From Syntrophales bacterium (GTDB lineage Bacteria > Desulfobacterota > Syntrophia > Syntrophales > PHBD01): 64,000 nucleotides of DNA. The position numbers and the translations under genes are program-made. The stretch lies in the NCBI GenBank assembly GCA_963668175.1, contig OY764159.1:3296001-3360000 (forward strand), written 5' to 3'. The notes under the pieces are model-generated. The model saw nothing but the letters and a program-made list of their open reading frames with translations, searched no databases and was not told the DNA's origin. The stretch's first letter is position 1; each line of letters opens with the position of its first letter. Below are positions 1-64,000 of this stretch, one piece after another.

Positions 1-133
1 GAATAGGAGAAACATCCGGCGTACCGGCAAGGGCTTGATTTTACGACCGGGGTCTGATATCAGAGCGTGACCCCGGACGCCTTCCCGAGCATGTTGCCGC
101 TTCCCGACAGGAACCGGGTCCAGGAGGTTTGTT

Positions 134-268
134 ATGCAGATCGTTGTCGCAACCCAGCCTGTCGTAACGCTCATCGCCGGAGTGTTGATCCTCCTCTTCC
201 CGAAACTCCTCAATTATATCGTAGCGATTTATCTAATCGTCATGGGCCTGATCGGACTGTTGCGCTGA
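134..268 (+). CDS. Small membrane protein, DUF3096-like (44 aa), absent from the ORF track
   Basis: AGGAGG at 122-127, ATG 134, TGA 266-268; hand translation MQIVVATQPVVTLIAGVLILLFPKLLNYIVAIYLIVMGLIGLLR fits the recalled DUF3096 pattern (AGxLILxxPxLLNYIVAxYLI). Confidence 0.8.
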   Translation: MQIVVATQPVVTLIAGVLILLFPKLLNYIVAIYLIVMGLIGLLR

Positions 269-436
269 GCAACACCAATCTCCCCTTGACGCACCTACCG
301 TTTTACATCATAATACGTTTTATGACGATCCTCGGCGTTTCATCGCCGGCATCAGGCGGGCACCGATGGTTCCCGGCAGCATGGGTGCGAGTACGGACCG
401 GCAGGAAGAAACCGTTTTGACAAGATGGGGGAGAAA

Positions 437-1102
437 ATGAAGAAGCTGCTATTCGGAACGTTCTTTACAGTGTTGGTCGTAATCGGCGGAGGACAGGCCT
501 TGGCGCAGGCCGACGTCAATGTGAACGTCAATATCGGGCTTCCGCCGCCCATGGCTTTCCCTGCGCCTCCGGCGCTTGTCGTCCTGCCCGGAACTTACAT
601 CTATGCCGTCCCCGGCGCCGCGGCGGACATCTTTTTCTTCAACGGCTGGTGGTGGCGTCCCTGGGAGGGACGCTGGTATCGCTCGCGCCACTACGACTCC
701 GGGTGGGTTTTCTACCGCAACGTTCCGGCATTTTACAAGAGAGTGCCGCCGGGCTGGAGGGACGATTACGGGGCGCACCGCTGGGAAGGACGCCCATGGA
801 ATTATGAGCGCATTAACCACGACCAGGTCCAGAAGAACTGGCGGAACTGGGAGAGGGACAGGTACTGGGAGAAACGTCAGACATGGGGCGTTCAGGGTTA
901 TCAGCCCCGGACGCAAGGCCCAAAGTCCCGTCCACAGGCCGTGGAGACCAGACCGGAACGATCCTTCCATCGGCAGGAGGCTCCGCCCGCCCATAGGGGC
1001 GCAGGACATCCGCAGCGCGAAGAGGCGCCGCCGATGCGGGAAGGCCGCCCCCATGATGGCGACCGGGAACGATGGGATGGAGAAAGGCACCGCAGGCAAT
1101 AA
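437..1102 (+). CDS. Secreted Trp/Arg/Pro-rich protein (YXWGXW-like)
   Basis: Signal peptide MKKLLFG...ALA, VNVNVNIGLPPP, Trp-rich core, low-complexity tail; ATG 437 follows GGAG. Confidence 0.7.
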   Translation: MKKLLFGTFFTVLVVIGGGQALAQADVNVNVNIGLPPPMAFPAPPALVVLPGTYIYAVPGAAADIFFFNGWWWRPWEGRWYRSRHYDSGWVFYRNVPAFYKRVPPGWRDDYGAHRWEGRPWNYERINHDQVQKNWRNWERDRYWEKRQTWGVQGYQPRTQGPKSRPQAVETRPERSFHRQEAPPAHRGAGHPQREEAPPMREGRPHDGDRERWDGERHRRQ

Positions 1103-1613
1103 TATAGAAAACCTATCATAAAAGTTACACGCATTCACCGGGAGCGTTGTCCGTCTCCCGGTGAATATATCCGATTTTCCCTCGCCGTCCACCGATAAAA
1201 AACAAACCGATTCTGTCCCGTAAACCTTTTCCCGACGTTTCTCTTCCCGGTCTGAAAAATGCAATTCATTCCTATTTTAAATTGACATTAAGATTATATT
1301 GCATTAATCATACATAAACAAATGATAGCTATCTGGAAAGCTGATAATCCGCAGTTTGAAAGACATATAAGCGGTTTCCGGGGTAATTCCGCCGCGACGC
1401 ACCCCGGATCGAGCCCTTACTCTCTAGCAATAAGCATATATTCCGAAGCAAAGGCTCAGCCGAACGTATTCAAAGGAATATCTCTACACTGTGTCGATTC
1501 CGGCAAAGAAGGGGGGGATAGTCGGCAGAACGCTAAGAGGCGGTTCTTCCATTTGTTTTTCCGATGAAGGATGAAAGACTCGACCAATCCATCTATCATG
1601 CAGGAGGTGTATC

Positions 1614-2480
1614 GTGAAATCAGCAAAGTCCTTATTGCTTTCCTCAATCATAGCCATTCTCATGCTTGTTTTTACCCTTCCGGCGCTGGCGGAGCCGCCG
1701 GCGGGAAATACCAACCAGTTCACATTCGATTTCGGCTTCAACTACCGCTATTTCGACTACAAGGAGGACCTCAATCTCCCCCAGAAGAGCACGGAAAGCG
1801 GCTGGCTGCCCGGCGTCTATTTTAATTTCGCTTTCCAGAAGAAATCGACCATCTATACGAAAGTCCATGTCGATTTCGCCGCCGCCGACATCGACTACGA
1901 CGGCTCGACGCAAAGCGGCCGTCCGGTCACTTTCTCAGACCAGAAGGCCAGGCTCTTCAAGTTCGAATGGGATGTCGGCTATCCGATCCCCATCGGAAAA
2001 AGCTTCACCCTGACGCCCTACGTGGGTTACGGCTTCCGTTACTGGCAGCGGGGGGAATCCCGGTACATCGCCAGCGCCAACGCCTATTTCATCAAGGAAG
2101 AGTATCTCTGGCATTACATCCCCGTCGGCATAACGGCCAATTACGATATTACGGACAGGTGGTCCATCGGAGGAACCGCATCGGCCAACATCATGTTCAG
2201 CGGCAAGATGAAGGCCTATGCCTCTGAAGTCGTTGCGGGTGTAGGCGATATCGATTTCACGCTGGGGAACAAGGTGGGGTTCTTCGCCGAGATGCCCGTC
2301 ACTTTCAGGTTCACAAAGAACTGGGCGATGGTTCTCACACCCTGGTACGAATACAGCGAATTCGGCCAGAGCGATACGGTCAACGTCACGTACGCGGGAA
2401 CCGTCATCGGCCGCGCATACGAGCCGGCAAGCAAAACCCACCAGTACGGCGCCAACCTGGGGGCCAATTTCTCTTTTTGA
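1614..2480 (+). CDS. Outer-membrane beta-barrel protein
   Basis: AGGAGG then GTG; signal peptide ending ALA; alternating aromatic beta strands; C-terminal Phe (ANFSF). Confidence 0.75.
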   Translation: MKSAKSLLLSSIIAILMLVFTLPALAEPPAGNTNQFTFDFGFNYRYFDYKEDLNLPQKSTESGWLPGVYFNFAFQKKSTIYTKVHVDFAAADIDYDGSTQSGRPVTFSDQKARLFKFEWDVGYPIPIGKSFTLTPYVGYGFRYWQRGESRYIASANAYFIKEEYLWHYIPVGITANYDITDRWSIGGTASANIMFSGKMKAYASEVVAGVGDIDFTLGNKVGFFAEMPVTFRFTKNWAMVLTPWYEYSEFGQSDTVNVTYAGTVIGRAYEPASKTHQYGANLGANFSF

Positions 2481-3016
2481 GAGTCATCTCCATGCGGTTC
2501 CCGGCGATATCGTTTCCCCGTGAAATCGCCGGGACCGCCTGATTCACGGCAGACATTCCCTGCGACAAGCTGTCGATTCCCGGATCGTTCGCTCCGACGC
2601 TCGCCCGTTATTCTCGCCATCTGAACATTCTTCTTTCTCGTATTCCTCAGTCACCTGAAATCCGAACGTCACTTCGCCATCAACAATGTCCCTCCCTTAA
2701 TGCAAAGAAAGCGGCCAATCCCTTTGCGGCAAAGCACAAGGCGGCCTCGATTTTTTTTATCATCCGGCCGTAATCCGCAGTCGTTACGCATGGCAAAGTC
2801 CCGTTCAGGGTTTTCGAAGGCCATAATCAGTCTTTTCCCGATAGCGCTAAATTCACGATTTTTTTATAGTATGTGAAGCGGAAGCTCGGACGATGCGTTC
2901 CGGACGGTTAGAGCCGCCGTTTCGTTTGTTCCCGGACTCCGGCAGGCGGCGGGGCATCGATCATAACGGCGAAACCATGTGACGTAATCTGCAAAATGGA
3001 GACATCGGGAGGCACC

Positions 3017-6000
3017 ATGAATGTATCGCGGCGGCAATTTTTCAAGATTTGCGGTATCGGTTTGGGCGGATCGTCCCTGGCAACGATGGGATTCTCACCT
3101 GCTCCGGTTATGGCTGAAGTGCGCCAGTACAAGCTCCTGCGCGCCGTCGAGGCAAGGAACACCTGTACATACTGTTCGGTTTCCTGCGGTCTTCTCATGT
3201 ACTCCCTGGGAGACCGCGCCAAGAACGCCAAACCGTCCATCATTCACATCGAAGGCGACCCCGACCACCCGGTGAACCGGGGAACCCTCTGCCCTAAGGG
3301 CGCTGCGCTTCTCGATTACGTCCACAGCCCGAACCGTCTGAAATATCCTGAAGTGCGGGAACCGGGCACCAACGAATGGAAACGCATCTCCTGGGACGAG
3401 GCGATCGACCGCATCGCGAAGCTCATGAAGGCCGACCGGGATGCCAACTTCGTCGCCAAGAACGCCGAGGGTGCCACAGTCAACCGATGGCTGACGACGG
3501 GTATGCTGGCGGCCTCCGCCTCAAGCAACGAATCGGGCTACCTGACCCACAAAGTAATCCGGTCTTTAGGTATCCTTGCCTTCGACAATCAGGCCCGGGT
3601 CTGACACGGTCCGACGGTGGCCAGTCTGGCCGCCACATTCGGACGCGGGGCAATGACCAACCATTGGGTCGACATCAAGAATGCCGACATTGTTCTCATC
3701 ATGGGCGGCAACGCCGCCGAGGCCCATCCCTGCGGCTTCAAATGGGTGATCGAGGCGAAGAAACACAACAAGGCGAAACTTATCGTCGTCGATCCGCGCT
3801 TCACCCGTTCGGCTTCCATGGCCGATTACTACGCACCTATCCGTACCGGCACCGACATCGCCTTCCTGGGCGGCGTGATCAATTACCTCCTGACCAACGA
3901 CAAGATCCAGCACGAATACGTCAAGGCCTACACGGACATGACCTTCCTGGTCAACGACGGATTCAATTTCGACAACGGCCTCTATTCGGGCTATAACGCG
4001 GAGAAGCGCACCTATGACCGCTCGTCATGGGGTTACCAGCTCGGCGCGGACGGTTACGTCAAGACCGACCCGACGATGCAGAATCCGCGCTGCGTCTACC
4101 AGCTCCTGAAGAAGCACTACAGCCGCTATACACCGGAAGTCGTGGAGAAGGTCTGCGGCACCCCGAAGGCGCAGTTCCTCAAAGTGGCGGAAATGATCGC
4201 CTCGACGGCCACCACGGACCGCGCGATGACCATCATGTACGCCCTCGGCTGGACACAGCACTCCCTGGGAACACAGATGATCCGCACGGGGGCCATGGTC
4301 CAGCTTCTCCTCGGGAACATCGGCCTGTCCGGCGGCGGGATGAATGCGCTCCGCGGCCATTCCAACATCCAGGGTTTAACGGACCTGGGACTCCTCTCCA
4401 ACGCCCTTACCGGCTACATGAACCTCCCGGGCGAAAAGGAGACGGACTACGGCGCCTATATCAAGAATCAGGCTCCGAAGGCGTTACGCCCCAACCAGAT
4501 GTCCTACTGGCAGAATTTCGAAAAGTTCTACGTGAGCCTCATGAAGGCCTGGTTCGGCGACGCCGCAACGAAGGACAACAACTGGTGCTTCGACTGGCTG
4601 CCCAAGGTGGACAAGCTCCACGACGCGCTCCAGGTATACGAAGATATGTACCAGGGCCGGATGAACGGCTATCTTTGCCAGGGATTCAACGCAATCGCTG
4701 CCTTTCCGAACAAGGCCAAACTGATAGCCGCCTTCTCGAAGCTGAAATTCCTCGTCGTCATGGACCCTTTGTCCACGGAGACCGCCGAGTTCTGGAAGAA
4801 CTACGGTCCCTATAACGACGTCGATCCTACCAAGATCCAGACCGCGGTCTTCAACCTCCCCGTCGCCTGCTTTGCCGAAGAAGACGGGGCGCTCGTCAAT
4901 TCGGGACGATGGCTCCAGTGGCACTGGCCGGGACAGGACCCGCCCGGCGAGGCCATCGTATCGACGACCGTCATGGCCCGCATCTTCCTGCGTCTGCGGG
5001 AACTTTACAAGAAAGACGGCGGCGCGTTCCCCGATCCGATCCTGAACCTCACCTGGCCCTACCGGATCCCCGACGATCCGTCTTCCGAGGAACTGGCCCG
5101 GGAATATTCGGGCAAGGCCTTGGCCGACTTGAAGGACCCGAAGGACCCGACAAAAATCATCAGGAAAGCGGGCGAGCAGCTCGACGGCTTCGCCCAATTG
5201 CAGAGCGACGGCACGACGGCCTGCGGATGCTGGCTTTACTGTGGTGCCTGGACGCAGGCCGGAAACATGATGGCCCGGCGCGACAACTCGGACCCCTTCG
5301 GCATGGGGCAGACCCTCAACTGGTCCTGGTCCTGGCCGGCAAACCGCCGCATCATGTACAATCGGGCCTCCGCGAATCCGGAAGGAAAGCCCTGGAGCCA
5401 GAAACACAAGGTCATATGGTGGAACGGCAAGACATGGACGGGAACGGACGTGCCGGACGTCAAGCCCGACTCCGACCCCAAAGACGGGATGGGGCCGTTC
5501 ATCATGAACCCGGAGGGTATTGGCCGCCTTTTCTGCGTGAACAAGCTGGCCGACGGGCCTTTCCCGGAGCATTATGAACCGTTCGAGTCGCCCCTCGGCG
5601 TAAACCCGCTCAATACGAACAAGCTGGCCGTCTTCAACCCGGCCGCCCGGGTCTTCAAGGGCGACATGGAGCAGATGGGCCAGGCCAAGGACTTCCCCTA
5701 TGCCGCCACGACCTATCGCCTGACGGAGCATTTCCACTACTGGACGAAGAATTGCCTGATCAACGCCGTCCTGCAGCCGGAGCAGTTTGTGGAAATCGAC
5801 GAGGAACTGGCGGCGGAAAAAGGCATCAAGAGCGGAAGCCTGGTCAAGGTGCGGTCCAACCGCGGCCAGATCCAGGCCGTGGCGGTCGTGACGAAGCGCC
5901 TCCAGCCCCTCATGGTGAACGGGAAGAAGCTTCACCACATCGGCATTCCGATCCATTGGGGCTACAAAGGCCTGGCCAAGAAGGGCTATCTGACGAACAC

Positions 6001-6079
6001 CCTGACGCCGTTTGTCGGCGACGCGAATTCGCAGACGCCCGAGTTCAAGTCATTCCTCGTCAACATCGAAAAGGCATAA
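3017..6079 (+). CDS. fdnG: Formate dehydrogenase-N alpha subunit, selenoprotein (Sec at codon 196, TGA 3602-3604)
   Basis: ORFs 2996-3604 and 3617-6079 are in frame; [15 protein letters not shown]...[15 protein letters not shown]; Tat motif [15 protein letters not shown]...C FeS motif; GGAGG before ATG 3017. Confidence 0.96.
3605..3644 (+). promoter_or_regulatory. Bacterial SECIS hairpin for Sec insertion
   Basis: GTCCGA 3609-3614 pairs with TCGGAC 3639-3644; upper stem GGTGGCCA 3616-3623 / TGGCCGCC 3627-3634 with a GUC loop begins 11 nt after the UGA. Confidence 0.85.
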
Positions 6080-6089
6080 GGAGGCTGCC

Positions 6090-6980
6090 ATGGCACTGCA
6101 ATCACTCGATATCGTCCGCCGTTCCGCGACAACGACCGAAAGCCCCCGGATCCGCCGGACGGAGGAAGTCGCCAAGCTGATCGACGTCTCCACCTGCATC
6201 GGCTGCAAGGCCTGCCAGGCGGCCTGCATGGAATGGAACGACGTACGCGACAACGTGGGAAGCAACCGCGGCGTCTACGACAACCCGCCCGATCTTTCCG
6301 CCGCCTCCTGGACGATTATGCGCTACGCTGAACGGAAGGACGGCGACAGGCTGGAATGGCTGATCCGCAAGGACGGCTGCATGCACTGCCAGGACCCGGG
6401 CTGCCTTAAGGCCTGCCCCGCACCCGGCGCCATCGTTCAGTACGCCAACGGGATCGTCGACTTCCATGAAGAGAACTGTATCGGCTGCGGTTACTGCATC
6501 ACCGGCTGTCCTTTCAACATTCCCCGCCTGTCCGCCAAGGACAGCAAGGTCTATAAATGCACCCTCTGTTCGGACCGGGTGGCCGTAGGCATGGAACCCG
6601 CCTGCATCAAGGCCTGTCCCACGGGAGCGCTGCAATTCGGCAGCAAGGAGCAGATGAAGGAATACGCCGGGGAGCGCGTCGCCGAGCTCAAGTCGCGCGG
6701 CTTCGACAAGGCCGGCCTTTACGATCCTCCCGGCGTCGGCGGCACGCACGTCATGTACGTCCTGCATTACGCCGACAACCCGGGGCTTTATAACGGCCTG
6801 GCTTCGGATCCGGGCGTCAGCCCCCTTGTCTCGCTGTGGAAGGGATTCGCCAAGCCCCTTGCCCTCTTCGGCCTGGGCGCCCTTGTGGCCGGGAGTTTCT
6901 TCCACTACATCGTCACAGGGCCGAATGAAGTCTCCGAGGAGCCGGAGAAAGACACGGGAAAGGAGGAACAAGACCGATGA
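6090..6980 (+). CDS. fdnH: Formate dehydrogenase-N beta (4x4Fe-4S) subunit
   Basis: CIGCKAC, CMHC, CIGCGYC and CTLC motifs; C-terminal TM; AGGAGG before ATG 6090. Confidence 0.95.
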
Positions 6981-7603
6981 CCAGAAATCCGCAAGACCTG
7001 AAACGTTACACCCCCAGGGAGAGAGTCAACCACTGGACCATCGCCGTCTGCTTCATTCTCCTTACCCTTTCCGGCCTGTCGTTTTTTCACCCCTCCATGT
7101 GGCCGTTGACGGATATCTTCGGCGGCGGCGTATGGACACGCATCCTCCATCCGTATATCGGCCTCGTCCTGACCGTGGCTTTCGCCTTATTTTTTCTCCG
7201 CTTACGCAAGCATAACGAGATGAAGCCGATCGACTGGGAATGGATGAAAAAGGCCAAGGGGCTGATGACGGGCGACGCCCACGGCATGCCGGCCCAGGAA
7301 CGCTACAACGGCGGACAGAAAATCCTGTTCTGGTCGCTCTCCGCGTGCCTCCTCGTCATGCTTCTATCCGGCATCTGTATCTGGCGCGCATGGTTCAACC
7401 TTCCGGTTGTGCTCGTGCGCCTTGCCGCCGTCCTCCATGCCGCCGCGGGAGCGGTGATGATCGGCATCGTCATCGGCCACATCTATCTCAGCATCTGGAC
7501 CAAGGGAACGATCCGGGCCATGGTGTCCGGCACCGTGACGCGCGCCTGGGCAAAGCAACACCATGCCCTCTGGTACGAGACCATGACGGGCGGCCGGCCA
7601 TGA
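6977..7603 (+). CDS. fdnI: Formate dehydrogenase-N gamma, cytochrome b556
   Basis: [26 protein letters not shown]; four TM helices; ATGA overlap with fdnH. Confidence 0.93.
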
Positions 7604-8520
7604 CCATGGATGTTTGTGAAAATCAACACCCGACGGAGAGCAGCTTCCCGGCAACGATATTCCCCCGTCGCGACCGGATCTTCCTGGAACGGGCGCGGCG
7701 CTTCGATGTCCTTGCCGAAGGGCACGGCCTTTCCGGGTGGCTTGGTTTTCTCGGCCGCCTGACCAAGAGCCAGCACGATATTCTCCAGGATTATCCGAGC
7801 CCGGCGCTGCCGGATGAAGAGGCATTGATTCTCGCCCGCAGACACGGAATGCCCCCGATACCGGCCGCTTTCCTGCCGCGCGACCCTGCCTGGCGCGGGA
7901 TTGCGACAGGCCTTGCCGAAGCCCTCCTCCCCCACGCTCCGGCCTCGGCCCGGGACACGCTCGGTAAGCTGCTGACTTTAGGCGATATTTCCCTGGAAAC
8001 CATCGCCGACCGGATTCTCAAGCTGGAGATCGACGGCCCCGATATCGATGTCTTCCCCTTCGTAGCCGCCGCGCTGCAGGTACACTGGACGGCCATGGCC
8101 GCCGCGCTGTCCGGGATCGAAATCGCCCCGCCGGCCGCACCGGGTGTCTGCCCCTGCTGCGGTTTTCCGCCTGTGGCCAGTATCGTGCGCACCGACGGCG
8201 ACGTGGCGAGGCTCCGCTACCTGCACTGCGCCCTCTGCAACACCGAATGGCACCTGGTCCGGGTCACTTGCGCCGGCTGCGGCGACAACAACCGCATCGC
8301 CTACCATCTCATCGACGGCAGCGACGAGGCCGTCCGGGCCGAAACCTGCGACTCATGCAACGGGTACCTCAAGATCGTCTACCGGGAGAAGTCCCCCCAG
8401 GCGGACCCCGTGGCGGACGACCTCGCCACACTGGCCCTCGACCTGCTCATCGCCGAGCAGCCGTATAATCGCCTGGGTCCGAACCTTCTCTTCGTATGCG
8501 GGGAAGAAAACGCGCCTTGA
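7600..8520 (+). CDS. fdhE: FDH accessory protein FdhE
   Basis: CPCCG, RYLHCALCNTEW, CAGC, AETCDSC, DPVADDLATLALD; ATGA overlap with fdnI. Confidence 0.93.
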   Translation: MTMDVCENQHPTESSFPATIFPRRDRIFLERARRFDVLAEGHGLSGWLGFLGRLTKSQHDILQDYPSPALPDEEALILARRHGMPPIPAAFLPRDPAWRGIATGLAEALLPHAPASARDTLGKLLTLGDISLETIADRILKLEIDGPDIDVFPFVAAALQVHWTAMAAALSGIEIAPPAAPGVCPCCGFPPVASIVRTDGDVARLRYLHCALCNTEWHLVRVTCAGCGDNNRIAYHLIDGSDEAVRAETCDSCNGYLKIVYREKSPQADPVADDLATLALDLLIAEQPYNRLGPNLLFVCGEENAP

Positions 8521-8619
8521 GGCGTTGCGGCGGGCGAAAAAATACGGCTGTTTTCCCTTGCCTTGTATGGTATAATATGGGCCTCTTCGGAACGATGAAA
8601 CCGTATATGAGACCCGGCC

Positions 8620-9201
8620 ATGAAGATCACCGGTATCAATACCTACCAACAGTTTGCCAGCACCTCCCAGATGTCTGCGGCAACATCGTCGGCGACATCG
8701 AAAACTGCCGGCGGCAACGATAAAGAACAATCGCCGGAGGTCCAGCAGCAAATCCAGCGGTTAAAGGCCGTCGAGGCCAAGGTGAAGGCCCATGAAGCGG
8801 CCCATAAGGCTGCGGGCGGCGCCATGACCGGCGCGGTCACCTATCAATATACGACTGGACCCGACGGCAAGAGATACATTACCGGGGGCGAGGTTTCCAT
8901 CAGCCTCTCCAGGGGGAGCACGCCGGAACAGACGGTCAGCAACATGGAACAGGTGATCCGGGCAGCACTGGCGCCCGCCGATCCTTCCCCGCAGGACCGG
9001 GCCGTCGCCGGTCAGGCCACCGCTATCGAACAGCAGGCCCGCCAGGAAGAAACCGCCGATAAGAACAAGGAAACCAGCGAGAAGAAAGAACAAAAAGCCG
9101 CCACGGAGACCGGATCGCCCAAGTCCGCGAGCCCCGCCCAGGCCGCAGCCTATCAAAAGAACACGGCAGCCCCGGAACCGGTCATTTCCATCTTCGCCTG
9201 A
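8620..9201 (+). CDS. SprA-related family putative metalloprotein
   Basis: VKAHEAAH, GPDGKRYITGGEVSI, AALAPADPSPQD. Confidence 0.8.
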   Translation: MKITGINTYQQFASTSQMSAATSSATSKTAGGNDKEQSPEVQQQIQRLKAVEAKVKAHEAAHKAAGGAMTGAVTYQYTTGPDGKRYITGGEVSISLSRGSTPEQTVSNMEQVIRAALAPADPSPQDRAVAGQATAIEQQARQEETADKNKETSEKKEQKAATETGSPKSASPAQAAAYQKNTAAPEPVISIFA

Positions 9202-9508
9202 CGGAGCCGTTGGCCGTGACGGCATGCCGCCGCACCACGCGCCATTCAACACCTCGACGAACCCTGTTTAACGGGCCATTGCATTTTTTTACCGGCAAGA
9301 TTCAAACATCCGGAATCATTGTATAGTTTAGAAATACCGCCGATCTATCGGGGGGTTCCTTCAGGGTCGCGTCATACCCCTGATGGATTTCCTGGATGAA
9401 TCATGATAGGGTATCTGTCTGAGTTTTGAAGACTTATACGCGTTCCGGTGCCCCTGCCGGAGAAACCGAACACGACCGCAACCCGGTCACCCAAGGAGTC
9501 CGCTGTCT

Positions 9509-10135
9509 ATGTCCGTCCAAATCTGGCTTGCTTTTGTCGCTGCCTCCGCCGTTCTGCTCGTCATCCCGGGCCCGACCATCCTCACGGTCATAAGCTATTC
9601 GCTCGCCCACGGCCGCCGGGTGCAAGGTCCCCTTGTCGCCGCCGTGGCGCTGGGGGATTCGACGGCTCTCGCCGTATCGCTTCTCGGCCTCGGGGCCCTG
9701 CTTGCCGCCTCGGCCTTCTGGTTCACGACCATCAAGTCGGTGGGCGGCCTCTACCTGCTCTATCTTGGATTCAAGCTCCTGCGTTCGGGAATTGCACCGG
9801 ACGAACCGACATCCGCGACGGTCAGCACTTCCCGCAGACGTCTCTTTATGAACACCTATTTTGTTACAGCGCTGAACCCTAAAAGCATCGTCTTTTTTGT
9901 CGCCTTCCTGCCCCAGTTCGTCAATCCGGAGGGCGATGCCGGGATTCAGTTGTCGATCCTGGCCGTGACATTCGTCGTCATGGCCGCGGTCAATGCAGCG
10001 CTTTACGCCGTGTTTGCAGGCAGCGCAAGCCGTCTCCTGGCCTCCGCGCGCGCACAGCGGACCCTGCATCTTGCCGGAGGCTCGCTCCTTCTGACCGCGG
10101 GCATGTGGGCGCTGCTCTCAAAGCGGCATACATAA
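9509..10135 (+). CDS. LysE/RhtB family amino-acid exporter
   Basis: IPGP, GGLYLLYLG, ALNPKSIVFF; six hydrophobic segments. Confidence 0.9.
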   Translation: MSVQIWLAFVAASAVLLVIPGPTILTVISYSLAHGRRVQGPLVAAVALGDSTALAVSLLGLGALLAASAFWFTTIKSVGGLYLLYLGFKLLRSGIAPDEPTSATVSTSRRRLFMNTYFVTALNPKSIVFFVAFLPQFVNPEGDAGIQLSILAVTFVVMAAVNAALYAVFAGSASRLLASARAQRTLHLAGGSLLLTAGMWALLSKRHT

Positions 10136-10179
10136 GACATATCTCCGAATACAATCGCGTGAATCCAGACGACAACAAC

Positions 10180-10965
10180 ATGAAACGCAACCCGTGCGGA
10201 TTTTTTAAAACAGGGTACAGGCACCGGCTCCATTCGGTCCTCTTGTTCGTTGCCCTTATCTCTTCCTGTACCGGCTCCATCCGGCCGGACATATCCGCAC
10301 AACCGGACCGGCAGTATTTGAAATGCAGGACCGTTCAGGCGGATAACCGGCAGGGGCAGCGCATGCTTAAATGCTCCTTCGGTTTCGATCAATGCAATCT
10401 GTTTACGGCAACGGGCAAGAAAATGGCCGTTGAAACCGAATCGGGGGAGCAACTGGAGCTGTCCTGGACAGTGGACTGGCTGGGCCAGGGTAAAGTCTTT
10501 CCCCATTGGCTCTTTGCTCTTGAGTATGTGCGGCCTGACGGCCGGGGTGGATGGCTGCCTCCTGTGCGGATCGGCGAATGCCACTTCAGCGGCGGCTGCA
10601 ATTACGGCGAGTTCATGGCCCCCGACGCAAACGGCAACGGCGTTCCCGACTTTTTCGCCCAAATCTCCTGGGAGAGCTGGGACTACGGCAATGACGAAGG
10701 CATTCCGGACCATCTGGTCCTGATTCGCCATCTCTACGTCCGCGAAACGGACCGCTACTCCGTGACCCGGTATCTTTACCGGTATCCGGACGGCTGCAGC
10801 CCTCCTCTGAACCTGCCGGAAGACGTCTGCCGCATCAGGACGGCCTGTAAACCGCCGTATGAACCTGCCGGCGAGGAACCTATGGAGTCCCGTCTCCTTC
10901 ATCCACCGGCGGAAAATACGGATGCGGGAAAAGCGGAAACTTCCCGTGCGGACAAGCCACGGTGA
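10180..10965 (+). CDS. Hypothetical Cys-rich lipoprotein
   Basis: Hydrophobic stretch ending in lipobox-like LISSC; DANGNGVPD motif; start uncertain. Confidence 0.5.
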   Translation: MKRNPCGFFKTGYRHRLHSVLLFVALISSCTGSIRPDISAQPDRQYLKCRTVQADNRQGQRMLKCSFGFDQCNLFTATGKKMAVETESGEQLELSWTVDWLGQGKVFPHWLFALEYVRPDGRGGWLPPVRIGECHFSGGCNYGEFMAPDANGNGVPDFFAQISWESWDYGNDEGIPDHLVLIRHLYVRETDRYSVTRYLYRYPDGCSPPLNLPEDVCRIRTACKPPYEPAGEEPMESRLLHPPAENTDAGKAETSRADKPR

Positions 10966-11033
10966 CCATGTCCGGAAACCGATCCCCGAAGACGGCCATG
11001 ACATGAGAAACGGGCATCTAACGTAATCCGGCT

Positions 11034-11062
11034 TTGACATATATCCCCGTCGCCCCTATACT
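11034..11062 (+). promoter_or_regulatory. sigma70 promoter of the EamA gene
   Basis: TTGACA-N17-TATACT. Confidence 0.65.
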
Positions 11063-11098
11063 ATCGCTTCCCAATATCTGTGAACCGGAGACGGAAAC

Positions 11099-11962
11099 GT
11101 GAGCATCCAGGCGTTAATCTTGGTTATCTCCGCAGCGTTCATGCACGCCCTCTGGAACTTTATCACCAAAAAAACGAACGGCGGAATGACCTTCATTTGG
11201 CTGGTATCGGTTGCCGGGGCGGTTATCTATCTTCCCTTTGTCGTCGTCCTGCTTGTCCGATACGATACCCCTTCCCCGGCGGCCCTCATTGTTTTCGCGG
11301 CGGGTAGCGCCATCATCCACTTGTTCTACTTCAGCATTCTTCAGCGCGGATACCGGGAAGGAGATCTTTCCGTGGTCTATCCCCTGGCCCGGGGAACGGG
11401 CCCGCTGCTCTCCGCCTCCGGGGCCGTTCTCTTTCTGGGAGAAAGACCGGGATGGACGGCCGCTAGCGGTATCGTCCTCATCATCCTGGGCATACTCACG
11501 ATGACGGGTCTCAGACTCCGCACCGGCGCCGACCGGAGACTGAAGGCGGGTGCGTTCTACGGTATCGCCACCGGGTTTTTCATCGCTTCTTACACCCTGT
11601 GGGACAAAGTGGCCGTAGCGCAATACGGGGCTTCCGCCGTCGTCCTCACCTTCGCCTCCACGGCCCTGCCGGCCTTTGTGTTCCTGCCCAAGGCGATCCG
11701 TTCGCAGCGGGAAGTGCGTCGTCAGATCGAAGCGCACGGGAAAGGGATCCTCATTGTCAGCGCGCTGATGCCCCTCTCCTATATCCTGGTCCTCATCGCC
11801 ATGAAAACGACACCGGTAAGCTACGTGGCGCCCGCACGGGAACTGAGCATCGTGTTCGGCGTCTTCCTCGGCGCCAACCTGCTCCGGGAACCCGATATGC
11901 GGAAGCGCATCCTGGCCGCTCTCGTCATGCTGGCGGGCATATCCCTCCTGGCCGTCGGTTAA
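11099..11962 (+). CDS. DMT/EamA family transporter
   Basis: HALWN, GDLSVVYPLARG, YTLWDK, YVAPARELSI; about 10 TM. Confidence 0.88.
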   Translation: MSIQALILVISAAFMHALWNFITKKTNGGMTFIWLVSVAGAVIYLPFVVVLLVRYDTPSPAALIVFAAGSAIIHLFYFSILQRGYREGDLSVVYPLARGTGPLLSASGAVLFLGERPGWTAASGIVLIILGILTMTGLRLRTGADRRLKAGAFYGIATGFFIASYTLWDKVAVAQYGASAVVLTFASTALPAFVFLPKAIRSQREVRRQIEAHGKGILIVSALMPLSYILVLIAMKTTPVSYVAPARELSIVFGVFLGANLLREPDMRKRILAALVMLAGISLLAVG

Positions 11963-12016
11963 TCGCGCCAAAAAGACGCTGTGAATAGGAACAGAGAGCC
12001 TGTCGCGGAAACATAA

Positions 12017-12057
12017 AGAAACCCCCGGTGCTAGGCGTCGCCGGGGGTCTGTTTTTG
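12017..12057. terminator. Probable bidirectional intrinsic terminator between convergent genes
   Basis: ACCCCCGG 12021-12028 / CCGGGGGT 12041-12048 with A-rich and T-rich flanks. Confidence 0.65.
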
Positions 12058-12096
12058 AATGCGATTCGATAAGGACGGAAGGTCCGTCCGCCGTTT

Positions 12097-12372
12097 TCAG
12101 CCGACCATATTCTTGATCAGGCCGATCACGGGATTCGTGAAGAGGGCCATCAGGGCCGTATAGAGGGCGAAGGCGCCGACGGCCTCTGCCGTATACATCT
12201 TCTCATACTTCTTCTTCAGGGAAACGATCATCATGCCGCCGATGACGAGGCAGCCGAGATGGAAGTAGGGGAAATTCCCGGGTCCGCCCGCCGCGTATTC
12301 CGCATAGCTGAAAGTGGCCGTAAAAAGAACTACTATCGCTGCGACCATCAAGGTTGTTATCTGCTTTTTCAT
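12097..12372 (-). CDS. Small membrane protein, divergent from kup
   Basis: GGGAGG RBS, signal-like N-terminus, two further TM segments. Confidence 0.7.
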   Translation of the reverse strand: MKKQITTLMVAAIVVLFTATFSYAEYAAGGPGNFPYFHLGCLVIGGMMIVSLKKKYEKMYTAEAVGAFALYTALMALFTNPVIGLIKNMVG

Positions 12373-12769
12373 AGTCTGTGTCCTCCCTTTGAGGTTATTT
12401 TTATTGTTTGACTTTATCTATTGGAAAAAGCATGCCAGAGACGGCAGGTTGTACCACAATTCTTTTATCTCATGATTATTGCTCGATATATTCAATAGCC
12501 TTAAGAGCCGGTTGCGATGTATTTTCGGTCCGGAAGCGCATCTTCCTTGAACGAAGCTTTCAAACGGTTGAAAGAAACGTCGGAAAACATGACGCGCTTT
12601 GCCTTGAAAATGGGTCGATCCGGACGCGGAAGACGTCGTTCAGGAGATACTCTCTTGCAGTCAAGGCTTGCCGAAATCGACAAAATATGTAAGATGCACA
12701 GGATCATACGACGAATACGCCCGTCCGCAGGATATACCCTGCGACTTTAATATTTAAAGGAACCATATC

Positions 12770-14587
12770 TTGAAAGTACCGCAAGCGGAGCCTTTTTGGC
12801 CCGGCGTCATCAAATCCATGGGCCTGGTCTTCGGCGACATCGGCACCAGCCCGATCTATACGCTCACCGTCGTGTTTGCCCTGACGAAACCGACTCACGA
12901 CAACGTCCTGGGAATATTGTCGCTGGTCGTCTGGACCATGACGATTCTCGTCACCGTCGAATATGCATGGCTGGCCACCGGTCTGTCCCGGAAGGGGCAG
13001 GGAGGCGAAATCGTCCTCCGGGAGATATTGCTGTCCTATCTGAAATCGGGCCGCACAGTCGCTTTCGCCGGCGTGTTGACGTTTCTCGGCGTATCGCTCC
13101 TTCTGGGCGACGGCGTCATCACCCCGGCCATTTCTATTCTCTCCGCCGTGGAAGGATTGTTAATCATTCCCGGCCTGGAAAATCTGGATCAGAATACCCT
13201 GATCGGCATCGCGTCGGCCATCGCCTTTTTCCTGTTCATCGCCCAGTCGCGGGGATCGGACCGTATCGCCGCGGCCTTCGGGCCGATCATGCTGGTCTGG
13301 TTTCTCACGCTGGGCCTTACCGGCATAGTCTCCCTGCTGACGATGCCGGATATCGTCAAGGCCGTCAATCCCTGGTACGCCTTTCATTTCTTCCAGACCC
13401 ACGGCATTACCGCTTTCTTCGTTCTTTCGGAGGTCATCCTCTGCGCCACGGGCGGCGAGGCCCTCTATGCGGACATGGGGCATCTGGGCAGGAGGCCCAT
13501 CATCAATGCCTGGTATTTCGTTTTCGCGGCCTTGATGATCAACTACATGGGACAGGGCGTCTTCGCCATCAATCACCCGGAAGCGAAGAACTATCTCTTC
13601 GGCATGGTCCGGCATCAGGCCGCCAGCCTTTATATTCCTTTCCTCCTCCTGACGGTCGTCGCCACGATCATCGCCTCCCAGGCCATCATCAGCGGCGTCT
13701 TCTCCATCATTTACCAGGGGATCACAACCCGGCTCATGCCCCTGATGAAAATCGATTTTACATCCCGCCGGCTGCACTCGCAAATCTACATAAGCGCCGT
13801 CAACTGGACGATGATGGTCAGCGTCGTCTTCGTCATATCCCTCTTCCAGAAATCGTCGAACCTCGCCGCGGCCTACGGCCTGGCGGTAACCGGTTCCATG
13901 ACCATCACCAGCCTCATGATGATCATGGTCTTTGCCCATACGACCAAATGGAAGGTCCCGATAGCCGTTACGGTCTGCCTCATCGATTTCATCTATCTGT
14001 CCTCGACCTTCACGAAACTCCCCCACGGCGCCTACTGGTCGCTCATCATCGCTTTCGTTCCCTTTCTCATCATGGTGATCTTCACCAGGGGACAGAAGAT
14101 GCTCTTCAGGAGGCTGCGTCCTCTCGATTTGCCGACGTTCCTGATCAGTTACGAACAGGTGTACGGCAAAGGCAAGAACATTACCGGCACGGCGCTTTTC
14201 TTTACGCGCCAGGGGACGGTTGTTCCCCCCTACATCGTCCATTGCATGCTGGGCAGCAGTATCATCTATGAGAACAATATCTTCGTTTCCATCGACCGGA
14301 CCGAGGAGCCCTTCGGAGAAGAGGCCCGATATCAGCCCAATTTCGCCACCGGCCTTCACCTCCTCGAAATCAAGGCGGGTTATATGACGGTCATCAACAT
14401 CGAACGGCTGCTTAAGGACAACGGTATCCGGGAAAAGATCATCTTCTACGGCGTGGAGGACATCTCCACGAGAAACCCCGTCTGGAAAGCGTTCAGCGTT
14501 ATCAAGAAATTATCCCCGAACTTCGTCCAGTTCCATAAACTCCCCGCCAGCAAATTGCACGGCGTCGTCACCCGCGTCGAGATGTAG
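12770..14587 (+). CDS. kup: KUP/HAK/KT potassium transporter
   Basis: GLVFGDIGTSPIY, GDGVITPAISILSAVEG, GGEALYADMGH, AAAYGLAV; TTG start. Confidence 0.93.
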   Translation: MKVPQAEPFWPGVIKSMGLVFGDIGTSPIYTLTVVFALTKPTHDNVLGILSLVVWTMTILVTVEYAWLATGLSRKGQGGEIVLREILLSYLKSGRTVAFAGVLTFLGVSLLLGDGVITPAISILSAVEGLLIIPGLENLDQNTLIGIASAIAFFLFIAQSRGSDRIAAAFGPIMLVWFLTLGLTGIVSLLTMPDIVKAVNPWYAFHFFQTHGITAFFVLSEVILCATGGEALYADMGHLGRRPIINAWYFVFAALMINYMGQGVFAINHPEAKNYLFGMVRHQAASLYIPFLLLTVVATIIASQAIISGVFSIIYQGITTRLMPLMKIDFTSRRLHSQIYISAVNWTMMVSVVFVISLFQKSSNLAAAYGLAVTGSMTITSLMMIMVFAHTTKWKVPIAVTVCLIDFIYLSSTFTKLPHGAYWSLIIAFVPFLIMVIFTRGQKMLFRRLRPLDLPTFLISYEQVYGKGKNITGTALFFTRQGTVVPPYIVHCMLGSSIIYENNIFVSIDRTEEPFGEEARYQPNFATGLHLLEIKAGYMTVINIERLLKDNGIREKIIFYGVEDISTRNPVWKAFSVIKKLSPNFVQFHKLPASKLHGVVTRVEM

Positions 14588-14617
14588 GACACAAATAAGA
14601 CCTGCCGGCTTGCCAGG

Positions 14618-16111
14618 TCAGGGCGTCGCCGGCGAGTACTTTTCCCTCATACCGGCGCCGCCGGAATTACCGGCCTTTTCCGGTTTGACGTTCGGCCGAC
14701 CGCGGATCACGGTTATCAGACGATCCACGATTTCGTTCATTTTGATCGCCTGTCCGGCCATCAAATCGGAAGCCGCTTCCGATTCCTGGGCCTGCCCGGC
14801 GTTCACCTGCACGACCCTATTGATCTCGACGACCGCCTTACCGATTTGTTCGACCCCCTGTGCCTGCTCACGGGAGGCCGCGGTGATCCCTTCGATGATG
14901 TCCACGACGCGCGCCGTTTTCTCGGCGACTTCCGCGAAAGATTCATGCGTCCGTTCCGTCAACTCCGTACTCTTCCGGATTTTGCGGACCGTATCCGACA
15001 GGAGCTTTTCGCTGTCGCGGGCGGCCTCCGTCGTCCGGGCAGCCAGTTGCTTCACTTCGCCTGCGACCACCGCAAATCCGACGCCGGCCTCCCCCGCCCG
15101 CGCCGCTTCCACGGCGGCGTTCAGGGCCAGAAGATTGGTCTGAAACGCGATCTGATCGATACTTTTCATGAATTTCTGCGTTTTCTCGCTCTCTACGGAG
15201 ATGTCCCGCATGGAGAGGGTGAGGTCCGATATCGCCCGGTCCGCTTCCTTTACGTTGTCCAGGGATTTCATGACGATGGCCCGCGCCTGTTCCGCATGTC
15301 CGGAATTTTCAACCGTCATCGACTGCAATTCCTCGAGGGACGCCGATGTTTCTTCGACGGCCGCAGCTTGCCTGCGGGCCCCTTCCGAAAGGGCCTGGCC
15401 GGCGTCCAGTACCTGTCCCGATATGGACGACACACCCTCGGCCTCGGCCGACAACTCGGCGATGATACGGTCGATCGGTCTCGTGACGCTCCGTGTCAGC
15501 AACACGGCGAGTACTACACCGAACAGGAAGATGCCGGCACCGATCAGCGATATAAGTGTAAGACCGGATTGATAGGCGCGGTCCGCTTCCCGGCCCGATG
15601 CCGCCATCGCTTCCTCCTGAAAACGGATGATGGCTTCGGCCAGCGCATTGATCTTCACCTGTACCGGCTCCATTTCCTGACTGATGAATCTTCCCGTCTT
15701 CTCGCCTTTACCCTCTGCCGTCATATCGTAGGCCATTTCGTTCAGCGTCTTAAGTTCGCCTGCCATCATGTGCAGGTTATTGAGAAGCTCGCGTCCCTTT
15801 CCCGCCCCGACGACCTTCAACAATTCCGCCATGCTTTTCTCGTAATCGGCATAGGCCCCGTCCACCTTCTTCTTTTCATTCTCGATGAAAGCGATATCCC
15901 GGCTCAGGGCCATGTTTCGTGTGGCAAGGGCGCAGGCATCGATCCGTTTGACCGCCGTGTTCACGAGAAAGACAATCCGGTGCTGACGATGAACGACGTT
16001 CTCGAGATGTTCGTTCAGCATCCGGAATTGGCCTATTCCCGCCAGGGCCATGCCTGCCGACAGAGCAATGATGACGCCGAGGCCCAGCGCCAGCCTTGTT
16101 CCCAGCTTCAT
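14618..16111 (-). CDS. Methyl-accepting chemotaxis protein with four-helix-bundle sensor
   Basis: Two TMs; IAFQTNLLALNAAVEAARAGEAG signalling tip; likely start MKLGTRL at 16111. Confidence 0.92.
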   Translation of the reverse strand: MKLGTRLALGLGVIIALSAGMALAGIGQFRMLNEHLENVVHRQHRIVFLVNTAVKRIDACALATRNMALSRDIAFIENEKKKVDGAYADYEKSMAELLKVVGAGKGRELLNNLHMMAGELKTLNEMAYDMTAEGKGEKTGRFISQEMEPVQVKINALAEAIIRFQEEAMAASGREADRAYQSGLTLISLIGAGIFLFGVVLAVLLTRSVTRPIDRIIAELSAEAEGVSSISGQVLDAGQALSEGARRQAAAVEETSASLEELQSMTVENSGHAEQARAIVMKSLDNVKEADRAISDLTLSMRDISVESEKTQKFMKSIDQIAFQTNLLALNAAVEAARAGEAGVGFAVVAGEVKQLAARTTEAARDSEKLLSDTVRKIRKSTELTERTHESFAEVAEKTARVVDIIEGITAASREQAQGVEQIGKAVVEINRVVQVNAGQAQESEAASDLMAGQAIKMNEIVDRLITVIRGRPNVKPEKAGNSGGAGMREKYSPATP

Positions 16112-16406
16112 CTCTTTTCCGATTATTCTTAACCGTTGGTTCATGAGGCAAGAAACCCTCCTATTCCCGATATGCATCCGATACGCGGTGAATAACCGTT
16201 TATATAAAGCAGAAGTGTTACAGCCCCGTGATTGTTCGATGAAAGTTTTATGAAGAATGGCGCAAGCGGGAGACGTCTTCGTTTACCTGGACCATGCGCG
16301 GCATCATCGATCCAATTGCAGAGAATTTCACGAACTATTCATGATTCCGTCATCAACACGTCAAAATTCATCGCTATGATATCCAAAAATGAAAGGAGGC
16401 TGTACG

Positions 16407-16694
16407 ATGGATACGAAGCAAACAGGCATCAAGATGTTCGATCTCAACAGGAAGTTTTTCGACAACGCCTTCATGGCCGCAGGCAACATTCAAGACCAGT
16501 TCGAAAAGATGATGGTATCCTGCATGACCCTGTCGCCGTGGTTCCCCGAAGAGACCCGTACCTGGATCACGGAACGGTTCGACACCTGCAAAAACTGGCG
16601 CAATCAAGTCAAAGCCGCCGTAGACGGGCATTTCCAGAACATGAAAAACGATTTGTACGGCAGCGGCGGCGCCATTGCAGACACGGCCCGATGA
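16407..16694 (+). CDS. Small helical, phasin-like hypothetical protein
   Basis: AAAGGAGG before ATG 16407; FDNAF..QDQFEKM..PWFPEE pattern recalled from deltaproteobacterial phasin-like proteins. Confidence 0.55.
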   Translation: MDTKQTGIKMFDLNRKFFDNAFMAAGNIQDQFEKMMVSCMTLSPWFPEETRTWITERFDTCKNWRNQVKAAVDGHFQNMKNDLYGSGGAIADTAR

Positions 16695-16839
16695 ACAAGA
16701 TCGTCCCGTCCCGATGACGGGACGCCGTTCACCCGCCAATGCACATGCTTTCTCCAGCGCACGCACGTCGATATTCGCTCCGATGCAAATAGCATAACCC
16801 TCCTCGCGTCGATAAGCCTGCAGTAGTAAGAATATTACA

Positions 16840-16868
16840 TTGACACCCTCGGATATACTCCTTACAAT
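16840..16868 (+). promoter_or_regulatory. sigma70 promoter of the hybrid kinase
   Basis: TTGACA-N17-TACAAT. Confidence 0.7.
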
Positions 16869-16934
16869 GTGCGTCTGTGGAGCACATGCCCCTTCATCGC
16901 GTGAACCGGTCGAACCAACTCGGGAATACGTCGG

Positions 16935-19844
16935 ATGTCGCTGCAGAGCTTATTGACAAGATTGATCCTGGTATGCGTGGTACCGCTGATCCTGCTTGCG
17001 GCCTCTCTTGCCGTTATCAGCATTACGACCGAGCATGCCGAGCGCAAAAGCCATGCTGAGGCCCTCGCCAAGAACGTCGCCGATACGATCGACCAGCATC
17101 TGAAAGCGCGTATAGGCGCCCTGGAGATTCTGGCCGCCTCGCCGCTTCTGGACCATGTCTCTCTCCGCAAGGATTTCTACCGGGAAGCACAGGGTTTTTA
17201 CCGGAGTTTCGGCAGCCATGTCGTTCTCGGCGACGCGAAGGGGCACATGCTTCTCAACACACGCGTGCCATTCGGCACGAAACTGCCCATGCTGCCGCGC
17301 CCGAAGGGACAAGCAGCCGCACCGGCCGCCGTGGCAACGGGCAAGACGTTTGTCGGCGACATTTTCTACGGACCCGTCGCCCATGAACCGCTCGTCGCCA
17401 TCGCTTCACCGGTCATGCACAACGATGAAGCCGTCTATGTCCTCATCACTGTTTTCGAAACCCGCCGCTTCCGGGAACGTCTCGACCAAACCGCATTGCC
17501 TGCCGGCTGGTCGCTCGCCCTCCTCGACAGCCACAACGGGGTCATCTCCCGCCGCTCACCGCCCGGCCTGAACCCGGAGGAAGATGTCGATCCATCCGGA
17601 AGGTTTATAGCCCGGTCGTCCGTATCCCCATGGTCGGTCGTCGTCGAGATACCGCGGGCCGTCTACCTGCGGCCCATCATCGAAGCTGCTATAATCCTGG
17701 CCTTCGCCATCCTTGTCATAACCCTGGTCAGCATCCTGGGCGGCATGTTCGTCGCCCGGCGTATTGGCCGCGCCGTAGCGCACCTCGCCGAGGAACCGGC
17801 TTCGGGATCGCCGCTGCCGGATATCGCCGAGATCGCCGACGTACGCCGCCGCCTCGATGCCCTGGCGGAAGAGAGAACCGCCGCCGAAGTTGCAAGAAAG
17901 GAGAGCGAAGAACGCTACCGACTCATAGCGGAAAACACGTCGGACGTTATCTGGCTCATGGACATATCTACGGGCCGTTTCACCTACGTCAGTCCGTCCG
18001 TTGAACGTATTCGGGGCTACAAACCCGACGAGATCGTCGGACAAACGTTGGAACATGTACTGCCCCCCGAAACTTATGCCTGGGTCTCCAAGGCCCTTTG
18101 CGAGCGGATTGCCCGTTTCGAGGCCGGCGACGAGTCCCTTCGCACCGATGTAGCGGAAATCCCGCAACTGAGAAAGGACGGTTCCTTAATCGCCATGGAA
18201 GTAGCAACGACGTTCATCACCGGCGATAACGGACGAGTGATCATGATGCTCGGCGTGAACCGTGACATCACCGAGCGTAAGGAGGCGGAAGACAGGCTGC
18301 GGGAAAGCGAAGAGAAACACCGCATCGTCGCCGACTTTACGTCGGACTGGGAATACTGGCTGGACAGCGGCGGTCGATTCCGCTACATCTCCCCGGCGGT
18401 GGAGAGCGTCACGGGTTACACCGTGGCCGAGTTTCAGGAGGACCCGGATCTCATCTTCAAAATCCTCCATCCGGACAATCGCGACATTATGAACGATCAC
18501 CTCCAAGCAACCCATAACGATCAGCCCGACCCAGTCTCGCTTGAATTCCGGATCACGACCAAATCGGGCGAGGAGCGCTGGATCAGCCATACCTGCGTAC
18601 CTGTCTATCTCGACGACGGAACCTACGCAGGAAGGCGGTCAGGCAATCGGGACATTACGGAAAGCAAGCGCGCGGAAAAGGAGAAAGCGAAACTCCGGGA
18701 GCAGCTCATCCAGGCCCAGAAGATGGAATCGGTGGGCCGTCTCGCGGGCGGCGTGGCCCACGATTTCAACAACAAGCTGAGCGTGATCATCGGCTTTACG
18801 GACATCATCCTGGATGAAGCAAATCCGGACGAATCCTATTATCCCTATATCAAGGAAATCAGGAGTGCCGCGGAACGCTCCGCCGATCTCACGCGCCAGC
18901 TCCTGGCTTTTGCCCGCAAACAGACGGTGGTCCCCAGAATTCTCGATCTGAACGAAATTGTGGAGGGGCTGCTCAAAATGCTTCACCGCCTGATCGGAGA
19001 GGATATCAGTCTGATCTGGCTGCCGGGCCGCAATCTTAAACCTGTCTTGATCGACCCGTCACAGGTCGACCAGATTCTGGCGAACTTGTGCGTAAATGCC
19101 CGCGATGCCATCGCCGGCGTCGGAAAAATCACGATCGAAACGGGCAACGTCCACTTCGACGAGGCCTATTGCGCCGACCATGCAGGCTTCCTTCCCGGGG
19201 ATTACATCCGGCTTGCCGTCTCCGACGACGGCTCCGGCATGGACAAGGAAACCCTCGGCAAACTCTTCGAGCCGTTCTTCACGACGAAGGAGATCGGAAA
19301 GGGCACGGGCCTGGGCCTGGCCACGATTTACGGCATCGTCGGACAGAACAAAGGCTTCATCAATGTCTACAGCGAACCGGGCCAGGGCACAACCTTCCGC
19401 ATCTATCTGCCTCAGTATGGAACGGAGGCCGAATCGGTCAGCATAGCGGAACCGCTTGCAGGAATCCTGAGCGGCGACGAAACGATCCTGGTCGTCGAGG
19501 ACGCCATGGAAATCCTGAACATGGTTAAAATCATGCTGGAAGGACAGGGTTATCATGTTCTCGCCACGAACAGCCCGGAAGCGGCTATCCGGATGGTCGC
19601 CGAATTCGACGGCAAGGTCCATCTCCTGATCACCGACGTGGTTATGCCCGTCATGAACGGAAAGGATCTGGCCCGGAGACTTCTCGCCTTACAGCCGGGG
19701 CTCAAACACCTCTTCATCTCCGGCTACACGGCCAATGTCATCGCCCATCGCGGCATCCTGGACGAAGGCGTTCATTTTCTTCAGAAGCCGTTTTCCAGGA
19801 AGGAACTGGCTGTCAAGGTCCGGGAGGTCCTGGACCTTGAATGA
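16935..19844 (+). CDS. Hybrid sensor histidine kinase (Cache, 2 PAS, HisKA, HATPase, REC)
   Basis: GGVAHDFNN H-box, VNARDA, FEPFFTTK, GTGLGL, receiver LLITDVVMP. Confidence 0.93.
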   Translation: MSLQSLLTRLILVCVVPLILLAASLAVISITTEHAERKSHAEALAKNVADTIDQHLKARIGALEILAASPLLDHVSLRKDFYREAQGFYRSFGSHVVLGDAKGHMLLNTRVPFGTKLPMLPRPKGQAAAPAAVATGKTFVGDIFYGPVAHEPLVAIASPVMHNDEAVYVLITVFETRRFRERLDQTALPAGWSLALLDSHNGVISRRSPPGLNPEEDVDPSGRFIARSSVSPWSVVVEIPRAVYLRPIIEAAIILAFAILVITLVSILGGMFVARRIGRAVAHLAEEPASGSPLPDIAEIADVRRRLDALAEERTAAEVARKESEERYRLIAENTSDVIWLMDISTGRFTYVSPSVERIRGYKPDEIVGQTLEHVLPPETYAWVSKALCERIARFEAGDESLRTDVAEIPQLRKDGSLIAMEVATTFITGDNGRVIMMLGVNRDITERKEAEDRLRESEEKHRIVADFTSDWEYWLDSGGRFRYISPAVESVTGYTVAEFQEDPDLIFKILHPDNRDIMNDHLQATHNDQPDPVSLEFRITTKSGEERWISHTCVPVYLDDGTYAGRRSGNRDITESKRAEKEKAKLREQLIQAQKMESVGRLAGGVAHDFNNKLSVIIGFTDIILDEANPDESYYPYIKEIRSAAERSADLTRQLLAFARKQTVVPRILDLNEIVEGLLKMLHRLIGEDISLIWLPGRNLKPVLIDPSQVDQILANLCVNARDAIAGVGKITIETGNVHFDEAYCADHAGFLPGDYIRLAVSDDGSGMDKETLGKLFEPFFTTKEIGKGTGLGLATIYGIVGQNKGFINVYSEPGQGTTFRIYLPQYGTEAESVSIAEPLAGILSGDETILVVEDAMEILNMVKIMLEGQGYHVLATNSPEAAIRMVAEFDGKVHLLITDVVMPVMNGKDLARRLLALQPGLKHLFISGYTANVIAHRGILDEGVHFLQKPFSRKELAVKVREVLDLE

Positions 19845-19940
19845 ATGGCTCGTCTGATCGGCCGGGGCGAGCTTTCCGGCAATCCCAGGAAAGAGCGTCG
19901 GAGGTCGCGCCCCATCAGGGCGACCTTCGACGTGTTCCCG

Positions 19941-19969
19941 TTGACATCCGAATACGATTCTCCTATACT
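19941..19969 (+). promoter_or_regulatory. sigma70 promoter of the PAS-LuxR gene
   Basis: TTGACA-N17-TATACT; favours the 20028 start over 19845. Confidence 0.65.
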
Positions 19970-20027
19970 TATGTGTTCAGGGAATATAGTCCTCATCGCT
20001 TACACGAATCCTGCGCGCAGGCAGAAT

Positions 20028-21308
20028 ATGGAGATAACTGGTCTGATTAACGGGTTGCGGGAAGCCGAAAGCGGCATTCTCCAAACATGGTTGCGTCAAA
20101 TACGCCTAGCAGGGTACGAACAGCGCCATGCCGCCAACCGCGACGACTTTCGCAAAGCCTTCGGCGGCATTATGTCCGCCCTCTCTGCCGCCGGAACGCA
20201 GCGCGGGCCTTTTACGATCCAAGCGACGAGCGAAGCGCCAGACTCCGACTACAATCCGGTCGCAGAAACTTTTCTCAGACGGAACCCCGAGCCTGACCTC
20301 GAAATATTTCTGGGACATTTCAAGACATTGATCCTGTGTATCGAAGATGCGATTGATGGTCTTGCCGTCGGTCCGGAGGAGAAAACCGCGGCGATTCTCG
20401 CTCTGCGGCGGATAGCGGACCGCAACGAAATGTCCGTCGTAACAAGCTGGAAGAAAGCTGCAACGGCTGCGACTACCGTGAAGACCGAACCGCCGGCGCA
20501 GACGACATCGGAAAAGATTCTCGGCGCGATCTTCATGTCCGTGGGCGAAGGCATCCTCCTCATCGATGAAGATTTTGAAATCATCACGGCAAATCAGCGT
20601 TCCTGTGAGATCTACGGCCTCCCGCAGCAGAATATCATCGGCACGGATATCCGTTCCCTCACGGAAAGAACGGGCGCCGGCGTGCTCATGCGCTTCTTTG
20701 CCGAACTGATCGAAGGGCAGCGGAAGAGCGCCGAAATCACCTGCCTGTACGTGGACGGCAAGACCTTCCCGGCGACTGTCACGGTGACCCGGAGCGATTT
20801 CGACGGCAAGAGATACTGGCCCATGATTGTAAGGGACGACACGGGCCGGAAGACCATGGAGGTTCAGCTTCGACAGGAAAAGCAACATGCGGAGGAAATG
20901 AATCTCGCATTAAAGACCGTCATGAAGAGCATCGAGCAGGATCGGAAGGATTATGAAAACCGGGTGGCTGGAAAAATCAGGACTCACCTCATTCCCAGCC
21001 TGAAACGAATAGACCAGGCAACGGAAGCGAATATCAGAAAGAGTTACCTGGCCCTGCTGGAGGGGCAGCTTGTCTCTCTGACGAAGGGTTTCGAACGGGA
21101 GTTGGATGTGGGACTTCTCAAGCTTACCAAAACCGAGATCGAGGTATGCCGCCTCATCCAGGTCGGCTGTTCAAGCAAGGATATCTGCGAGGCCATGAAA
21201 CTCTCTTTCGATACGGTCCAGACGCATCGCAGGAACATCAGGCGGAAACTTGATTTAAACGGCAGGAAATTGAATTTGCATACGTTTCTGATCAATCGTA
21301 CCCTGTGA
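20028..21308 (+). CDS. PAS plus LuxR-type HTH transcriptional regulator
   Basis: PAS (EGILLIDE..ANQ..DGKTFP); LTKTEIEV..SSKDI..TVQTHRRNIRRKL. Confidence 0.88.
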   Translation: MEITGLINGLREAESGILQTWLRQIRLAGYEQRHAANRDDFRKAFGGIMSALSAAGTQRGPFTIQATSEAPDSDYNPVAETFLRRNPEPDLEIFLGHFKTLILCIEDAIDGLAVGPEEKTAAILALRRIADRNEMSVVTSWKKAATAATTVKTEPPAQTTSEKILGAIFMSVGEGILLIDEDFEIITANQRSCEIYGLPQQNIIGTDIRSLTERTGAGVLMRFFAELIEGQRKSAEITCLYVDGKTFPATVTVTRSDFDGKRYWPMIVRDDTGRKTMEVQLRQEKQHAEEMNLALKTVMKSIEQDRKDYENRVAGKIRTHLIPSLKRIDQATEANIRKSYLALLEGQLVSLTKGFERELDVGLLKLTKTEIEVCRLIQVGCSSKDICEAMKLSFDTVQTHRRNIRRKLDLNGRKLNLHTFLINRTL

Positions 21309-21411
21309 CATCCTGCCGCTTTGCAATACAGCGGCGGGGTGCCGGAGCCGCGTGACCGCGGCTTCACGAAAAAGGTGCAAAAAATACGGCATAGAAAGAA
21401 TTGGCGGGATC

Positions 21412-22824
21412 ATGTTTATGTGGAATGAAGAATTCGATGTAGTCGTTATCGGCTCCGGCTATGCCGGACTGGCGGCAGCGATTGAAGCCCGCAGGCTCGG
21501 CGCCTCGGTCGTTGTTCTGGAAAAGATGGCCACGCCGGGAGGCAACTCCGCCATCAGCGGCGGTCTCTTCGGAGCGGCCGGCTCCCCCCTGCAGGCCGAG
21601 AACAATATCCAGGATTCGCCGGAACTGATGCTGGCGGACATGCTGGCCGCCGGCCACGATCTCAATCACCGTGACCTGGCCCGGATCGTGGCCGAACGAT
21701 CCACGGAAACCCTCCTTTGGACGATCAGGGAACTGGGCGTAAAATACAAGTCCAGGCTGAACCATCTGGGCGGCCATTCCGTGCCGCGAACGTACAATAC
21801 GGAAAGCACATCGGGATCGGGCATCGTGAGGCCCATGCTGGTCAAGTGCCGGGAAATGGATATCCCGATCCGCTTGAAGACGTTTCTCTCGGAACTTATT
21901 ACGGATGAACAGGGGAATATGGAAGGCGTTGCCGTCCGCGAGGATTACATCTTTCCGAACAGCGCCAGCGGCACGCCGAAGTGCATCCGGGCGCGCCGAG
22001 CGGTCGTCCTGGCCGCCGGCGGATTCAGCCAGGACAAGGAATTCCGCCACATCCAGAACCCGATGCTGACAGCGGACATGGAAAGCACCAATCACCGCGG
22101 CGCCACCGCCGAAGCCCTTATTATGGCCCTGCGGGCCGGAGCGACGCCTGTCCAGTTGTCCATGATCCAACTCGGACCCTGGGCGTCGCGGGACGAAGAA
22201 GGCTTCGGCGTAGGGGCCATGTTTTCCATGCTGGCGGGTTTTCCTTACGGCATCCTGATCGACCTTCGGACGGGAGAGCGTTTTATCAACGAACAGGCCG
22301 ACAGGAAACTCCTGGTCGATGCGATGCTCAGTTCCGGCAGGGAATCGATCGCCATCGTCGACCAGGAAGGCGTCCGTCATGCTTCCACCCTGGAACAATG
22401 TCTGAAACGGGGTGTCGTCAAGGCGTACCATTCCATCGAGGAACTTGCCGCCTCGAATCAGGTGCCGCTTCTTCCGCTGCAGACGACCATCGCAGACTAC
22501 AACGACTTGATTGAAAAAGGCGGGAGAGACACCTTCGGGAAACCCCTTCCGAAAGACCTCCTGCCCCTGAAACACCCGCCGTTTTATTCCATCCGCCTGA
22601 TCTCCAAGGTCCATCATTGCATGGGCGGTATCCGCATCAATACGAATGCGCAGGTGATCCGCATCGATACCCACCGGCCCATCGGCCGCTTCTACGCCGC
22701 GGGCGAAATCACGGGCGGCATCCACGGCGCGAGCCGTCTGGGCGGCAACGCCATCCCGGAATGTCTGATATTCGGCCGCATCGCGGGCATCCAGGCAGCC
22801 TCCGAGCCGCCCCGCTCCCCATAA
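21412..22824 (+). CDS. Flavocytochrome c-type flavoprotein without signal peptide
   Basis: GSGYAG FAD motif, GGNSAISGG, GGHSVPR, HHCMGG, HGASRLGGN. Confidence 0.88.
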   Translation: MFMWNEEFDVVVIGSGYAGLAAAIEARRLGASVVVLEKMATPGGNSAISGGLFGAAGSPLQAENNIQDSPELMLADMLAAGHDLNHRDLARIVAERSTETLLWTIRELGVKYKSRLNHLGGHSVPRTYNTESTSGSGIVRPMLVKCREMDIPIRLKTFLSELITDEQGNMEGVAVREDYIFPNSASGTPKCIRARRAVVLAAGGFSQDKEFRHIQNPMLTADMESTNHRGATAEALIMALRAGATPVQLSMIQLGPWASRDEEGFGVGAMFSMLAGFPYGILIDLRTGERFINEQADRKLLVDAMLSSGRESIAIVDQEGVRHASTLEQCLKRGVVKAYHSIEELAASNQVPLLPLQTTIADYNDLIEKGGRDTFGKPLPKDLLPLKHPPFYSIRLISKVHHCMGGIRINTNAQVIRIDTHRPIGRFYAAGEITGGIHGASRLGGNAIPECLIFGRIAGIQAASEPPRSP

Positions 22825-23215
22825 TAACGGAATAGATCCGGCATAGACCGGCGGAAAAGCACCGGCGGAGGCCGCTGTTACGGCCTACCGTAAATATCCC
22901 CTATCCATGGGACGCTGCATGCTATTTCGTAGAAAACGGCATCCAATTTCGGGTATGGAATACTACCCGATATTTACCTTTTAAATCACCCTTCTTGCCT
23001 TGATCTTTCCGTGTTAAGACCTTGTGAAAATTACACATAATGGGTCATTGAACAAGTATACCCGCAACGAACGTCGCAACCGTTTGATTTGCATTGTCGG
23101 AACCGGATTCAGCTGCTACGGATGAAGGCTGTCTTGCATGCATTTCCGGCATGGGCCGTCGGCGGGGTTCTGCATCATATATCGACTAAAAGAAAGCAAC
23201 TACAGGAGGTAAATC

Positions 23216-24793
23216 ATGAAAAAAGATGTCGTACAGGAAAGTAAAAACGTAGATAAAGGGAATGCCGCAAGCATGGGCCGTCGTTCCGTCCTTAAAGGGG
23301 CGCTTGCCATGGGCGCCGCGGCCGCGACCGGCGGGTTTGCTCTCAACCTGGCCGCTCCGGGATCGTCGGAAGCCGCAATGAAAAAAATCCCCAAAAAATG
23401 GGATGAAACGTGGGATATCGTCGTGGTCGGTTCCGGTTTTGCCGGGTGTTCCGCCGCCGCGCAGGCAACGGCCGACGGAGCAAAGGTCGTCGTTCTGGAG
23501 AAGATGCCCACCTACGGCGGAAACTCCATCATCAACGGCGGCGTCTATGCCTCCTGGGACGACAAGTTCCATTATCGCCAGAAACTCAGCCTGGGCGATG
23601 ACAGCACCAAACTTCATCTTGAGGACACTCTCAAGGGCGGCGACTTCTTCAGTATCCCGGCCTTGGTGAAGGTCATGGTGGAAGGCGCCACGGACGCCCT
23701 GAACTGGATGATCGACGAGGGCGGGGCACAGATCCGTCCGACGGTGGTCCGCGCGGGCGGCCATTCGGCCTATCGGACCCATGCGGCCGGCATAGGAAAG
23801 GTGTATGTGGACGCGCTGAAGAAAATTGCCGAAAAGAACGGCGCCAAATTCCGCCTCGGCGCCCAGGTGAGTTATATCTGGAGGGCGGACGCCGATCCCA
23901 TGAGCCCCGTCCTGGGCGTGGAAGTGACGCAGGGCCGGAAAGTCTCGAATATCAAGATCAAAAAGGGCCTGATCCTGGCCTCCGGCGGTTTCAGCCGCGA
24001 CCTCAAGATGCGCGGGGACCATTATCCCTATCTTGCGGACGATAACTGGAACTGCACCAACCATCCGGGCGCCACGGGCGAGATGATCCGTTACGCGCAG
24101 TCCGTCGGCGCGGACACGCTGCAGCTGAATTTCATCCAGCTCTACCCTTATGCGGACCCCGAAACCGGCATCCTCGACACTCCGGCCCTTTATCCCTTCA
24201 ATGGGCCGGGAAACGGGATCGTCTACGTCACGAACAAAGGAAAGCGCTTCATCAGCGAACTGGCGCGCCGCGACCATGTGTCCTTCGCCCAGATCGCCCT
24301 CGGTCCTCAGGGGAAGCCCACCTACACGATCTTCAGCGATGAAATGATCGAAAAACTGGGAGGTACCAGGCAGGAGGTCGAGGACGGTTTGAAGAAAAAG
24401 CGTCTGGTTGCCGCCGATACCATCGCCGAACTGGCCAAGAAGATCGGCCTGCCCGCGGATACGCTCGTCGATACGATCGATAAGCACAATAAGTATCTTG
24501 CCGAAGGCAAGGACACCGAATTCAACAAGCCCATTACCAAGGCCATGACCCCCATGCTCAAGGGCCCCTTCTACGCCGTGGCCCAGTGGCCCGCCATCCA
24601 TCACTGCATGGGAGGCCTCAGGATCAACGACAAGGCCGAGGTCGTCGATGTCTACGGAAAAGTGATCCCGAAGCTTTATGCCGCGGGAGAAGTAACAGGC
24701 GGTATCCACGGCACGAACCGCCTGGGCAGCAACGCCATCCCCGACTGCGTCGTTTTCGGCCGCGTCGCCGGCAAGAATGCAGCCAAAGCGTAA
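23216..24793 (+). CDS. Tat-exported flavocytochrome c flavin subunit (enoate reductase-like)
   Basis: GRRSVLK Tat motif; GSGFAG; HHCMGG; HGTNRLGSN. Confidence 0.9.
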   Translation: MKKDVVQESKNVDKGNAASMGRRSVLKGALAMGAAAATGGFALNLAAPGSSEAAMKKIPKKWDETWDIVVVGSGFAGCSAAAQATADGAKVVVLEKMPTYGGNSIINGGVYASWDDKFHYRQKLSLGDDSTKLHLEDTLKGGDFFSIPALVKVMVEGATDALNWMIDEGGAQIRPTVVRAGGHSAYRTHAAGIGKVYVDALKKIAEKNGAKFRLGAQVSYIWRADADPMSPVLGVEVTQGRKVSNIKIKKGLILASGGFSRDLKMRGDHYPYLADDNWNCTNHPGATGEMIRYAQSVGADTLQLNFIQLYPYADPETGILDTPALYPFNGPGNGIVYVTNKGKRFISELARRDHVSFAQIALGPQGKPTYTIFSDEMIEKLGGTRQEVEDGLKKKRLVAADTIAELAKKIGLPADTLVDTIDKHNKYLAEGKDTEFNKPITKAMTPMLKGPFYAVAQWPAIHHCMGGLRINDKAEVVDVYGKVIPKLYAAGEVTGGIHGTNRLGSNAIPDCVVFGRVAGKNAAKA

Positions 24794-24805
24794 CCGTCCT
24801 ACAAC

Positions 24806-24845
24806 AAACAGGGGGGTTCATGCCGAAACATGGACCCCCTGTTTT
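24806..24845 (+). terminator. Intergenic terminator-like hairpin
   Basis: AAACAGGGGG(G)TTCATG...CATGGACCCCCTGTTTT. Confidence 0.6.
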
Positions 24846-24868
24846 ATCGATGAAGGAATCCTTTGTTT

Positions 24869-25291
24869 ATGAAAAGAATATTCTTTGCCGTATTCTCCTT
24901 TCTGTTCGCGGGTGCATTGATCTGGTTTACGATGGGTGGTTCTTTCGCCGAAGCGGCCAAGAAAGGCGGTAAGGATGCCGCCATATCCGCGCAATTCAGC
25001 GAAACGAGGCACACGAAAAAGGGCGTCGCCTGCGCCCGCTGCCACGGGAAAGCCGCCCCCAAGGAAGGCGCCGAAGTGGAGAATCAGCGGTGCCTTGCCT
25101 GTCACGGTCCCATGGAAAAGCTCGCCAAAAAATCGGAACCGAAAGATTTCCCGGACCGCAACCCCCATAAATCCCATCTCGGGGAGATCAACTGCACGGT
25201 CTGTCACAGCGAACACGGCGCGTCCAAGGTATACTGCCTCGATTGTCATAAAAAGTTTCAGATGAAAATGCCGGAAGGGGTTAAGCAATAG
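24869..25291 (+). CDS. Tetraheme cytochrome c
   Basis: Signal peptide; CARCH, CLACH, CTVCH, CLDCH; NPHKSH. Confidence 0.92.
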   Translation: MKRIFFAVFSFLFAGALIWFTMGGSFAEAAKKGGKDAAISAQFSETRHTKKGVACARCHGKAAPKEGAEVENQRCLACHGPMEKLAKKSEPKDFPDRNPHKSHLGEINCTVCHSEHGASKVYCLDCHKKFQMKMPEGVKQ

Positions 25292-25390
25292 CCGCATCGA
25301 CCGATACGGCCGCCGTCACGGCCTCTGAAACGACTGCATTTCAGACCGGACCGGACGTCTCACGGACGTCCGCAAAGTTGTACTGAACGG

Positions 25391-25426
25391 AAACCGCCGG
25401 CGGCATCGGGTCAGCCGGCGGTTTTT
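25391..25426 (+). terminator. Intrinsic terminator
   Basis: AAACCGCCGGC / GCCGGCGGTTT followed by TT. Confidence 0.7.
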
Positions 25427-25590
25427 AAATTTCCGGTCGTCCCCATGAACGCCGGCGCCAAAATGGTCGTTTAAATACGTCGACCTGCCGCCTCATCTCC
25501 ATCCGGAGCGCAGAGGCGGCGCCGGTTGCCTCCCTTAAAGCCGCTCCCACATCAGAGCTTTTTTGATATCTTCACCCAAAAATGCCACGT

Positions 25591-25619
25591 TTGACATACA
25601 CCGAGGAAGCTGGTACATT
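25591..25619 (+). promoter_or_regulatory. sigma70 promoter of the third flavoprotein
   Basis: TTGACA-N17-TACATT with extended -10 TG. Confidence 0.6.
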
Positions 25620-25777
25620 TTTTCCGAAAATGGATGTATTTGATACGGTTGGAATTGTCCCAACATGCATAAACCGGATCAAGCTCGGGAAGCGTCATAC
25701 GGGATTCGACAAGACCTGGAATCCCGCCGACGTTTCATATAAGTTTCAACTTTTTACACGAGGAGGAAAAGAAAAGG

Positions 25778-27340
25778 ATGAAGAAAAAATTAGCCCGTAG
25801 AGAATTCCTCAAGCTGGGTGCGCTGAGCGCGGCCGGACTTGCAGCGGGTCTCACCGCATCTAACGCTCATGCAGAACCCGTGGCGGTAAACCCGGCAAAG
25901 GTGAAATGGGATGCCACGGCGGACATCGTCGTCATCGGAACGGGCCTGGCGGGCCTGGTGTCGGCCATCGAGGCCAACGACGCCGGCGCCAAGGTCCTCA
26001 TCATCGAGAAGGCCCCGAAGGAGTTCGAGGGAGGCAACAGCCGCATCTCCGGAAACCTCTGGCTCTGTAACAACGACCTGGAGAAATCCTATGCCTACTA
26101 CAAAGCCATGGATGTCGGACACACGGAGGACGACATCGTCAAATGGGTCGCCGCGGAGACGATGAAGACGAACGCCTATTTGACGAAATTCGGCGTCAAG
26201 CCGCTCCGCTTCTCGGCCCGGGCCTTTGCCCCGGAACATCCTCAACTTCCGGGGGCCGACAGCATCGAGATGTATGCCGACAACGGCACGATCGGCCAGG
26301 CCGCCATGTGGAGCAAGATCCGCAAGGCCGCCGAAGACCGCAAGATCAAGGTCATGTACGAAACGCCGGCCTTGGAACTCATGCAGGCCCCGAGCCGCGA
26401 GATCATCGGCGTTCTTGCCGAATCGGGCGGCAAGAAGATCAAAATCAAGGCGGCCAAGGCCGTCATCCTCGCCTGCGGCGGTTTCGAATTCAACGAGGAC
26501 ATGAACAAGCAGATGATCCCCGGCAGGCAGCTCTTCAAGGGAACGGTCTACAATACCGGCGACGGCCTCAGAATGGCCCAGTATGCCGGCGCCCAGATGT
26601 GGCACAACCACGTTTATCTCGGCCAGTACGACACGATCGAATGCAAGGGCATGAAATATCCCGCCGTTCTGCGGCCGAAAGGCGACAATTACCTGTGGCT
26701 GAACAAGAAAGCGGTGAGGTTCATGAACGAAAAGCGGCCGGCGCGGCACGGTTTCGGGCATCGCGAATACGCGATCTGGTTCGACGGCCTGACGGGCGAG
26801 TTCACCAATCTCCCCTGCTACGCCATCTTCAGCGCAGAGAGCGGCAACAAGAAAATGACGTACGAGGGCAAGGTGCATGCCTGGGGTCATTACGCAGACT
26901 ATAAATGGAGCGACGACAACAGCGCCGAAGTGGCCAAGGGCTGGCTTTACCGGGACGATACGATTGAAGGACTGGCCAAGCAACTGGGGTTGGACCCCGC
27001 CAAGGCCAAAGCCAGTGTCGATGCCTACAACAAGATGTGCGCGGCCGGGACCGACACGGAATTCGGGCGGGACGCGAAGTCACTCAAGCCCGTCGCCAAG
27101 GCGCCCTTCACGGCGGCGCTTCTGTGGCCGGGTTCCTACAACACCTTCGGCGGCCCGAAGAAGAACACGAAGGCACAGGCCCTGGACCCCTTCGGCAAGC
27201 CGATACCGAGGCTTTACGTCGTGGGCGAACTGGGTTCCTACTACGGCTTCATGTACAACGGCGGCGGTAATTTGACCGAGTGCCTCTTCGGCGGCTGGAC
27301 GGCCGGTCCCCACGCAGCGAAACTCAAGAGCTGGGGTTGA
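25778..27340 (+). CDS. Tat-exported FAD-binding oxidoreductase with divergent active site
   Basis: ARREFLK Tat motif; GTGLAG; GGNSRISG; YNTFGG and MYNGGGN in place of HHxMGG and RLG. Confidence 0.87.
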   Translation: MKKKLARREFLKLGALSAAGLAAGLTASNAHAEPVAVNPAKVKWDATADIVVIGTGLAGLVSAIEANDAGAKVLIIEKAPKEFEGGNSRISGNLWLCNNDLEKSYAYYKAMDVGHTEDDIVKWVAAETMKTNAYLTKFGVKPLRFSARAFAPEHPQLPGADSIEMYADNGTIGQAAMWSKIRKAAEDRKIKVMYETPALELMQAPSREIIGVLAESGGKKIKIKAAKAVILACGGFEFNEDMNKQMIPGRQLFKGTVYNTGDGLRMAQYAGAQMWHNHVYLGQYDTIECKGMKYPAVLRPKGDNYLWLNKKAVRFMNEKRPARHGFGHREYAIWFDGLTGEFTNLPCYAIFSAESGNKKMTYEGKVHAWGHYADYKWSDDNSAEVAKGWLYRDDTIEGLAKQLGLDPAKAKASVDAYNKMCAAGTDTEFGRDAKSLKPVAKAPFTAALLWPGSYNTFGGPKKNTKAQALDPFGKPIPRLYVVGELGSYYGFMYNGGGNLTECLFGGWTAGPHAAKLKSWG

Positions 27341-27407
27341 CATTCAATCATCCGGGTGCAGGGCGTCTGCCCTGCGCCCTCATTTTCAATTTGCAGGATT
27401 GTTTCGT

Positions 27408-27800
27408 ATGAAAAAGATATTCATGGGCGTATTCGCCTCCATGGCGTTGTTCGCTTTCGTCGTGGCGGCAGGCCCCGGAAATGTAGGCGCAGCCGGACAG
27501 GATACGTCCAAGGCCAGATGCCTCATGTGCCACGGTCCCTATGAAAAACTGGCGGCCAAGCCCCCTTTCTTCAAGGGATTCGATCCCAAGCAGTCGAAGA
27601 TTACCGCCGTGAATCCCCACCAGTACTGGCCCCATGAAGATAAAACGGAGAAGGGCATCCAGGACTGCGTCTTCTGCCACAAACCCCATAAAGAGAATAT
27701 GAAACCCGGGGACAAGACGGAGAAGGCCAACGTGGAGAAGTGCTTCGGCTGTCATCACGACAAGACCTTCGATCGCTGCAAGACCTGTCACGAAAGTTAA
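27408..27800 (+). CDS. Tetraheme cytochrome c
   Basis: Signal peptide; CLMCH, CVFCH, CFGCH, CKTCH. Confidence 0.9.
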   Translation: MKKIFMGVFASMALFAFVVAAGPGNVGAAGQDTSKARCLMCHGPYEKLAAKPPFFKGFDPKQSKITAVNPHQYWPHEDKTEKGIQDCVFCHKPHKENMKPGDKTEKANVEKCFGCHHDKTFDRCKTCHES

Positions 27801-27971
27801 ATACGGTCTTCCGCGCATTTGACGGTAATATCCGGAACAATTTCACCGGGTGTTAAAGAATCTTTCTGCCCTGATGGAAGTTCGTCGCCGACATAACGGC
27901 CCTGCCGGGTTCAGGGAGGGTATGTTCACTTAATCGATGGAAAATCATTTTTGAGGAGGGATCGACGACCC

Positions 27972-29078
27972 ATGCGCTACCGACTTTATCTTCTTGCTTC
28001 GCTTCTGACCTTGTTCTTCATCGCAGCAGACGGAACGGCGGTCATGGCCGCCAGGAAACCGCAGGTCGCCGCTGTCAGGGATGTCCCCGTCACCGTGGCG
28101 TTTCAGCGGGTCGCCGAACCGAGGGAGCATGCCTTTACGATGCTCGTCCCGAAGGGCTGGCTCGTCGAGGGCGGCATTTTCCGGGTCGATCCCAACCGGG
28201 CGGGCGGGACCCTGAATTCCATCGAGGCCAAATGCGACATCGCCGTGAAGAGCGACCCGTCCGGAACCGTCATGCTCCGGCGCTTTCCCAAGATCAATTA
28301 CGCCGACGGGCCCATGATCCCCTTCACGCACGGACCGGGCATGAACTACAACGGCTCCATCGTGACCCGCATGCCGTCGGTGGAGGGTTATCTGACGTGG
28401 CTCTTCCGGCAGGCCCGTCCACAAGCTTCCGACGTCGCCGTCGTCAAGAAGGAGAACCTTCCGCAGCTGGCGGACCTGGTGCGCCGCCTTTCGGACCCGC
28501 TGAACAGGTCGCTGGCGCAGGTCGGCATGCGTCCCCCCGGTTATTATGCCGGCCTCATCCTCGTGGAATACACGGAAGGGGGCCGTCGCTTCAAGGAGCT
28601 GTACTACACGCTGCTCGTCGACGGCCGGTCCTCCATGGGGCTATGGTCCAACGACCTGACGACGTCGATGCGCGCCCCCGCTTCCGAGGCGGACAGATGG
28701 AAGCCGGTGCTGGATATCGTCGCCAACTCCGTGAAACTGAATCCCCAGTGGGTGACGGGCGAGATCAAAGGGCAGGGCCAGCGGGCGGAGATATCCCGCA
28801 AGCTCATGGAAGATATCGCCCGGATAGACAAGGAGATCGCCGCCCATCGGACGCGCACCCAGCAGAACATCCAGACGGATCAGTACCTCACGCTCACGGG
28901 CCAGAACGATTACGTCAATCCCATCACGGGCAGGACCGAGCGGGATACGAGCGATTGGAAGCAGCGCTGGGTCAATCCGAGCGGCGAGTACGTCTATTCC
29001 AACGATACGTCGTACAACCCGAACGCCGATCCCAACAACCCGCGGCACGACTACCAGCTCACGAGGCCCAGGAGATAA
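27972..29078 (+). CDS. Secreted hypothetical protein
   Basis: GAGGAGG RBS; signal peptide; long ORF with host-like composition; family not recognised. Confidence 0.7.
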   Translation: MRYRLYLLASLLTLFFIAADGTAVMAARKPQVAAVRDVPVTVAFQRVAEPREHAFTMLVPKGWLVEGGIFRVDPNRAGGTLNSIEAKCDIAVKSDPSGTVMLRRFPKINYADGPMIPFTHGPGMNYNGSIVTRMPSVEGYLTWLFRQARPQASDVAVVKKENLPQLADLVRRLSDPLNRSLAQVGMRPPGYYAGLILVEYTEGGRRFKELYYTLLVDGRSSMGLWSNDLTTSMRAPASEADRWKPVLDIVANSVKLNPQWVTGEIKGQGQRAEISRKLMEDIARIDKEIAAHRTRTQQNIQTDQYLTLTGQNDYVNPITGRTERDTSDWKQRWVNPSGEYVYSNDTSYNPNADPNNPRHDYQLTRPRR

Positions 29079-29292
29079 CATTCCGCCAGCGGCGAAAGGG
29101 ACGGGTTATCTTTCGCGTCTTGACGGTTTTGTTTGCCTTTTAAGGCATCCTCGCATTATCTCCCCTTCCCCGCCGCAATACCTCTTGAAATAAGCAGTGG
29201 CGGGTCATATAGATTCATAGGAGGCGATGATTGCCCGGACCCCTTTCCGGCAATATCCTTCCCAAACCGCATCGCATATTCGAGAGGCATTC

Positions 29293-31956
29293 ATGCTCAA
29301 AACCAGGTCCCGTTTTATCCTGCCGGCGTTATTGCTGGCGTTATTGCTTTCCGGTCCCGCAACAGCGGCGGCGGACAACGGCGTCCTTCAGGCGACGCTG
29401 GACAACGGCCTCAGGGTCGTGATCATCCGCAGCGACCTGGCGCCGGTGGTGACGGCGCAGGTCAACTATCTCGTCGGATCGAACGACGCGCCCGAAGGGT
29501 TTCCCGGAATGGCCCATGCGCAGGAGCACATGATGTTCCGGGGCAGTCCGGGTCTTTCCGCCGCCCAGTTTGCCAACATCATGGCCCTCGTCGGGGGCGA
29601 ATTCGACGCCTTCACCACCCAGATCGTGACCCAATACGCCTTCACCGTACCCAGGGAGGACTTCGACGTGGCGCTGAACGTCGAAGCGGCAAGGATGGGC
29701 GGCGTCCTCAACGCCCAGGACCTCTGGGAACAGGAACGGGGGGCCGTCGAACAGGAAGTGGCCCAAAACCTCTCCAATCCCGAATACATCCTCTATTCCC
29801 GGATCATCGCCGAGCTGTTTCACGGCACGCCCTATGCCCTCGATGCCCTAGGCACGCGTCCCTCGCTGCAGAAGACGACAGCCGCCATGCTAAAGACGTT
29901 TTACGGCCGGTGGTACGGGCCGAACAACGCCGTCCTCGTCATCGCCGGCGACGTCGACCCGCCAAAGACGCTGGCCGTCGTGAGAGAACTCTTCGGTCCG
30001 ATCCCCCCTCGGCTCTTGCCTCCCCGTGCCGGGATAAAACTCCGGCCAGCCGCGCCCGCCGCCATCGCGTTCGAGACGGACCTGCCCTATGGGATCGCCG
30101 CCGTGGCCTACCGGCTGCCCGGTTCCGACAGCCCCGATTTCGCCGCCGGCCAGATTCTCCTCGATGTCCTGGACAGCCGCCGGGGCAGTCTTTACGCCCT
30201 GGTTTCCAAGGGAAAGGCCCTCCGAACGAGTTTTGAAGGCGGAACGCTCCCGAAGGCATCCTACGGTTACGCCACCGCCGCCTTCCCTCCGGGCGGAGAC
30301 GGCCGAGCCCTTGTTGCCGAGATCAAGGGCATCGTTGCCGATTATATCAAGAACGGCATCCCCGCCGAACTGGTGGAGGCGGCCAAGAGACGCGAAGCGG
30401 CCGATGCCGAATTCCAGAAGAATTCCGTCGCCGATCTGGCGACGGCCTGGTCCCAGGCGCTCGCCGCCGAGGGCCGGACCTCGCCGCAGGACGATTTGAC
30501 GGCCATGGCCGGAGTGACAGTGGAGGACGTCAACCGCGTTCTCAGGGAATACTTTGTCAACGACACGGCGGTCACCGCCGTGCTCACGCCGGGCCAGTCG
30601 GGCAAGCAGGTCCCCGTCAAGGGATTCGGCGGCAAGGAATCCTTCGCCCCAAGGGAAGTCAAGCCGGTGGCGCTTCCGGAATGGGCCCGGCGCGCCGCCG
30701 AATTACCCGCACTGCCAGCCTCCAGCATCAAGCCCTCCGACATGACACTCGACAACGGCATTCGCCTCATCGTCCAGACCGGGAATGTCAGTTCGGCCGT
30801 CAGCCTTTTCGGCCGGATGAAAAGCCACGCCGATCTCGACGAACCGGAAGGGAAGGAAGGCACGGCGGATATTCTGGAGAGTCTCTTCCCGTACGGCACG
30901 ACATCTCTCGACTTGACGGCCTTTCAAAAGGCGCAGGACGACATCGGAGCGACGATTGCCGCGGGGGCGAATTTTTCCCTCAGGGTATTGTCCCCCGATT
31001 TTGAACGCGGTGTCGAGCTTCTGGCCGAAAACCTGCTCAAACCGGCGCTTCCCGAGGCGGCATTCGCCGTCGTGAAAGAGGAAACGGTGGGTGCCCTCAA
31101 GGGTAAATTGCAGAGTCCGGCCCACCTTTCGCAGCGCGCTCTGCGGGAGTCGCTCTATCCGCGGGACGATCCGTCTCTCCGCCAGGCCCTCCCGGAAACC
31201 GTGAGCAAAATAACGCTCGCAGACGTCAAGGCTTATCATGCCAAGGCCTTCCGTCCCGACATGACGACCATCGTCGTCGTCGGCAACGTGACGCGGGAGC
31301 AGGCCAAAGCCGCCGTGGAGAAATATTTCGGCTCCTGGAAGGCGAAAGGGCCGAAACCGGACACGAGCCTGCCGCCGATTCCGCCAAACAAGGCCTCGGC
31401 GGCGAGAATTGCCGACGCAAGCAAGGTCCAGGACCAGGTGACGCTTGCCGAGACCCTGGGTCTGGCACGAATGCATCCCGACTATTACCGGCTTCAGATC
31501 GCCAACCAGGTCCTCTCGGGCGCATTCTATGCATCGCGTCTCTATCAAGATTTGCGGGAAAAAGCAGGGCTGGTCTATTCGGTGGACTCGTTTATCGAAG
31601 CGAAGCACGACCGGTCGTTCTTCGGCATCACCTTTGCCTGCGACCCCGAAAATGTGGCCCGCGCAGGAGCGATGGTGGGAGCCAACATCCGTGCCATGCA
31701 GAAAGAAAATCTTTCGGCTGGCGAATTACATCTGGCCAAGACGCAACTCGTCAAACAGATACCGCTATCCGAATCCGGCACCGACCGCATCGCCGAAGGG
31801 CTGCTCGCCCGCGCCTCGGAAGACCTGCCGCTCGACGAACCCCTCCTCGCCGCTGCATATTACCGGGACGCCACGGCCGACGAGGTCCGGGAAGCCTTCG
31901 CCCGCTGGATTCGCCCGGACGACTTCGTCCAGGTGACTGTCGGCCCGGATCGATGA
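29293..31956 (+). CDS. M16 (pitrilysin) family zinc peptidase, secreted
   Basis: TLDNGL, inverted zinc motif HAQEH, ERGAVEQE, second TLDNGI repeat, LREKAGLVY. Confidence 0.9.
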   Translation: MLKTRSRFILPALLLALLLSGPATAAADNGVLQATLDNGLRVVIIRSDLAPVVTAQVNYLVGSNDAPEGFPGMAHAQEHMMFRGSPGLSAAQFANIMALVGGEFDAFTTQIVTQYAFTVPREDFDVALNVEAARMGGVLNAQDLWEQERGAVEQEVAQNLSNPEYILYSRIIAELFHGTPYALDALGTRPSLQKTTAAMLKTFYGRWYGPNNAVLVIAGDVDPPKTLAVVRELFGPIPPRLLPPRAGIKLRPAAPAAIAFETDLPYGIAAVAYRLPGSDSPDFAAGQILLDVLDSRRGSLYALVSKGKALRTSFEGGTLPKASYGYATAAFPPGGDGRALVAEIKGIVADYIKNGIPAELVEAAKRREAADAEFQKNSVADLATAWSQALAAEGRTSPQDDLTAMAGVTVEDVNRVLREYFVNDTAVTAVLTPGQSGKQVPVKGFGGKESFAPREVKPVALPEWARRAAELPALPASSIKPSDMTLDNGIRLIVQTGNVSSAVSLFGRMKSHADLDEPEGKEGTADILESLFPYGTTSLDLTAFQKAQDDIGATIAAGANFSLRVLSPDFERGVELLAENLLKPALPEAAFAVVKEETVGALKGKLQSPAHLSQRALRESLYPRDDPSLRQALPETVSKITLADVKAYHAKAFRPDMTTIVVVGNVTREQAKAAVEKYFGSWKAKGPKPDTSLPPIPPNKASAARIADASKVQDQVTLAETLGLARMHPDYYRLQIANQVLSGAFYASRLYQDLREKAGLVYSVDSFIEAKHDRSFFGITFACDPENVARAGAMVGANIRAMQKENLSAGELHLAKTQLVKQIPLSESGTDRIAEGLLARASEDLPLDEPLLAAAYYRDATADEVREAFARWIRPDDFVQVTVGPDR

Positions 31957-31993
31957 GTACGGGTTGGAAGAGGCCTCCGGCCGTCGTGACGGT

Positions 31994-32413
31994 TTAACCG
32001 CCCGCCGCAAGCCGGACCTTTTGTCCTTCGATCAGGACGGTCGTCTTCGAATACGTGTCCTTGCGAATGATCTTGCCCGCCTTCAGATGCATCACGTCCA
32101 CGCCGCGCCGCCGTTCGGGCTTGCCCCGGTGGCCTTGTTCGCCCGACGGCCAGTCGAGGGTCCATTGAAACAGGACCTTCCGGGCATCTTCATCGACGAA
32201 GAGGTCTTCCGTCGTAAACCGGAAGCCGCCGTGATTCTCGAACCAGGGCACCCAGGCCTGCCGCAGGGCTTCCTTTCCCTTCACGGCGCCGCCGGTCCAG
32301 TTTTCAAAGACGGCGTCATCGTGAAAGAGTTCCATTACGGCGTCGAGATCGTGCGCGTTCCACGCCTCGTTCCAGCGGGCCATCACCTCTCTGATTTCTT
32401 TTGCTGTCGACAT
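31994..32413 (-). CDS. SnoaL/NTF2-like protein
   Basis: AWNAHDLDAVMELFHDDAVF, GKEALR, GVDV..GKI. Confidence 0.85.
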   Translation of the reverse strand: MSTAKEIREVMARWNEAWNAHDLDAVMELFHDDAVFENWTGGAVKGKEALRQAWVPWFENHGGFRFTTEDLFVDEDARKVLFQWTLDWPSGEQGHRGKPERRRGVDVMHLKAGKIIRKDTYSKTTVLIEGQKVRLAAGG

Positions 32414-32476
32414 CGCTCCATTTCCTTTCGTATTCGCCCGGCGATACGGCCGGCATTTCCAGTCGGCGTTCCGGGC

Positions 32477-33931
32477 CTAAGGTTTTGCGTTTTCACCCGC
32501 CGCTGCGAGATATTCCTGTATGGCATCGATCCTCGCGGCCAGTGCAGCATCAAGTGCAGAGCGCTCCCGGACCATGGCGGCGAAGGAAGCGGGCACCGTC
32601 CCCGAAAGAAGCTCGTCGATACAACCAAGCTCGCGGTAGGCCCTCTGCTCGGCAAAATATCTGTCGCCGCCGTGCAGGAGTTCCGCCATCGCCCGGGCGA
32701 CGTTGCAGAGGCGAAGGACGCAGTCCATTTCGATGCCATGATAGGACCGGAAAAAGTAAATGCCATCTTCTTCGCGGAACATGCCGTCCCGTTTCAGTTC
32801 CTCCTGGATCGGGGTCCCCGGGTAGGGGATCAGGGCCTCGGCATAGACGATCTCGGCCCCCATTTCGAAGACACGCCGGGCCAGGCCGATAGTCTCCTTC
32901 ATCGTCGCAATCGAATCCCTGGGGCCGAAGAGGATGAAATTGACCACGGGGGTCAGGTTCTGCTCAATGCAATAGGCCACGCCGGCTGCGATATCTTCCG
33001 GCGTTGCGTCCTTGCGGTAGTAGTCGAGGATTTCGGCCGAACCCGATTCGGCGCCGATATAGAGGGACCGGAAGCCTGCGTCGCTCATGACCGACGCCAT
33101 GATCGGATTCCGGCAGATGTCGTCGATGCGGCCTTCCGCGTAGAAATCGACTTTGCCCGCAAGCCCCAGGCGTTCGATGCCGCCGCAGATCTCCTTCACG
33201 CGTTTCATACTCGTGGTGAAATTGTCGTCCGTGAACATGATCCGCCGCGCGCCGCTTCCGGCAAGTACTTCGATGTCCCGCGCAATAGCTCCGGCGCTCC
33301 TCGCACGGACCGTCCGGCCGTATTGGGATTGGATCGAACAGAAGGTGCAGCGGTGATAACAGCCCCGGCTTCCCGAGATGCTCCGCGTCCGGTAGCGGAC
33401 GGGGTCGACGAGGCCGTAGGCAGCACCGGGCAATTCGTCCAGGTTGCCGATCAAGGCCCGGTCCTCGTTCCGGACGACGGCCCCGTTTGCCCGGTATGTC
33501 ACCCCCGCAACGGCCGAAAACGACTGCCCGGAATCGACAGCGCAGACCAGCTCACCGAAGGTCTCCTCCCCTTCGCCCCGGACGCAGACATCCACCTCCG
33601 GATGCACGGCGAGGATATCTTCCGACCGCACGGTGGCGTGGACGCCGCCCATGACGGTAACGACGGCCGGGTCGAACGCCTTGGCGGCGGCGCAGACCTT
33701 ACGCGCCGACGGAAAACTGTGGGACATGGCCGTAACGCCCACGATCCGCGGTTTCACCTTCCGGATCGCGGCGGCCAGTTCCGCCTGCCCTTCTTCGTCG
33801 GAGAGGCAGTCGAGATCGAGGATGTGGATGCCGAGGCCACCTTCGAGGAGCGGAGCAGCCAGGCATTCCAGGCTCAGGGGCGGAATCTCCGCCCGGCCGT
33901 TATAGCGGGGATTGACGAGGAGCAGATTCAT
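32477..33931 (-). CDS. B12-binding radical SAM protein
   Basis: PPLSL, VMGGVHAT, GEGE, SRGCYHRCTFC, FTDDNF, IGAESG, PYPGTP. Confidence 0.9.
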   Translation of the reverse strand: MNLLLVNPRYNGRAEIPPLSLECLAAPLLEGGLGIHILDLDCLSDEEGQAELAAAIRKVKPRIVGVTAMSHSFPSARKVCAAAKAFDPAVVTVMGGVHATVRSEDILAVHPEVDVCVRGEGEETFGELVCAVDSGQSFSAVAGVTYRANGAVVRNEDRALIGNLDELPGAAYGLVDPVRYRTRSISGSRGCYHRCTFCSIQSQYGRTVRARSAGAIARDIEVLAGSGARRIMFTDDNFTTSMKRVKEICGGIERLGLAGKVDFYAEGRIDDICRNPIMASVMSDAGFRSLYIGAESGSAEILDYYRKDATPEDIAAGVAYCIEQNLTPVVNFILFGPRDSIATMKETIGLARRVFEMGAEIVYAEALIPYPGTPIQEELKRDGMFREEDGIYFFRSYHGIEMDCVLRLCNVARAMAELLHGGDRYFAEQRAYRELGCIDELLSGTVPASFAAMVRERSALDAALAARIDAIQEYLAAAGENAKP

Positions 33932-34149
33932 GGCGTTCCCAAGTGTCGGTCATCGTCCGTGTCGATCGCGGTCATCGCATCCGCTGGTGCTCACACAGGA
34001 TATCCGGGACGATCTATACACCATTCCGGAACGGATTGCCCCAAGAAATTGCCCCCAGCCGACTGAAACAGCCTGCCTGGAACAGAGCCCCCCTTCCTCG
34101 GCATCCCGTGTGCCGGGTTCAGCCGTTAAACATTTTCGCCGTCGCACCG

Positions 34150-34839
34150 TCAACAGCCGAGCAAGGCGGGCAATTCCGTCAGGGATGCTATTTCCGCATC
34201 CGGCTGCGCGGGCAGGCGTTCCCGGCGCTGCCCGAACCGGTTGATCCAGACGACGCGCAGGCCGGCGTTCGCGGCTCCCACGGCGTCCCAGGCATTGGCG
34301 GAGAGAAAGACGATCTCCCTACCCTGAAGTCCGAGGTCATCCTCGGCCAGACGGTAGACGCGGGGATCGGGCTTGTAGACGCCGACCTGTTCGACCGATA
34401 TCGCCGCCTCGATCAGATCGGACAGTTTGCTGCTCTTCACCGCCGCTTCGAGCATGGCGGGCGATCCGTTCGACAGGATGACGAGCCGGAGGCCCCCGGT
34501 TTTTAAAATACGAAGCGTCTCCGCAACGTCGGGGTAAGGGGCCAGGCTGAGATAGGCGCCGATGAGACTGTCGCGCAACTTCCGGTCGGCAATGCCGAAG
34601 GCGTCCAGGGCGTAATCGAGGGCGTCGCCGGTGACGTGCCAGAAATCCTCATGACGTCTCATGAGGCTTCGCAGCCAGGTGTATTCGAGCTGCTTCGTCC
34701 TCCATAAGGCCGAGACCTGATCGGATTTGCCGCCGATCGCCTCCCGGAATTTTCCCACGGCGGAATTGAAATCGAAGAGCGTCCCGTAGGCATCGAAGAC
34801 ACAGGCCTTGACGCCCTCAAATACCGGTTGCCGAACCAT
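34150..34839 (-). CDS. Haloacid dehalogenase type II
   Basis: FDAYGTLFD, WRTKQLEY, LSNG, YKPDPRVY, SANAWD, WINR. Confidence 0.9.
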   Translation of the reverse strand: MVRQPVFEGVKACVFDAYGTLFDFNSAVGKFREAIGGKSDQVSALWRTKQLEYTWLRSLMRRHEDFWHVTGDALDYALDAFGIADRKLRDSLIGAYLSLAPYPDVAETLRILKTGGLRLVILSNGSPAMLEAAVKSSKLSDLIEAAISVEQVGVYKPDPRVYRLAEDDLGLQGREIVFLSANAWDAVGAANAGLRVVWINRFGQRRERLPAQPDAEIASLTELPALLGC

Positions 34840-34880
34840 AACAACCTCCCTTCTTTTTCAGACTTCAAGCGAATCCGTTA

Positions 34881-35450
34881 TCAGTCGGACAACCATTGCA
34901 CCCGGCCCTCCTGACGGGGAGGGGCTTTGGGCGCCTCATCCGGATAGCCGATGGGGATCAGGGTGACGAGTTTGCGGTCGGTCATCCCCATGAGTTCATT
35001 GATTTCCTTTTCCATATAGAAAACGGCGGCGTCGGCCCAGACGGCACCCAGACCCGCATCGTGTGCGGCGAGAAGGAGATTCTGGACGGCCAGGGAAACG
35101 CTGTGCGGGTCCGCTTCGCCGGAAGGGAAATAGCCGCCGTAGGCCAGGACGATGATGGGAGCGTTGCCGTAAGTTTCAAAAAACCGTTTGGAATTTTCCA
35201 GGACTTTGGGCTTGTCGGGAAAATTTTTCTCCAGAATGGGCCTGAAATATTCAAATGCCCCGGCCGTAATTTTCAAAAGGGCCGCCTTCTTTGCACCCTC
35301 CACGACGATGAACCGCCAGTCCTGCTTGTTCATGGCCGACGGCGCCCACAGGGCCAGATCCAGGATCTTTTCAACGACATCCCGGGGAATGGGATCGGAT
35401 TTGAAACGCCTGACGCTCCGCCTTCCTCTGATCGCTTCTGCAAGTTCCAT
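34881..35450 (-). CDS. Nitroreductase family protein
   Basis: RRSVRRF, APSAMNKQDW, QNLLLAAH..GLG, IGYP. Confidence 0.9.
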   Translation of the reverse strand: MELAEAIRGRRSVRRFKSDPIPRDVVEKILDLALWAPSAMNKQDWRFIVVEGAKKAALLKITAGAFEYFRPILEKNFPDKPKVLENSKRFFETYGNAPIIVLAYGGYFPSGEADPHSVSLAVQNLLLAAHDAGLGAVWADAAVFYMEKEINELMGMTDRKLVTLIPIGYPDEAPKAPPRQEGRVQWLSD

Positions 35451-35538
35451 AGACGACCTCCTTTTCGGATTGTATGTAAGGCGATTGTTTTCGCCTTCTT
35501 CACCACTTCTCGGATGTTTTCGCCTGTTATTACCGAAG

Positions 35539-36123
35539 CTATTCCGCCGTATTCGCGCGGAGGCGGTGGGCCCGGACCTTCTCCCTGTTGCCGCAGATGG
35601 ACATGGCGCACCACCGGCGGCGGTTGGCCGGAGAGTGATCGAGAAAGAGCATCCGGCAGCCGTCGTTCTCGCACATTTTCAGCCGCTCCCGCCCCGCTTC
35701 GCCTAAAACGGCGACAGCGTCGCGGGCAACTGCCGCCAGCATTGCCCTTGCCGGATCGGCGCTTTCCCACCGGACCTGGAAAGACGCGACGTCGAACTGC
35801 GGTACGGCGAGGCCGCATGCGGCGGCCGCGTTGATGCGGTCAATGTCGTCTTTGTCCGGCGATTTCTCCATTATAAAGGCGCGAAGGGTTCTGTAGATCG
35901 CTTCCCGCAGGAGTAGCGCTTCGTCGTGTTCCTGATGGGTCGTAATGACGGCCGGCATCCCGCAGCCGGCAAGCCGGAACCAGTCGTCAAGGGCTGAGGG
36001 CGTCGCAAGGAGATCCCGCGGTTTGGCGCCGCGATGGCGGACCGTCGCCACGAAATTGAGGGCCAGGCTGCCCGCATCGAATCGGAATCGGCTGTATTTA
36101 GGGTGGGGAGATTTAAACGCCAT
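35539..36123 (-). CDS. ABATE/CGNR zinc-finger protein
   Basis: LALNFVAT; CENDGC..FLD..RRWCAMSICGNR. Confidence 0.92.
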   Translation of the reverse strand: MAFKSPHPKYSRFRFDAGSLALNFVATVRHRGAKPRDLLATPSALDDWFRLAGCGMPAVITTHQEHDEALLLREAIYRTLRAFIMEKSPDKDDIDRINAAAACGLAVPQFDVASFQVRWESADPARAMLAAVARDAVAVLGEAGRERLKMCENDGCRMLFLDHSPANRRRWCAMSICGNREKVRAHRLRANTAE

Positions 36124-36131
36124 TGGAACGG

Positions 36132-36173
36132 CCCTTTGTAACCAGTTTATATGGTTACAAAGGGGTTTGTCAA
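36132..36173 (-). promoter_or_regulatory. 13-bp inverted repeat (operator) overlapping the CGNR gene promoter
   Basis: CCCTTTGTAACCA-N7-TGGTTACAAAGGG at 36132-36164; minus-strand TTGACA at 36173-36168. Confidence 0.7.
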
Positions 36174-36195
36174 GGATAATCTTTTCAGGATTCCC

Positions 36196-36792
36196 TCATT
36201 TCAGCAGGCGCCTCATGGCATAGTTGTAAGACGCGATCTGCCAGGCCATCAGGATCAGGATGATCGAAGAGCTGGATATGGGAAGCCCCTTGTAGTTGAA
36301 GATATACTGCCTGGCTCCGGTATCCGGCCGCTCCGCCGTGCCGTTTTTGAGAACATCAAACCCCACGCCCAGCGTGACCATCCCGGTTTTGCCCGCAACG
36401 GCCTTCTCCGGCGGCAGGCGGTAAACGGAAACCTGGATGCTGTTCAGGCAAAAGAGGAGCACAAGAAGCGCCAGCGTCGTGAGCAAGGTCGCCCGGGCCG
36501 CCTTTCCGGTCAGGTGGGCTTCCCTCTCGTCCCGTTCCCGGATCACGGTGATTTTCGCTATGACCTGCTCCCGGAACGGCCCGGAAGCGAGCAGTCTGAC
36601 GCTCAGATAAACGGCAAGCGCGAGCCATAACGCCACGGCGAACCCGAAGAAACCGCTGCTTAAGAACCCGGCATGCGGAACATCGCGGTCCACGGCGCCC
36701 GCGGCATAGAAATTGGCATAAACAGCCAGGACAACAAAAACAGGTAAGCCGTATAAGAACACCTTCAGCAAGATAGAATCGAACTTCTTCAT
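36196..36792 (-). CDS. Membrane protein with DERE motif (DUF2178-like)
   Basis: Four hydrophobic segments; RERDERE..GKA; overlaps the XRE gene by 4 nt. Confidence 0.65.
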   Translation of the reverse strand: MKKFDSILLKVFLYGLPVFVVLAVYANFYAAGAVDRDVPHAGFLSSGFFGFAVALWLALAVYLSVRLLASGPFREQVIAKITVIRERDEREAHLTGKAARATLLTTLALLVLLFCLNSIQVSVYRLPPEKAVAGKTGMVTLGVGFDVLKNGTAERPDTGARQYIFNYKGLPISSSSIILILMAWQIASYNYAMRRLLK

Positions 36793-37019
36793 GGCCTCTC
36801 CTCCTCGATGGAAAAAATCGTCTGGATGTCCCTCCCGAAATACCGTGCGATGCGGAAAGCCAGCTCCAAAGAGGGGTTGTAGCCGCCCCCCTCGATGGCT
36901 ACGATCGTGGCCCTGGTCACACCCACCTCTTTCGCCAACTGCTCCTGGGTTAACCGCCTCTCCGCCCGCAGGACATGAAGGCGGTTGACGATTTTAAGCT
37001 GGGGCACGGTTTTCGGCAT
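36789..37019 (-). CDS. XRE-family HTH regulator
   Basis: NRLHVLR..LTQEQLA..GVTRATIVAIE.GYNPSLELAF. Confidence 0.9.
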   Translation of the reverse strand: MPKTVPQLKIVNRLHVLRAERRLTQEQLAKEVGVTRATIVAIEGGGYNPSLELAFRIARYFGRDIQTIFSIEEERP

Positions 37020-37050
37020 GGTTCACATCCTCAATTCAATGGATGGCGGT

Positions 37051-37080
37051 CTTGTATAGTATATTTTACTATATGTCAAG
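37051..37080 (-). promoter_or_regulatory. Palindromic operator upstream of the XRE gene
   Basis: TATAGTA-N5-TACTATA (37055-37073) next to minus-strand TTGACA (37079-37074). Confidence 0.6.
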
Positions 37081-37294
37081 TTTATTTTTCATTGCAGCCG
37101 ATGCTCGTGAATAAGAAAAAGCCCCTCCTGAGAATTATTCCTTTATAATTCAGATGGTTCGTTTCAATAAGTGTATCGATCTCCTCGATTCCTCCGGCAT
37201 TCTCCGTTCGGTGATCGCAACGCGCCGTTACAAAAATGAAAATAGTCCTTGACAATTTGAACACCAAACGCTATTGACTACTCAGGTAGACACT

Positions 37295-38104
37295 ATGCGA
37301 ACCGTTATCGCCAGACTGACAGAAATCGGTTTTTCCGAATACGAGGCCAAGGCCTACGTGTCGCTGCTAAGCCGACAGCCGGCCACGGCTTATGAGATCG
37401 CCAAGGCGTCGGGCGTGCCGACGTCCAAGGTCTACGAGGTCCTCGGCAAGCTTATCGACAAGGGAACCGTCACCATCATCGACGAAGGCAGGACCAGGCG
37501 TTACGTCCCCCTGGAGCCGGGCGAGTTCCTCGAAAGGCACCGGAGTGCGACGGAGGCCCTTGTCGCGTCGCTGAAAACCGATCTTTCGTCGTTGAGCGGC
37601 GGAGAGGACGTCTCCTACATATGGAATATCACCGAGTACGACTACCTGCTCGACAAAGGTCGCCGCATGATCAAGAGTGCCGCCGTGACGCTGATGGCCT
37701 CCCTGTGGCGCGAAGAGTTCGCCGCCTGGGAAGACGATCTCCTTGAGGCCGAAAGGCGCGGCGTCAAGGTGGCGGTCGTTCACTTCGGCGAATCGGCCGC
37801 GGCTTCCCTTTCTCACATCTACCCGCACCCCATCGAAGACACGATCTACGAAGAAAAGGGGGGACGGGGCGTGGTCCTGATCGCCGACGATACGGAGGCC
37901 CTCAACGGCACTGTACTTTCCGGAGCCCTGGTCGAAGGTGCATGGAGCACCAATCGGGGCTTCGTAACCCTGGCCGAAGACTATGTTAAGCACGACATCT
38001 ACATTATGAAAATCGTCCGGCGTTTCGACCGGATGCTGACCGAAAGGTTCGGGGCCGGTTATGCGATGCTGCGCGATGTTTTTACAGACGAGGAAAAATC
38101 ATGA
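37295..38104 (+). CDS. TrmB family transcriptional regulator
   Basis: GFSEYEAKAYVSL, EIAKASGVPTSKVYEVL. Confidence 0.88.
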   Translation: MRTVIARLTEIGFSEYEAKAYVSLLSRQPATAYEIAKASGVPTSKVYEVLGKLIDKGTVTIIDEGRTRRYVPLEPGEFLERHRSATEALVASLKTDLSSLSGGEDVSYIWNITEYDYLLDKGRRMIKSAAVTLMASLWREEFAAWEDDLLEAERRGVKVAVVHFGESAAASLSHIYPHPIEDTIYEEKGGRGVVLIADDTEALNGTVLSGALVEGAWSTNRGFVTLAEDYVKHDIYIMKIVRRFDRMLTERFGAGYAMLRDVFTDEEKS

Positions 38105-38997
38105 AAATATATATTGACGGCAAATACTATGGGAAGGAAGAGGCGACCGTCTCGGTTTTCGACCACGGCCTCCTTTACGGCGACGGCGTTTTCGAAGGGA
38201 TCAGGGTCTACGGCGGTAAGGTTTTTAAACTATCCGAGCACGTTGCCCGGCTTTACCGGAGCGCTCAGGCGCTGTTCCTCCAGATACCCATCAACCGGGA
38301 ACAGATGGCCCGTGCCATCGTCGACACAGTCGAGATCAACAAGAAGAGAGACGGCTACATCCGCGTGGTCGTGACACGGGGCGACGGCGCGCTCGGCATC
38401 GACCCGACGTCATGCCCTCGGGCGAAGGTGATCGTCATCGTCGGCGACATCCAACTCTACCCGCCGGCCTACTACGGGGACGGCATCGCCGTCATCACGG
38501 CGGCCTCGCGCCGCATGCCGTCGGACTGCCTCGACCCCCGGGTGAAATCGCTCAATTACCTGAACAACATCATGGCCAAGATGGAGGCGCGCCAGGCGGG
38601 GTGCCTTGAGGCCGTCATGCTGAACAAAGAGGGGTTCGTCGCGGAATGCACGGGCGACAACATCTTTATCGCCAACAGAGGGGAACTCCTCACGCCTGCA
38701 CCCTACCACGGGGCGCTGGACGGCATCACGATGGCAACGGTCCTTGAACTCGCCGCCGAACTCGATGTTCCGTGCCGGCAGACATCGCTTACACGCTACG
38801 ACCTCTATACGGCCGACGAATGCTTTCTCACGGGTTCCGGCGCGGAGATCATACCGGTGACGAGGATCGACGGCAGGATAATCGGCGACGGCAAACCCGG
38901 AACGACGACGAGGAAACTCATCAACGCCTTCCGGGACCTGATCGAAGGCAGGATCACGAGCACTGAAAACCGGCAAAAAGCCGTTTCCGCCGCCTAA
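38101..38997 (+). CDS. ilvE: Branched-chain amino acid aminotransferase (class IV)
   Basis: DHGLLYGDGVFEG, YIR, KSLNY, ECTGDNIF, LDGIT, ADECFLTG. Confidence 0.88.
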   Translation: MKIYIDGKYYGKEEATVSVFDHGLLYGDGVFEGIRVYGGKVFKLSEHVARLYRSAQALFLQIPINREQMARAIVDTVEINKKRDGYIRVVVTRGDGALGIDPTSCPRAKVIVIVGDIQLYPPAYYGDGIAVITAASRRMPSDCLDPRVKSLNYLNNIMAKMEARQAGCLEAVMLNKEGFVAECTGDNIFIANRGELLTPAPYHGALDGITMATVLELAAELDVPCRQTSLTRYDLYTADECFLTGSGAEIIPVTRIDGRIIGDGKPGTTTRKLINAFRDLIEGRITSTENRQKAVSAA

Positions 38998-39001
38998 ACA
39001 A

Positions 39002-39042
39002 TACGGCGGGAAGGAGTGGCAACCACACTCTTTCCCGCCGTA
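39002..39042 (+). terminator. Long hairpin directly after ilvE
   Basis: TACGGCGGGAA / TTCCCGCCGTA plus inner GAGTG/CACTC; the T tract is displaced downstream. Confidence 0.55.
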
Positions 39043-39353
39043 AACGATTCTATTTTTTCATGCTTGCCCTTAATATAAGCTCTCCGCCTCCCCGGCAACA
39101 TCCGCCCTCCCCTCCCTTTGTGCACCACGTAAGTCGGTCATAAAAGAATGGCGATGCAATATACTGCTATTTTGAAAAATTTCGTCTGGATTACAGACCC
39201 TATACTTCTCCATGTAATCGCCTGTATCTCTTTGTTTCATTTGGATTTAATATGGATGTACCAGAGGTACAGGAAGCGACAGCGCTCCATGCCGATCATT
39301 TAACGACACCAACATTATATTAGTATCATATTGAAATATATTAAAAAAACATC

Positions 39354-39381
39354 TTGACAATCTTGTGCATGCTGTTATGAT
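39354..39381 (+). promoter_or_regulatory. Strong sigma70 promoter
   Basis: TTGACA-N16-TATGAT, extended -10 TG, AT-rich upstream element. Confidence 0.7.
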
Positions 39382-39387
39382 TTACTC

Positions 39388-39550
39388 GAGTAAGGCGGTC
39401 TCCGCAGCCTGAACCAACGCCTAGTAACAGCATCGGGCACGCAGACCGATGCCTGCAGCAGTCCGCCAGTCCTGTTCAGCGGGACGTCCTCCGTTTCATG
39501 CGCGTTTTCCTCGGTCAGGCGTTCCTTTCCGGCAGACAGCCGCCTTGATC
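39388..39550 (+). ncRNA. Candidate structured RNA or leader, class unknown
   Basis: Starts at the predicted TSS; AAGGCGG/CCGCCTT closing stem, GCCTGA/TCAGGC, hairpins GCATCGG/CCGATGC and GTCCTGT/GCGGGAC; folded by eye only. Confidence 0.35.
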
Positions 39551-39673
39551 TTCATCGCCGTCAACATCGTCTACGGGGATATGGTCTAACGCACGGAAAA
39601 GCCCCGCCAGTCGCCGATAACCGGCTGTCTTCAGCCGCGTCGCCAAGGGGCAACGACAGACACAGGCTTCAAC

Positions 39674-40573
39674 ATGCTGAGAATCTATCATATAAGCGAT
39701 CTTCACTTCAGCAAGAAAGAGAGCGACAATGACGGCGCCAGAATTCTGCTGCACAGGATCGCCCGGGTGTTCAATGCCCAATCCGGCTGCGGCGATTACC
39801 TTCTTGTCACCGGCGACATCACGGACACGGGCTCCCGGGTGGAATACTTCCTGGCCCTCGAGGCCCTCATGCCTTTCCGCGGCCGGATATTCGTCGTTCC
39901 CGGCGATCACGATTACGGCGGGCTTCTGGGCTCGAACTTCGACGAAATCAAAGCGAAACGTTTCGATACGCCTTTTGCCGAAGCTCTCGGCGTGGACCAC
40001 GCCTTCTTCGACAAATTCAACGTGATCGAAAACGGCTATGCGCCGTATACACGGGAACTGGATGACGGCAGCGGCACGAAAGTCCTGCTCATCGGCCTCA
40101 ACTCGTGCAGAAACGAGGGCATCCTTGATTTTGCCCAGGGAGGGATAGGCCGGCAGCAGCTTTTCAACCTGGACCGCATCCTTAGCGACCATACGCTGCG
40201 AGACGTACCGAAAATTCTTTTTCTCCATCACATTCCCATCAAGCACGCACGATTTCCCAATGTCATGACGCTGACGGACTGGGAGGCATTGATGCGCACG
40301 ATCGACGACCGCGTCGAAGTGATCGCCTTCGGCCATCAGGGCTACGAAGAAGACAACGGCGCATGGCTGAAGGCAAGCCGCAATATGTATGCTGCGGAAA
40401 GGGCGTCAGCCAAAGGAAAGCGTTTCCTGCTCGATGCCAACAGTTCGGTCTACGAACAATCCTGCTATCTTGTCACCTTCGATCGCGATACTGTAAGCGC
40501 TGAAATCATGGTCATGGGACCGCCCCTGGCAGAAAGCGATGAGCCTTTATTCGTGAGGGAGAGTGCCTTCTAG
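39674..40573 (+). CDS. Calcineurin-like metallophosphoesterase, copy 1
   Basis: SDLH, TGDI, PGDHD, LHH, FGHQG. Confidence 0.85.
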   Translation: MLRIYHISDLHFSKKESDNDGARILLHRIARVFNAQSGCGDYLLVTGDITDTGSRVEYFLALEALMPFRGRIFVVPGDHDYGGLLGSNFDEIKAKRFDTPFAEALGVDHAFFDKFNVIENGYAPYTRELDDGSGTKVLLIGLNSCRNEGILDFAQGGIGRQQLFNLDRILSDHTLRDVPKILFLHHIPIKHARFPNVMTLTDWEALMRTIDDRVEVIAFGHQGYEEDNGAWLKASRNMYAAERASAKGKRFLLDANSSVYEQSCYLVTFDRDTVSAEIMVMGPPLAESDEPLFVRESAF

Positions 40574-40821
40574 GATGACCGCTTCATGGCATGCGATGCA
40601 AACGGGAATATTCTATGCCGGAAAGGATGTGATAAACTGTAGCCAAAGGATTGTCTGACTTTGATAGCGGTGAGAAAAGTGCCGTTGTCTGCAGTTGAGT
40701 AGAGATTTCCTCTTTCGTCATCCTGAATGCCTCCATTAGCCTCTGTGTGTCCGTAAACGGCATGAACAGTCCAACAGTGAATCGTTGTTAACGCATTGAC
40801 TCTATCATTGGGGAGGCGACT

Positions 40822-41706
40822 ATGCTTACGATATACCATGTTAGCGATCTTCACTACGGCACAAAAAGTCCGCACAATAACAAGGCGGATTACTTGTTGA
40901 CGCAGCTTAAAGCTGATTGGGATAAGAATACGGCAGCGAATAAATATCTTCTCGTGACAGGCGACATCGTCGATGACGGCACAGAAATCAACTACGCTAC
41001 GGCAATGGACGCCTTGCTACCTTTTAAAGACAAGATCATCGTGATACCCGGAAATCACGATTACGGCTATATAGAAAGCGTCATTTATTCCGCTCGCGCC
41101 GCCCGCTATTTCGATCATCCCTTTTCGACGAACCTCGGAATGCTTAATCCATCTGCAAATTTCTTCGGCAAAATACCTTATCAGGTCACGTTGGACGATC
41201 ATAATGGAAATAAGATGAAGCTTATCGGACTCAACTCCTGCAAACAGACATCCGCCTGGAATGATTTCGCCCGGGGCGAAATAGGAACGGCGCAATTGGG
41301 ACGACTGAAAGAGATACTGGACAGCGATAATACAACGCCTAAACTCATCGCATTGCATCATATCCCCAATAAGGAAGCCGTTCCGGAGATGGTCATGACG
41401 CTGGAGGATCGTGAACAGTTAATAGATGCCGTCGGAAAACGTAGCTATGCGTTTGCCTTCGGTCATCAAGGTTGGTTCGAAGCAGACAATAAGCTGCAAA
41501 GATGCACACAAGCGAGAAAGATGTCGATCAATGCCTTCGCCGAACGCAAAGACGGCCCTTTCTTTCTTGATGCGAACAATTCGGTCGACGAATCGGCTTG
41601 TTATAAGATAACGGTGCTCGGCGGCACACCAAACACAGAGTTAATCAGGTTCGCCCCGCAACCGTCAGATGAGGGACAGCATGGCGATCCGGTTGAACAA
41701 CCCTGA
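40822..41706 (+). CDS. Calcineurin-like metallophosphoesterase, copy 2
   Basis: SDLH, TGDI, PGNHD, LHH, FGHQG; GGGAGG RBS. Confidence 0.87.
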   Translation: MLTIYHVSDLHYGTKSPHNNKADYLLTQLKADWDKNTAANKYLLVTGDIVDDGTEINYATAMDALLPFKDKIIVIPGNHDYGYIESVIYSARAARYFDHPFSTNLGMLNPSANFFGKIPYQVTLDDHNGNKMKLIGLNSCKQTSAWNDFARGEIGTAQLGRLKEILDSDNTTPKLIALHHIPNKEAVPEMVMTLEDREQLIDAVGKRSYAFAFGHQGWFEADNKLQRCTQARKMSINAFAERKDGPFFLDANNSVDESACYKITVLGGTPNTELIRFAPQPSDEGQHGDPVEQP

Positions 41707-41917
41707 TCGTATCCATGTGGTGGGAATGCCGGGATCGGATTCCGTACAATTAACGACATACGGGGATTGTAGACTTTCGCACCCTGCAGACACAAGCATA
41801 CCGTCGATCTTGACAGGAACTGTTCGAGAGGCCGTTTTTTGGTTCACAACGTGAAAGGAGGTGACCGACAAGATATTAGAACGAAATAACCTCATAATAG
41901 GATTAGGAGGTGTTCTG

Positions 41918-42781
41918 ATGGCTTTCACAGACAATTGTGATATTTTTGCATCTTTCCATGAAGACGGCTTTAACCGGATTATCAGGCATGTGCAAAGTCA
42001 AAGGCCGTCATTGTTTAATTACGCAACTGCATATATTGCAGCCAATCCGGAGCTTTTATGCGAAGCGGTTCCATCTCATCCCATCATCTTGGCTCGCAAT
42101 AATCCGCTTGTAACCATTGTTGATCCTCTGCCTGTCCCTGGAACCAATTACGCTGTCAATTTCGCAATACAACTGACCGGGTTGTGTATCGACTTTCACC
42201 CGGCCGATACGTTCAGTCTGCCGCCGGAATTGAGTCCGCCGCTTCAAGAACAGCGATGGGCGATCAAGTTGGATATTTGCGGCGGCTTTGGCTGTCCACC
42301 CAAGGAAATCGTGGATCATCTCATCCCTAAACCGAAAGAAACTCCGCAATCGACGGAATCCAAGAAGGGTGATTCCGGTCGGTCGCAAGATAAGGAACCC
42401 CTTGTTCCCATACAAATCCGCAAATTGATATGTTTCTCTCTGGAAGCCTATGCCACGGGCGGCATACGTGTCGCCACATACGACGGCAAACCGTATCTCG
42501 AAACTTATCTGGAGGGCTTCGAGATTGTGGACATCAAACCCGAAGGGCTCGAAAACAGCCTGGAGTGCTACATCGATCTGTTGCTGAAGCTTGTCGTTTT
42601 ACCCGGTTTAAGGATTCTGCTCTCTTACGCACCGCTCAATCTTACACAAGGGGCAACGGATCTTTTCCCTAAGCCTACCAATGTCGTCCTTGGCCCGATG
42701 CCTGTCTCGGCAGCACTGCCGAATAATCCGGCCATTGAAAGAGACCAGCTTAAAGTCTTCATCAAGGCGGAGGTGATCTGA
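41918..42781 (+). CDS. Hypothetical protein (island ORF A)
   Basis: AGGAGG before ATG 41918; 287 aa; no signal peptide. Confidence 0.75.
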   Translation: MAFTDNCDIFASFHEDGFNRIIRHVQSQRPSLFNYATAYIAANPELLCEAVPSHPIILARNNPLVTIVDPLPVPGTNYAVNFAIQLTGLCIDFHPADTFSLPPELSPPLQEQRWAIKLDICGGFGCPPKEIVDHLIPKPKETPQSTESKKGDSGRSQDKEPLVPIQIRKLICFSLEAYATGGIRVATYDGKPYLETYLEGFEIVDIKPEGLENSLECYIDLLLKLVVLPGLRILLSYAPLNLTQGATDLFPKPTNVVLGPMPVSAALPNNPAIERDQLKVFIKAEVI

Positions 42782-42782
42782 T

Positions 42783-43727
42783 ATGGCACATATAACCATT
42801 GCAGCATCCGAAAAAACCTTCAAAGCGCTTTTTGAAGGTATCCGCAACAATTTCAAATTCATAAAATCCGACAGCAAGGATTTTGGCCCTTTTACAGCTG
42901 CATACGCCCTGGAGGCACACTTGGAAGGTGGAACGATTGACCTTCGAGCCGACAACACCATCCGGATCAAGGAACTCGACATCAAATGGGACAAAGTCGA
43001 TCTGTGCATCGGCATCGACATCCCGGAAGTCAGTGTCGGAGGTTTTTGCATCATCCCCAGTCCGTTCGGAGGTTGTTGGGTACGCGCACCCAAAATCAGC
43101 GTATTCAGCGCTGACCCCGACATCACCGTCACACTGCCGCTCGGGGGACTCATCACGACAGAATTATCGGTTATAGGCTCGTTGCTGATCAAATATGCAT
43201 CGAATCCGAACCGTCCCATCGGCATGAACGAATGGGATGCGCAGGATGCAAGTCCTTCCCTTGCCAACCATTGGCAAGTATTTCTTGACCCGCAGACGGT
43301 GGATGTCGATTTGTTCGACATAGCCGACATGGCAGGCGATCTCCTGGAGAACGCCCTAAATACGGCGATCGACCGTTTGCTCGGCTTTCTCCCTGGTTGG
43401 GCAAAAGATCTGATCAAGGCCATCCTCGGTCCGATCATCGACGTGGTTAGGGCCATCCTGGATCTCCCGGACGATATTCAGGAGTGGATTAGCGATCTTC
43501 TGAATGTAAGTTTCGGTATGCTTGATATCGTTCTGCAGCTTGTAGCCGACTACTTCGCCAACCAATACCCTCTCCACCAAATCGAAGATCCGTATCCCAT
43601 GCTCAAAGCAACAGCCAATCCTAACCCGGGTTTTCCGTCATCCATCATACCGGTAAAGATCCCGATTCGCGATTTAAGAGTATTCAACAATGATCGGGAA
43701 ATGATCCTGGAAGGAAATGTGGGGTAA
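42783..43727 (+). CDS. Hypothetical protein (island ORF B)
   Basis: GGAGG RBS; starts 1 nt after ORF A; 314 aa. Confidence 0.75.
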   Translation: MAHITIAASEKTFKALFEGIRNNFKFIKSDSKDFGPFTAAYALEAHLEGGTIDLRADNTIRIKELDIKWDKVDLCIGIDIPEVSVGGFCIIPSPFGGCWVRAPKISVFSADPDITVTLPLGGLITTELSVIGSLLIKYASNPNRPIGMNEWDAQDASPSLANHWQVFLDPQTVDVDLFDIADMAGDLLENALNTAIDRLLGFLPGWAKDLIKAILGPIIDVVRAILDLPDDIQEWISDLLNVSFGMLDIVLQLVADYFANQYPLHQIEDPYPMLKATANPNPGFPSSIIPVKIPIRDLRVFNNDREMILEGNVG

Positions 43728-43731
43728 TAAT

Positions 43732-44433
43732 ATGAAAGCTAAATTGAACATACCATTATTCGAGACGATGACATTTGACAGCGGTTCCCTGGGAGTTCTG
43801 GCCATGGTGCTCCACCAGTTCAGTTCGCCGGGATATTATCGGACATCCATTATGAAACAGGACTGTACAGTGGGAGAGGTTGATTTTGAGGTCAATGAAA
43901 AGTCGGAAGTTATGCAACTGGATATCGATCTGGCACAGGTCAACTGGAAGACGAAGTTGAAATCGGCAGGCTTGGGCTTTAAAAGCGGAATACAGAATGC
44001 GGGTATCGTCTCTCCCAAAGGTTATGTATTGTTCCACGTGTCCTCGGGAAGCGGATACTCGGCCATGACATCGGAAAGGGAAGGCCGTGCGGCTTTTAAC
44101 AGCGCCACCCTCCAGGACGGCGATTTGTTTGCCGTTTCCCTCCTTGAACCGGCAGGTTATACGATGAAAAATGTTCTTGGATCGGCAACGGGAGGGATCG
44201 TAGTAACCCTGACATCCAAGGCGGCGAAATCCATCAAGACTCTTGAAACATGTCATATCGATGTGAACCAAAAGAAATTCAATCCGGAACGCGTTGAATT
44301 GACGGCTTCCCAAGGTCTCGTTTTCCACGTCAAGGACAGCGCAAGGATATTGATCGAGATGAAACGTGCAAAAGTACAGAAACATGCAAAACCGGCAATC
44401 CGGTGGCAGAAATTAAAGACGGCCAAGAGGTAG
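43732..44433 (+). CDS. Hypothetical protein with internal repeat (island ORF C)
   Basis: ATG 4 nt after the ORF B stop; internal repeats FDSGSL/FNSATL and LFHV/VFHV. Confidence 0.7.
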   Translation: MKAKLNIPLFETMTFDSGSLGVLAMVLHQFSSPGYYRTSIMKQDCTVGEVDFEVNEKSEVMQLDIDLAQVNWKTKLKSAGLGFKSGIQNAGIVSPKGYVLFHVSSGSGYSAMTSEREGRAAFNSATLQDGDLFAVSLLEPAGYTMKNVLGSATGGIVVTLTSKAAKSIKTLETCHIDVNQKKFNPERVELTASQGLVFHVKDSARILIEMKRAKVQKHAKPAIRWQKLKTAKR

Positions 44434-44892
44434 GAAAAGCAGGCGGTATCCAAGAGTTGTGTGATTTTCAGTCCTTTATGACAAGCGATTCGGGAAAGAC
44501 TGGCGGAGCGCTCTCAACCATACTACGACATTTTCAAGTTCAGGGATTTACCATTTTCCCACACTCAATCACCTTGTCTGCATGGGACAGGTATCAGAAA
44601 ACAGTTCGACTGATATCTGTCCCTTCCATTCTTTATTAAACAACACATAATGTTACTTATTATTTTCTGCTCTAATGAAGGACTCACGATGCCAGCCAAA
44701 TATATCGGTATCGACGGCAGGATTGAATATATTTCTTGCATGCCTTGAAGAAAGGTATCATATTCTTAACGAATTCCGGAATTGTAGGGACTGAAGCGTT
44801 GCAAAGACGCCGCCGGGCCGACATCCCTTGTCCTCGAATAATATGATACGCACAGATACTTATTCTTAATGCATCTGCACAGGAGATTCAGG

Positions 44893-45276
44893 TTGCCTTT
44901 TTCAACGACGTCCACACCTGACCGGATCGACGAAATTGCTCCGGACGGCGCTGAAATACGCCTTTTGTCCCGGATGGAAGGCGGCGGAGTATGTCATTGT
45001 TCCCTCGCTGCCGGTCTCACTTCCCGGGCCGTCCGGCACAAAACCGTCGAAGAAATATGGTACTTCCTGACCGGGGAGGGGGAAGTCTGGCGGAAGTCGG
45101 ACGCGCAGGAGTCGGTCGTCGCCGTGAAACCGGGCCTCTGTCTGACCATACCGCCGGGAACCCATTTCCAGTTCCGCAATACCGGTCAAGTTCCCCTGAC
45201 CTTCCTGTGCGTCACTATGCCTCCCTGGCCCGGCGACGAGGAAGCGGATCGGGTGGATGACTATTGGACCTTGTGA
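44893..45276 (+). CDS. Cupin domain protein
   Basis: APDGAEIRLL, HKTVEEIWYFLTGEGEVWR, IPPGTHFQFRN, MPPWPG; AGGAG then TTG 44893 (alternative ATG 44869). Confidence 0.85.
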   Translation: MPFSTTSTPDRIDEIAPDGAEIRLLSRMEGGGVCHCSLAAGLTSRAVRHKTVEEIWYFLTGEGEVWRKSDAQESVVAVKPGLCLTIPPGTHFQFRNTGQVPLTFLCVTMPPWPGDEEADRVDDYWTL

Positions 45277-45687
45277 AATCATCGATCCGCCGTCTTCACG
45301 TTGCCGCCGGAAAGACCTCACGGTCCGCCGGATATAACCGATAGTTCGGCATCCCCGTCTCGCCGGGGCCGGGGGCCGAAGCGATCCAGTCTTTTATGCC
45401 ATGTTCCAAACCGCCTACCGGCATATCGCGGTCCCCGATAAGCCGACACTCCCGAACCGCTTACGGTTAGTTGCCATTGACACGGCGAAAGAGACCGTTT
45501 AAAATGACACACAGTGAGGTTCCCTATCCGGGACCTTTGACTCAAAACCTATCCCGTGGAGGAGATCGGAAGCCCTGCCCCGGCGATGACATCCCTCCTT
45601 TTTTTGTTGAGGCTTCCATCGTAACGCCTTGGTTGCCGGAATACGCACCTCTTCCGGACAGGTCCAACCACGATAACGAGGTATCCC

Positions 45688-48009
45688 ATGAGCCAGGATC
45701 AATACCCGTATTTTTCCCCCGATCAGATTGTTCCCGAGACACCCGGCCCCGGCGCCGCACCGAAACCGTGGGGCAAAACCAGCATGGTGGGAAGCCGCCG
45801 GCCCCGCGTGGAAGGCTATGAACTGGTCAGCGGCAGGGCGGTTTATCCCTCCGATATGTCGCTGCCGGGGATGCTCACGGCCGCCGTGCTCCGCTCCCCC
45901 CATCCCAACGCCGTCGTCAAGAGCATCGACACGCGTGCAGCCGAAGGCATGCCCGGCGTCCGGGCGGTGCTGACGGGCAAAAGCCCCGAAGCGAACATCG
46001 TCTGGACGTGGTCCGACGACATCAAGACCAGGCTCTTCGACGACCGGTGCCGCTTCGAGGGGGAGGCCGTCGCCGCCGTTGCCGCCGAGAACGCCTACCA
46101 GGCGGGCGACGCCCTCGCCGCCATCAAGGTCGAATACGAGGTCCTGCCGCCCCTGGTGGACGAACATAAGGCCCTGGAGACCGGCGCGCCCCGCATCCAC
46201 GACAAGGGGAACCGCGTCAAGCCTGTGGAAATATACAAGCGGGGGGATGTGGCGAAAGGCTTTGCCGAGGCGGATGTCGTCCTGGAAGAGACCTACCGGA
46301 CGGAATGCGAGATACACACGCCCCTGGAACGGCACGGCTGCGTCGCCAAATGGGACCGCGACCGGTTGACCGTCTGGCCGTCCACGCAGGGCGTCTTCCG
46401 CATCCAGGCCCAGCTGGCCGCCATCCTGTCCATTCCCCTCTCCAAGGTGCGCGTCTCCGGAAGATACATGGGCGGGGGATTCGGCAGCAAACTGACCATG
46501 GACAAGGAAAACGTCATTGCCGCGCTCCTGGCGAAGAAGACGGGCCGGCCGGTGAAGCTCTTCATGAGCCGGGAGGAAACCTTCATCGCGGCGGGAAGCC
46601 GCCCGGCGGCGAACATGCGCCTGAAAGCGGGCGTCAGGAAGGACGGCACCCTGACGGCGCTCGATTTCACCTGCACGGCCACCTGCGGGGCTTACCCCGC
46701 CCAGGCCACGGGCGGCGTCGACTGGCAGATCAAGGACCTCTATCTCTGCCCCAACGTCCGGACCGAACTTACCGACATCTATACGAACGCCTGTCCGTCC
46801 CGTCCGTTCCGCGCTCCCGGTCATCCGCAGGGTGCATGGGCGCTGGAACAGATGCTCGACGCCCTGGCCGCCGCCGTCGGCATGGACCCGGTGGCCCTCC
46901 GCCTGAAGAATATCGCCGCGGTCAGCCAGGCGAGGCCGGGCAATCCCCCTTATACCTCGACGGGATTCAGGCAGTGCCTCACCGAAGGCGCCAGGGCCTT
47001 CGGCTGGGAGAAGGCAGCGGGCGCCGCCGGTAAACACGGAAACTGGCGGAAAGGCGTCGGCATGGCCGGGGGCATGTGGGTGGTCGGGGGCGGCGGACCG
47101 CCGTCGACGATCATTCTCAAACTGTTCGCCGACGGAAGCGTCAACCTGAACATGGGGGCAAGCGACATCGGCACGGGAACGCGGACGGTCATGTCCCTCG
47201 TCGTTGCCGAAGAGCTGGGCGTGAGACCCGAGGTCATCGACATCGAACATGCCGACACGGCCACCACGCAATTCGCCACCCCGAGCGGCGGGAGCAAGAC
47301 GGTCCCCACCGAATCGCCCGCCGTGCGCGCCGCCGCCATCAACGTCAAACAGCAGCTTCTGGCCATGGCCGCCGAGGACATGAAGGAAGCCGCCTCCGAT
47401 CTGGACATCAAAGGGGGCCGGATCGTATCGCGCCGCGACCCGGCGAAGAAAATCAAGCTCACGGACGTTACGGGGCTGAAACGGCAGGGGGTCGTCGTCG
47501 GCATCGGCTATCGCGGCCCGAACCCCGCCGATCGCGCGGTCAATCCCTTCTCCGCCCAGTTCTGTGAGGTCGAGGCGAACATCAGGACCGGCGAGGTCCG
47601 GGTCCTCCGTTTCCTCAGCGCCCACGACAGCGGCCGGATCATGAGCAGCCTCACCTTCGACAGCCAGGTAATCGGCGGTATCACCATGGGCATCGGGCTC
47701 GCCATGACGGAATCCCGCATCCTCGACCGCCGCCAGACGGGCAAGATCGTCTCGGGCAATTGGCACGACTACAAGATTCCGACGGCCATGGACGTCCCGG
47801 CGGACATCGCCGTCGTCCCGGTCGATCTCCCGGACAACGAGGCCAACATTGCCGGCGCCAAGGGCGTCGGGGAGCCTGCGACCATTCCCACGGCGGCCGC
47901 CGTGGCCAATGCCGTATACAACGCCACCGGGATAAGGCTCACCTCGACGCCGATCAGTCCGGCTTTGCTGCGTCAGGCGCTGGCAGCGGGCAAGAAGGAA
48001 CAGAAATAA
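45688..48009 (+). CDS. Xanthine dehydrogenase family Mo-binding subunit (PaoC-like)
   Basis: LRSPHP, STQG, GGGFGSK, FRAPGHPQG, DIGTG, SGGS, KGVGEP catalytic Glu. Confidence 0.92.
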   Translation: MSQDQYPYFSPDQIVPETPGPGAAPKPWGKTSMVGSRRPRVEGYELVSGRAVYPSDMSLPGMLTAAVLRSPHPNAVVKSIDTRAAEGMPGVRAVLTGKSPEANIVWTWSDDIKTRLFDDRCRFEGEAVAAVAAENAYQAGDALAAIKVEYEVLPPLVDEHKALETGAPRIHDKGNRVKPVEIYKRGDVAKGFAEADVVLEETYRTECEIHTPLERHGCVAKWDRDRLTVWPSTQGVFRIQAQLAAILSIPLSKVRVSGRYMGGGFGSKLTMDKENVIAALLAKKTGRPVKLFMSREETFIAAGSRPAANMRLKAGVRKDGTLTALDFTCTATCGAYPAQATGGVDWQIKDLYLCPNVRTELTDIYTNACPSRPFRAPGHPQGAWALEQMLDALAAAVGMDPVALRLKNIAAVSQARPGNPPYTSTGFRQCLTEGARAFGWEKAAGAAGKHGNWRKGVGMAGGMWVVGGGGPPSTIILKLFADGSVNLNMGASDIGTGTRTVMSLVVAEELGVRPEVIDIEHADTATTQFATPSGGSKTVPTESPAVRAAAINVKQQLLAMAAEDMKEAASDLDIKGGRIVSRRDPAKKIKLTDVTGLKRQGVVVGIGYRGPNPADRAVNPFSAQFCEVEANIRTGEVRVLRFLSAHDSGRIMSSLTFDSQVIGGITMGIGLAMTESRILDRRQTGKIVSGNWHDYKIPTAMDVPADIAVVPVDLPDNEANIAGAKGVGEPATIPTAAAVANAVYNATGIRLTSTPISPALLRQALAAGKKEQK

Positions 48010-48032
48010 CGGAACCTGCGGGAGCGATATTT

Positions 48033-48686
48033 ATGCAAGAAGAACGTAAAGAAAAGAACCCCCAAGAGCAGAAAGGCGTATCGCGCCGCGGCTTCATGCA
48101 GATCGTGGGCGCCGGGGCCCTGGCCACGACGCTGGGCGGCGTCGGCCGCGCCGACTCCGCCGGGACCGCCGACGCGGTTGCGAAGGGAGAGGAAGTCATG
48201 GTGAACCTGAAGATCAATGGAAAGCCTTACCGCGTCGCGGTCGAAGCCCGCTGGACTCTCCTCGACGTCCTGCGGGAGAAACTGGGGATGACCGGCACCA
48301 AACTGGGCTGCGGACGCGGCGAATGCGGGGCATGCACCGTTCTCATCGACGATAAACCGCGTTATGCGTGCCTGACCCTGGCCCTGGAAGCGGAAGGAAA
48401 GGCGATCACCACGCTGGAGGGGCTCATGAACGGAGACGAATTGGGACCCGTTCAGCAGGCCTTTTGGGACCAGGACGCCATGCAGTGCAGCTATTGCACG
48501 CCGGGCCAGATCATGGCGGCGGAAGGACTGCTCCGGGCCAATCCCGAACCGACGCTTCCGGATATCCGGCTGGGTATGAGCGGCAACCTTTGCCGCTGCG
48601 GCTCGTACGCCCATATCTTCAAAGCGGTCGATCAGGCGGCCAAGCGCCGGCGGGCGGCCTCCAAGACCGCCGCCAAGGAGGGATGA
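48033..48686 (+). CDS. 2x[2Fe-2S] subunit with Tat signal (PaoA-like)
   Basis: SRRGFMQ; GCGRGECGAC; QCSYC; NLCRC. Confidence 0.92.
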   Translation: MQEERKEKNPQEQKGVSRRGFMQIVGAGALATTLGGVGRADSAGTADAVAKGEEVMVNLKINGKPYRVAVEARWTLLDVLREKLGMTGTKLGCGRGECGACTVLIDDKPRYACLTLALEAEGKAITTLEGLMNGDELGPVQQAFWDQDAMQCSYCTPGQIMAAEGLLRANPEPTLPDIRLGMSGNLCRCGSYAHIFKAVDQAAKRRRAASKTAAKEG

Positions 48687-48688
48687 CC

Positions 48689-49669
48689 ATGTCCATGCCG
48701 AATTTCACCTATGTGCGTCCCAAGTCGCTCAGGGAGGTCCATGCCCACCTCGCCTCCGGCAACGCCCGCCTCCACGCCGGCGGGACCGACCTTCTGGGAT
48801 GTTTGCGCGACGGCGTCTTCAAGGCGGATAAGGTCGTGAGCATCAGTCGTCTCGAACCGCTCAGGAAGATCGAGCGTCTGAAGGACGGATCGTTGCGCAT
48901 CGGAGCCCTCGCCACCATTGCCGCCCTGGCGGCCGACGGCTGGATCGGGGAATCCTACCCTGCCCTCGCCCGGGCCGCTCTGGAGGTTGCCAGCCCCCAG
49001 CTCCGCAACCAGGGAACGATCGGGGGCAATCTCTGCCAGAAGCCGCGCTGCTGGTACTACCGGGGGGATTTTCACTGCAGCCGCAAAGGCGGCGATCGCT
49101 GCTATGCGGCTATAGGCGAGAACCAGTATCACGGTATCTTCGGGGGCCGGGGGTGCTTCATCGTCCATCCGTCGGATACGGCGCCGGCCCTGATGGCCTA
49201 TGGGGCTTCGGTCGAGATCGCCGGAGCCGGCAGGAAGAGGCGCGTCCCCCTCGATAAATTCTTCGTCCTGCCCGCCCAATCCGTGACCAGGGAGACGATC
49301 CTCGAAGCGGGCGAGGTCCTGACGGCCGTTCTTCTGCCTCCCCCGGTGCCGGGAACCAGGAGTTCCTACCGCAAGGTCCGCACGCGCGGCTCCTGGGATT
49401 TCGCCCTGGCCGGGGTAGCCCTCAATCTGCGTTTCGACGGCAACAGGGTGGCCGGGGCCCGGATTGTCCTGAGCGGCGCCGCGCCGATTCCCTGGCGAAG
49501 CATGGAAGCCGAAAAGGCCGTCACGGGTCAGGTCCTTGACGGCGAAACCGCCGCCCGGGCAGCGGAAGCCGCCATGCAAGACGCGCGGCCCCTCCGCGAC
49601 AACAGCTACAAGATCGGCCTCTTCAAGGGTTTGATGGCCGAGGAGCTTCTGGCCCACGGCGAGGCCTGA
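48689..49669 (+). CDS. FAD-binding subunit with 4Fe-4S insert (PaoB-like)
   Basis: AGGTDLL, ASPQLRNQGTIGGN, RCWYYR..C..C..C..HPSD; start 48683 or 48689. Confidence 0.92.
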   Translation: MSMPNFTYVRPKSLREVHAHLASGNARLHAGGTDLLGCLRDGVFKADKVVSISRLEPLRKIERLKDGSLRIGALATIAALAADGWIGESYPALARAALEVASPQLRNQGTIGGNLCQKPRCWYYRGDFHCSRKGGDRCYAAIGENQYHGIFGGRGCFIVHPSDTAPALMAYGASVEIAGAGRKRRVPLDKFFVLPAQSVTRETILEAGEVLTAVLLPPPVPGTRSSYRKVRTRGSWDFALAGVALNLRFDGNRVAGARIVLSGAAPIPWRSMEAEKAVTGQVLDGETAARAAEAAMQDARPLRDNSYKIGLFKGLMAEELLAHGEA

Positions 49670-49810
49670 CGCCTCCGGGACGCCGGCGGCAGCCCGGAAA
49701 TATACCCCGCCAGCAATAATCTCCGGCGGCGGCTGGAACCGTTGCAACGTCGCGAATGCCCGGCCTGCGATCCATCCGTTTTTTCCGCAGATTCATGCCC
49801 GTTTTTTCTC

Positions 49811-49839
49811 TTGACATCGGTTTGATATCAAACTAATAT
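49811..49839 (+). promoter_or_regulatory. marR promoter with operator in the spacer
   Basis: TTGACA-N17-TAATAT; perfect palindrome GTTTGATATCAAAC at 49820-49833. Confidence 0.8.
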
Positions 49840-49845
49840 AGCCCC

Positions 49846-50268
49846 ATGAAGAGAGACCACATCATTTTTCTCATCGGCCGGATTCACTACAAGGCCCAGC
49901 GGCTTCTCGAACGGGAAATGAAGGCCCGCGGCATCGAGGGGCTCGCCCCTTCCCATGGGGAAATTCTGGGATCGCTGATCTTCAAGGGCCCCCTCTCCAT
50001 GACGGAGATCGCCCGGATCATCGACAGGGACAAATCGACGATCACCGCCCTCGTCGGCAAACTGATCCGCCTGGGCTACGTGGAAAAACGGACACACGAA
50101 GGCGACCGCCGGATGGCCCTCGTCGCCGTGACGAAGAAGGGGGCGGCGCTGAAGCCGGCCTTCGTCGCCATCGCCATGAAGCTGCGCACCCTCTCTTACA
50201 GGGACACGACGGACGACGAGAGGGACGAGTTGTACCGTCTGCTTTCGAAGATCAACGGCAACCTCTGA
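49846..50268 (+). CDS. MarR family regulator
   Basis: LSMTEIA..DKSTITALVGKL..GYV..DRR..TKKG. Confidence 0.9.
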   Translation: MKRDHIIFLIGRIHYKAQRLLEREMKARGIEGLAPSHGEILGSLIFKGPLSMTEIARIIDRDKSTITALVGKLIRLGYVEKRTHEGDRRMALVAVTKKGAALKPAFVAIAMKLRTLSYRDTTDDERDELYRLLSKINGNL

Positions 50269-50283
50269 TTTTTTTGGCCTTAT

Positions 50284-50299
50284 AGTTTGATATCAAACT
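50284..50299. promoter_or_regulatory. Second copy of the MarR operator
   Basis: Perfect palindrome AGTTTGATATCAAACT. Confidence 0.8.
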
Positions 50300-50326
50300 T
50301 TTTATGCCTTGAAAGGAGAAGCGCAA

Positions 50327-51112
50327 ATGACCTACGACCATGTAATTCTGGAAAAAGAGGACCGGGTGGCCTTCGTCAGGATGAACCGTCCTGAAGCTTT
50401 CAACGCGGCCCATATCGGCCTTTTCGAGGACATCGTCCGCGCCCTGGAGGCATGCACGGTGGACGACGGGGTCAAGGCCGTCGTCCTCACGGGAGAAGGA
50501 AAGGCGTTTTGCGCCGGCGGCGACGTGGCGATGTTTCACAGTTTCGACGATCCCGGCGAGGGCATCCGGCAGTTGACGAAGCGCCTGCATTTTGTGATCT
50601 CGGGAATCCGCCGCATACCCAAACCGGTCATCGCCATGATCAACGGGACGGCGGCCGGCGCTGGCATAAGCCTGGCGGCCGCCTGTGACCTCCGGATATG
50701 CGCGAAATCCGCCAAATTCAGGCAGGCCTATACGTCGATCGGCCTCACGCCGGACGGGGCATGGAACCTGATCGTTCCGCTCCTGATCGGACTGGGCAAG
50801 GCGGCGGAACTCGCCTACCTCGACCCCGTCTTCGGCGCCGAAGAGGCATTGGCCATGGGATTCGTCAATCGGGTGGCCGAGGACGGCGAACTGGAAGAAA
50901 CAACCCGGCGGATCGCATCGAAGATGGCGGGTAGCGCAACCCGTTCTTTTGCCATCTTGAAAGAAAATTTCAATGAAGCCCTTCTCGGTTTGTTAGAGCG
51001 TCAGCTCGAAAGGGAGCGGGGAGGCATCATCCAGGCGGGAAAGACAGCGGACGCCAGGGAAGGCATCGCCGCTTTCATCGAAAAGAGACCGGCCATGTTC
51101 ACCGGCCGGTAA
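50327..51112 (+). CDS. Enoyl-CoA hydratase/isomerase (PaaG-like)
   Basis: NRPEAFNA, AFCAGGD, AAGAGISLAAACD, GLTPDG, EGIAAFIEKR. Confidence 0.88.
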   Translation: MTYDHVILEKEDRVAFVRMNRPEAFNAAHIGLFEDIVRALEACTVDDGVKAVVLTGEGKAFCAGGDVAMFHSFDDPGEGIRQLTKRLHFVISGIRRIPKPVIAMINGTAAGAGISLAAACDLRICAKSAKFRQAYTSIGLTPDGAWNLIVPLLIGLGKAAELAYLDPVFGAEEALAMGFVNRVAEDGELEETTRRIASKMAGSATRSFAILKENFNEALLGLLERQLERERGGIIQAGKTADAREGIAAFIEKRPAMFTGR

Positions 51113-51257
51113 AGGCATAGAAGCCTTTATGAAGGAATGCCTGCGAAGACGTCAGGACTTCTCCGACGGCGAAACAGGCCGTATATTCCAAGATCCTTTC
51201 ACCGTCCAATAACGTGAGAATCAGGCGCAGCCATACGTCTCGAACCGGGAATGCCGG

Positions 51258-51665
51258 TTACATAACGCCTTTCCGGTTCATGAACGGACCGTATTTCTTG
51301 TCTTCGAGCATGATATGCTTCGTCAGCCAATCGGACAGGAAATCGGTCACGGCCGTGCCGAGAACGGTGCTTCCGTCGTCATGCTGTTTCTTCAATTTCG
51401 CCACCTTGTCGATAAACTTCTTATGCTCGTTCTTCTGTCCGGCTTCATCGGGATATTCGTACAGGGCGAACAGCTTCTCTTCCTCGGCAAAATGCATTCC
51501 CGCGTAACGAAGGAGAACATCCAGCGTCCCGCCGACGGTTTCCCTCGTTTTTCGCCTGACGATCGCGTCGTTTAAATCATTGATCAAATCTATGAACTTT
51601 CTATGCTGCCTGTCCATTTCCGCCACGTGAACGCTTAAATCCTTATTCCAGGCGATCAGGGCCAT
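51258..51665 (-). CDS. Bacteriohemerythrin
   Basis: MDRQH, HFAEEE, YP..QKNEH, WLTKHIMLEDKKY. Confidence 0.9.
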   Translation of the reverse strand: MALIAWNKDLSVHVAEMDRQHRKFIDLINDLNDAIVRRKTRETVGGTLDVLLRYAGMHFAEEEKLFALYEYPDEAGQKNEHKKFIDKVAKLKKQHDDGSTVLGTAVTDFLSDWLTKHIMLEDKKYGPFMNRKGVM

Positions 51666-51758
51666 TTTTCCGCATCCTTTCCTTCATGGAAATACTCAGC
51701 CTCTTTCCAGGCATTACGAATGTTTGCCGGCTTTTACGAAACCCCGTCATACCCGGAG

Positions 51759-52763
51759 TCAGCGGAACAGCATGACGAACTTCTCGAAGAGCTGCGGATG
51801 GAAATGGTTGATCATATCCTCCTTCATGATCCGCAGGGCCTCGAACGGCTTCAGACTGGGCTTATAGGAACGTTCGGCCGTGAGGGCGTCGTATACGTCG
51901 GCGATGCTCGAAATGCGGCCGTAGATATGAATCTGGTCCCCCTGGAGGCGGCGCGGGTACCCGTTGCCGTCCTCCCGCTCGTGATGTTGCATGGCAATGA
52001 TGCGGCATTCCTCCGTCAACTGTCCGGCTTCGGAGAGAATCTTGTAGCTCTGATAAGGATGGCTTCTCATCTTCTTCATCTCATCTTCCGTGAGTATCCC
52101 GGGTTTGTTGATGATGGCCGGATCGACCCGGACCTTGCCCAGGTCGTGAAGGAAATAACCGGCGCCCAATTCGTGCATGTCGTGGCCGTCGCTTTCGGCG
52201 AAGAGCAGGTTCGAGAGCATGACGCCGAGGACGCCGACATTGACGGAGTGGGTATACGTATAAAAATCGTGGGTGGTAATCGTCAGCATATGCCTGGCCG
52301 TGGCATCGTCGGAAATGATGACGTCGACCACACGGCTGATTTCCTCCTTGACGGCGCGAATGTTCTCCACCTTGGGATCTTCAAATAGGCGCTTCATCAT
52401 TTTAAGGGAAGCGAGGTAGACGACTTCGGCCTTCCGCTGTTTCGGCATGCGGCTGTCCGCCAGGGCGTTTTTCAGTTCTTCCGGAATCAGCTTCTCCGGC
52501 TCCCACGTGGCGGGTATCCGGTGTTTCGGGGCTGGGGCTTCCGCCCTGTGACTCATCACATCGATATTGGGAAAGGACAATCCCTTCGCCGTATCGATGT
52601 CCAACTCTCTCAGTCCCGTCTCGGCGATCCGGTCGATATCGGCCTGGGTTTTCACGATAAAGCGGCCCTTGAAGAAGGGGTGCTTGAACCATGAAGACGG
52701 CAGGATGACATACATACCGATCTTCAGGTCGGCGATCTCGATCGTCTTGATCATGGGCTTCAC
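51759..52763 (-). CDS. HD-GYP c-di-GMP phosphodiesterase with DUF3391-like N-terminus
   Basis: LKIGMYV, YTYTHSVNV, LHDLGK, HHEREDGNGYP, IADVYDALT; start may be ATG 52754. Confidence 0.9.
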   Translation of the reverse strand: MKPMIKTIEIADLKIGMYVILPSSWFKHPFFKGRFIVKTQADIDRIAETGLRELDIDTAKGLSFPNIDVMSHRAEAPAPKHRIPATWEPEKLIPEELKNALADSRMPKQRKAEVVYLASLKMMKRLFEDPKVENIRAVKEEISRVVDVIISDDATARHMLTITTHDFYTYTHSVNVGVLGVMLSNLLFAESDGHDMHELGAGYFLHDLGKVRVDPAIINKPGILTEDEMKKMRSHPYQSYKILSEAGQLTEECRIIAMQHHEREDGNGYPRRLQGDQIHIYGRISSIADVYDALTAERSYKPSLKPFEALRIMKEDMINHFHPQLFEKFVMLFR

Positions 52764-52898
52764 CTGGACCGATGGGGCCGTAAAGTCTGATTATAAAATT
52801 TGCAAGAAACAGGCCAGGCTGTATTGACCGCCGCAACGACGATCCTTGCCGTATGCCGCGAGCCGAAGCCGAATCGGGGTGTACAGGCGGATGACGAA

Positions 52899-53495
52899 TC
52901 AGGGGTTTTCGGCCTGGCCGACATCGAGCCACTCGGCCAGCATGGCGGCGTGATCCGGATCCATGTGAAGTGTGGAATAGAGGTAAATCCCCGAGATGGA
53001 TGTTGATGTTCTCGTAATATCGCTGAATTCCCGCATTGCGGCCATTTTGGCAAGACAATCGAGGACCATCTGGAGGCCGAGATCAAAAGGCGGACGTGTG
53101 AAGAGATCAAGCGCGACAGGCCTGCCGTAAATGCCCGTCGCCCGGCGGACCGTGCCGGCAATGAGCTTCAGGACGTCCTCCCGTTTGTCGAGCAGAATCC
53201 GGGCATAGGCGCCGGTCATGCTATGCAGGGAGTAAAAGCAGGGCGGTCCCGTCCCCGTCAGCATCTGCAAATCGTCGTATTCCCGGATCATGGTCTCAAG
53301 TATCGCGGCGGTTTCGCTTTCGTCCGTTTCCTCCGGATACGGAAAACCGGCCTTCCTCTCGCGCAGCAAGGCGATCAATTCGGGTGCGGATATCAGCTCA
53401 AAGGCGGCGCTTTTTTCGCGAATCGCCGATGCGACGGCCTCTGCGGCGGTCGCCTGGGGCTCCCGATCATTCGTGCCGCTTGCGCGCCGTTTCAT
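52899..53495 (-). CDS. ydhW: YdhW-like accessory protein
   Basis: ATGA overlap after ydhV; YS..MT..YA, PPF, YLYST..M...A..LAEW pattern. Confidence 0.65.
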   Translation of the reverse strand: MKRRASGTNDREPQATAAEAVASAIREKSAAFELISAPELIALLRERKAGFPYPEETDESETAAILETMIREYDDLQMLTGTGPPCFYSLHSMTGAYARILLDKREDVLKLIAGTVRRATGIYGRPVALDLFTRPPFDLGLQMVLDCLAKMAAMREFSDITRTSTSISGIYLYSTLHMDPDHAAMLAEWLDVGQAENP

Positions 53496-55600
53496 GCCGG
53501 CACCAGATTCTGCTTGGCGAGCGCGGCCGCGACCTCTCCCATGCCGAATTTCCGGTAAGTCTTCGCCGTCGGCGCGCCCGTCGCCCGGTCCCAGCCCAGT
53601 TCGTCGTAGAACATGTCCACGGCGGTCCGGACGTCCTTCCTGTCCATGCGGGTCGTACCCTTCGTGAACGGCGGCTTGCCCGATTTGTCCTTGTAGGCCC
53701 ATTCGGGGATCGTGTCGTGGCGTGTGCGCATTTCCTTCGTCCCCATGCCCCGGATCGTCAGCGCCCGGTGAAGCTGGAAGATGCGTTCCGCGACGGCGTC
53801 GAGTTCCTGCCGGTCCTTGTCGTCGCCCGTCGCCAGTTTGTAGAGCATCGATTCGATGGAGTTATCGCCTCGATAGCCGCGCGCCTTGAGGGGCGATGCC
53901 ACCCACGGCCCCATCCAGTTGCATAGGGAGATCGAATCGTGCAGTTCCTTGCGAAGAAGAGCCCACTTGGCCATTTTCGCCTTTGAAACATGCATCGGCC
54001 TGTAATCGCCCAAGTCGTCCACGGCTTCGGGCGCACCCCAGAGTTCGGCGGCCAGCGTCTTCTGCACCGGCAGCGGCAACCCGCAGCGAATGAAATTGGA
54101 ATGGGAATGGCACTGGGCGTCGCGGTTGTAGGGAAGATTGATGAGGAGTCCGCACTGGCCCACTTCTTCCGAGGCGTGATGTTTGGGATGGCCCATCTTC
54201 CAGTAGGCGAGATCCTTGTCATTGCCCCATCCGGCTTCCGACAGGGACCAGCGCTCCAAAAGCCCGCCCGTCCCCAAGCCCAGGACCGTGGCGAGTTCTC
54301 CGTCTTTCGCGGCAATACGCGGCAGGAGTTCGAAGAGGAACTCGGGATCGCCTTTTTCGTATTTGGACCAGGAGTAGCTTTGATATTCCTTGGCACCCAG
54401 CTTCTTCCGGAGGGTGCCGTCGTAGTAAAGCTTGATCAGGTCGCGCTGCATCTGCCCGTAATTGCACCAGATGCCGAGGTCGTCGGCCAGATGCATGCCG
54501 ACCATGCAGGCCTCCAGGCTGATCTGCCCCTTCGGCCCGCCGGGCAAATCCTTGAAGAAGGCGCGGCCGAAGTTGAGGCCGGCGCAGGTGTTCTGCCCTT
54601 CCGCGGGAATGCCGTATTTGGACGAGACGGCGGGGACTTTGAGTATCGTGTGGCAGCGGATTGGGCAGCTCGTGCAGCCGTTCCCCCGGACCGTATACTG
54701 CCAGGCGACATCGCCGAGGAAAAAGGCGGCATTGTTCGACCGGTAGGCGATCCGGTTCGTATCGCGGGGATCGCAGGTACCCGTTTCGACTGGTCTCGGT
54801 GCGGCACCCCAGCGGTTTCCCCGGGAGGCGTTCCATCGTGTTTTCGGGTCGTAAAACTCCGCCCAGGGCTGGGGCGAGTTGGGAACGACGTGCTGGTTGT
54901 TTCCGCCCAAAAGAGAAAGATGGTACTTGATCAGTTGCTCCCACGCCTCCGGCTTGGCGGCGATACGGACGCTGCCCGTGCCCCGGATGCCGATGGCCTT
55001 GATGTTCTTCGACCCCATAACCGAGCCGATGCCGCCGGCCGAATGGGAGACAGCATTCATCACGACGGACATGGGCACCAGGTTTTCTCCCGCCTGACCG
55101 ATGGCGGCGACGACCGACTCCGGACCCATGATTTCCGATATGGCCAATGTCGCGGAGCGGATACCCTGCCCCCACAGCCTGCGGGCGTCGCGGATCTCGA
55201 CCTTGTCGTCGTCGATCATCAGCCACACGGGGCGGTCCGCCTTCCCGTGAATAACAACGGCGTCGTAGCCCGCGTACTTGAGCTTGGCGGCAAACTGCCC
55301 GCCCATGTGCCCGGACGCCACGAGGGGCAGGGGCCAGCACGTTGGCCAGAGGGTCGTGACAGCCGTCCGGCCGTTGCAGGGCGCGCCGGTTCCGGCCAGC
55401 GGCCCCACGGCAAAGACGATCCGGTTTTCCGGGTCGAAGGGTTTCGTCCCAGCCGGGACCTCGTCCCACATCACTTTGTAGCCGATACCCGTACCGCCCA
55501 GATAATCCTTGTACCGCTCGATCGTATCTTCAGTCCAGATCCTGCCGGTCGAAAGATCGACACGCAGAACCTTGCCGGACCAGCCGCCGTACTGTTTCAT
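53492..55600 (-). CDS. ydhV: YdhV-type aldehyde ferredoxin oxidoreductase family enzyme
   Basis: GW.G..LRVDL, NNQHVVP..PQPWAEF, GCTSCPIRC, DDLGIWCNYGQ, LCNW, SPLK.R.YRGD; closely follows recalled E. coli YdhV. Confidence 0.9.
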   Translation of the reverse strand: MKQYGGWSGKVLRVDLSTGRIWTEDTIERYKDYLGGTGIGYKVMWDEVPAGTKPFDPENRIVFAVGPLAGTGAPCNGRTAVTTLWPTCWPLPLVASGHMGGQFAAKLKYAGYDAVVIHGKADRPVWLMIDDDKVEIRDARRLWGQGIRSATLAISEIMGPESVVAAIGQAGENLVPMSVVMNAVSHSAGGIGSVMGSKNIKAIGIRGTGSVRIAAKPEAWEQLIKYHLSLLGGNNQHVVPNSPQPWAEFYDPKTRWNASRGNRWGAAPRPVETGTCDPRDTNRIAYRSNNAAFFLGDVAWQYTVRGNGCTSCPIRCHTILKVPAVSSKYGIPAEGQNTCAGLNFGRAFFKDLPGGPKGQISLEACMVGMHLADDLGIWCNYGQMQRDLIKLYYDGTLRKKLGAKEYQSYSWSKYEKGDPEFLFELLPRIAAKDGELATVLGLGTGGLLERWSLSEAGWGNDKDLAYWKMGHPKHHASEEVGQCGLLINLPYNRDAQCHSHSNFIRCGLPLPVQKTLAAELWGAPEAVDDLGDYRPMHVSKAKMAKWALLRKELHDSISLCNWMGPWVASPLKARGYRGDNSIESMLYKLATGDDKDRQELDAVAERIFQLHRALTIRGMGTKEMRTRHDTIPEWAYKDKSGKPPFTKGTTRMDRKDVRTAVDMFYDELGWDRATGAPTAKTYRKFGMGEVAAALAKQNLVPA

Positions 55601-55611
55601 TTTTCACCTTC

Positions 55612-56313
55612 TCACGGCTCCGCCTCTTCGCCGGGGACCGGACCCGTCTGAATCACTTTGATTGCAGCCTTTTCATTATCACGGCCGCCCGCTCGTTCGC
55701 CAGCCGCCTCCTCCTCAAAGCCGGTAATCATCGCCTTCGTGTGGGCAAAGAACGTCTCTCCCAGGGTCGCCATATAGAGATGGACGATCAAATAGAGAAC
55801 AAGGAGATAGGCGACGGCCACATGGACGGCGTCCAATAGGCCGACAGCATCCCACGCCAGGAGCGGGCGCCGGACCAGCGGCAGGTCGACGAAGAGAAGC
55901 CCCGTTACGGCCTGTATCGGCATGAGGACGAGCATGACGGTCCCGTAGGCAATCTTCTGCAGCGGATTGTATTTGTTAAGGGGCGTGGCGCGGAAGGGAT
56001 TCCTCTCGCCCTTGAAGATGGAAACAAGGTAGAAACGCACCTGGGCGGGAACGGCCTTGAGGTCTTTCCCCGTCAGACCGTAATGGCGTTTAAACCTGCT
56101 GCCCAGTAAATTATAAAGAAACCAGCAGAGCGTCGTGGCGACAGCTCCGTAGCCGATAATCCTGTGCCATGCCAGGACCGGATCGTGGGGATGAAGGTCC
56201 GCGATGCCTCGCGCGCGGAGGTACCAGCCGGTCGCGATCAGGACAATGACGAACAGGGCGCTCGTCCAGTGCCATATCCGGAGGGGCAGGGTGTGAAGGT
56301 AGACGCGCTTCAT
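55612..56313 (-). CDS. Cytochrome b subunit (YdhU/PhsC-like)
   Basis: RIWHW, KYNPLQKIAY, AVH..IVHLYM; ATG 56313 overlaps the upstream stop. Confidence 0.85.
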   Translation of the reverse strand: MKRVYLHTLPLRIWHWTSALFVIVLIATGWYLRARGIADLHPHDPVLAWHRIIGYGAVATTLCWFLYNLLGSRFKRHYGLTGKDLKAVPAQVRFYLVSIFKGERNPFRATPLNKYNPLQKIAYGTVMLVLMPIQAVTGLLFVDLPLVRRPLLAWDAVGLLDAVHVAVAYLLVLYLIVHLYMATLGETFFAHTKAMITGFEEEAAGERAGGRDNEKAAIKVIQTGPVPGEEAEP

Positions 56314-57224
56314 GGTTTCTTCACCCTCCTCATGACGGCATGGACGAAGACCGACCCGATAGCGAGGGGAACGATGACCGCCCCGGCCCAATCGATCCAT
56401 CCGGCCCCGGCCGAACCCGCCGCCGGACGCCCTCCCCTCAGAAAACGCCAGACGGCGGACCCCGTTTCACGGATATTCCGCGCCTGGCCGGGCAGGTGGC
56501 ACTCCCGGCAGCTTGCGGCGCGTTGCGGCGGTATCGCCGCCGTCTGCGTATTGCGCCAGGGAGTCGTCCCCGTCAGATCGCGCCACGGCATATACTGGAG
56601 GGAGCCGGCCGGGCAGGCCTCCACGCATTTCGGCTTCCCCTCGCAGAGGTGGCACTTGGTCGCCTTCCGGCTGTCCGGGTCGTAGGAGATCATCTCCCAG
56701 GGACACGCCTTGAGGCATACCCGGCAGCCCGTGCATTTCTCCGGGTCGACCACTCTTGCGTTGGTCTTGGGGGATACGACGATCGCGTTTTCGGGACAGA
56801 TATCGGCGCAGGGCACCGGATGGGGGCACTGCTTGCAGAGGTCCTGCACGATGAGGCCGTCTCCCATATTGCCGTGGCCTTCGCGCCAGGCGGCGACGCC
56901 CCATACGCCGAAGTTGAGGTTCCGGTCCACCCTGATCCGCGATAGCGACGGCGCCGCCCTGCCGTCGTTGAATTCCGTGCAGGCCAGTTCGCAGCGCCCG
57001 CAGCCGACGCAGAGGACCGGATCGGCGATAATGAGGCCCTGGGCCTTCTCCATGATGATGACGGGCTTATCGGCCCCCCGGGCCAGGATGGGGTTCAGGA
57101 CGGACAGACCGATCACGGACGCCCCGCCCCAGACGAGGGTCTGCCGGCGGGTGCAGAGGGGATTCAGGCCGGGTTCGCTTTCCGTCGAGATGAAGGTTTC
57201 CTCGTGCATATGACGCGTTGTCAT
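56310..57224 (-). CDS. YdhY-like 4x4Fe-4S protein with C-terminal CxxCH and TM anchor
   Basis: TRRQTL; CVGCGRC, CKQC, CTGCRVC, CHLC; CRECH; hydrophobic tail. Confidence 0.85.
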   Translation of the reverse strand: MTTRHMHEETFISTESEPGLNPLCTRRQTLVWGGASVIGLSVLNPILARGADKPVIIMEKAQGLIIADPVLCVGCGRCELACTEFNDGRAAPSLSRIRVDRNLNFGVWGVAAWREGHGNMGDGLIVQDLCKQCPHPVPCADICPENAIVVSPKTNARVVDPEKCTGCRVCLKACPWEMISYDPDSRKATKCHLCEGKPKCVEACPAGSLQYMPWRDLTGTTPWRNTQTAAIPPQRAASCRECHLPGQARNIRETGSAVWRFLRGGRPAAGSAGAGWIDWAGAVIVPLAIGSVFVHAVMRRVKKP

Positions 57225-57478
57225 GATCTCAAACCAACCCGATCGTTACCTTACGGTTCGGGTTCCGGACGCCTGACCGGTCGGATTCGGACGGACGGGA
57301 GGGAGTCATGATCGTTTTACGGGTCGCGACGATCCGACCGGACTTATGTTCATAGTAACATAAAACGGAAAGCCAGACAAAAGAATTGATTGGTAGGGTC
57401 AAGCATGTATAACCCTGCGGCGCGCCGCGAATCCGCCCGGACGGGACAATTCGTTCCAAGGCCTTCTGCCTCTTCGTA

Positions 57479-58684
57479 TTATTCGTTCCGGAGGGCGTCG
57501 ATGGGGTCCAGGCGGGCGGCCTTTCGGGCGGGGAAATAGCCGAAGACCACGCCGACGGCTGCCGAGAAGAGGAAGGCCAGAATGACGATCCCTGCGTTGA
57601 AGATGAAAGGGACTCGGAGGACATAGGCCAAAAAGACGGACGAGGACAGGGCGATGACGATACCGATCAGGCCGCCCAGAGAGGACAAGACGACGGCCTC
57701 CACCAGGAACTGCGTCAGGACCTCCCGCTCCAGCGCACCGATCGCGAGCCTGATGCCGATTTCCCGCGTCCGCTCCGTGACCGACACGAGCATGATGTTC
57801 ATGATGCCGATCCCGCCCACGAGAAGACTGACGGCGGCCACGGCGCTGAGGAGCGCCGTAAGCGTTTTCGTTGTCCCTGTCAGCATCCTGGTGATCTCTT
57901 TCAGGTCCATGACATTGAAGTTGTCGTCCTTGCCGGCGGATATCTTGCGGCGCTCCCGCAGCAGCCTTTCGATGTTCTGCTGGACTTTCTCGGTGGACGC
58001 GCCCTCCCGGACCACGACCTGGATGAGTCCGATTTCCTGGTTCCCGGCGATGCGGCGCTGGAATGTCCTGATCGGCAGGATAACGATGTCGTCCTGATCC
58101 TGTCCCATGGTGCTCTGCCCCTTGGGCGCGAGAACGCCGATCACCTCGCAGGACAGTTTCTGGAGACGGATCTTCTCGCCCAGGGGGTCCTGGCCGCCGA
58201 AGAGTTTCTGGCGCGCAGTCTCCCCCATGATGCAGATGGCGGCCCCGGCGCGAAGTTCGCTCTCCGTGAAGAGGCGGCCCGATTGGATCGACCGGCTCCC
58301 GATCTTGAGGTAATCGTTGGTGGTGGCCGTCACGTTCGTCGACCAGTTGTAATTGCCGTAGATGGCCATGACGGATTGGGAAGACACCGGCACGACGGCG
58401 GAGACGGATTCGACTTCGCGGCCAATGGCCTCCGCGTCCGCATCTTTAAACGGCGTCGGCGTCGTCGACTGGCCGGGCCCCATCCTTTTTCCGGGACTGA
58501 CCATGAGCAGGTTGCTGCCCATGCTCGCAATCTGCTGCGTGACCTGCGCCGTCGCACCGCCGCCGATGGTGACCATGATGATGACGGCGGCCACGCCGAT
58601 GACGATGCCCAGGATCGTCAGGAACGACCGGAGGACATTGCGCCTGATCTCGCGCAGGGACAGGAGAACGGCATTCCAGAGCAT
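57479..58684 (-). CDS. MacB-family ABC permease
   Basis: RSFLTILGIVIGV, GGIGIMNIMLVSVTERTREIGIR, PARKAARLDPIDALR. Confidence 0.92.
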   Translation of the reverse strand: MLWNAVLLSLREIRRNVLRSFLTILGIVIGVAAVIIMVTIGGGATAQVTQQIASMGSNLLMVSPGKRMGPGQSTTPTPFKDADAEAIGREVESVSAVVPVSSQSVMAIYGNYNWSTNVTATTNDYLKIGSRSIQSGRLFTESELRAGAAICIMGETARQKLFGGQDPLGEKIRLQKLSCEVIGVLAPKGQSTMGQDQDDIVILPIRTFQRRIAGNQEIGLIQVVVREGASTEKVQQNIERLLRERRKISAGKDDNFNVMDLKEITRMLTGTTKTLTALLSAVAAVSLLVGGIGIMNIMLVSVTERTREIGIRLAIGALEREVLTQFLVEAVVLSSLGGLIGIVIALSSSVFLAYVLRVPFIFNAGIVILAFLFSAAVGVVFGYFPARKAARLDPIDALRNE

Positions 58685-59397
58685 CAATCGGCCCTCCCGT
58701 TCAATTCATCCCTGGCGACGAGCCCGTCGAGAAAACGGATGGTCCGCGACGCATAGGAAGCCATATCCGGTTCGTGCGTCACCATGACGATCGTGATCCC
58801 GCTTTCCCGGTTGAGGGATATGAGAAGCTCCATGATCTCGCGGCTCATGGCCGTATCGAGGTTGCCGGTGGGCTCGTCGGCAAGCAGGACCGCCGGCTCC
58901 GTGACGATGGCGCGGGCGATGGCGACGCGCTGCTGCTGGCCGCCCGACAGTTCGCCCGGCGTGTGGGCCTCCCAGCCGGTGAGTCCCACAACGGCCAGCG
59001 CCTTGAGGGCGCGGGAATGTCTCTCGGCGGCGTGGACGCCGCGGTAGATCAAAGGCAGTTCCGTATTTTCCAATGCCGACGTCCGGTTCAGGAGATTGTA
59101 CCCCTGGAAGACGAAACCCAGGTAGTGGCGGCGGAGCAGGGCCCGCTGATTTCTCTCGAGGCGTCCGACCTCGACGCCTTGGAACTTGTAAGCCCCGGCG
59201 GTCGGCGTATCGAGGCAGCCCAGGATATTCATGCACGTCGATTTCCCCGACCCGGAGGGCCCCATGACCGCCACGAATTCGCCGGTGCGGATCGCCAGGT
59301 CGATGCCGCGGAGCGCCGCCATGGCCGCCTGCCCCCGGCCGTAGACCTTCGTCACGCCTGTAAGCGAGATAACGGGCGGATCGGAGCTTGCGCTCAT
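58684..59397 (-). CDS. ABC ATP-binding protein (MacB/LolD type)
   Basis: GPSGSGKST, LSGGQQQR, LADEPTGNLD, VTH; TGATG overlap. Confidence 0.94.
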   Translation of the reverse strand: MSASSDPPVISLTGVTKVYGRGQAAMAALRGIDLAIRTGEFVAVMGPSGSGKSTCMNILGCLDTPTAGAYKFQGVEVGRLERNQRALLRRHYLGFVFQGYNLLNRTSALENTELPLIYRGVHAAERHSRALKALAVVGLTGWEAHTPGELSGGQQQRVAIARAIVTEPAVLLADEPTGNLDTAMSREIMELLISLNRESGITIVMVTHEPDMASYASRTIRFLDGLVARDELNGRAD

Positions 59398-60725
59398 CAC
59401 TTCTTCCTCTCCATGATGTCCACGACCAGTTCCATCTCCGGTTTAACGCCGCCGCCGGTGATTTCCGTAAGAACGCCGTTCGTGAGCCCCACCGTTACGG
59501 CAATCGATTGAAGCTGCCCGTCTTTCAACGTCCAGACATGCTGTTCTTTTTTACCGTCCGCCCTGGCGTCGTTCGTCTTTTTCCCGGATGCGGGCGGGCG
59601 CGGCAGAAGGGACGCCACGAGGCCGCCCGATGCCTTCTTTTCCTCCGCAGCCACGGGCGGGGCAAACCGCAGGGCCGTATTGGGAACGAGGAGGGCGTTG
59701 TCCACCTTCCTGGCCGTAATATCCGCCGTGGCCGTCATCCCGGGCCGCAGGGCCATGTCCCCGTTGTTCACCCTGAGCAACGTCTCGTAGGTGACAACGC
59801 CCGATGTCGTCGTGGAACCGTAACGGGCCTGGGTTATCCGGGCGTGGAAAGTGCGGTTGGGATAGGCCGCGACGGTGAAGACCGCTTCCTGGCCGACCTC
59901 GATCTTGCCGATGTCGGCTTCGTCCACATTGACGTGCAGTTCCATCTGCGAAAGGTCGGCCGCCAGGGTAAAGAGAGTCGGCGCCTGGTAGGCGGCGGCC
60001 ACGGTCTGGCCGGGCTCGATGCTGCGGGTCAGAACAACGCCGTTGATGGGCGAACGAATCACTGCCTTCGATAAATCCAGCTCGTATGTATCCAATGTCG
60101 CCTGGCTTTGCGTCACGGCGGCCTTTGCACTGGCCTCGTCGGCGATTGCCCGGTCAAGGGCCGCCTCCGCGGCGTCCATTTCCGTCTGTGACGGTACCTT
60201 ATTCCCGCTCAGGGCACGGACTTTTCGATATTGTTCAAGTTTGAGACGATACTCCCTGGCAGTCGCCTGACATTGAACGACCTTGGCCTTGGCCGCCGCC
60301 AGAGATGCACGGTATTGTTTGACCTGGGCTTCCAGTTTCGATGTATCGAGGCGCGCCAGGATCTGACCGACTTTCACCCTGTCGTTATAGGTCGCCGCGA
60401 CCGTTTTGACGATGCCGGACAATTCGCTTCCCACGGTTACGTTGTCATTCGTCGGCTGCAGCGTTCCCGTGGCGGTGACGATGACCGTCAGGCTTCCGAT
60501 CTGGGCCTTCTGGGTCTTGTACTGTATCTTATCGTCCGAACCGGCTGTTTTCCAGACGACGGCGGCAACGATCGCCGCCGCAAGCAGGCAACCGGCGGCG
60601 ACAAGCCACACCCGTCGTTTCCGGAAGCCCCCCGGCGACGCATCGAGCTTGAGGTTATGAAGGATATCGCCTTCCGGTTTCTTATCCTGTTCCATCTCGT
60701 TCCTTTCTTTTTCCATCCCGGTCAC
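59397..60725 (-). CDS. MacA-type periplasmic adaptor
   Basis: ATGTL, VGSELSG, IRSPING, VDEADIG, LRPGMTA; start uncertain. Confidence 0.9.
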   Translation of the reverse strand: MTGMEKERNEMEQDKKPEGDILHNLKLDASPGGFRKRRVWLVAAGCLLAAAIVAAVVWKTAGSDDKIQYKTQKAQIGSLTVIVTATGTLQPTNDNVTVGSELSGIVKTVAATYNDRVKVGQILARLDTSKLEAQVKQYRASLAAAKAKVVQCQATAREYRLKLEQYRKVRALSGNKVPSQTEMDAAEAALDRAIADEASAKAAVTQSQATLDTYELDLSKAVIRSPINGVVLTRSIEPGQTVAAAYQAPTLFTLAADLSQMELHVNVDEADIGKIEVGQEAVFTVAAYPNRTFHARITQARYGSTTTSGVVTYETLLRVNNGDMALRPGMTATADITARKVDNALLVPNTALRFAPPVAAEEKKASGGLVASLLPRPPASGKKTNDARADGKKEQHVWTLKDGQLQSIAVTVGLTNGVLTEITGGGVKPEMELVVDIMERKK

Positions 60726-60741
60726 TCCCGGCGCATGAAGT

Positions 60742-62193
60742 CTATCTCTTTTCGCCGTCGCTGCCGGCAGTCCATCCCCCGCCCAGCGCCTTGTACAGGC
60801 GGACGAGGTTGGCCGTTATGGTCCCATCGCTTTGGGTCAGCTGATCCTGAAACGACAGTACCGACCGCTCCGCCTCCAGAACATTGCTGAAATCCGCCAG
60901 GCCCGCCTCGTACTTCTGCCGGGCAAAGGTCGACGCTTCGCGGGCGGCCAGCGTGGCGGCGGCAAGCGCCTTCCGCCGCTTCTGTTCTTCGGCCAAGGCC
61001 GTAAGCGCATTTTCGGCCTCTTCCAGGGCGCCGAGCACAGCGGACTGCCAGGCCAGAAAGTATTGTTCCTGCAGGGCCGTCTGGATGTCGATGTTACGGC
61101 GGACGGCGCCGGCATCGAAGATACGCCAGGATACGCTGGGGCCGAAACTGTACCAGCCGCTGCCGGCAGTAAAGAAGTCGCCGGCATTCGTCGATTGCAG
61201 GCCGATGGAGCCGCTCAACTTGAATTTGGGATAGAGGTCCGCGGCCGCCACGCCTATTTTGGCCGTCTGTGCGGCAAGATTGCGCTCCGCCTTACGGATA
61301 TCCGGACGGCGCCGGACACAATCGGCGGGAACGCCGGCCGCCACTTTCTCAGGAATGACCGGAACGGGTGTGGCCTTGGCCAGTTCGTTCTGTATCCTCC
61401 CCGGCTGCTCGCCCAGAAGCACCGCGAGCCGGTTAAAAGACGACTCCAAAGAAGAGCGTAACGCCGGGATTTGGGCGCGTGTATTTTCCATGTTATAGCG
61501 GGCCTGCTGAACCGCCAAGTCGTCGCTCAGGCCCGCTTCGTTGCGCCAGACCGTCAGCTGCCAGGTTTCCTGCTGCGACACCAGGTTGGCCTCGGCTACG
61601 GCTATCCGGGCCTGGTACGTGCGGACGTCGATATAGTTCAGCGCCGTTTCGGCAAGGAGGGAAACCAGCACGTCGCGCCAGTCCTCGCGGCTGTAATCGA
61701 GGGCGGCATCCGCCGCCTCCACGGATCGGCGCACGCCGCCGAAGATATCCAGCTCCCAGGCCGCATCGAATCCGGCGGCAAACAGCGTATCGTTGCTGCG
61801 CGCCCCCGCTGTTTCGGTACTCCGGCTGCGGGTGATGCCGCCTGTCGCGTCAAGCGTCGGAAAGGCATCGGTCTGGGCCAGGCCCCGTCTTGCGCGCGCC
61901 TCGCGGATTCTCGCCCGGGCCTTCTTCAGATCGAGATTGCCCTCCGCCGCCCTCTTCATCAATCCCGAAAGCACGGGATCGTTCAGCGAGGCCCACCAGG
62001 ACGCAAGCTCCTGCTGGTCCGCCGCCCCCATGACCAGGCCGTTCCCGGCGGAAGCATGCCAGGCCGGGGCCACGGACGCGTCGGGTCTGACGTAATCCGG
62101 TCCTGCTTTGAAACAGGCGGAGACGCAAATCGCCGCGAGGAGCACGATCAGACATCTTCTCATGGCGGCTGGAATGGATAATGGATGCTTCAT
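60742..62193 (-). CDS. Outer-membrane efflux lipoprotein (NodT/OprM type)
   Basis: Lipobox VSAC, GPDY, WELDIFG, RRPDI, LYKALGGGW. Confidence 0.92.
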   Translation of the reverse strand: MKHPLSIPAAMRRCLIVLLAAICVSACFKAGPDYVRPDASVAPAWHASAGNGLVMGAADQQELASWWASLNDPVLSGLMKRAAEGNLDLKKARARIREARARRGLAQTDAFPTLDATGGITRSRSTETAGARSNDTLFAAGFDAAWELDIFGGVRRSVEAADAALDYSREDWRDVLVSLLAETALNYIDVRTYQARIAVAEANLVSQQETWQLTVWRNEAGLSDDLAVQQARYNMENTRAQIPALRSSLESSFNRLAVLLGEQPGRIQNELAKATPVPVIPEKVAAGVPADCVRRRPDIRKAERNLAAQTAKIGVAAADLYPKFKLSGSIGLQSTNAGDFFTAGSGWYSFGPSVSWRIFDAGAVRRNIDIQTALQEQYFLAWQSAVLGALEEAENALTALAEEQKRRKALAAATLAAREASTFARQKYEAGLADFSNVLEAERSVLSFQDQLTQSDGTITANLVRLYKALGGGWTAGSDGEKR

Positions 62194-62599
62194 TTATCTT
62201 CTCAAGGGCCGATCCGGCCCGGGAACGCTCCCGAACGTAATATGAGGCATATATATGCAAGCCCGGAGACGAAATCACGTTATGAATTGTAAAGAAAGAA
62301 TATCGTTCGCAATTACAATTAATTACATTATTTATAGGGGTTGTCGGCAAAATAGGGCGCTTTCCCGCGTATCAAACCGAAATATTCATGTATTGCCGGA
62401 TAAAGCGATTCACATCATCCTATGTTCAGTTGTTCATCCATCGACAGTGAAAACTGGACATAGAAGTCATCATCGTATATATGCGAATATAAAACGAATA
62501 GGTTGAATAAATCATTGTTCCGCAATGACTGAAGCGCAAAGCATGATCTCTCATCGGGAACCGGACGCCATATGGTCAATTCGCGAGTCAGTCCGGCTG

Positions 62600-63688
62600 A
62601 TGCCTAGACTGGCCTGGCTGGACAATGCGAAGGCCCTGGGAATCATCCTGGTATTTTAAGGACATATTGCCGAGCAGGTCTTCTCGATCACCCAGACTCA
62701 GGCCGCCTACATCCAATATAAGCTGATCTATTCCTTCCACATGCCGCTCTTTTTTGTGTTGTCCGGCTATCTCGCTTCCCGGAGAAATCGGGAAGATATT
62801 CCCTCTTTTTTTAAAAAGCTCATGATTTCCCGCATCGTTCCTTTTCTATTCTTTAATCTGCTGATCCTGCCGTTTTACTTCATCGATGCGGCGTTCACGA
62901 ACAGTCATGCCGATGTTCCGCAACTTTTGTCGAGATCTTTGTATTTGCTCGCCGGCAGGCCGGCCTTCAACTTCATCACCTGGTTTTTGATCTGTCTGGC
63001 ATCGGTAGAAGTCATCCACTATCTCGTATTTCCGCTTGTCCGTAACGATAAGCGGAAAATGATACTGGCGATCATCTTGTGTTATTTGGCTGGGTGGTAT
63101 GCCGCGAGCCCGGGCAATATCCTTAACACATTGCTGTTCAAGGACTACTGGTACGTCCGCGAAGCCGTGCTGGCTTGCAGCTTCTATCTCTTCGGAAGTA
63201 TGCTGCCCGCAATGCCTATGCTCCGGGATACCCTACCGGCAAAATCGGCATTTCCAATGGGAATTCTTTCCACCGGATTGCTCGTCGTCGCTTTCAATCT
63301 CAATGAAGGCCCCTTCCGGATCTGCCCGGTTGTCGCTGTGGCGTTTGCGGGCTACGGGAATATTCTCCTGTTTCCATTGACGGCCATAGCCGGAACCGTG
63401 AGCATCGCGATCGTTTCACGATGGCTGGGAACGATAGGTATTTTTCAGTATCTGGGGCGGAATACCCTCGTCCTGATGGGATTGAACGGCATCTTGGCCC
63501 AATTTCCTAATGTCGTGTTCTTAACCAGATTTCAGGGTTTCCTTTCCGGTTCGCCGTTGACGACGGTCTTTTTGTGCTTTGTCTTAACGGTTTTATCCAT
63601 CATACTCTGCATCCCGTGCGTTTACCTGCTTAATAGATACCTGCCGCGAGCGGTCGGTTCCCCCCGGCCACGGCCTCGCACGTTTTAG
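62600..63688 (+). pseudogene. Acyltransferase-3 family gene with in-frame TAA at 62657-62659
   Basis: MPRLAWLDNAKALGIILVF*GH...IYSFHMPLFF is in frame with ORF 62741-63688; in-frame ATGs also at 62525 and 62543. Confidence 0.75.
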
Positions 63689-63824
63689 ACGGTCGGAGTT
63701 TCGTCATTTCATCTTCAAATCATAACAGAAACGGAAAGCGCACTGACGGAAATTAACTCGATCGCATCTTTACTTATTATCGCATCAACTTTATGATGTG
63801 AGCTGATCTGATGAGGAAAACCGT

Positions 63825-64000
63825 ATGAACATGGAATTTTTGGCCGGGGCGGTTGCCGTCGTCGCGGCGGTTCTCACGATCGTCGCATGGCGGTCCAAAG
63901 GGCGTTACGGAAAGCTAAGGCCAAGCAAAGACGCCGCGGCGGCCTACGAATCCTTCTCTGTCGATCCCGGCAGGCATTATTATATCAGCGGCTCCGACGT
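63825..64000 (+). CDS. Hypothetical membrane-anchored protein, truncated by the window end
   Basis: GAGG then ATG 63825; MNMEFLAGAVAVVAAVLTIVAWRSKGRYGKL... is open to the edge. Confidence 0.55.
   Translation, partial: MNMEFLAGAVAVVAAVLTIVAWRSKGRYGKLRPSKDAAAAYESFSVDPGRHYYISGSD

Follow-up and report, generated by a model that had tools for sequence, protein, structure and literature searches.

A horizontally acquired three-gene cassette encoding putative TULIP-like proteins beside a local pair of metallophosphoesterase genes

Five co-oriented forward-strand open reading frames (ORFs) occupy positions 39354–44433 of the window, by which we mean the whole 64,000-nt stretch of DNA analysed here: two metallophosphoesterase genes, MPP1 and MPP2, followed by three genes, A, B and C (Table 1). 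The original prediction had described them as one acquired system behind a near-consensus promoter and a structured RNA, in which an A/B/C complex works with phosphoesterase effectors. Its observations on the promoter, the phosphoesterase pair, the A-B-C spacing, the AT-rich spacers and, for most of its length, the GC dip hold, whereas the structured RNA is unsupported; of its interpretation, acquisition and the A/B/C unit are supported and the phosphoesterase link is not.

Table 1. Features of the locus, in window coordinates.
Feature	Position	Strand	Remarks
Inverted-repeat hairpin	39002..39060	+	arms of 17 nt (94% complementary), then a T-run
Sigma-70-type promoter	39354..39381	+	TTGACA-16-TG-n-TATGAT (extended -10); 11/12, predicted
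Putative 5' leader of MPP1	39388..39673	+	GC 0.608
MPP1, calcineurin-like metallophosphoesterase	39674-40573	+	299 aa; Pfam PF00149, E 1.9e-14, 55 bits
MPP2, MPP1 paralog	40822-41706	+	294 aa; Pfam PF00149, E 3.6e-14, 54 bits
Gene A, first cassette gene	41918-42781	+	287 aa; predicted TULIP-like
Gene B, most conserved cassette gene	42783-43727	+	314 aa; predicted TULIP-like
Gene C, variable	43732-44433	+	233 aa; probably beta-rich partner; ORF opens 43717
AT-rich spacer	44434..44868	.	GC 0.423; right edge of low-GC islet

Promoter-like matches of at least 11/12 number two with a 16-nt spacer and four with a 17-nt spacer across the 64-kb window, far more than chance (0.08 expected for each). 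The hairpin upstream is likely the terminator of an ilvE-like gene and would as such mark the left edge of the unit. A forward-strand terminator scan gave no flag at this hairpin; the single terminator-like site it listed lies inside B. The left spacer (39050–39353) has a GC content of 0.405 and is thus AT-rich, as is its counterpart downstream of C. The putative leader folds no better than shuffled sequence: its folding energy over 39388–39680 is –93.6 kcal/mol against –98.45 ± 5.17 (z +0.94), with 165 of 200 shuffles folding as well or better, and Rfam returned no match at E ≤ 1 over 36000–47000. Among 41 genomes, the leader DNA was detected in the window's own and in none of the 40 others. 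A 46-aa ORF lies inside the leader (39449–39589), with no further support. Neither att-like repeats nor a tRNA was found around the locus.

Both phosphoesterases score well above the Pfam Metallophos cut-off of 21.5 bits and are 42–43% identical to each other, bearing out the description of a twin pair. Calcineurin-like phosphoesterases are characterised by the motifs DxH, GDxxD and GNHD. Read in the translations, MPP2 carries all three and MPP1 has GDHD in place of GNHD; the last motif is GHQG, not GHxH, and a GGAGG precedes the ATG of MPP2. The NCBIfam model for the anti-phage phosphoesterase DS9_1 yields 42.5 and 37.3 bits, one tenth of its cut-off of 420, and the CpdA model yields 25.8 and 30.4 bits against an equivalog cut-off of 225. 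In domain and motifs the pair therefore resembles calcineurin-like PF00149 proteins, including the class III cAMP phosphodiesterase CpdA and DS9_1, but it differs from these two in scores far under the equivalog cut-offs, in the GHQG motif and in the GDHD of MPP1. Relatives of MPP2 occur in six other genomes of the phylum.

The segment 40500–45000 has a GC content of 0.484, the minimum among 238 sliding 4.5-kb windows, against a mean of 0.594 (sd 0.023) outside it. The dip spans MPP2 (0.479) and A-B-C (0.48–0.50), whereas MPP1 is only intermediate (0.553); hand counts of 26, 23 and 25 GC per 60 nt, given earlier for individual lines, were exact. B is found in the window's own genome alone among 41 relatives and in two of 401 genomes of the phylum, and MPP1 likewise in one of the 41. 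The window's B scores 533–583 bits with proteins labelled Methylobacter, Anaerolineaceae, Hydrogenophaga and Methanothrix, and only 195.6 bits with that of the sole other carrier in its own phylum. Low GC content and the rarity of B and MPP1 among relatives mark the region as acquired, as had been proposed, and these genomic comparisons establish horizontal acquisition of the A-B-C cassette.

A single system of all five genes, in which an A/B/C complex would sense or target and the twin MPPs would act as effectors, all driven from the promoter at 39354, appears highly improbable. The genes do share one orientation behind a strong promoter, with no convincing forward-strand terminator between them, and MPP2 is as GC-poor as A-B-C; yet MPP2 is set off by spacers of 248 nt (from MPP1) and 211 nt (from A), against 1 and 4 nt within A-B-C, and the cassette, equipped with a separate ribosome-binding site, occurs by itself in every other locus. 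MPP homologs were detected by phmmer (E ≤ 1e-3) in none of 86 other A-B-C loci; sequence of 2 kb or more was available before A in 28 of these loci and after C in 32. No MPP lies within 8 kb of the cassette in the other carrier of the phylum, and none of the six genomes with an MPP2 relative contains B. Two of these six relatives adjoin defence-type genes (TIR_2 and HerA; GmrSD and Mrr), and the MPPs weakly and partially match the anti-phage models DS9_1 and PADLOC PDC-S60, which would suit an effector role, although the DS9_1 scores are far below threshold. Across the loci and genomes compared there is no conserved link between the MPPs and A-B-C. As a conserved unit the five-gene system is close to refuted; what remains of it would be a local, lineage-specific co-option.

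The three cassette genes themselves are tightly bound together. The stop of A (42781) and start of B (42783) leave 1 nt, the stop of B (43727) and the ATG of C (43732) leave 4 nt, as originally reported, the latter with the C start that fits its family. The start of A is placed at ATG 41918, not at GTG 41861, by homolog lengths and by an AGGAGG 7 nt before it, an arrangement shared with other loci; nearly all of 54 upstream regions provide A with a strong ribosome-binding site of its own, and that of B sits within the last codons of A. Homolog clusters number 454 for A, 727 for B (labelled as several bacterial phyla and one archaeon) and 126 for C. Genomes labelled archaeal are among those carrying the cassette. 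B is present in all 86 fetched loci. Where a locus leaves 400 nt or more for it, A immediately precedes B (68 of 69 cases), and C immediately follows B in all 68 loci with room. Moreover, all 20 B-profile representatives of at least 500 aa among the 150 matches listed are fusions of A followed by B, joined through linkers of about 29–97 residues, mostly 32–41. The 1-nt gap, the ribosome-binding site of B inside A and these natural fusions demonstrate, at the level of gene organisation, that A and B are functionally coupled; strict synteny and the fusions likewise indicate that the three genes work as a unit. The flanking Pfam content is heterogeneous (24 + 112 ORFs), with no gene family common to more than five loci. 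By its synteny and distribution, A-B-C is thus an autonomous, self-contained and horizontally spread cassette.

None of the three proteins matches a family in Pfam, NCBIfam, PADLOC or PHROG, in agreement with the earlier view that they were unrecognised, and the PADLOC check for a defence system was accordingly negative. Pfam, including its TULIP families, matches none of 36 A and 38 B members, and hhalign detects no similarity between A and B (probability 1.9%). C shows a weak, sub-threshold match to Cupredoxin_1 (E 0.0034), seen in 4 of 40 members. The N-termini of A and B bear neither an export signal nor a hydrophobic stretch, consistent with the signal-peptide reading of the original prediction. 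B has a mean column identity of 76% (38 sequences), an acid-rich helical insert (residues 181–261) and invariant acidic residues at D174, D176, D179, D182, D186, D227, D230, D231, E234 and D238.

AlphaFold (AF2) models of A (pLDDT 79.9) and B (mean pLDDT 68.6, with the helical insert below 50 in parts) both place tubular lipid-binding (TULIP) proteins in the first rows of Foldseek, at E-values of 2e-3 or worse and low TM scores. Comparing B against all representatives gave, as its top rows, CETP (Z 6.2), BPI (6.1), the E-Syt2 SMP domain (5.9), Der f 7 (5.9), the designed protein 9ded (5.7) and JHBP (5.7); a second search gave the BPI N-domain (Z 7.2, rmsd 4.9, 152 aligned), LBP (6.7) and CETP (6.3), its first 14 rows all being TULIPs. 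For A, the first 12 rows (Z 3.5–4.4) and, in the second search, the first 24 (Z 3.5–4.6) are TULIPs throughout. All these Z values lie below 8, a range that according to the tool can mean a common arrangement alone. Both models run from an N-terminal helix through long strands to a long C-terminal helix with extra terminal strands. This order fits the TULIP layout, and the extra strands would match those reported at the interface in bacterial TULIPs (PMC6791001). From these weak scores we infer that A and B belong to the TULIP fold class.

The likeness might instead reflect a generic helix and curved sheet, with A/B/C forming a complex of undescribed fold and function. Such a complex might, for example, assemble by itself for structural or storage purposes, or it might use the invariant acidic cluster of B to bind a ligand other than a lipid. 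We regard this alternative as doubtful, though of some weight. To our knowledge, such a cluster is not a known TULIP feature; NTF2-like, Aha1 and designed beta-sheet proteins lie less than one Z unit from the TULIPs for B, all scores are low, A, B and C lack a profile-level link to any family, and the cross-phylum conservation of B would accord with an assembly in which many surfaces are under constraint. However, TULIPs come first for both of the independent models (A and B) and with both of the different aligners, the tandem A-B fusions mirror a two-domain BPI-type layout, and the gene layout resembles that of TipA/TipB.

Membrane attack by a conflict module (anti-phage, abortive-infection or inter-microbial toxin) seems unlikely. 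The TULIP-like lobes would bind bilayer lipid and the amphipathic, acid-rich insert of B would enter or disrupt the membrane; BPI, the best structural match, is a membrane-active immune protein, and A and B each contain one internal hydrophobic 19-residue window (Kyte-Doolittle mean about 1.7–1.85). Among 88 B sequences, 55 have both Cys84 and Cys106, 30 neither and 3 one alone. Gained or lost as pairs, the cysteines look like disulfides, which is odd for leaderless proteins; the pattern suggests an oxidising, extracellular setting, but secretion signals are missing from A and B, and the cassette has no constant companion gene for secretion, immunity or regulation. Its patchy, horizontal spread suits a conflict role, as do a copy carried as cargo between terminase and head-tail-joining/portal genes in a phage-like contig (L007) and the neighbours AbiEii (L002), eCIS_core with DUF6519 (L014) and KAP NTPase (L039). 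Most neighbourhoods, however, consist of housekeeping genes, no match was found in 50,697 phage and 72,556 plasmid records, and two scans of IMG/VR yielded one contig only. PADLOC and PHROG matches are absent, and the conservation of B is unusually high, unlike that of an arms-race protein.

We hypothesise, with a confidence close to evenly balanced, that two unrelated acquired items lie side by side: A-B-C, a split double-TULIP binder with C, and the stand-alone phosphoesterases MPP1 and MPP2. We infer that A and B would each provide one TULIP domain and, paired, form both lobes of a BPI/LBP/CETP-like tube, which may hold a lipid or other hydrophobic molecule. C would be their beta-rich partner, docking on the tube to govern how it opens or where it is targeted, a role proposed by analogy with TipB on the double-TULIP TipA of Bdellovibrio. 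The MPPs, upstream of the cassette in this genome only, would be only local neighbours from a separate, sporadically distributed family. The promoter at 39354 would serve MPP1, with read-through further downstream possible.

The best neighbours of the B model, BPI, LBP and CETP (PDB 1BP1, 4M4D and 2OBD; 152–170 residues aligned at only 8–10% identity), are also among the best for A and share the two-lobe architecture of the A-B fusions. They differ in being secreted eukaryotic single chains, in having no sequence-profile match to A or B and in lacking the 80-residue acid-rich helical insert.

Among bacterial TULIPs, YceB, OrfX1–OrfX3, OrfX2 and P47 appear as structural rows for A and B (Z 3.4–5.6, within the same low range), and the orfX-p47 clusters are described as multi-gene TULIP sets, as the cassette would be (PMC6791001; PMC7020563). 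A, B and C match none of these families in Pfam, and the spread of the cassette reaches genomes labelled archaeal. YceB/DUF1439, DUF4403, DUF2140 and DUF2993 are described with hydrophobic N-termini and a predicted location (PMC6791001), and P47/OrfX2 in toxin gene clusters; the cassette has neither hydrophobic N-termini nor a toxin-cluster setting.

By layout and published description, not by sequence, the closest analogue of A-B-C would be TipA/TipB, the bd2538/bd2539 pair of Bdellovibrio bacteriovorus. As the preprint presents it (bioRxiv 10.1101/2025.09.09.675085), TipA is a double TULIP with a DUF2785 annotation; its chain of about 570 aa carries a signal peptide and forms homodimers. The downstream gene, which overlaps that of TipA by 4 nt, encodes TipB, a small C2-like beta-sandwich. 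Whereas TipA is a single exported chain with a Pfam annotation, A and B are mostly two genes without an export signal, and no member matches any Pfam family; C, at 233 aa and putatively beta-rich, differs from the small sandwich of TipB. Both systems nevertheless would place two TULIP lobes before a near-abutting partner gene, by a 4-nt overlap there and a 4-nt gap here, and in the fused sub-family (L051) A-B becomes one putative double-lobe protein with C still encoded separately downstream, much as described for TipA and TipB.

Five open reading frames lie on the plus strand between an ilvE-like gene on one side and a cupin gene on the other: the paralogous metallophosphoesterase genes MPP1 and MPP2, followed by the three-gene cassette A, B and C. 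Whereas gaps of 248 nt and 211 nt separate MPP1 from MPP2 and MPP2 from A, the intervals within A-B-C measure only 1 nt (A-B) and 4 nt (B-C), a spacing already given in the original prediction and borne out by the ORF ends together with a family-consistent start of C. For A, a GTG at 41861 was considered as the start codon and rejected, as homologues of 273–312 aa begin at the Met of ATG 41918. An AGGAGG motif stands 7 nt 5′ of the start of A, as it likewise does in other loci.

Position and base composition of the five genes
Gene	Position	Strand	Remark	GC	GC3
MPP1	39674-40573	+	ORF	0.553	0.687
MPP2	40822-41706	+	ORF	0.479	
A	start ATG 41918	+	287 aa in the database copy of the window's protein	0.495	
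B	42783-43727	+	ORF	0.504	
C	start ATG 43732	+	start chosen by family consensus	0.483	

The region forms a real low-GC islet, in which MPP1 is merely intermediate. The GC values counted by hand for three 60-nt lines proved exact, and the dip holds when computed: positions 40500–45000 have a GC content of 0.484, lower than any other of 238 sliding 4.5-kb windows, compared with a mean of 0.594 (sd 0.023, minimum 0.549) outside this stretch. The GC3 of the flanking genes ranges from 0.68 to 0.84. As to marks of insertion, there is no tRNA in the window and no att-like direct repeat flanks the islet. Because the flanking genes are nearly absent from same-family genomes (TrmB-type gene in 0/5; xanthine-dehydrogenase-type gene in 1/5, at 30% identity), an empty site is not definable from synteny. 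Other stretches of the window with low GC (0.47–0.53 in 500-nt windows), at 62001–64000, 1001–1500 and 16001–16500, may also be acquired segments. Contigs of the runs X5 and X1 contain the same DNA, which bears on its presence and not on transcription; in X1 a single, nearly identical contig spans the entire stretch and may be its source.

The near-consensus promoter first noticed from the sequence alone, TTGACA-16-TG-n-TATGAT at 39354–39381, matches at 11 of 12 positions. Loose matches carry no meaning, since at a threshold of 9/12 the region contains 6 sites versus 7.0 expected. At the 11/12 level, the whole window holds two sites with a 16-nt spacer and four with a 17-nt spacer, versus 0.08 expected for each. 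The organism evidently uses promoters of this type, of which 39354–39381 appears to be a good example. Two further 11/12 matches were seen at 45477–45505 (+; TTGACA, 17 nt, TAAAAT), about 180 nt 5′ of a molybdopterin (xanthine-dehydrogenase-family) gene at 45688, and at 36146–36173 (–; TTGACA, 16 nt, TATAAA), just 5′ of a 194-aa minus-strand ORF (35539–36123). The proposal of a structured RNA in the 286-nt leader (39388–39673) is not supported, because free energy, Rfam and relatives all give nothing special. The leader folds no better than its shuffles (–93.6 kcal/mol versus –98.45 ± 5.17 for 200 shuffles; z +0.94, with 165 folding equally well or better), it has no Rfam match at E ≤ 1, and no copy of its DNA occurs among 40 related genomes.

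MPP1 and MPP2 score 55 and 54.1 bits against the Pfam family Metallophos (PF00149; gathering score 21.5) and share 42–43% identity. Their translations contain DxH, GDxxD and GNHD, which we take to be the metal-binding motifs of calcineurin-like metallophosphoesterases. The GNHD of MPP2 is the superfamily consensus, MPP1 has GDHD in its place, and the last motif is GHQG in both. Matches to curated anti-phage and cAMP-phosphodiesterase models are at the superfamily level only. The two proteins reach 42.5 and 37.3 bits against NCBIfam DS9_1 (cut-off 420) and 25.8 and 30.4 bits against the CpdA model (cut-off 225), and PADLOC-DB 2.0 returned N-terminal partial matches alone (PDC-S60, E 1.7e-8 to 3.5e-7). 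The family is patchily distributed: among 41 relatives only the window's own genome has it, and across the phylum 7 of 401 genomes do, that genome included. The GC content of MPP1 is much nearer to that of the host than is that of MPP2 (0.553 vs 0.479), so the two genes were perhaps not acquired at the same time.

The claimed link between the phosphoesterases and A/B/C is not found elsewhere. Among 86 other cassette loci (the 80 top-scoring of 98 metagenome matches, 5 genomic and 1 viral), with at least 2 kb available upstream of A in 28 and downstream of C in 32, none contains an MPP homologue. Within the phylum, a survey of 400 genomes yielded just one further carrier, G107, in which A, B and C are individual genes with no MPP gene to be found within 8 kb. 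Conversely, six relatives of MPP2 reside beside TIR_2 and HerA, GmrSD and Mrr, a giant DUF6519 protein, metabolic genes (two cases) or, in the sixth case, no neighbour with a Pfam match (L105). A homologue of A, B or C lies beside none of the six, and B occurs nowhere in these six genomes. That the cassette genes never sit with MPP genes, named beforehand as a refutation of the five-gene system, is thus what the survey shows across the 86 loci, G107 and the six genomes with MPP2 relatives. On all obtainable evidence, counting the phosphoesterases as part of the system is wrong, and the supposed five-gene system resolves into ordinary stand-alone phosphoesterases and a separately interesting cassette. 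No family other than DUF6519 was encountered in the vicinity of both the cassette and the MPP relatives, and this may be coincidence: a giant member lies beside A-B-C in one lineage, together with an eCIS_core-domain protein (L014:748-5374), and another beside the MPP2 relative of a different genome (L108:2152-6690).

A, B and C represent three families that Pfam, NCBIfam, PADLOC and PHROGs all lack, and yet they comprise hundreds of clusters and always form a tight A-B-C unit. The defence-system check against PADLOC-DB 2.0 likewise gave no match for any of the three. Clustering at 90% identity yields 727 clusters for B, 454 for A and 126 for C, and B has 297 representatives at 50% identity. 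Where at least 400 nt of sequence is available, A is found directly 5′ of B in 68 of 69 loci, the exception (L086) being a contig of 1.4 kb whose B is incomplete, and C directly 3′ of B in 68 of 68. No recurrent fourth gene was detected: the largest common flank family covers five loci of one lineage, and the Pfam matches of 136 flanking ORFs range from RuvABC, KARI and TruD through AbiEii, eCIS_core and RTX to peptidases and LuxR/AraC regulators. Nor did inspection by eye of the last 45 nt of 54 upstream regions reveal a conserved element before A other than a common ribosome-binding site. In one Sphingomicrobium-labelled locus, the only case seen with a gene tightly adjoining A on its 5′ side, 13 nt separate A from the end of a 758-aa ORF that matches nothing in Pfam (L003:2276-4552). 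In another lineage a papain-family peptidase gene lies ahead of the cassette, and behind the cassette come two DUF2589 genes, a gene of unknown kind and Amidase_2, a peptidoglycan amidase (L013:3790-5110 and L017:2684-4004).

The cassette labels, from genomes and metagenomes, span several bacterial phyla and one archaeon. They include Methylobacter, Hydrogenophaga, Burkholderiaceae, Usitatibacteraceae, Phyllobacterium, Sphingomicrobium, Anaerolineaceae, Bryobacteraceae, Chlorobiales and Methanothrix, although many derive from metagenome bins and individual labels are possibly wrong. Of 41 relatives, one carries B, as do 2 of the phylum's 401 genomes. The window's B is 72–79% identical (533–583 bits) to proteins labelled as belonging to other phyla and to the archaeon, whereas the copy in its own phylum (G107) scores only 195.6 bits. 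Phages and plasmids do not typically carry the cassette: tblastn of B found no match among 50,697 phage records or 72,556 plasmid records, and scans of IMG/VR found a single contig with the cassette (L007). There, the cassette is encoded on the opposite strand (L007:2592-5099), flanked by the terminase genes (GpA ATPase plus nuclease) on one side and the genes for head-tail joining and a lambda-type portal on the other (neighbours at 48-2087 and 6612-8775); next to it are an unknown ORF of 329 aa and an HTH_17/excisionase-like gene. It looks like inserted cargo in the head-gene block of a prophage. Taken together, the original observations were largely right apart from the RNA. In their interpretation, the acquisition of the region and the belonging together of A, B and C stand, and on the evidence obtained the membership of the phosphoesterases has to be given up.

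Of the top 150 representatives matching the B profile, 20 reach a length of 500 aa or more, and in all 20 the A profile lies N-terminally and the B profile C-terminally. Linkers of about 29–97 residues, mostly 32–41, join the two parts. These long proteins are real fusions, because read-through across a 1-nt junction would leave no such linker. In one locus (L051), an A-B fusion is still followed by C as a separate gene 3′. We infer that A and B pair and that their two lobes act as one unit; the natural split and fused forms constitute a ready-made experiment on lobe pairing.

Cysteines in both proteins seem to be gained and lost in pairs. Counted over 50%-identity representatives, whose relatedness inflates the numbers, both residues of the B pair 84/106 are Cys in 55 sequences, neither in 30 and a single one in 3 (n = 88); for B 89/98 the respective counts are 61, 9 and 18 (n = 88), and for A 121/174 they are 11, 6 and 1 (n = 18). 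The window's own B lacks the 84/106 pair. Such a pattern would be expected of disulfides and odd for proteins without export signals, and we treat it as a lead only. A and B both appear to lack a signal-like hydrophobic N-terminus, the median of the maximal 10-residue hydropathy within residues 1–35 being 0.51 for A and 0.80 for B.

In TULIP domains, a strongly curved antiparallel sheet wraps around a long helix and, together with a second long helix, forms a tube. The AlphaFold2 models of A and B (mean pLDDT 79.9 and 68.6) begin with a helix, continue with long antiparallel strands and a long helix towards the C-terminus, and close with a few strands, an order of elements that fits the TULIP layout. 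B contains in addition a helical insert of 80 residues (181–261), which is poorly predicted yet rich in invariant Asp and Glu. For both models, the first Foldseek rows are JHBP, BPI, SPLUNC1, YceB and LBP, with E values of 2e-3 or worse. An independent search with VIA-align placed CETP (Z 6.2), BPI (6.1), the E-Syt2 SMP domain (5.9), Der f 7 (5.9), the designed protein 9ded (5.7) and JHBP (5.7) closest to B, and returned TULIP proteins in all of the first twelve rows for A (Z 3.5–4.4). A second look gave 14 leading TULIP rows for B, with the BPI N-domain at Z 7.2 (rmsd 4.9, 152 aligned residues), and 24 for A (Z 3.5–4.6). All these Z values fall in the range for which the tool warns of a possibly common arrangement, and NTF2-like and Aha1 folds lie within one Z unit for B. 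For these reasons we treat TULIP-like as the best-supported fold class of the models rather than as shown. A gasdermin-like match of B to RCD-1 (Z 5.6 over 75 residues) was judged a generic sheet match. Sequence methods did not detect a link to TULIP proteins or between A and B: no TULIP family of Pfam matched 36 A members, 38 B members or the 20 fusions, PDB sequence and profile searches with A, B and C gave nothing relevant (best E 1.1), and hhalign of A against B returned a probability of 1.9%.

Of the three proteins, C varies most, with a mean column identity of 41% compared with 56% for A and 76% for B, which fits a specificity or adaptor role. Single-member Pfam scans left A, B and C members alike without a match (36, 38 and 40 scanned), except for a weak, sub-threshold Cupredoxin_1 match in 4 of the 40 C members. 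For C and a homologue, the ESM Atlas yielded a cupredoxin lead (0.78) and otherwise only unnamed clusters. A functional cupredoxin is nevertheless unlikely, because the invariant positions of C include no conserved set of Cys, His or Met in the C-terminal part. A stretch of C with a hydropathy of 2.0 includes Asp and Ser residues that are invariant, and does not resemble a signal.

In our judgement, the chances are evenly balanced that A-B-C constitutes an autonomous split double-TULIP, a putative binder of hydrophobic ligands with an adaptor subunit, which may serve either lipid handling or conflict. Should A and B indeed assemble into a two-lobed BPI-like tube lacking an export signal, they would represent a cytoplasmic or unconventionally released branch of the TULIP lipid binders with a built-in adaptor. 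We regard as a long shot the idea that this leaderless, mobile 'split BPI' is a membrane- or lipid-directed immunity or conflict module of bacteria and archaea, in which C would confer target specificity and the invariant acidic helical insert of B would trigger lipid extraction or membrane damage; if true, it would be a prokaryotic counterpart of BPI-type innate-immune proteins.

Returning to the split double-TULIP, a search of the full-text literature found no description of a split or leaderless TULIP cassette. Levine 2019 names YceB, DUF4403, DUF2140, DUF2993 and P47/OrfX2 as bacterial TULIP families, the locations of the first four being predicted from their hydrophobic N-termini (PMC6791001). 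A and B differ from these four in lacking such N-termini. The characterisation of bacterial double-TULIPs has only just begun with TipA/TipB of Bdellovibrio, in a 2025–26 preprint that describes TipB as a beta-sandwich acting as a clamp on the double-TULIP TipA, whose lumen it opens (10.1101/2025.09.09.675085). TipA has a signal peptide, unlike A and B (10.1101/2025.09.09.675085). No solved TipA chain appears among the fold-search rows listed for A and B. Whereas TipA carries both lobes, here they are split over two genes, with fused A-then-B forms in 20 of the 150 listed representatives. When comparing gene order, the layout of A-B-C resembles that of TipA/TipB: a double-TULIP is followed by a small partner gene directly 3′, as C is in 68 of 68 loci. 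BPI, LBP and CETP contain a tandem of two TULIP-like domains, and the A-B order would give the same architecture.
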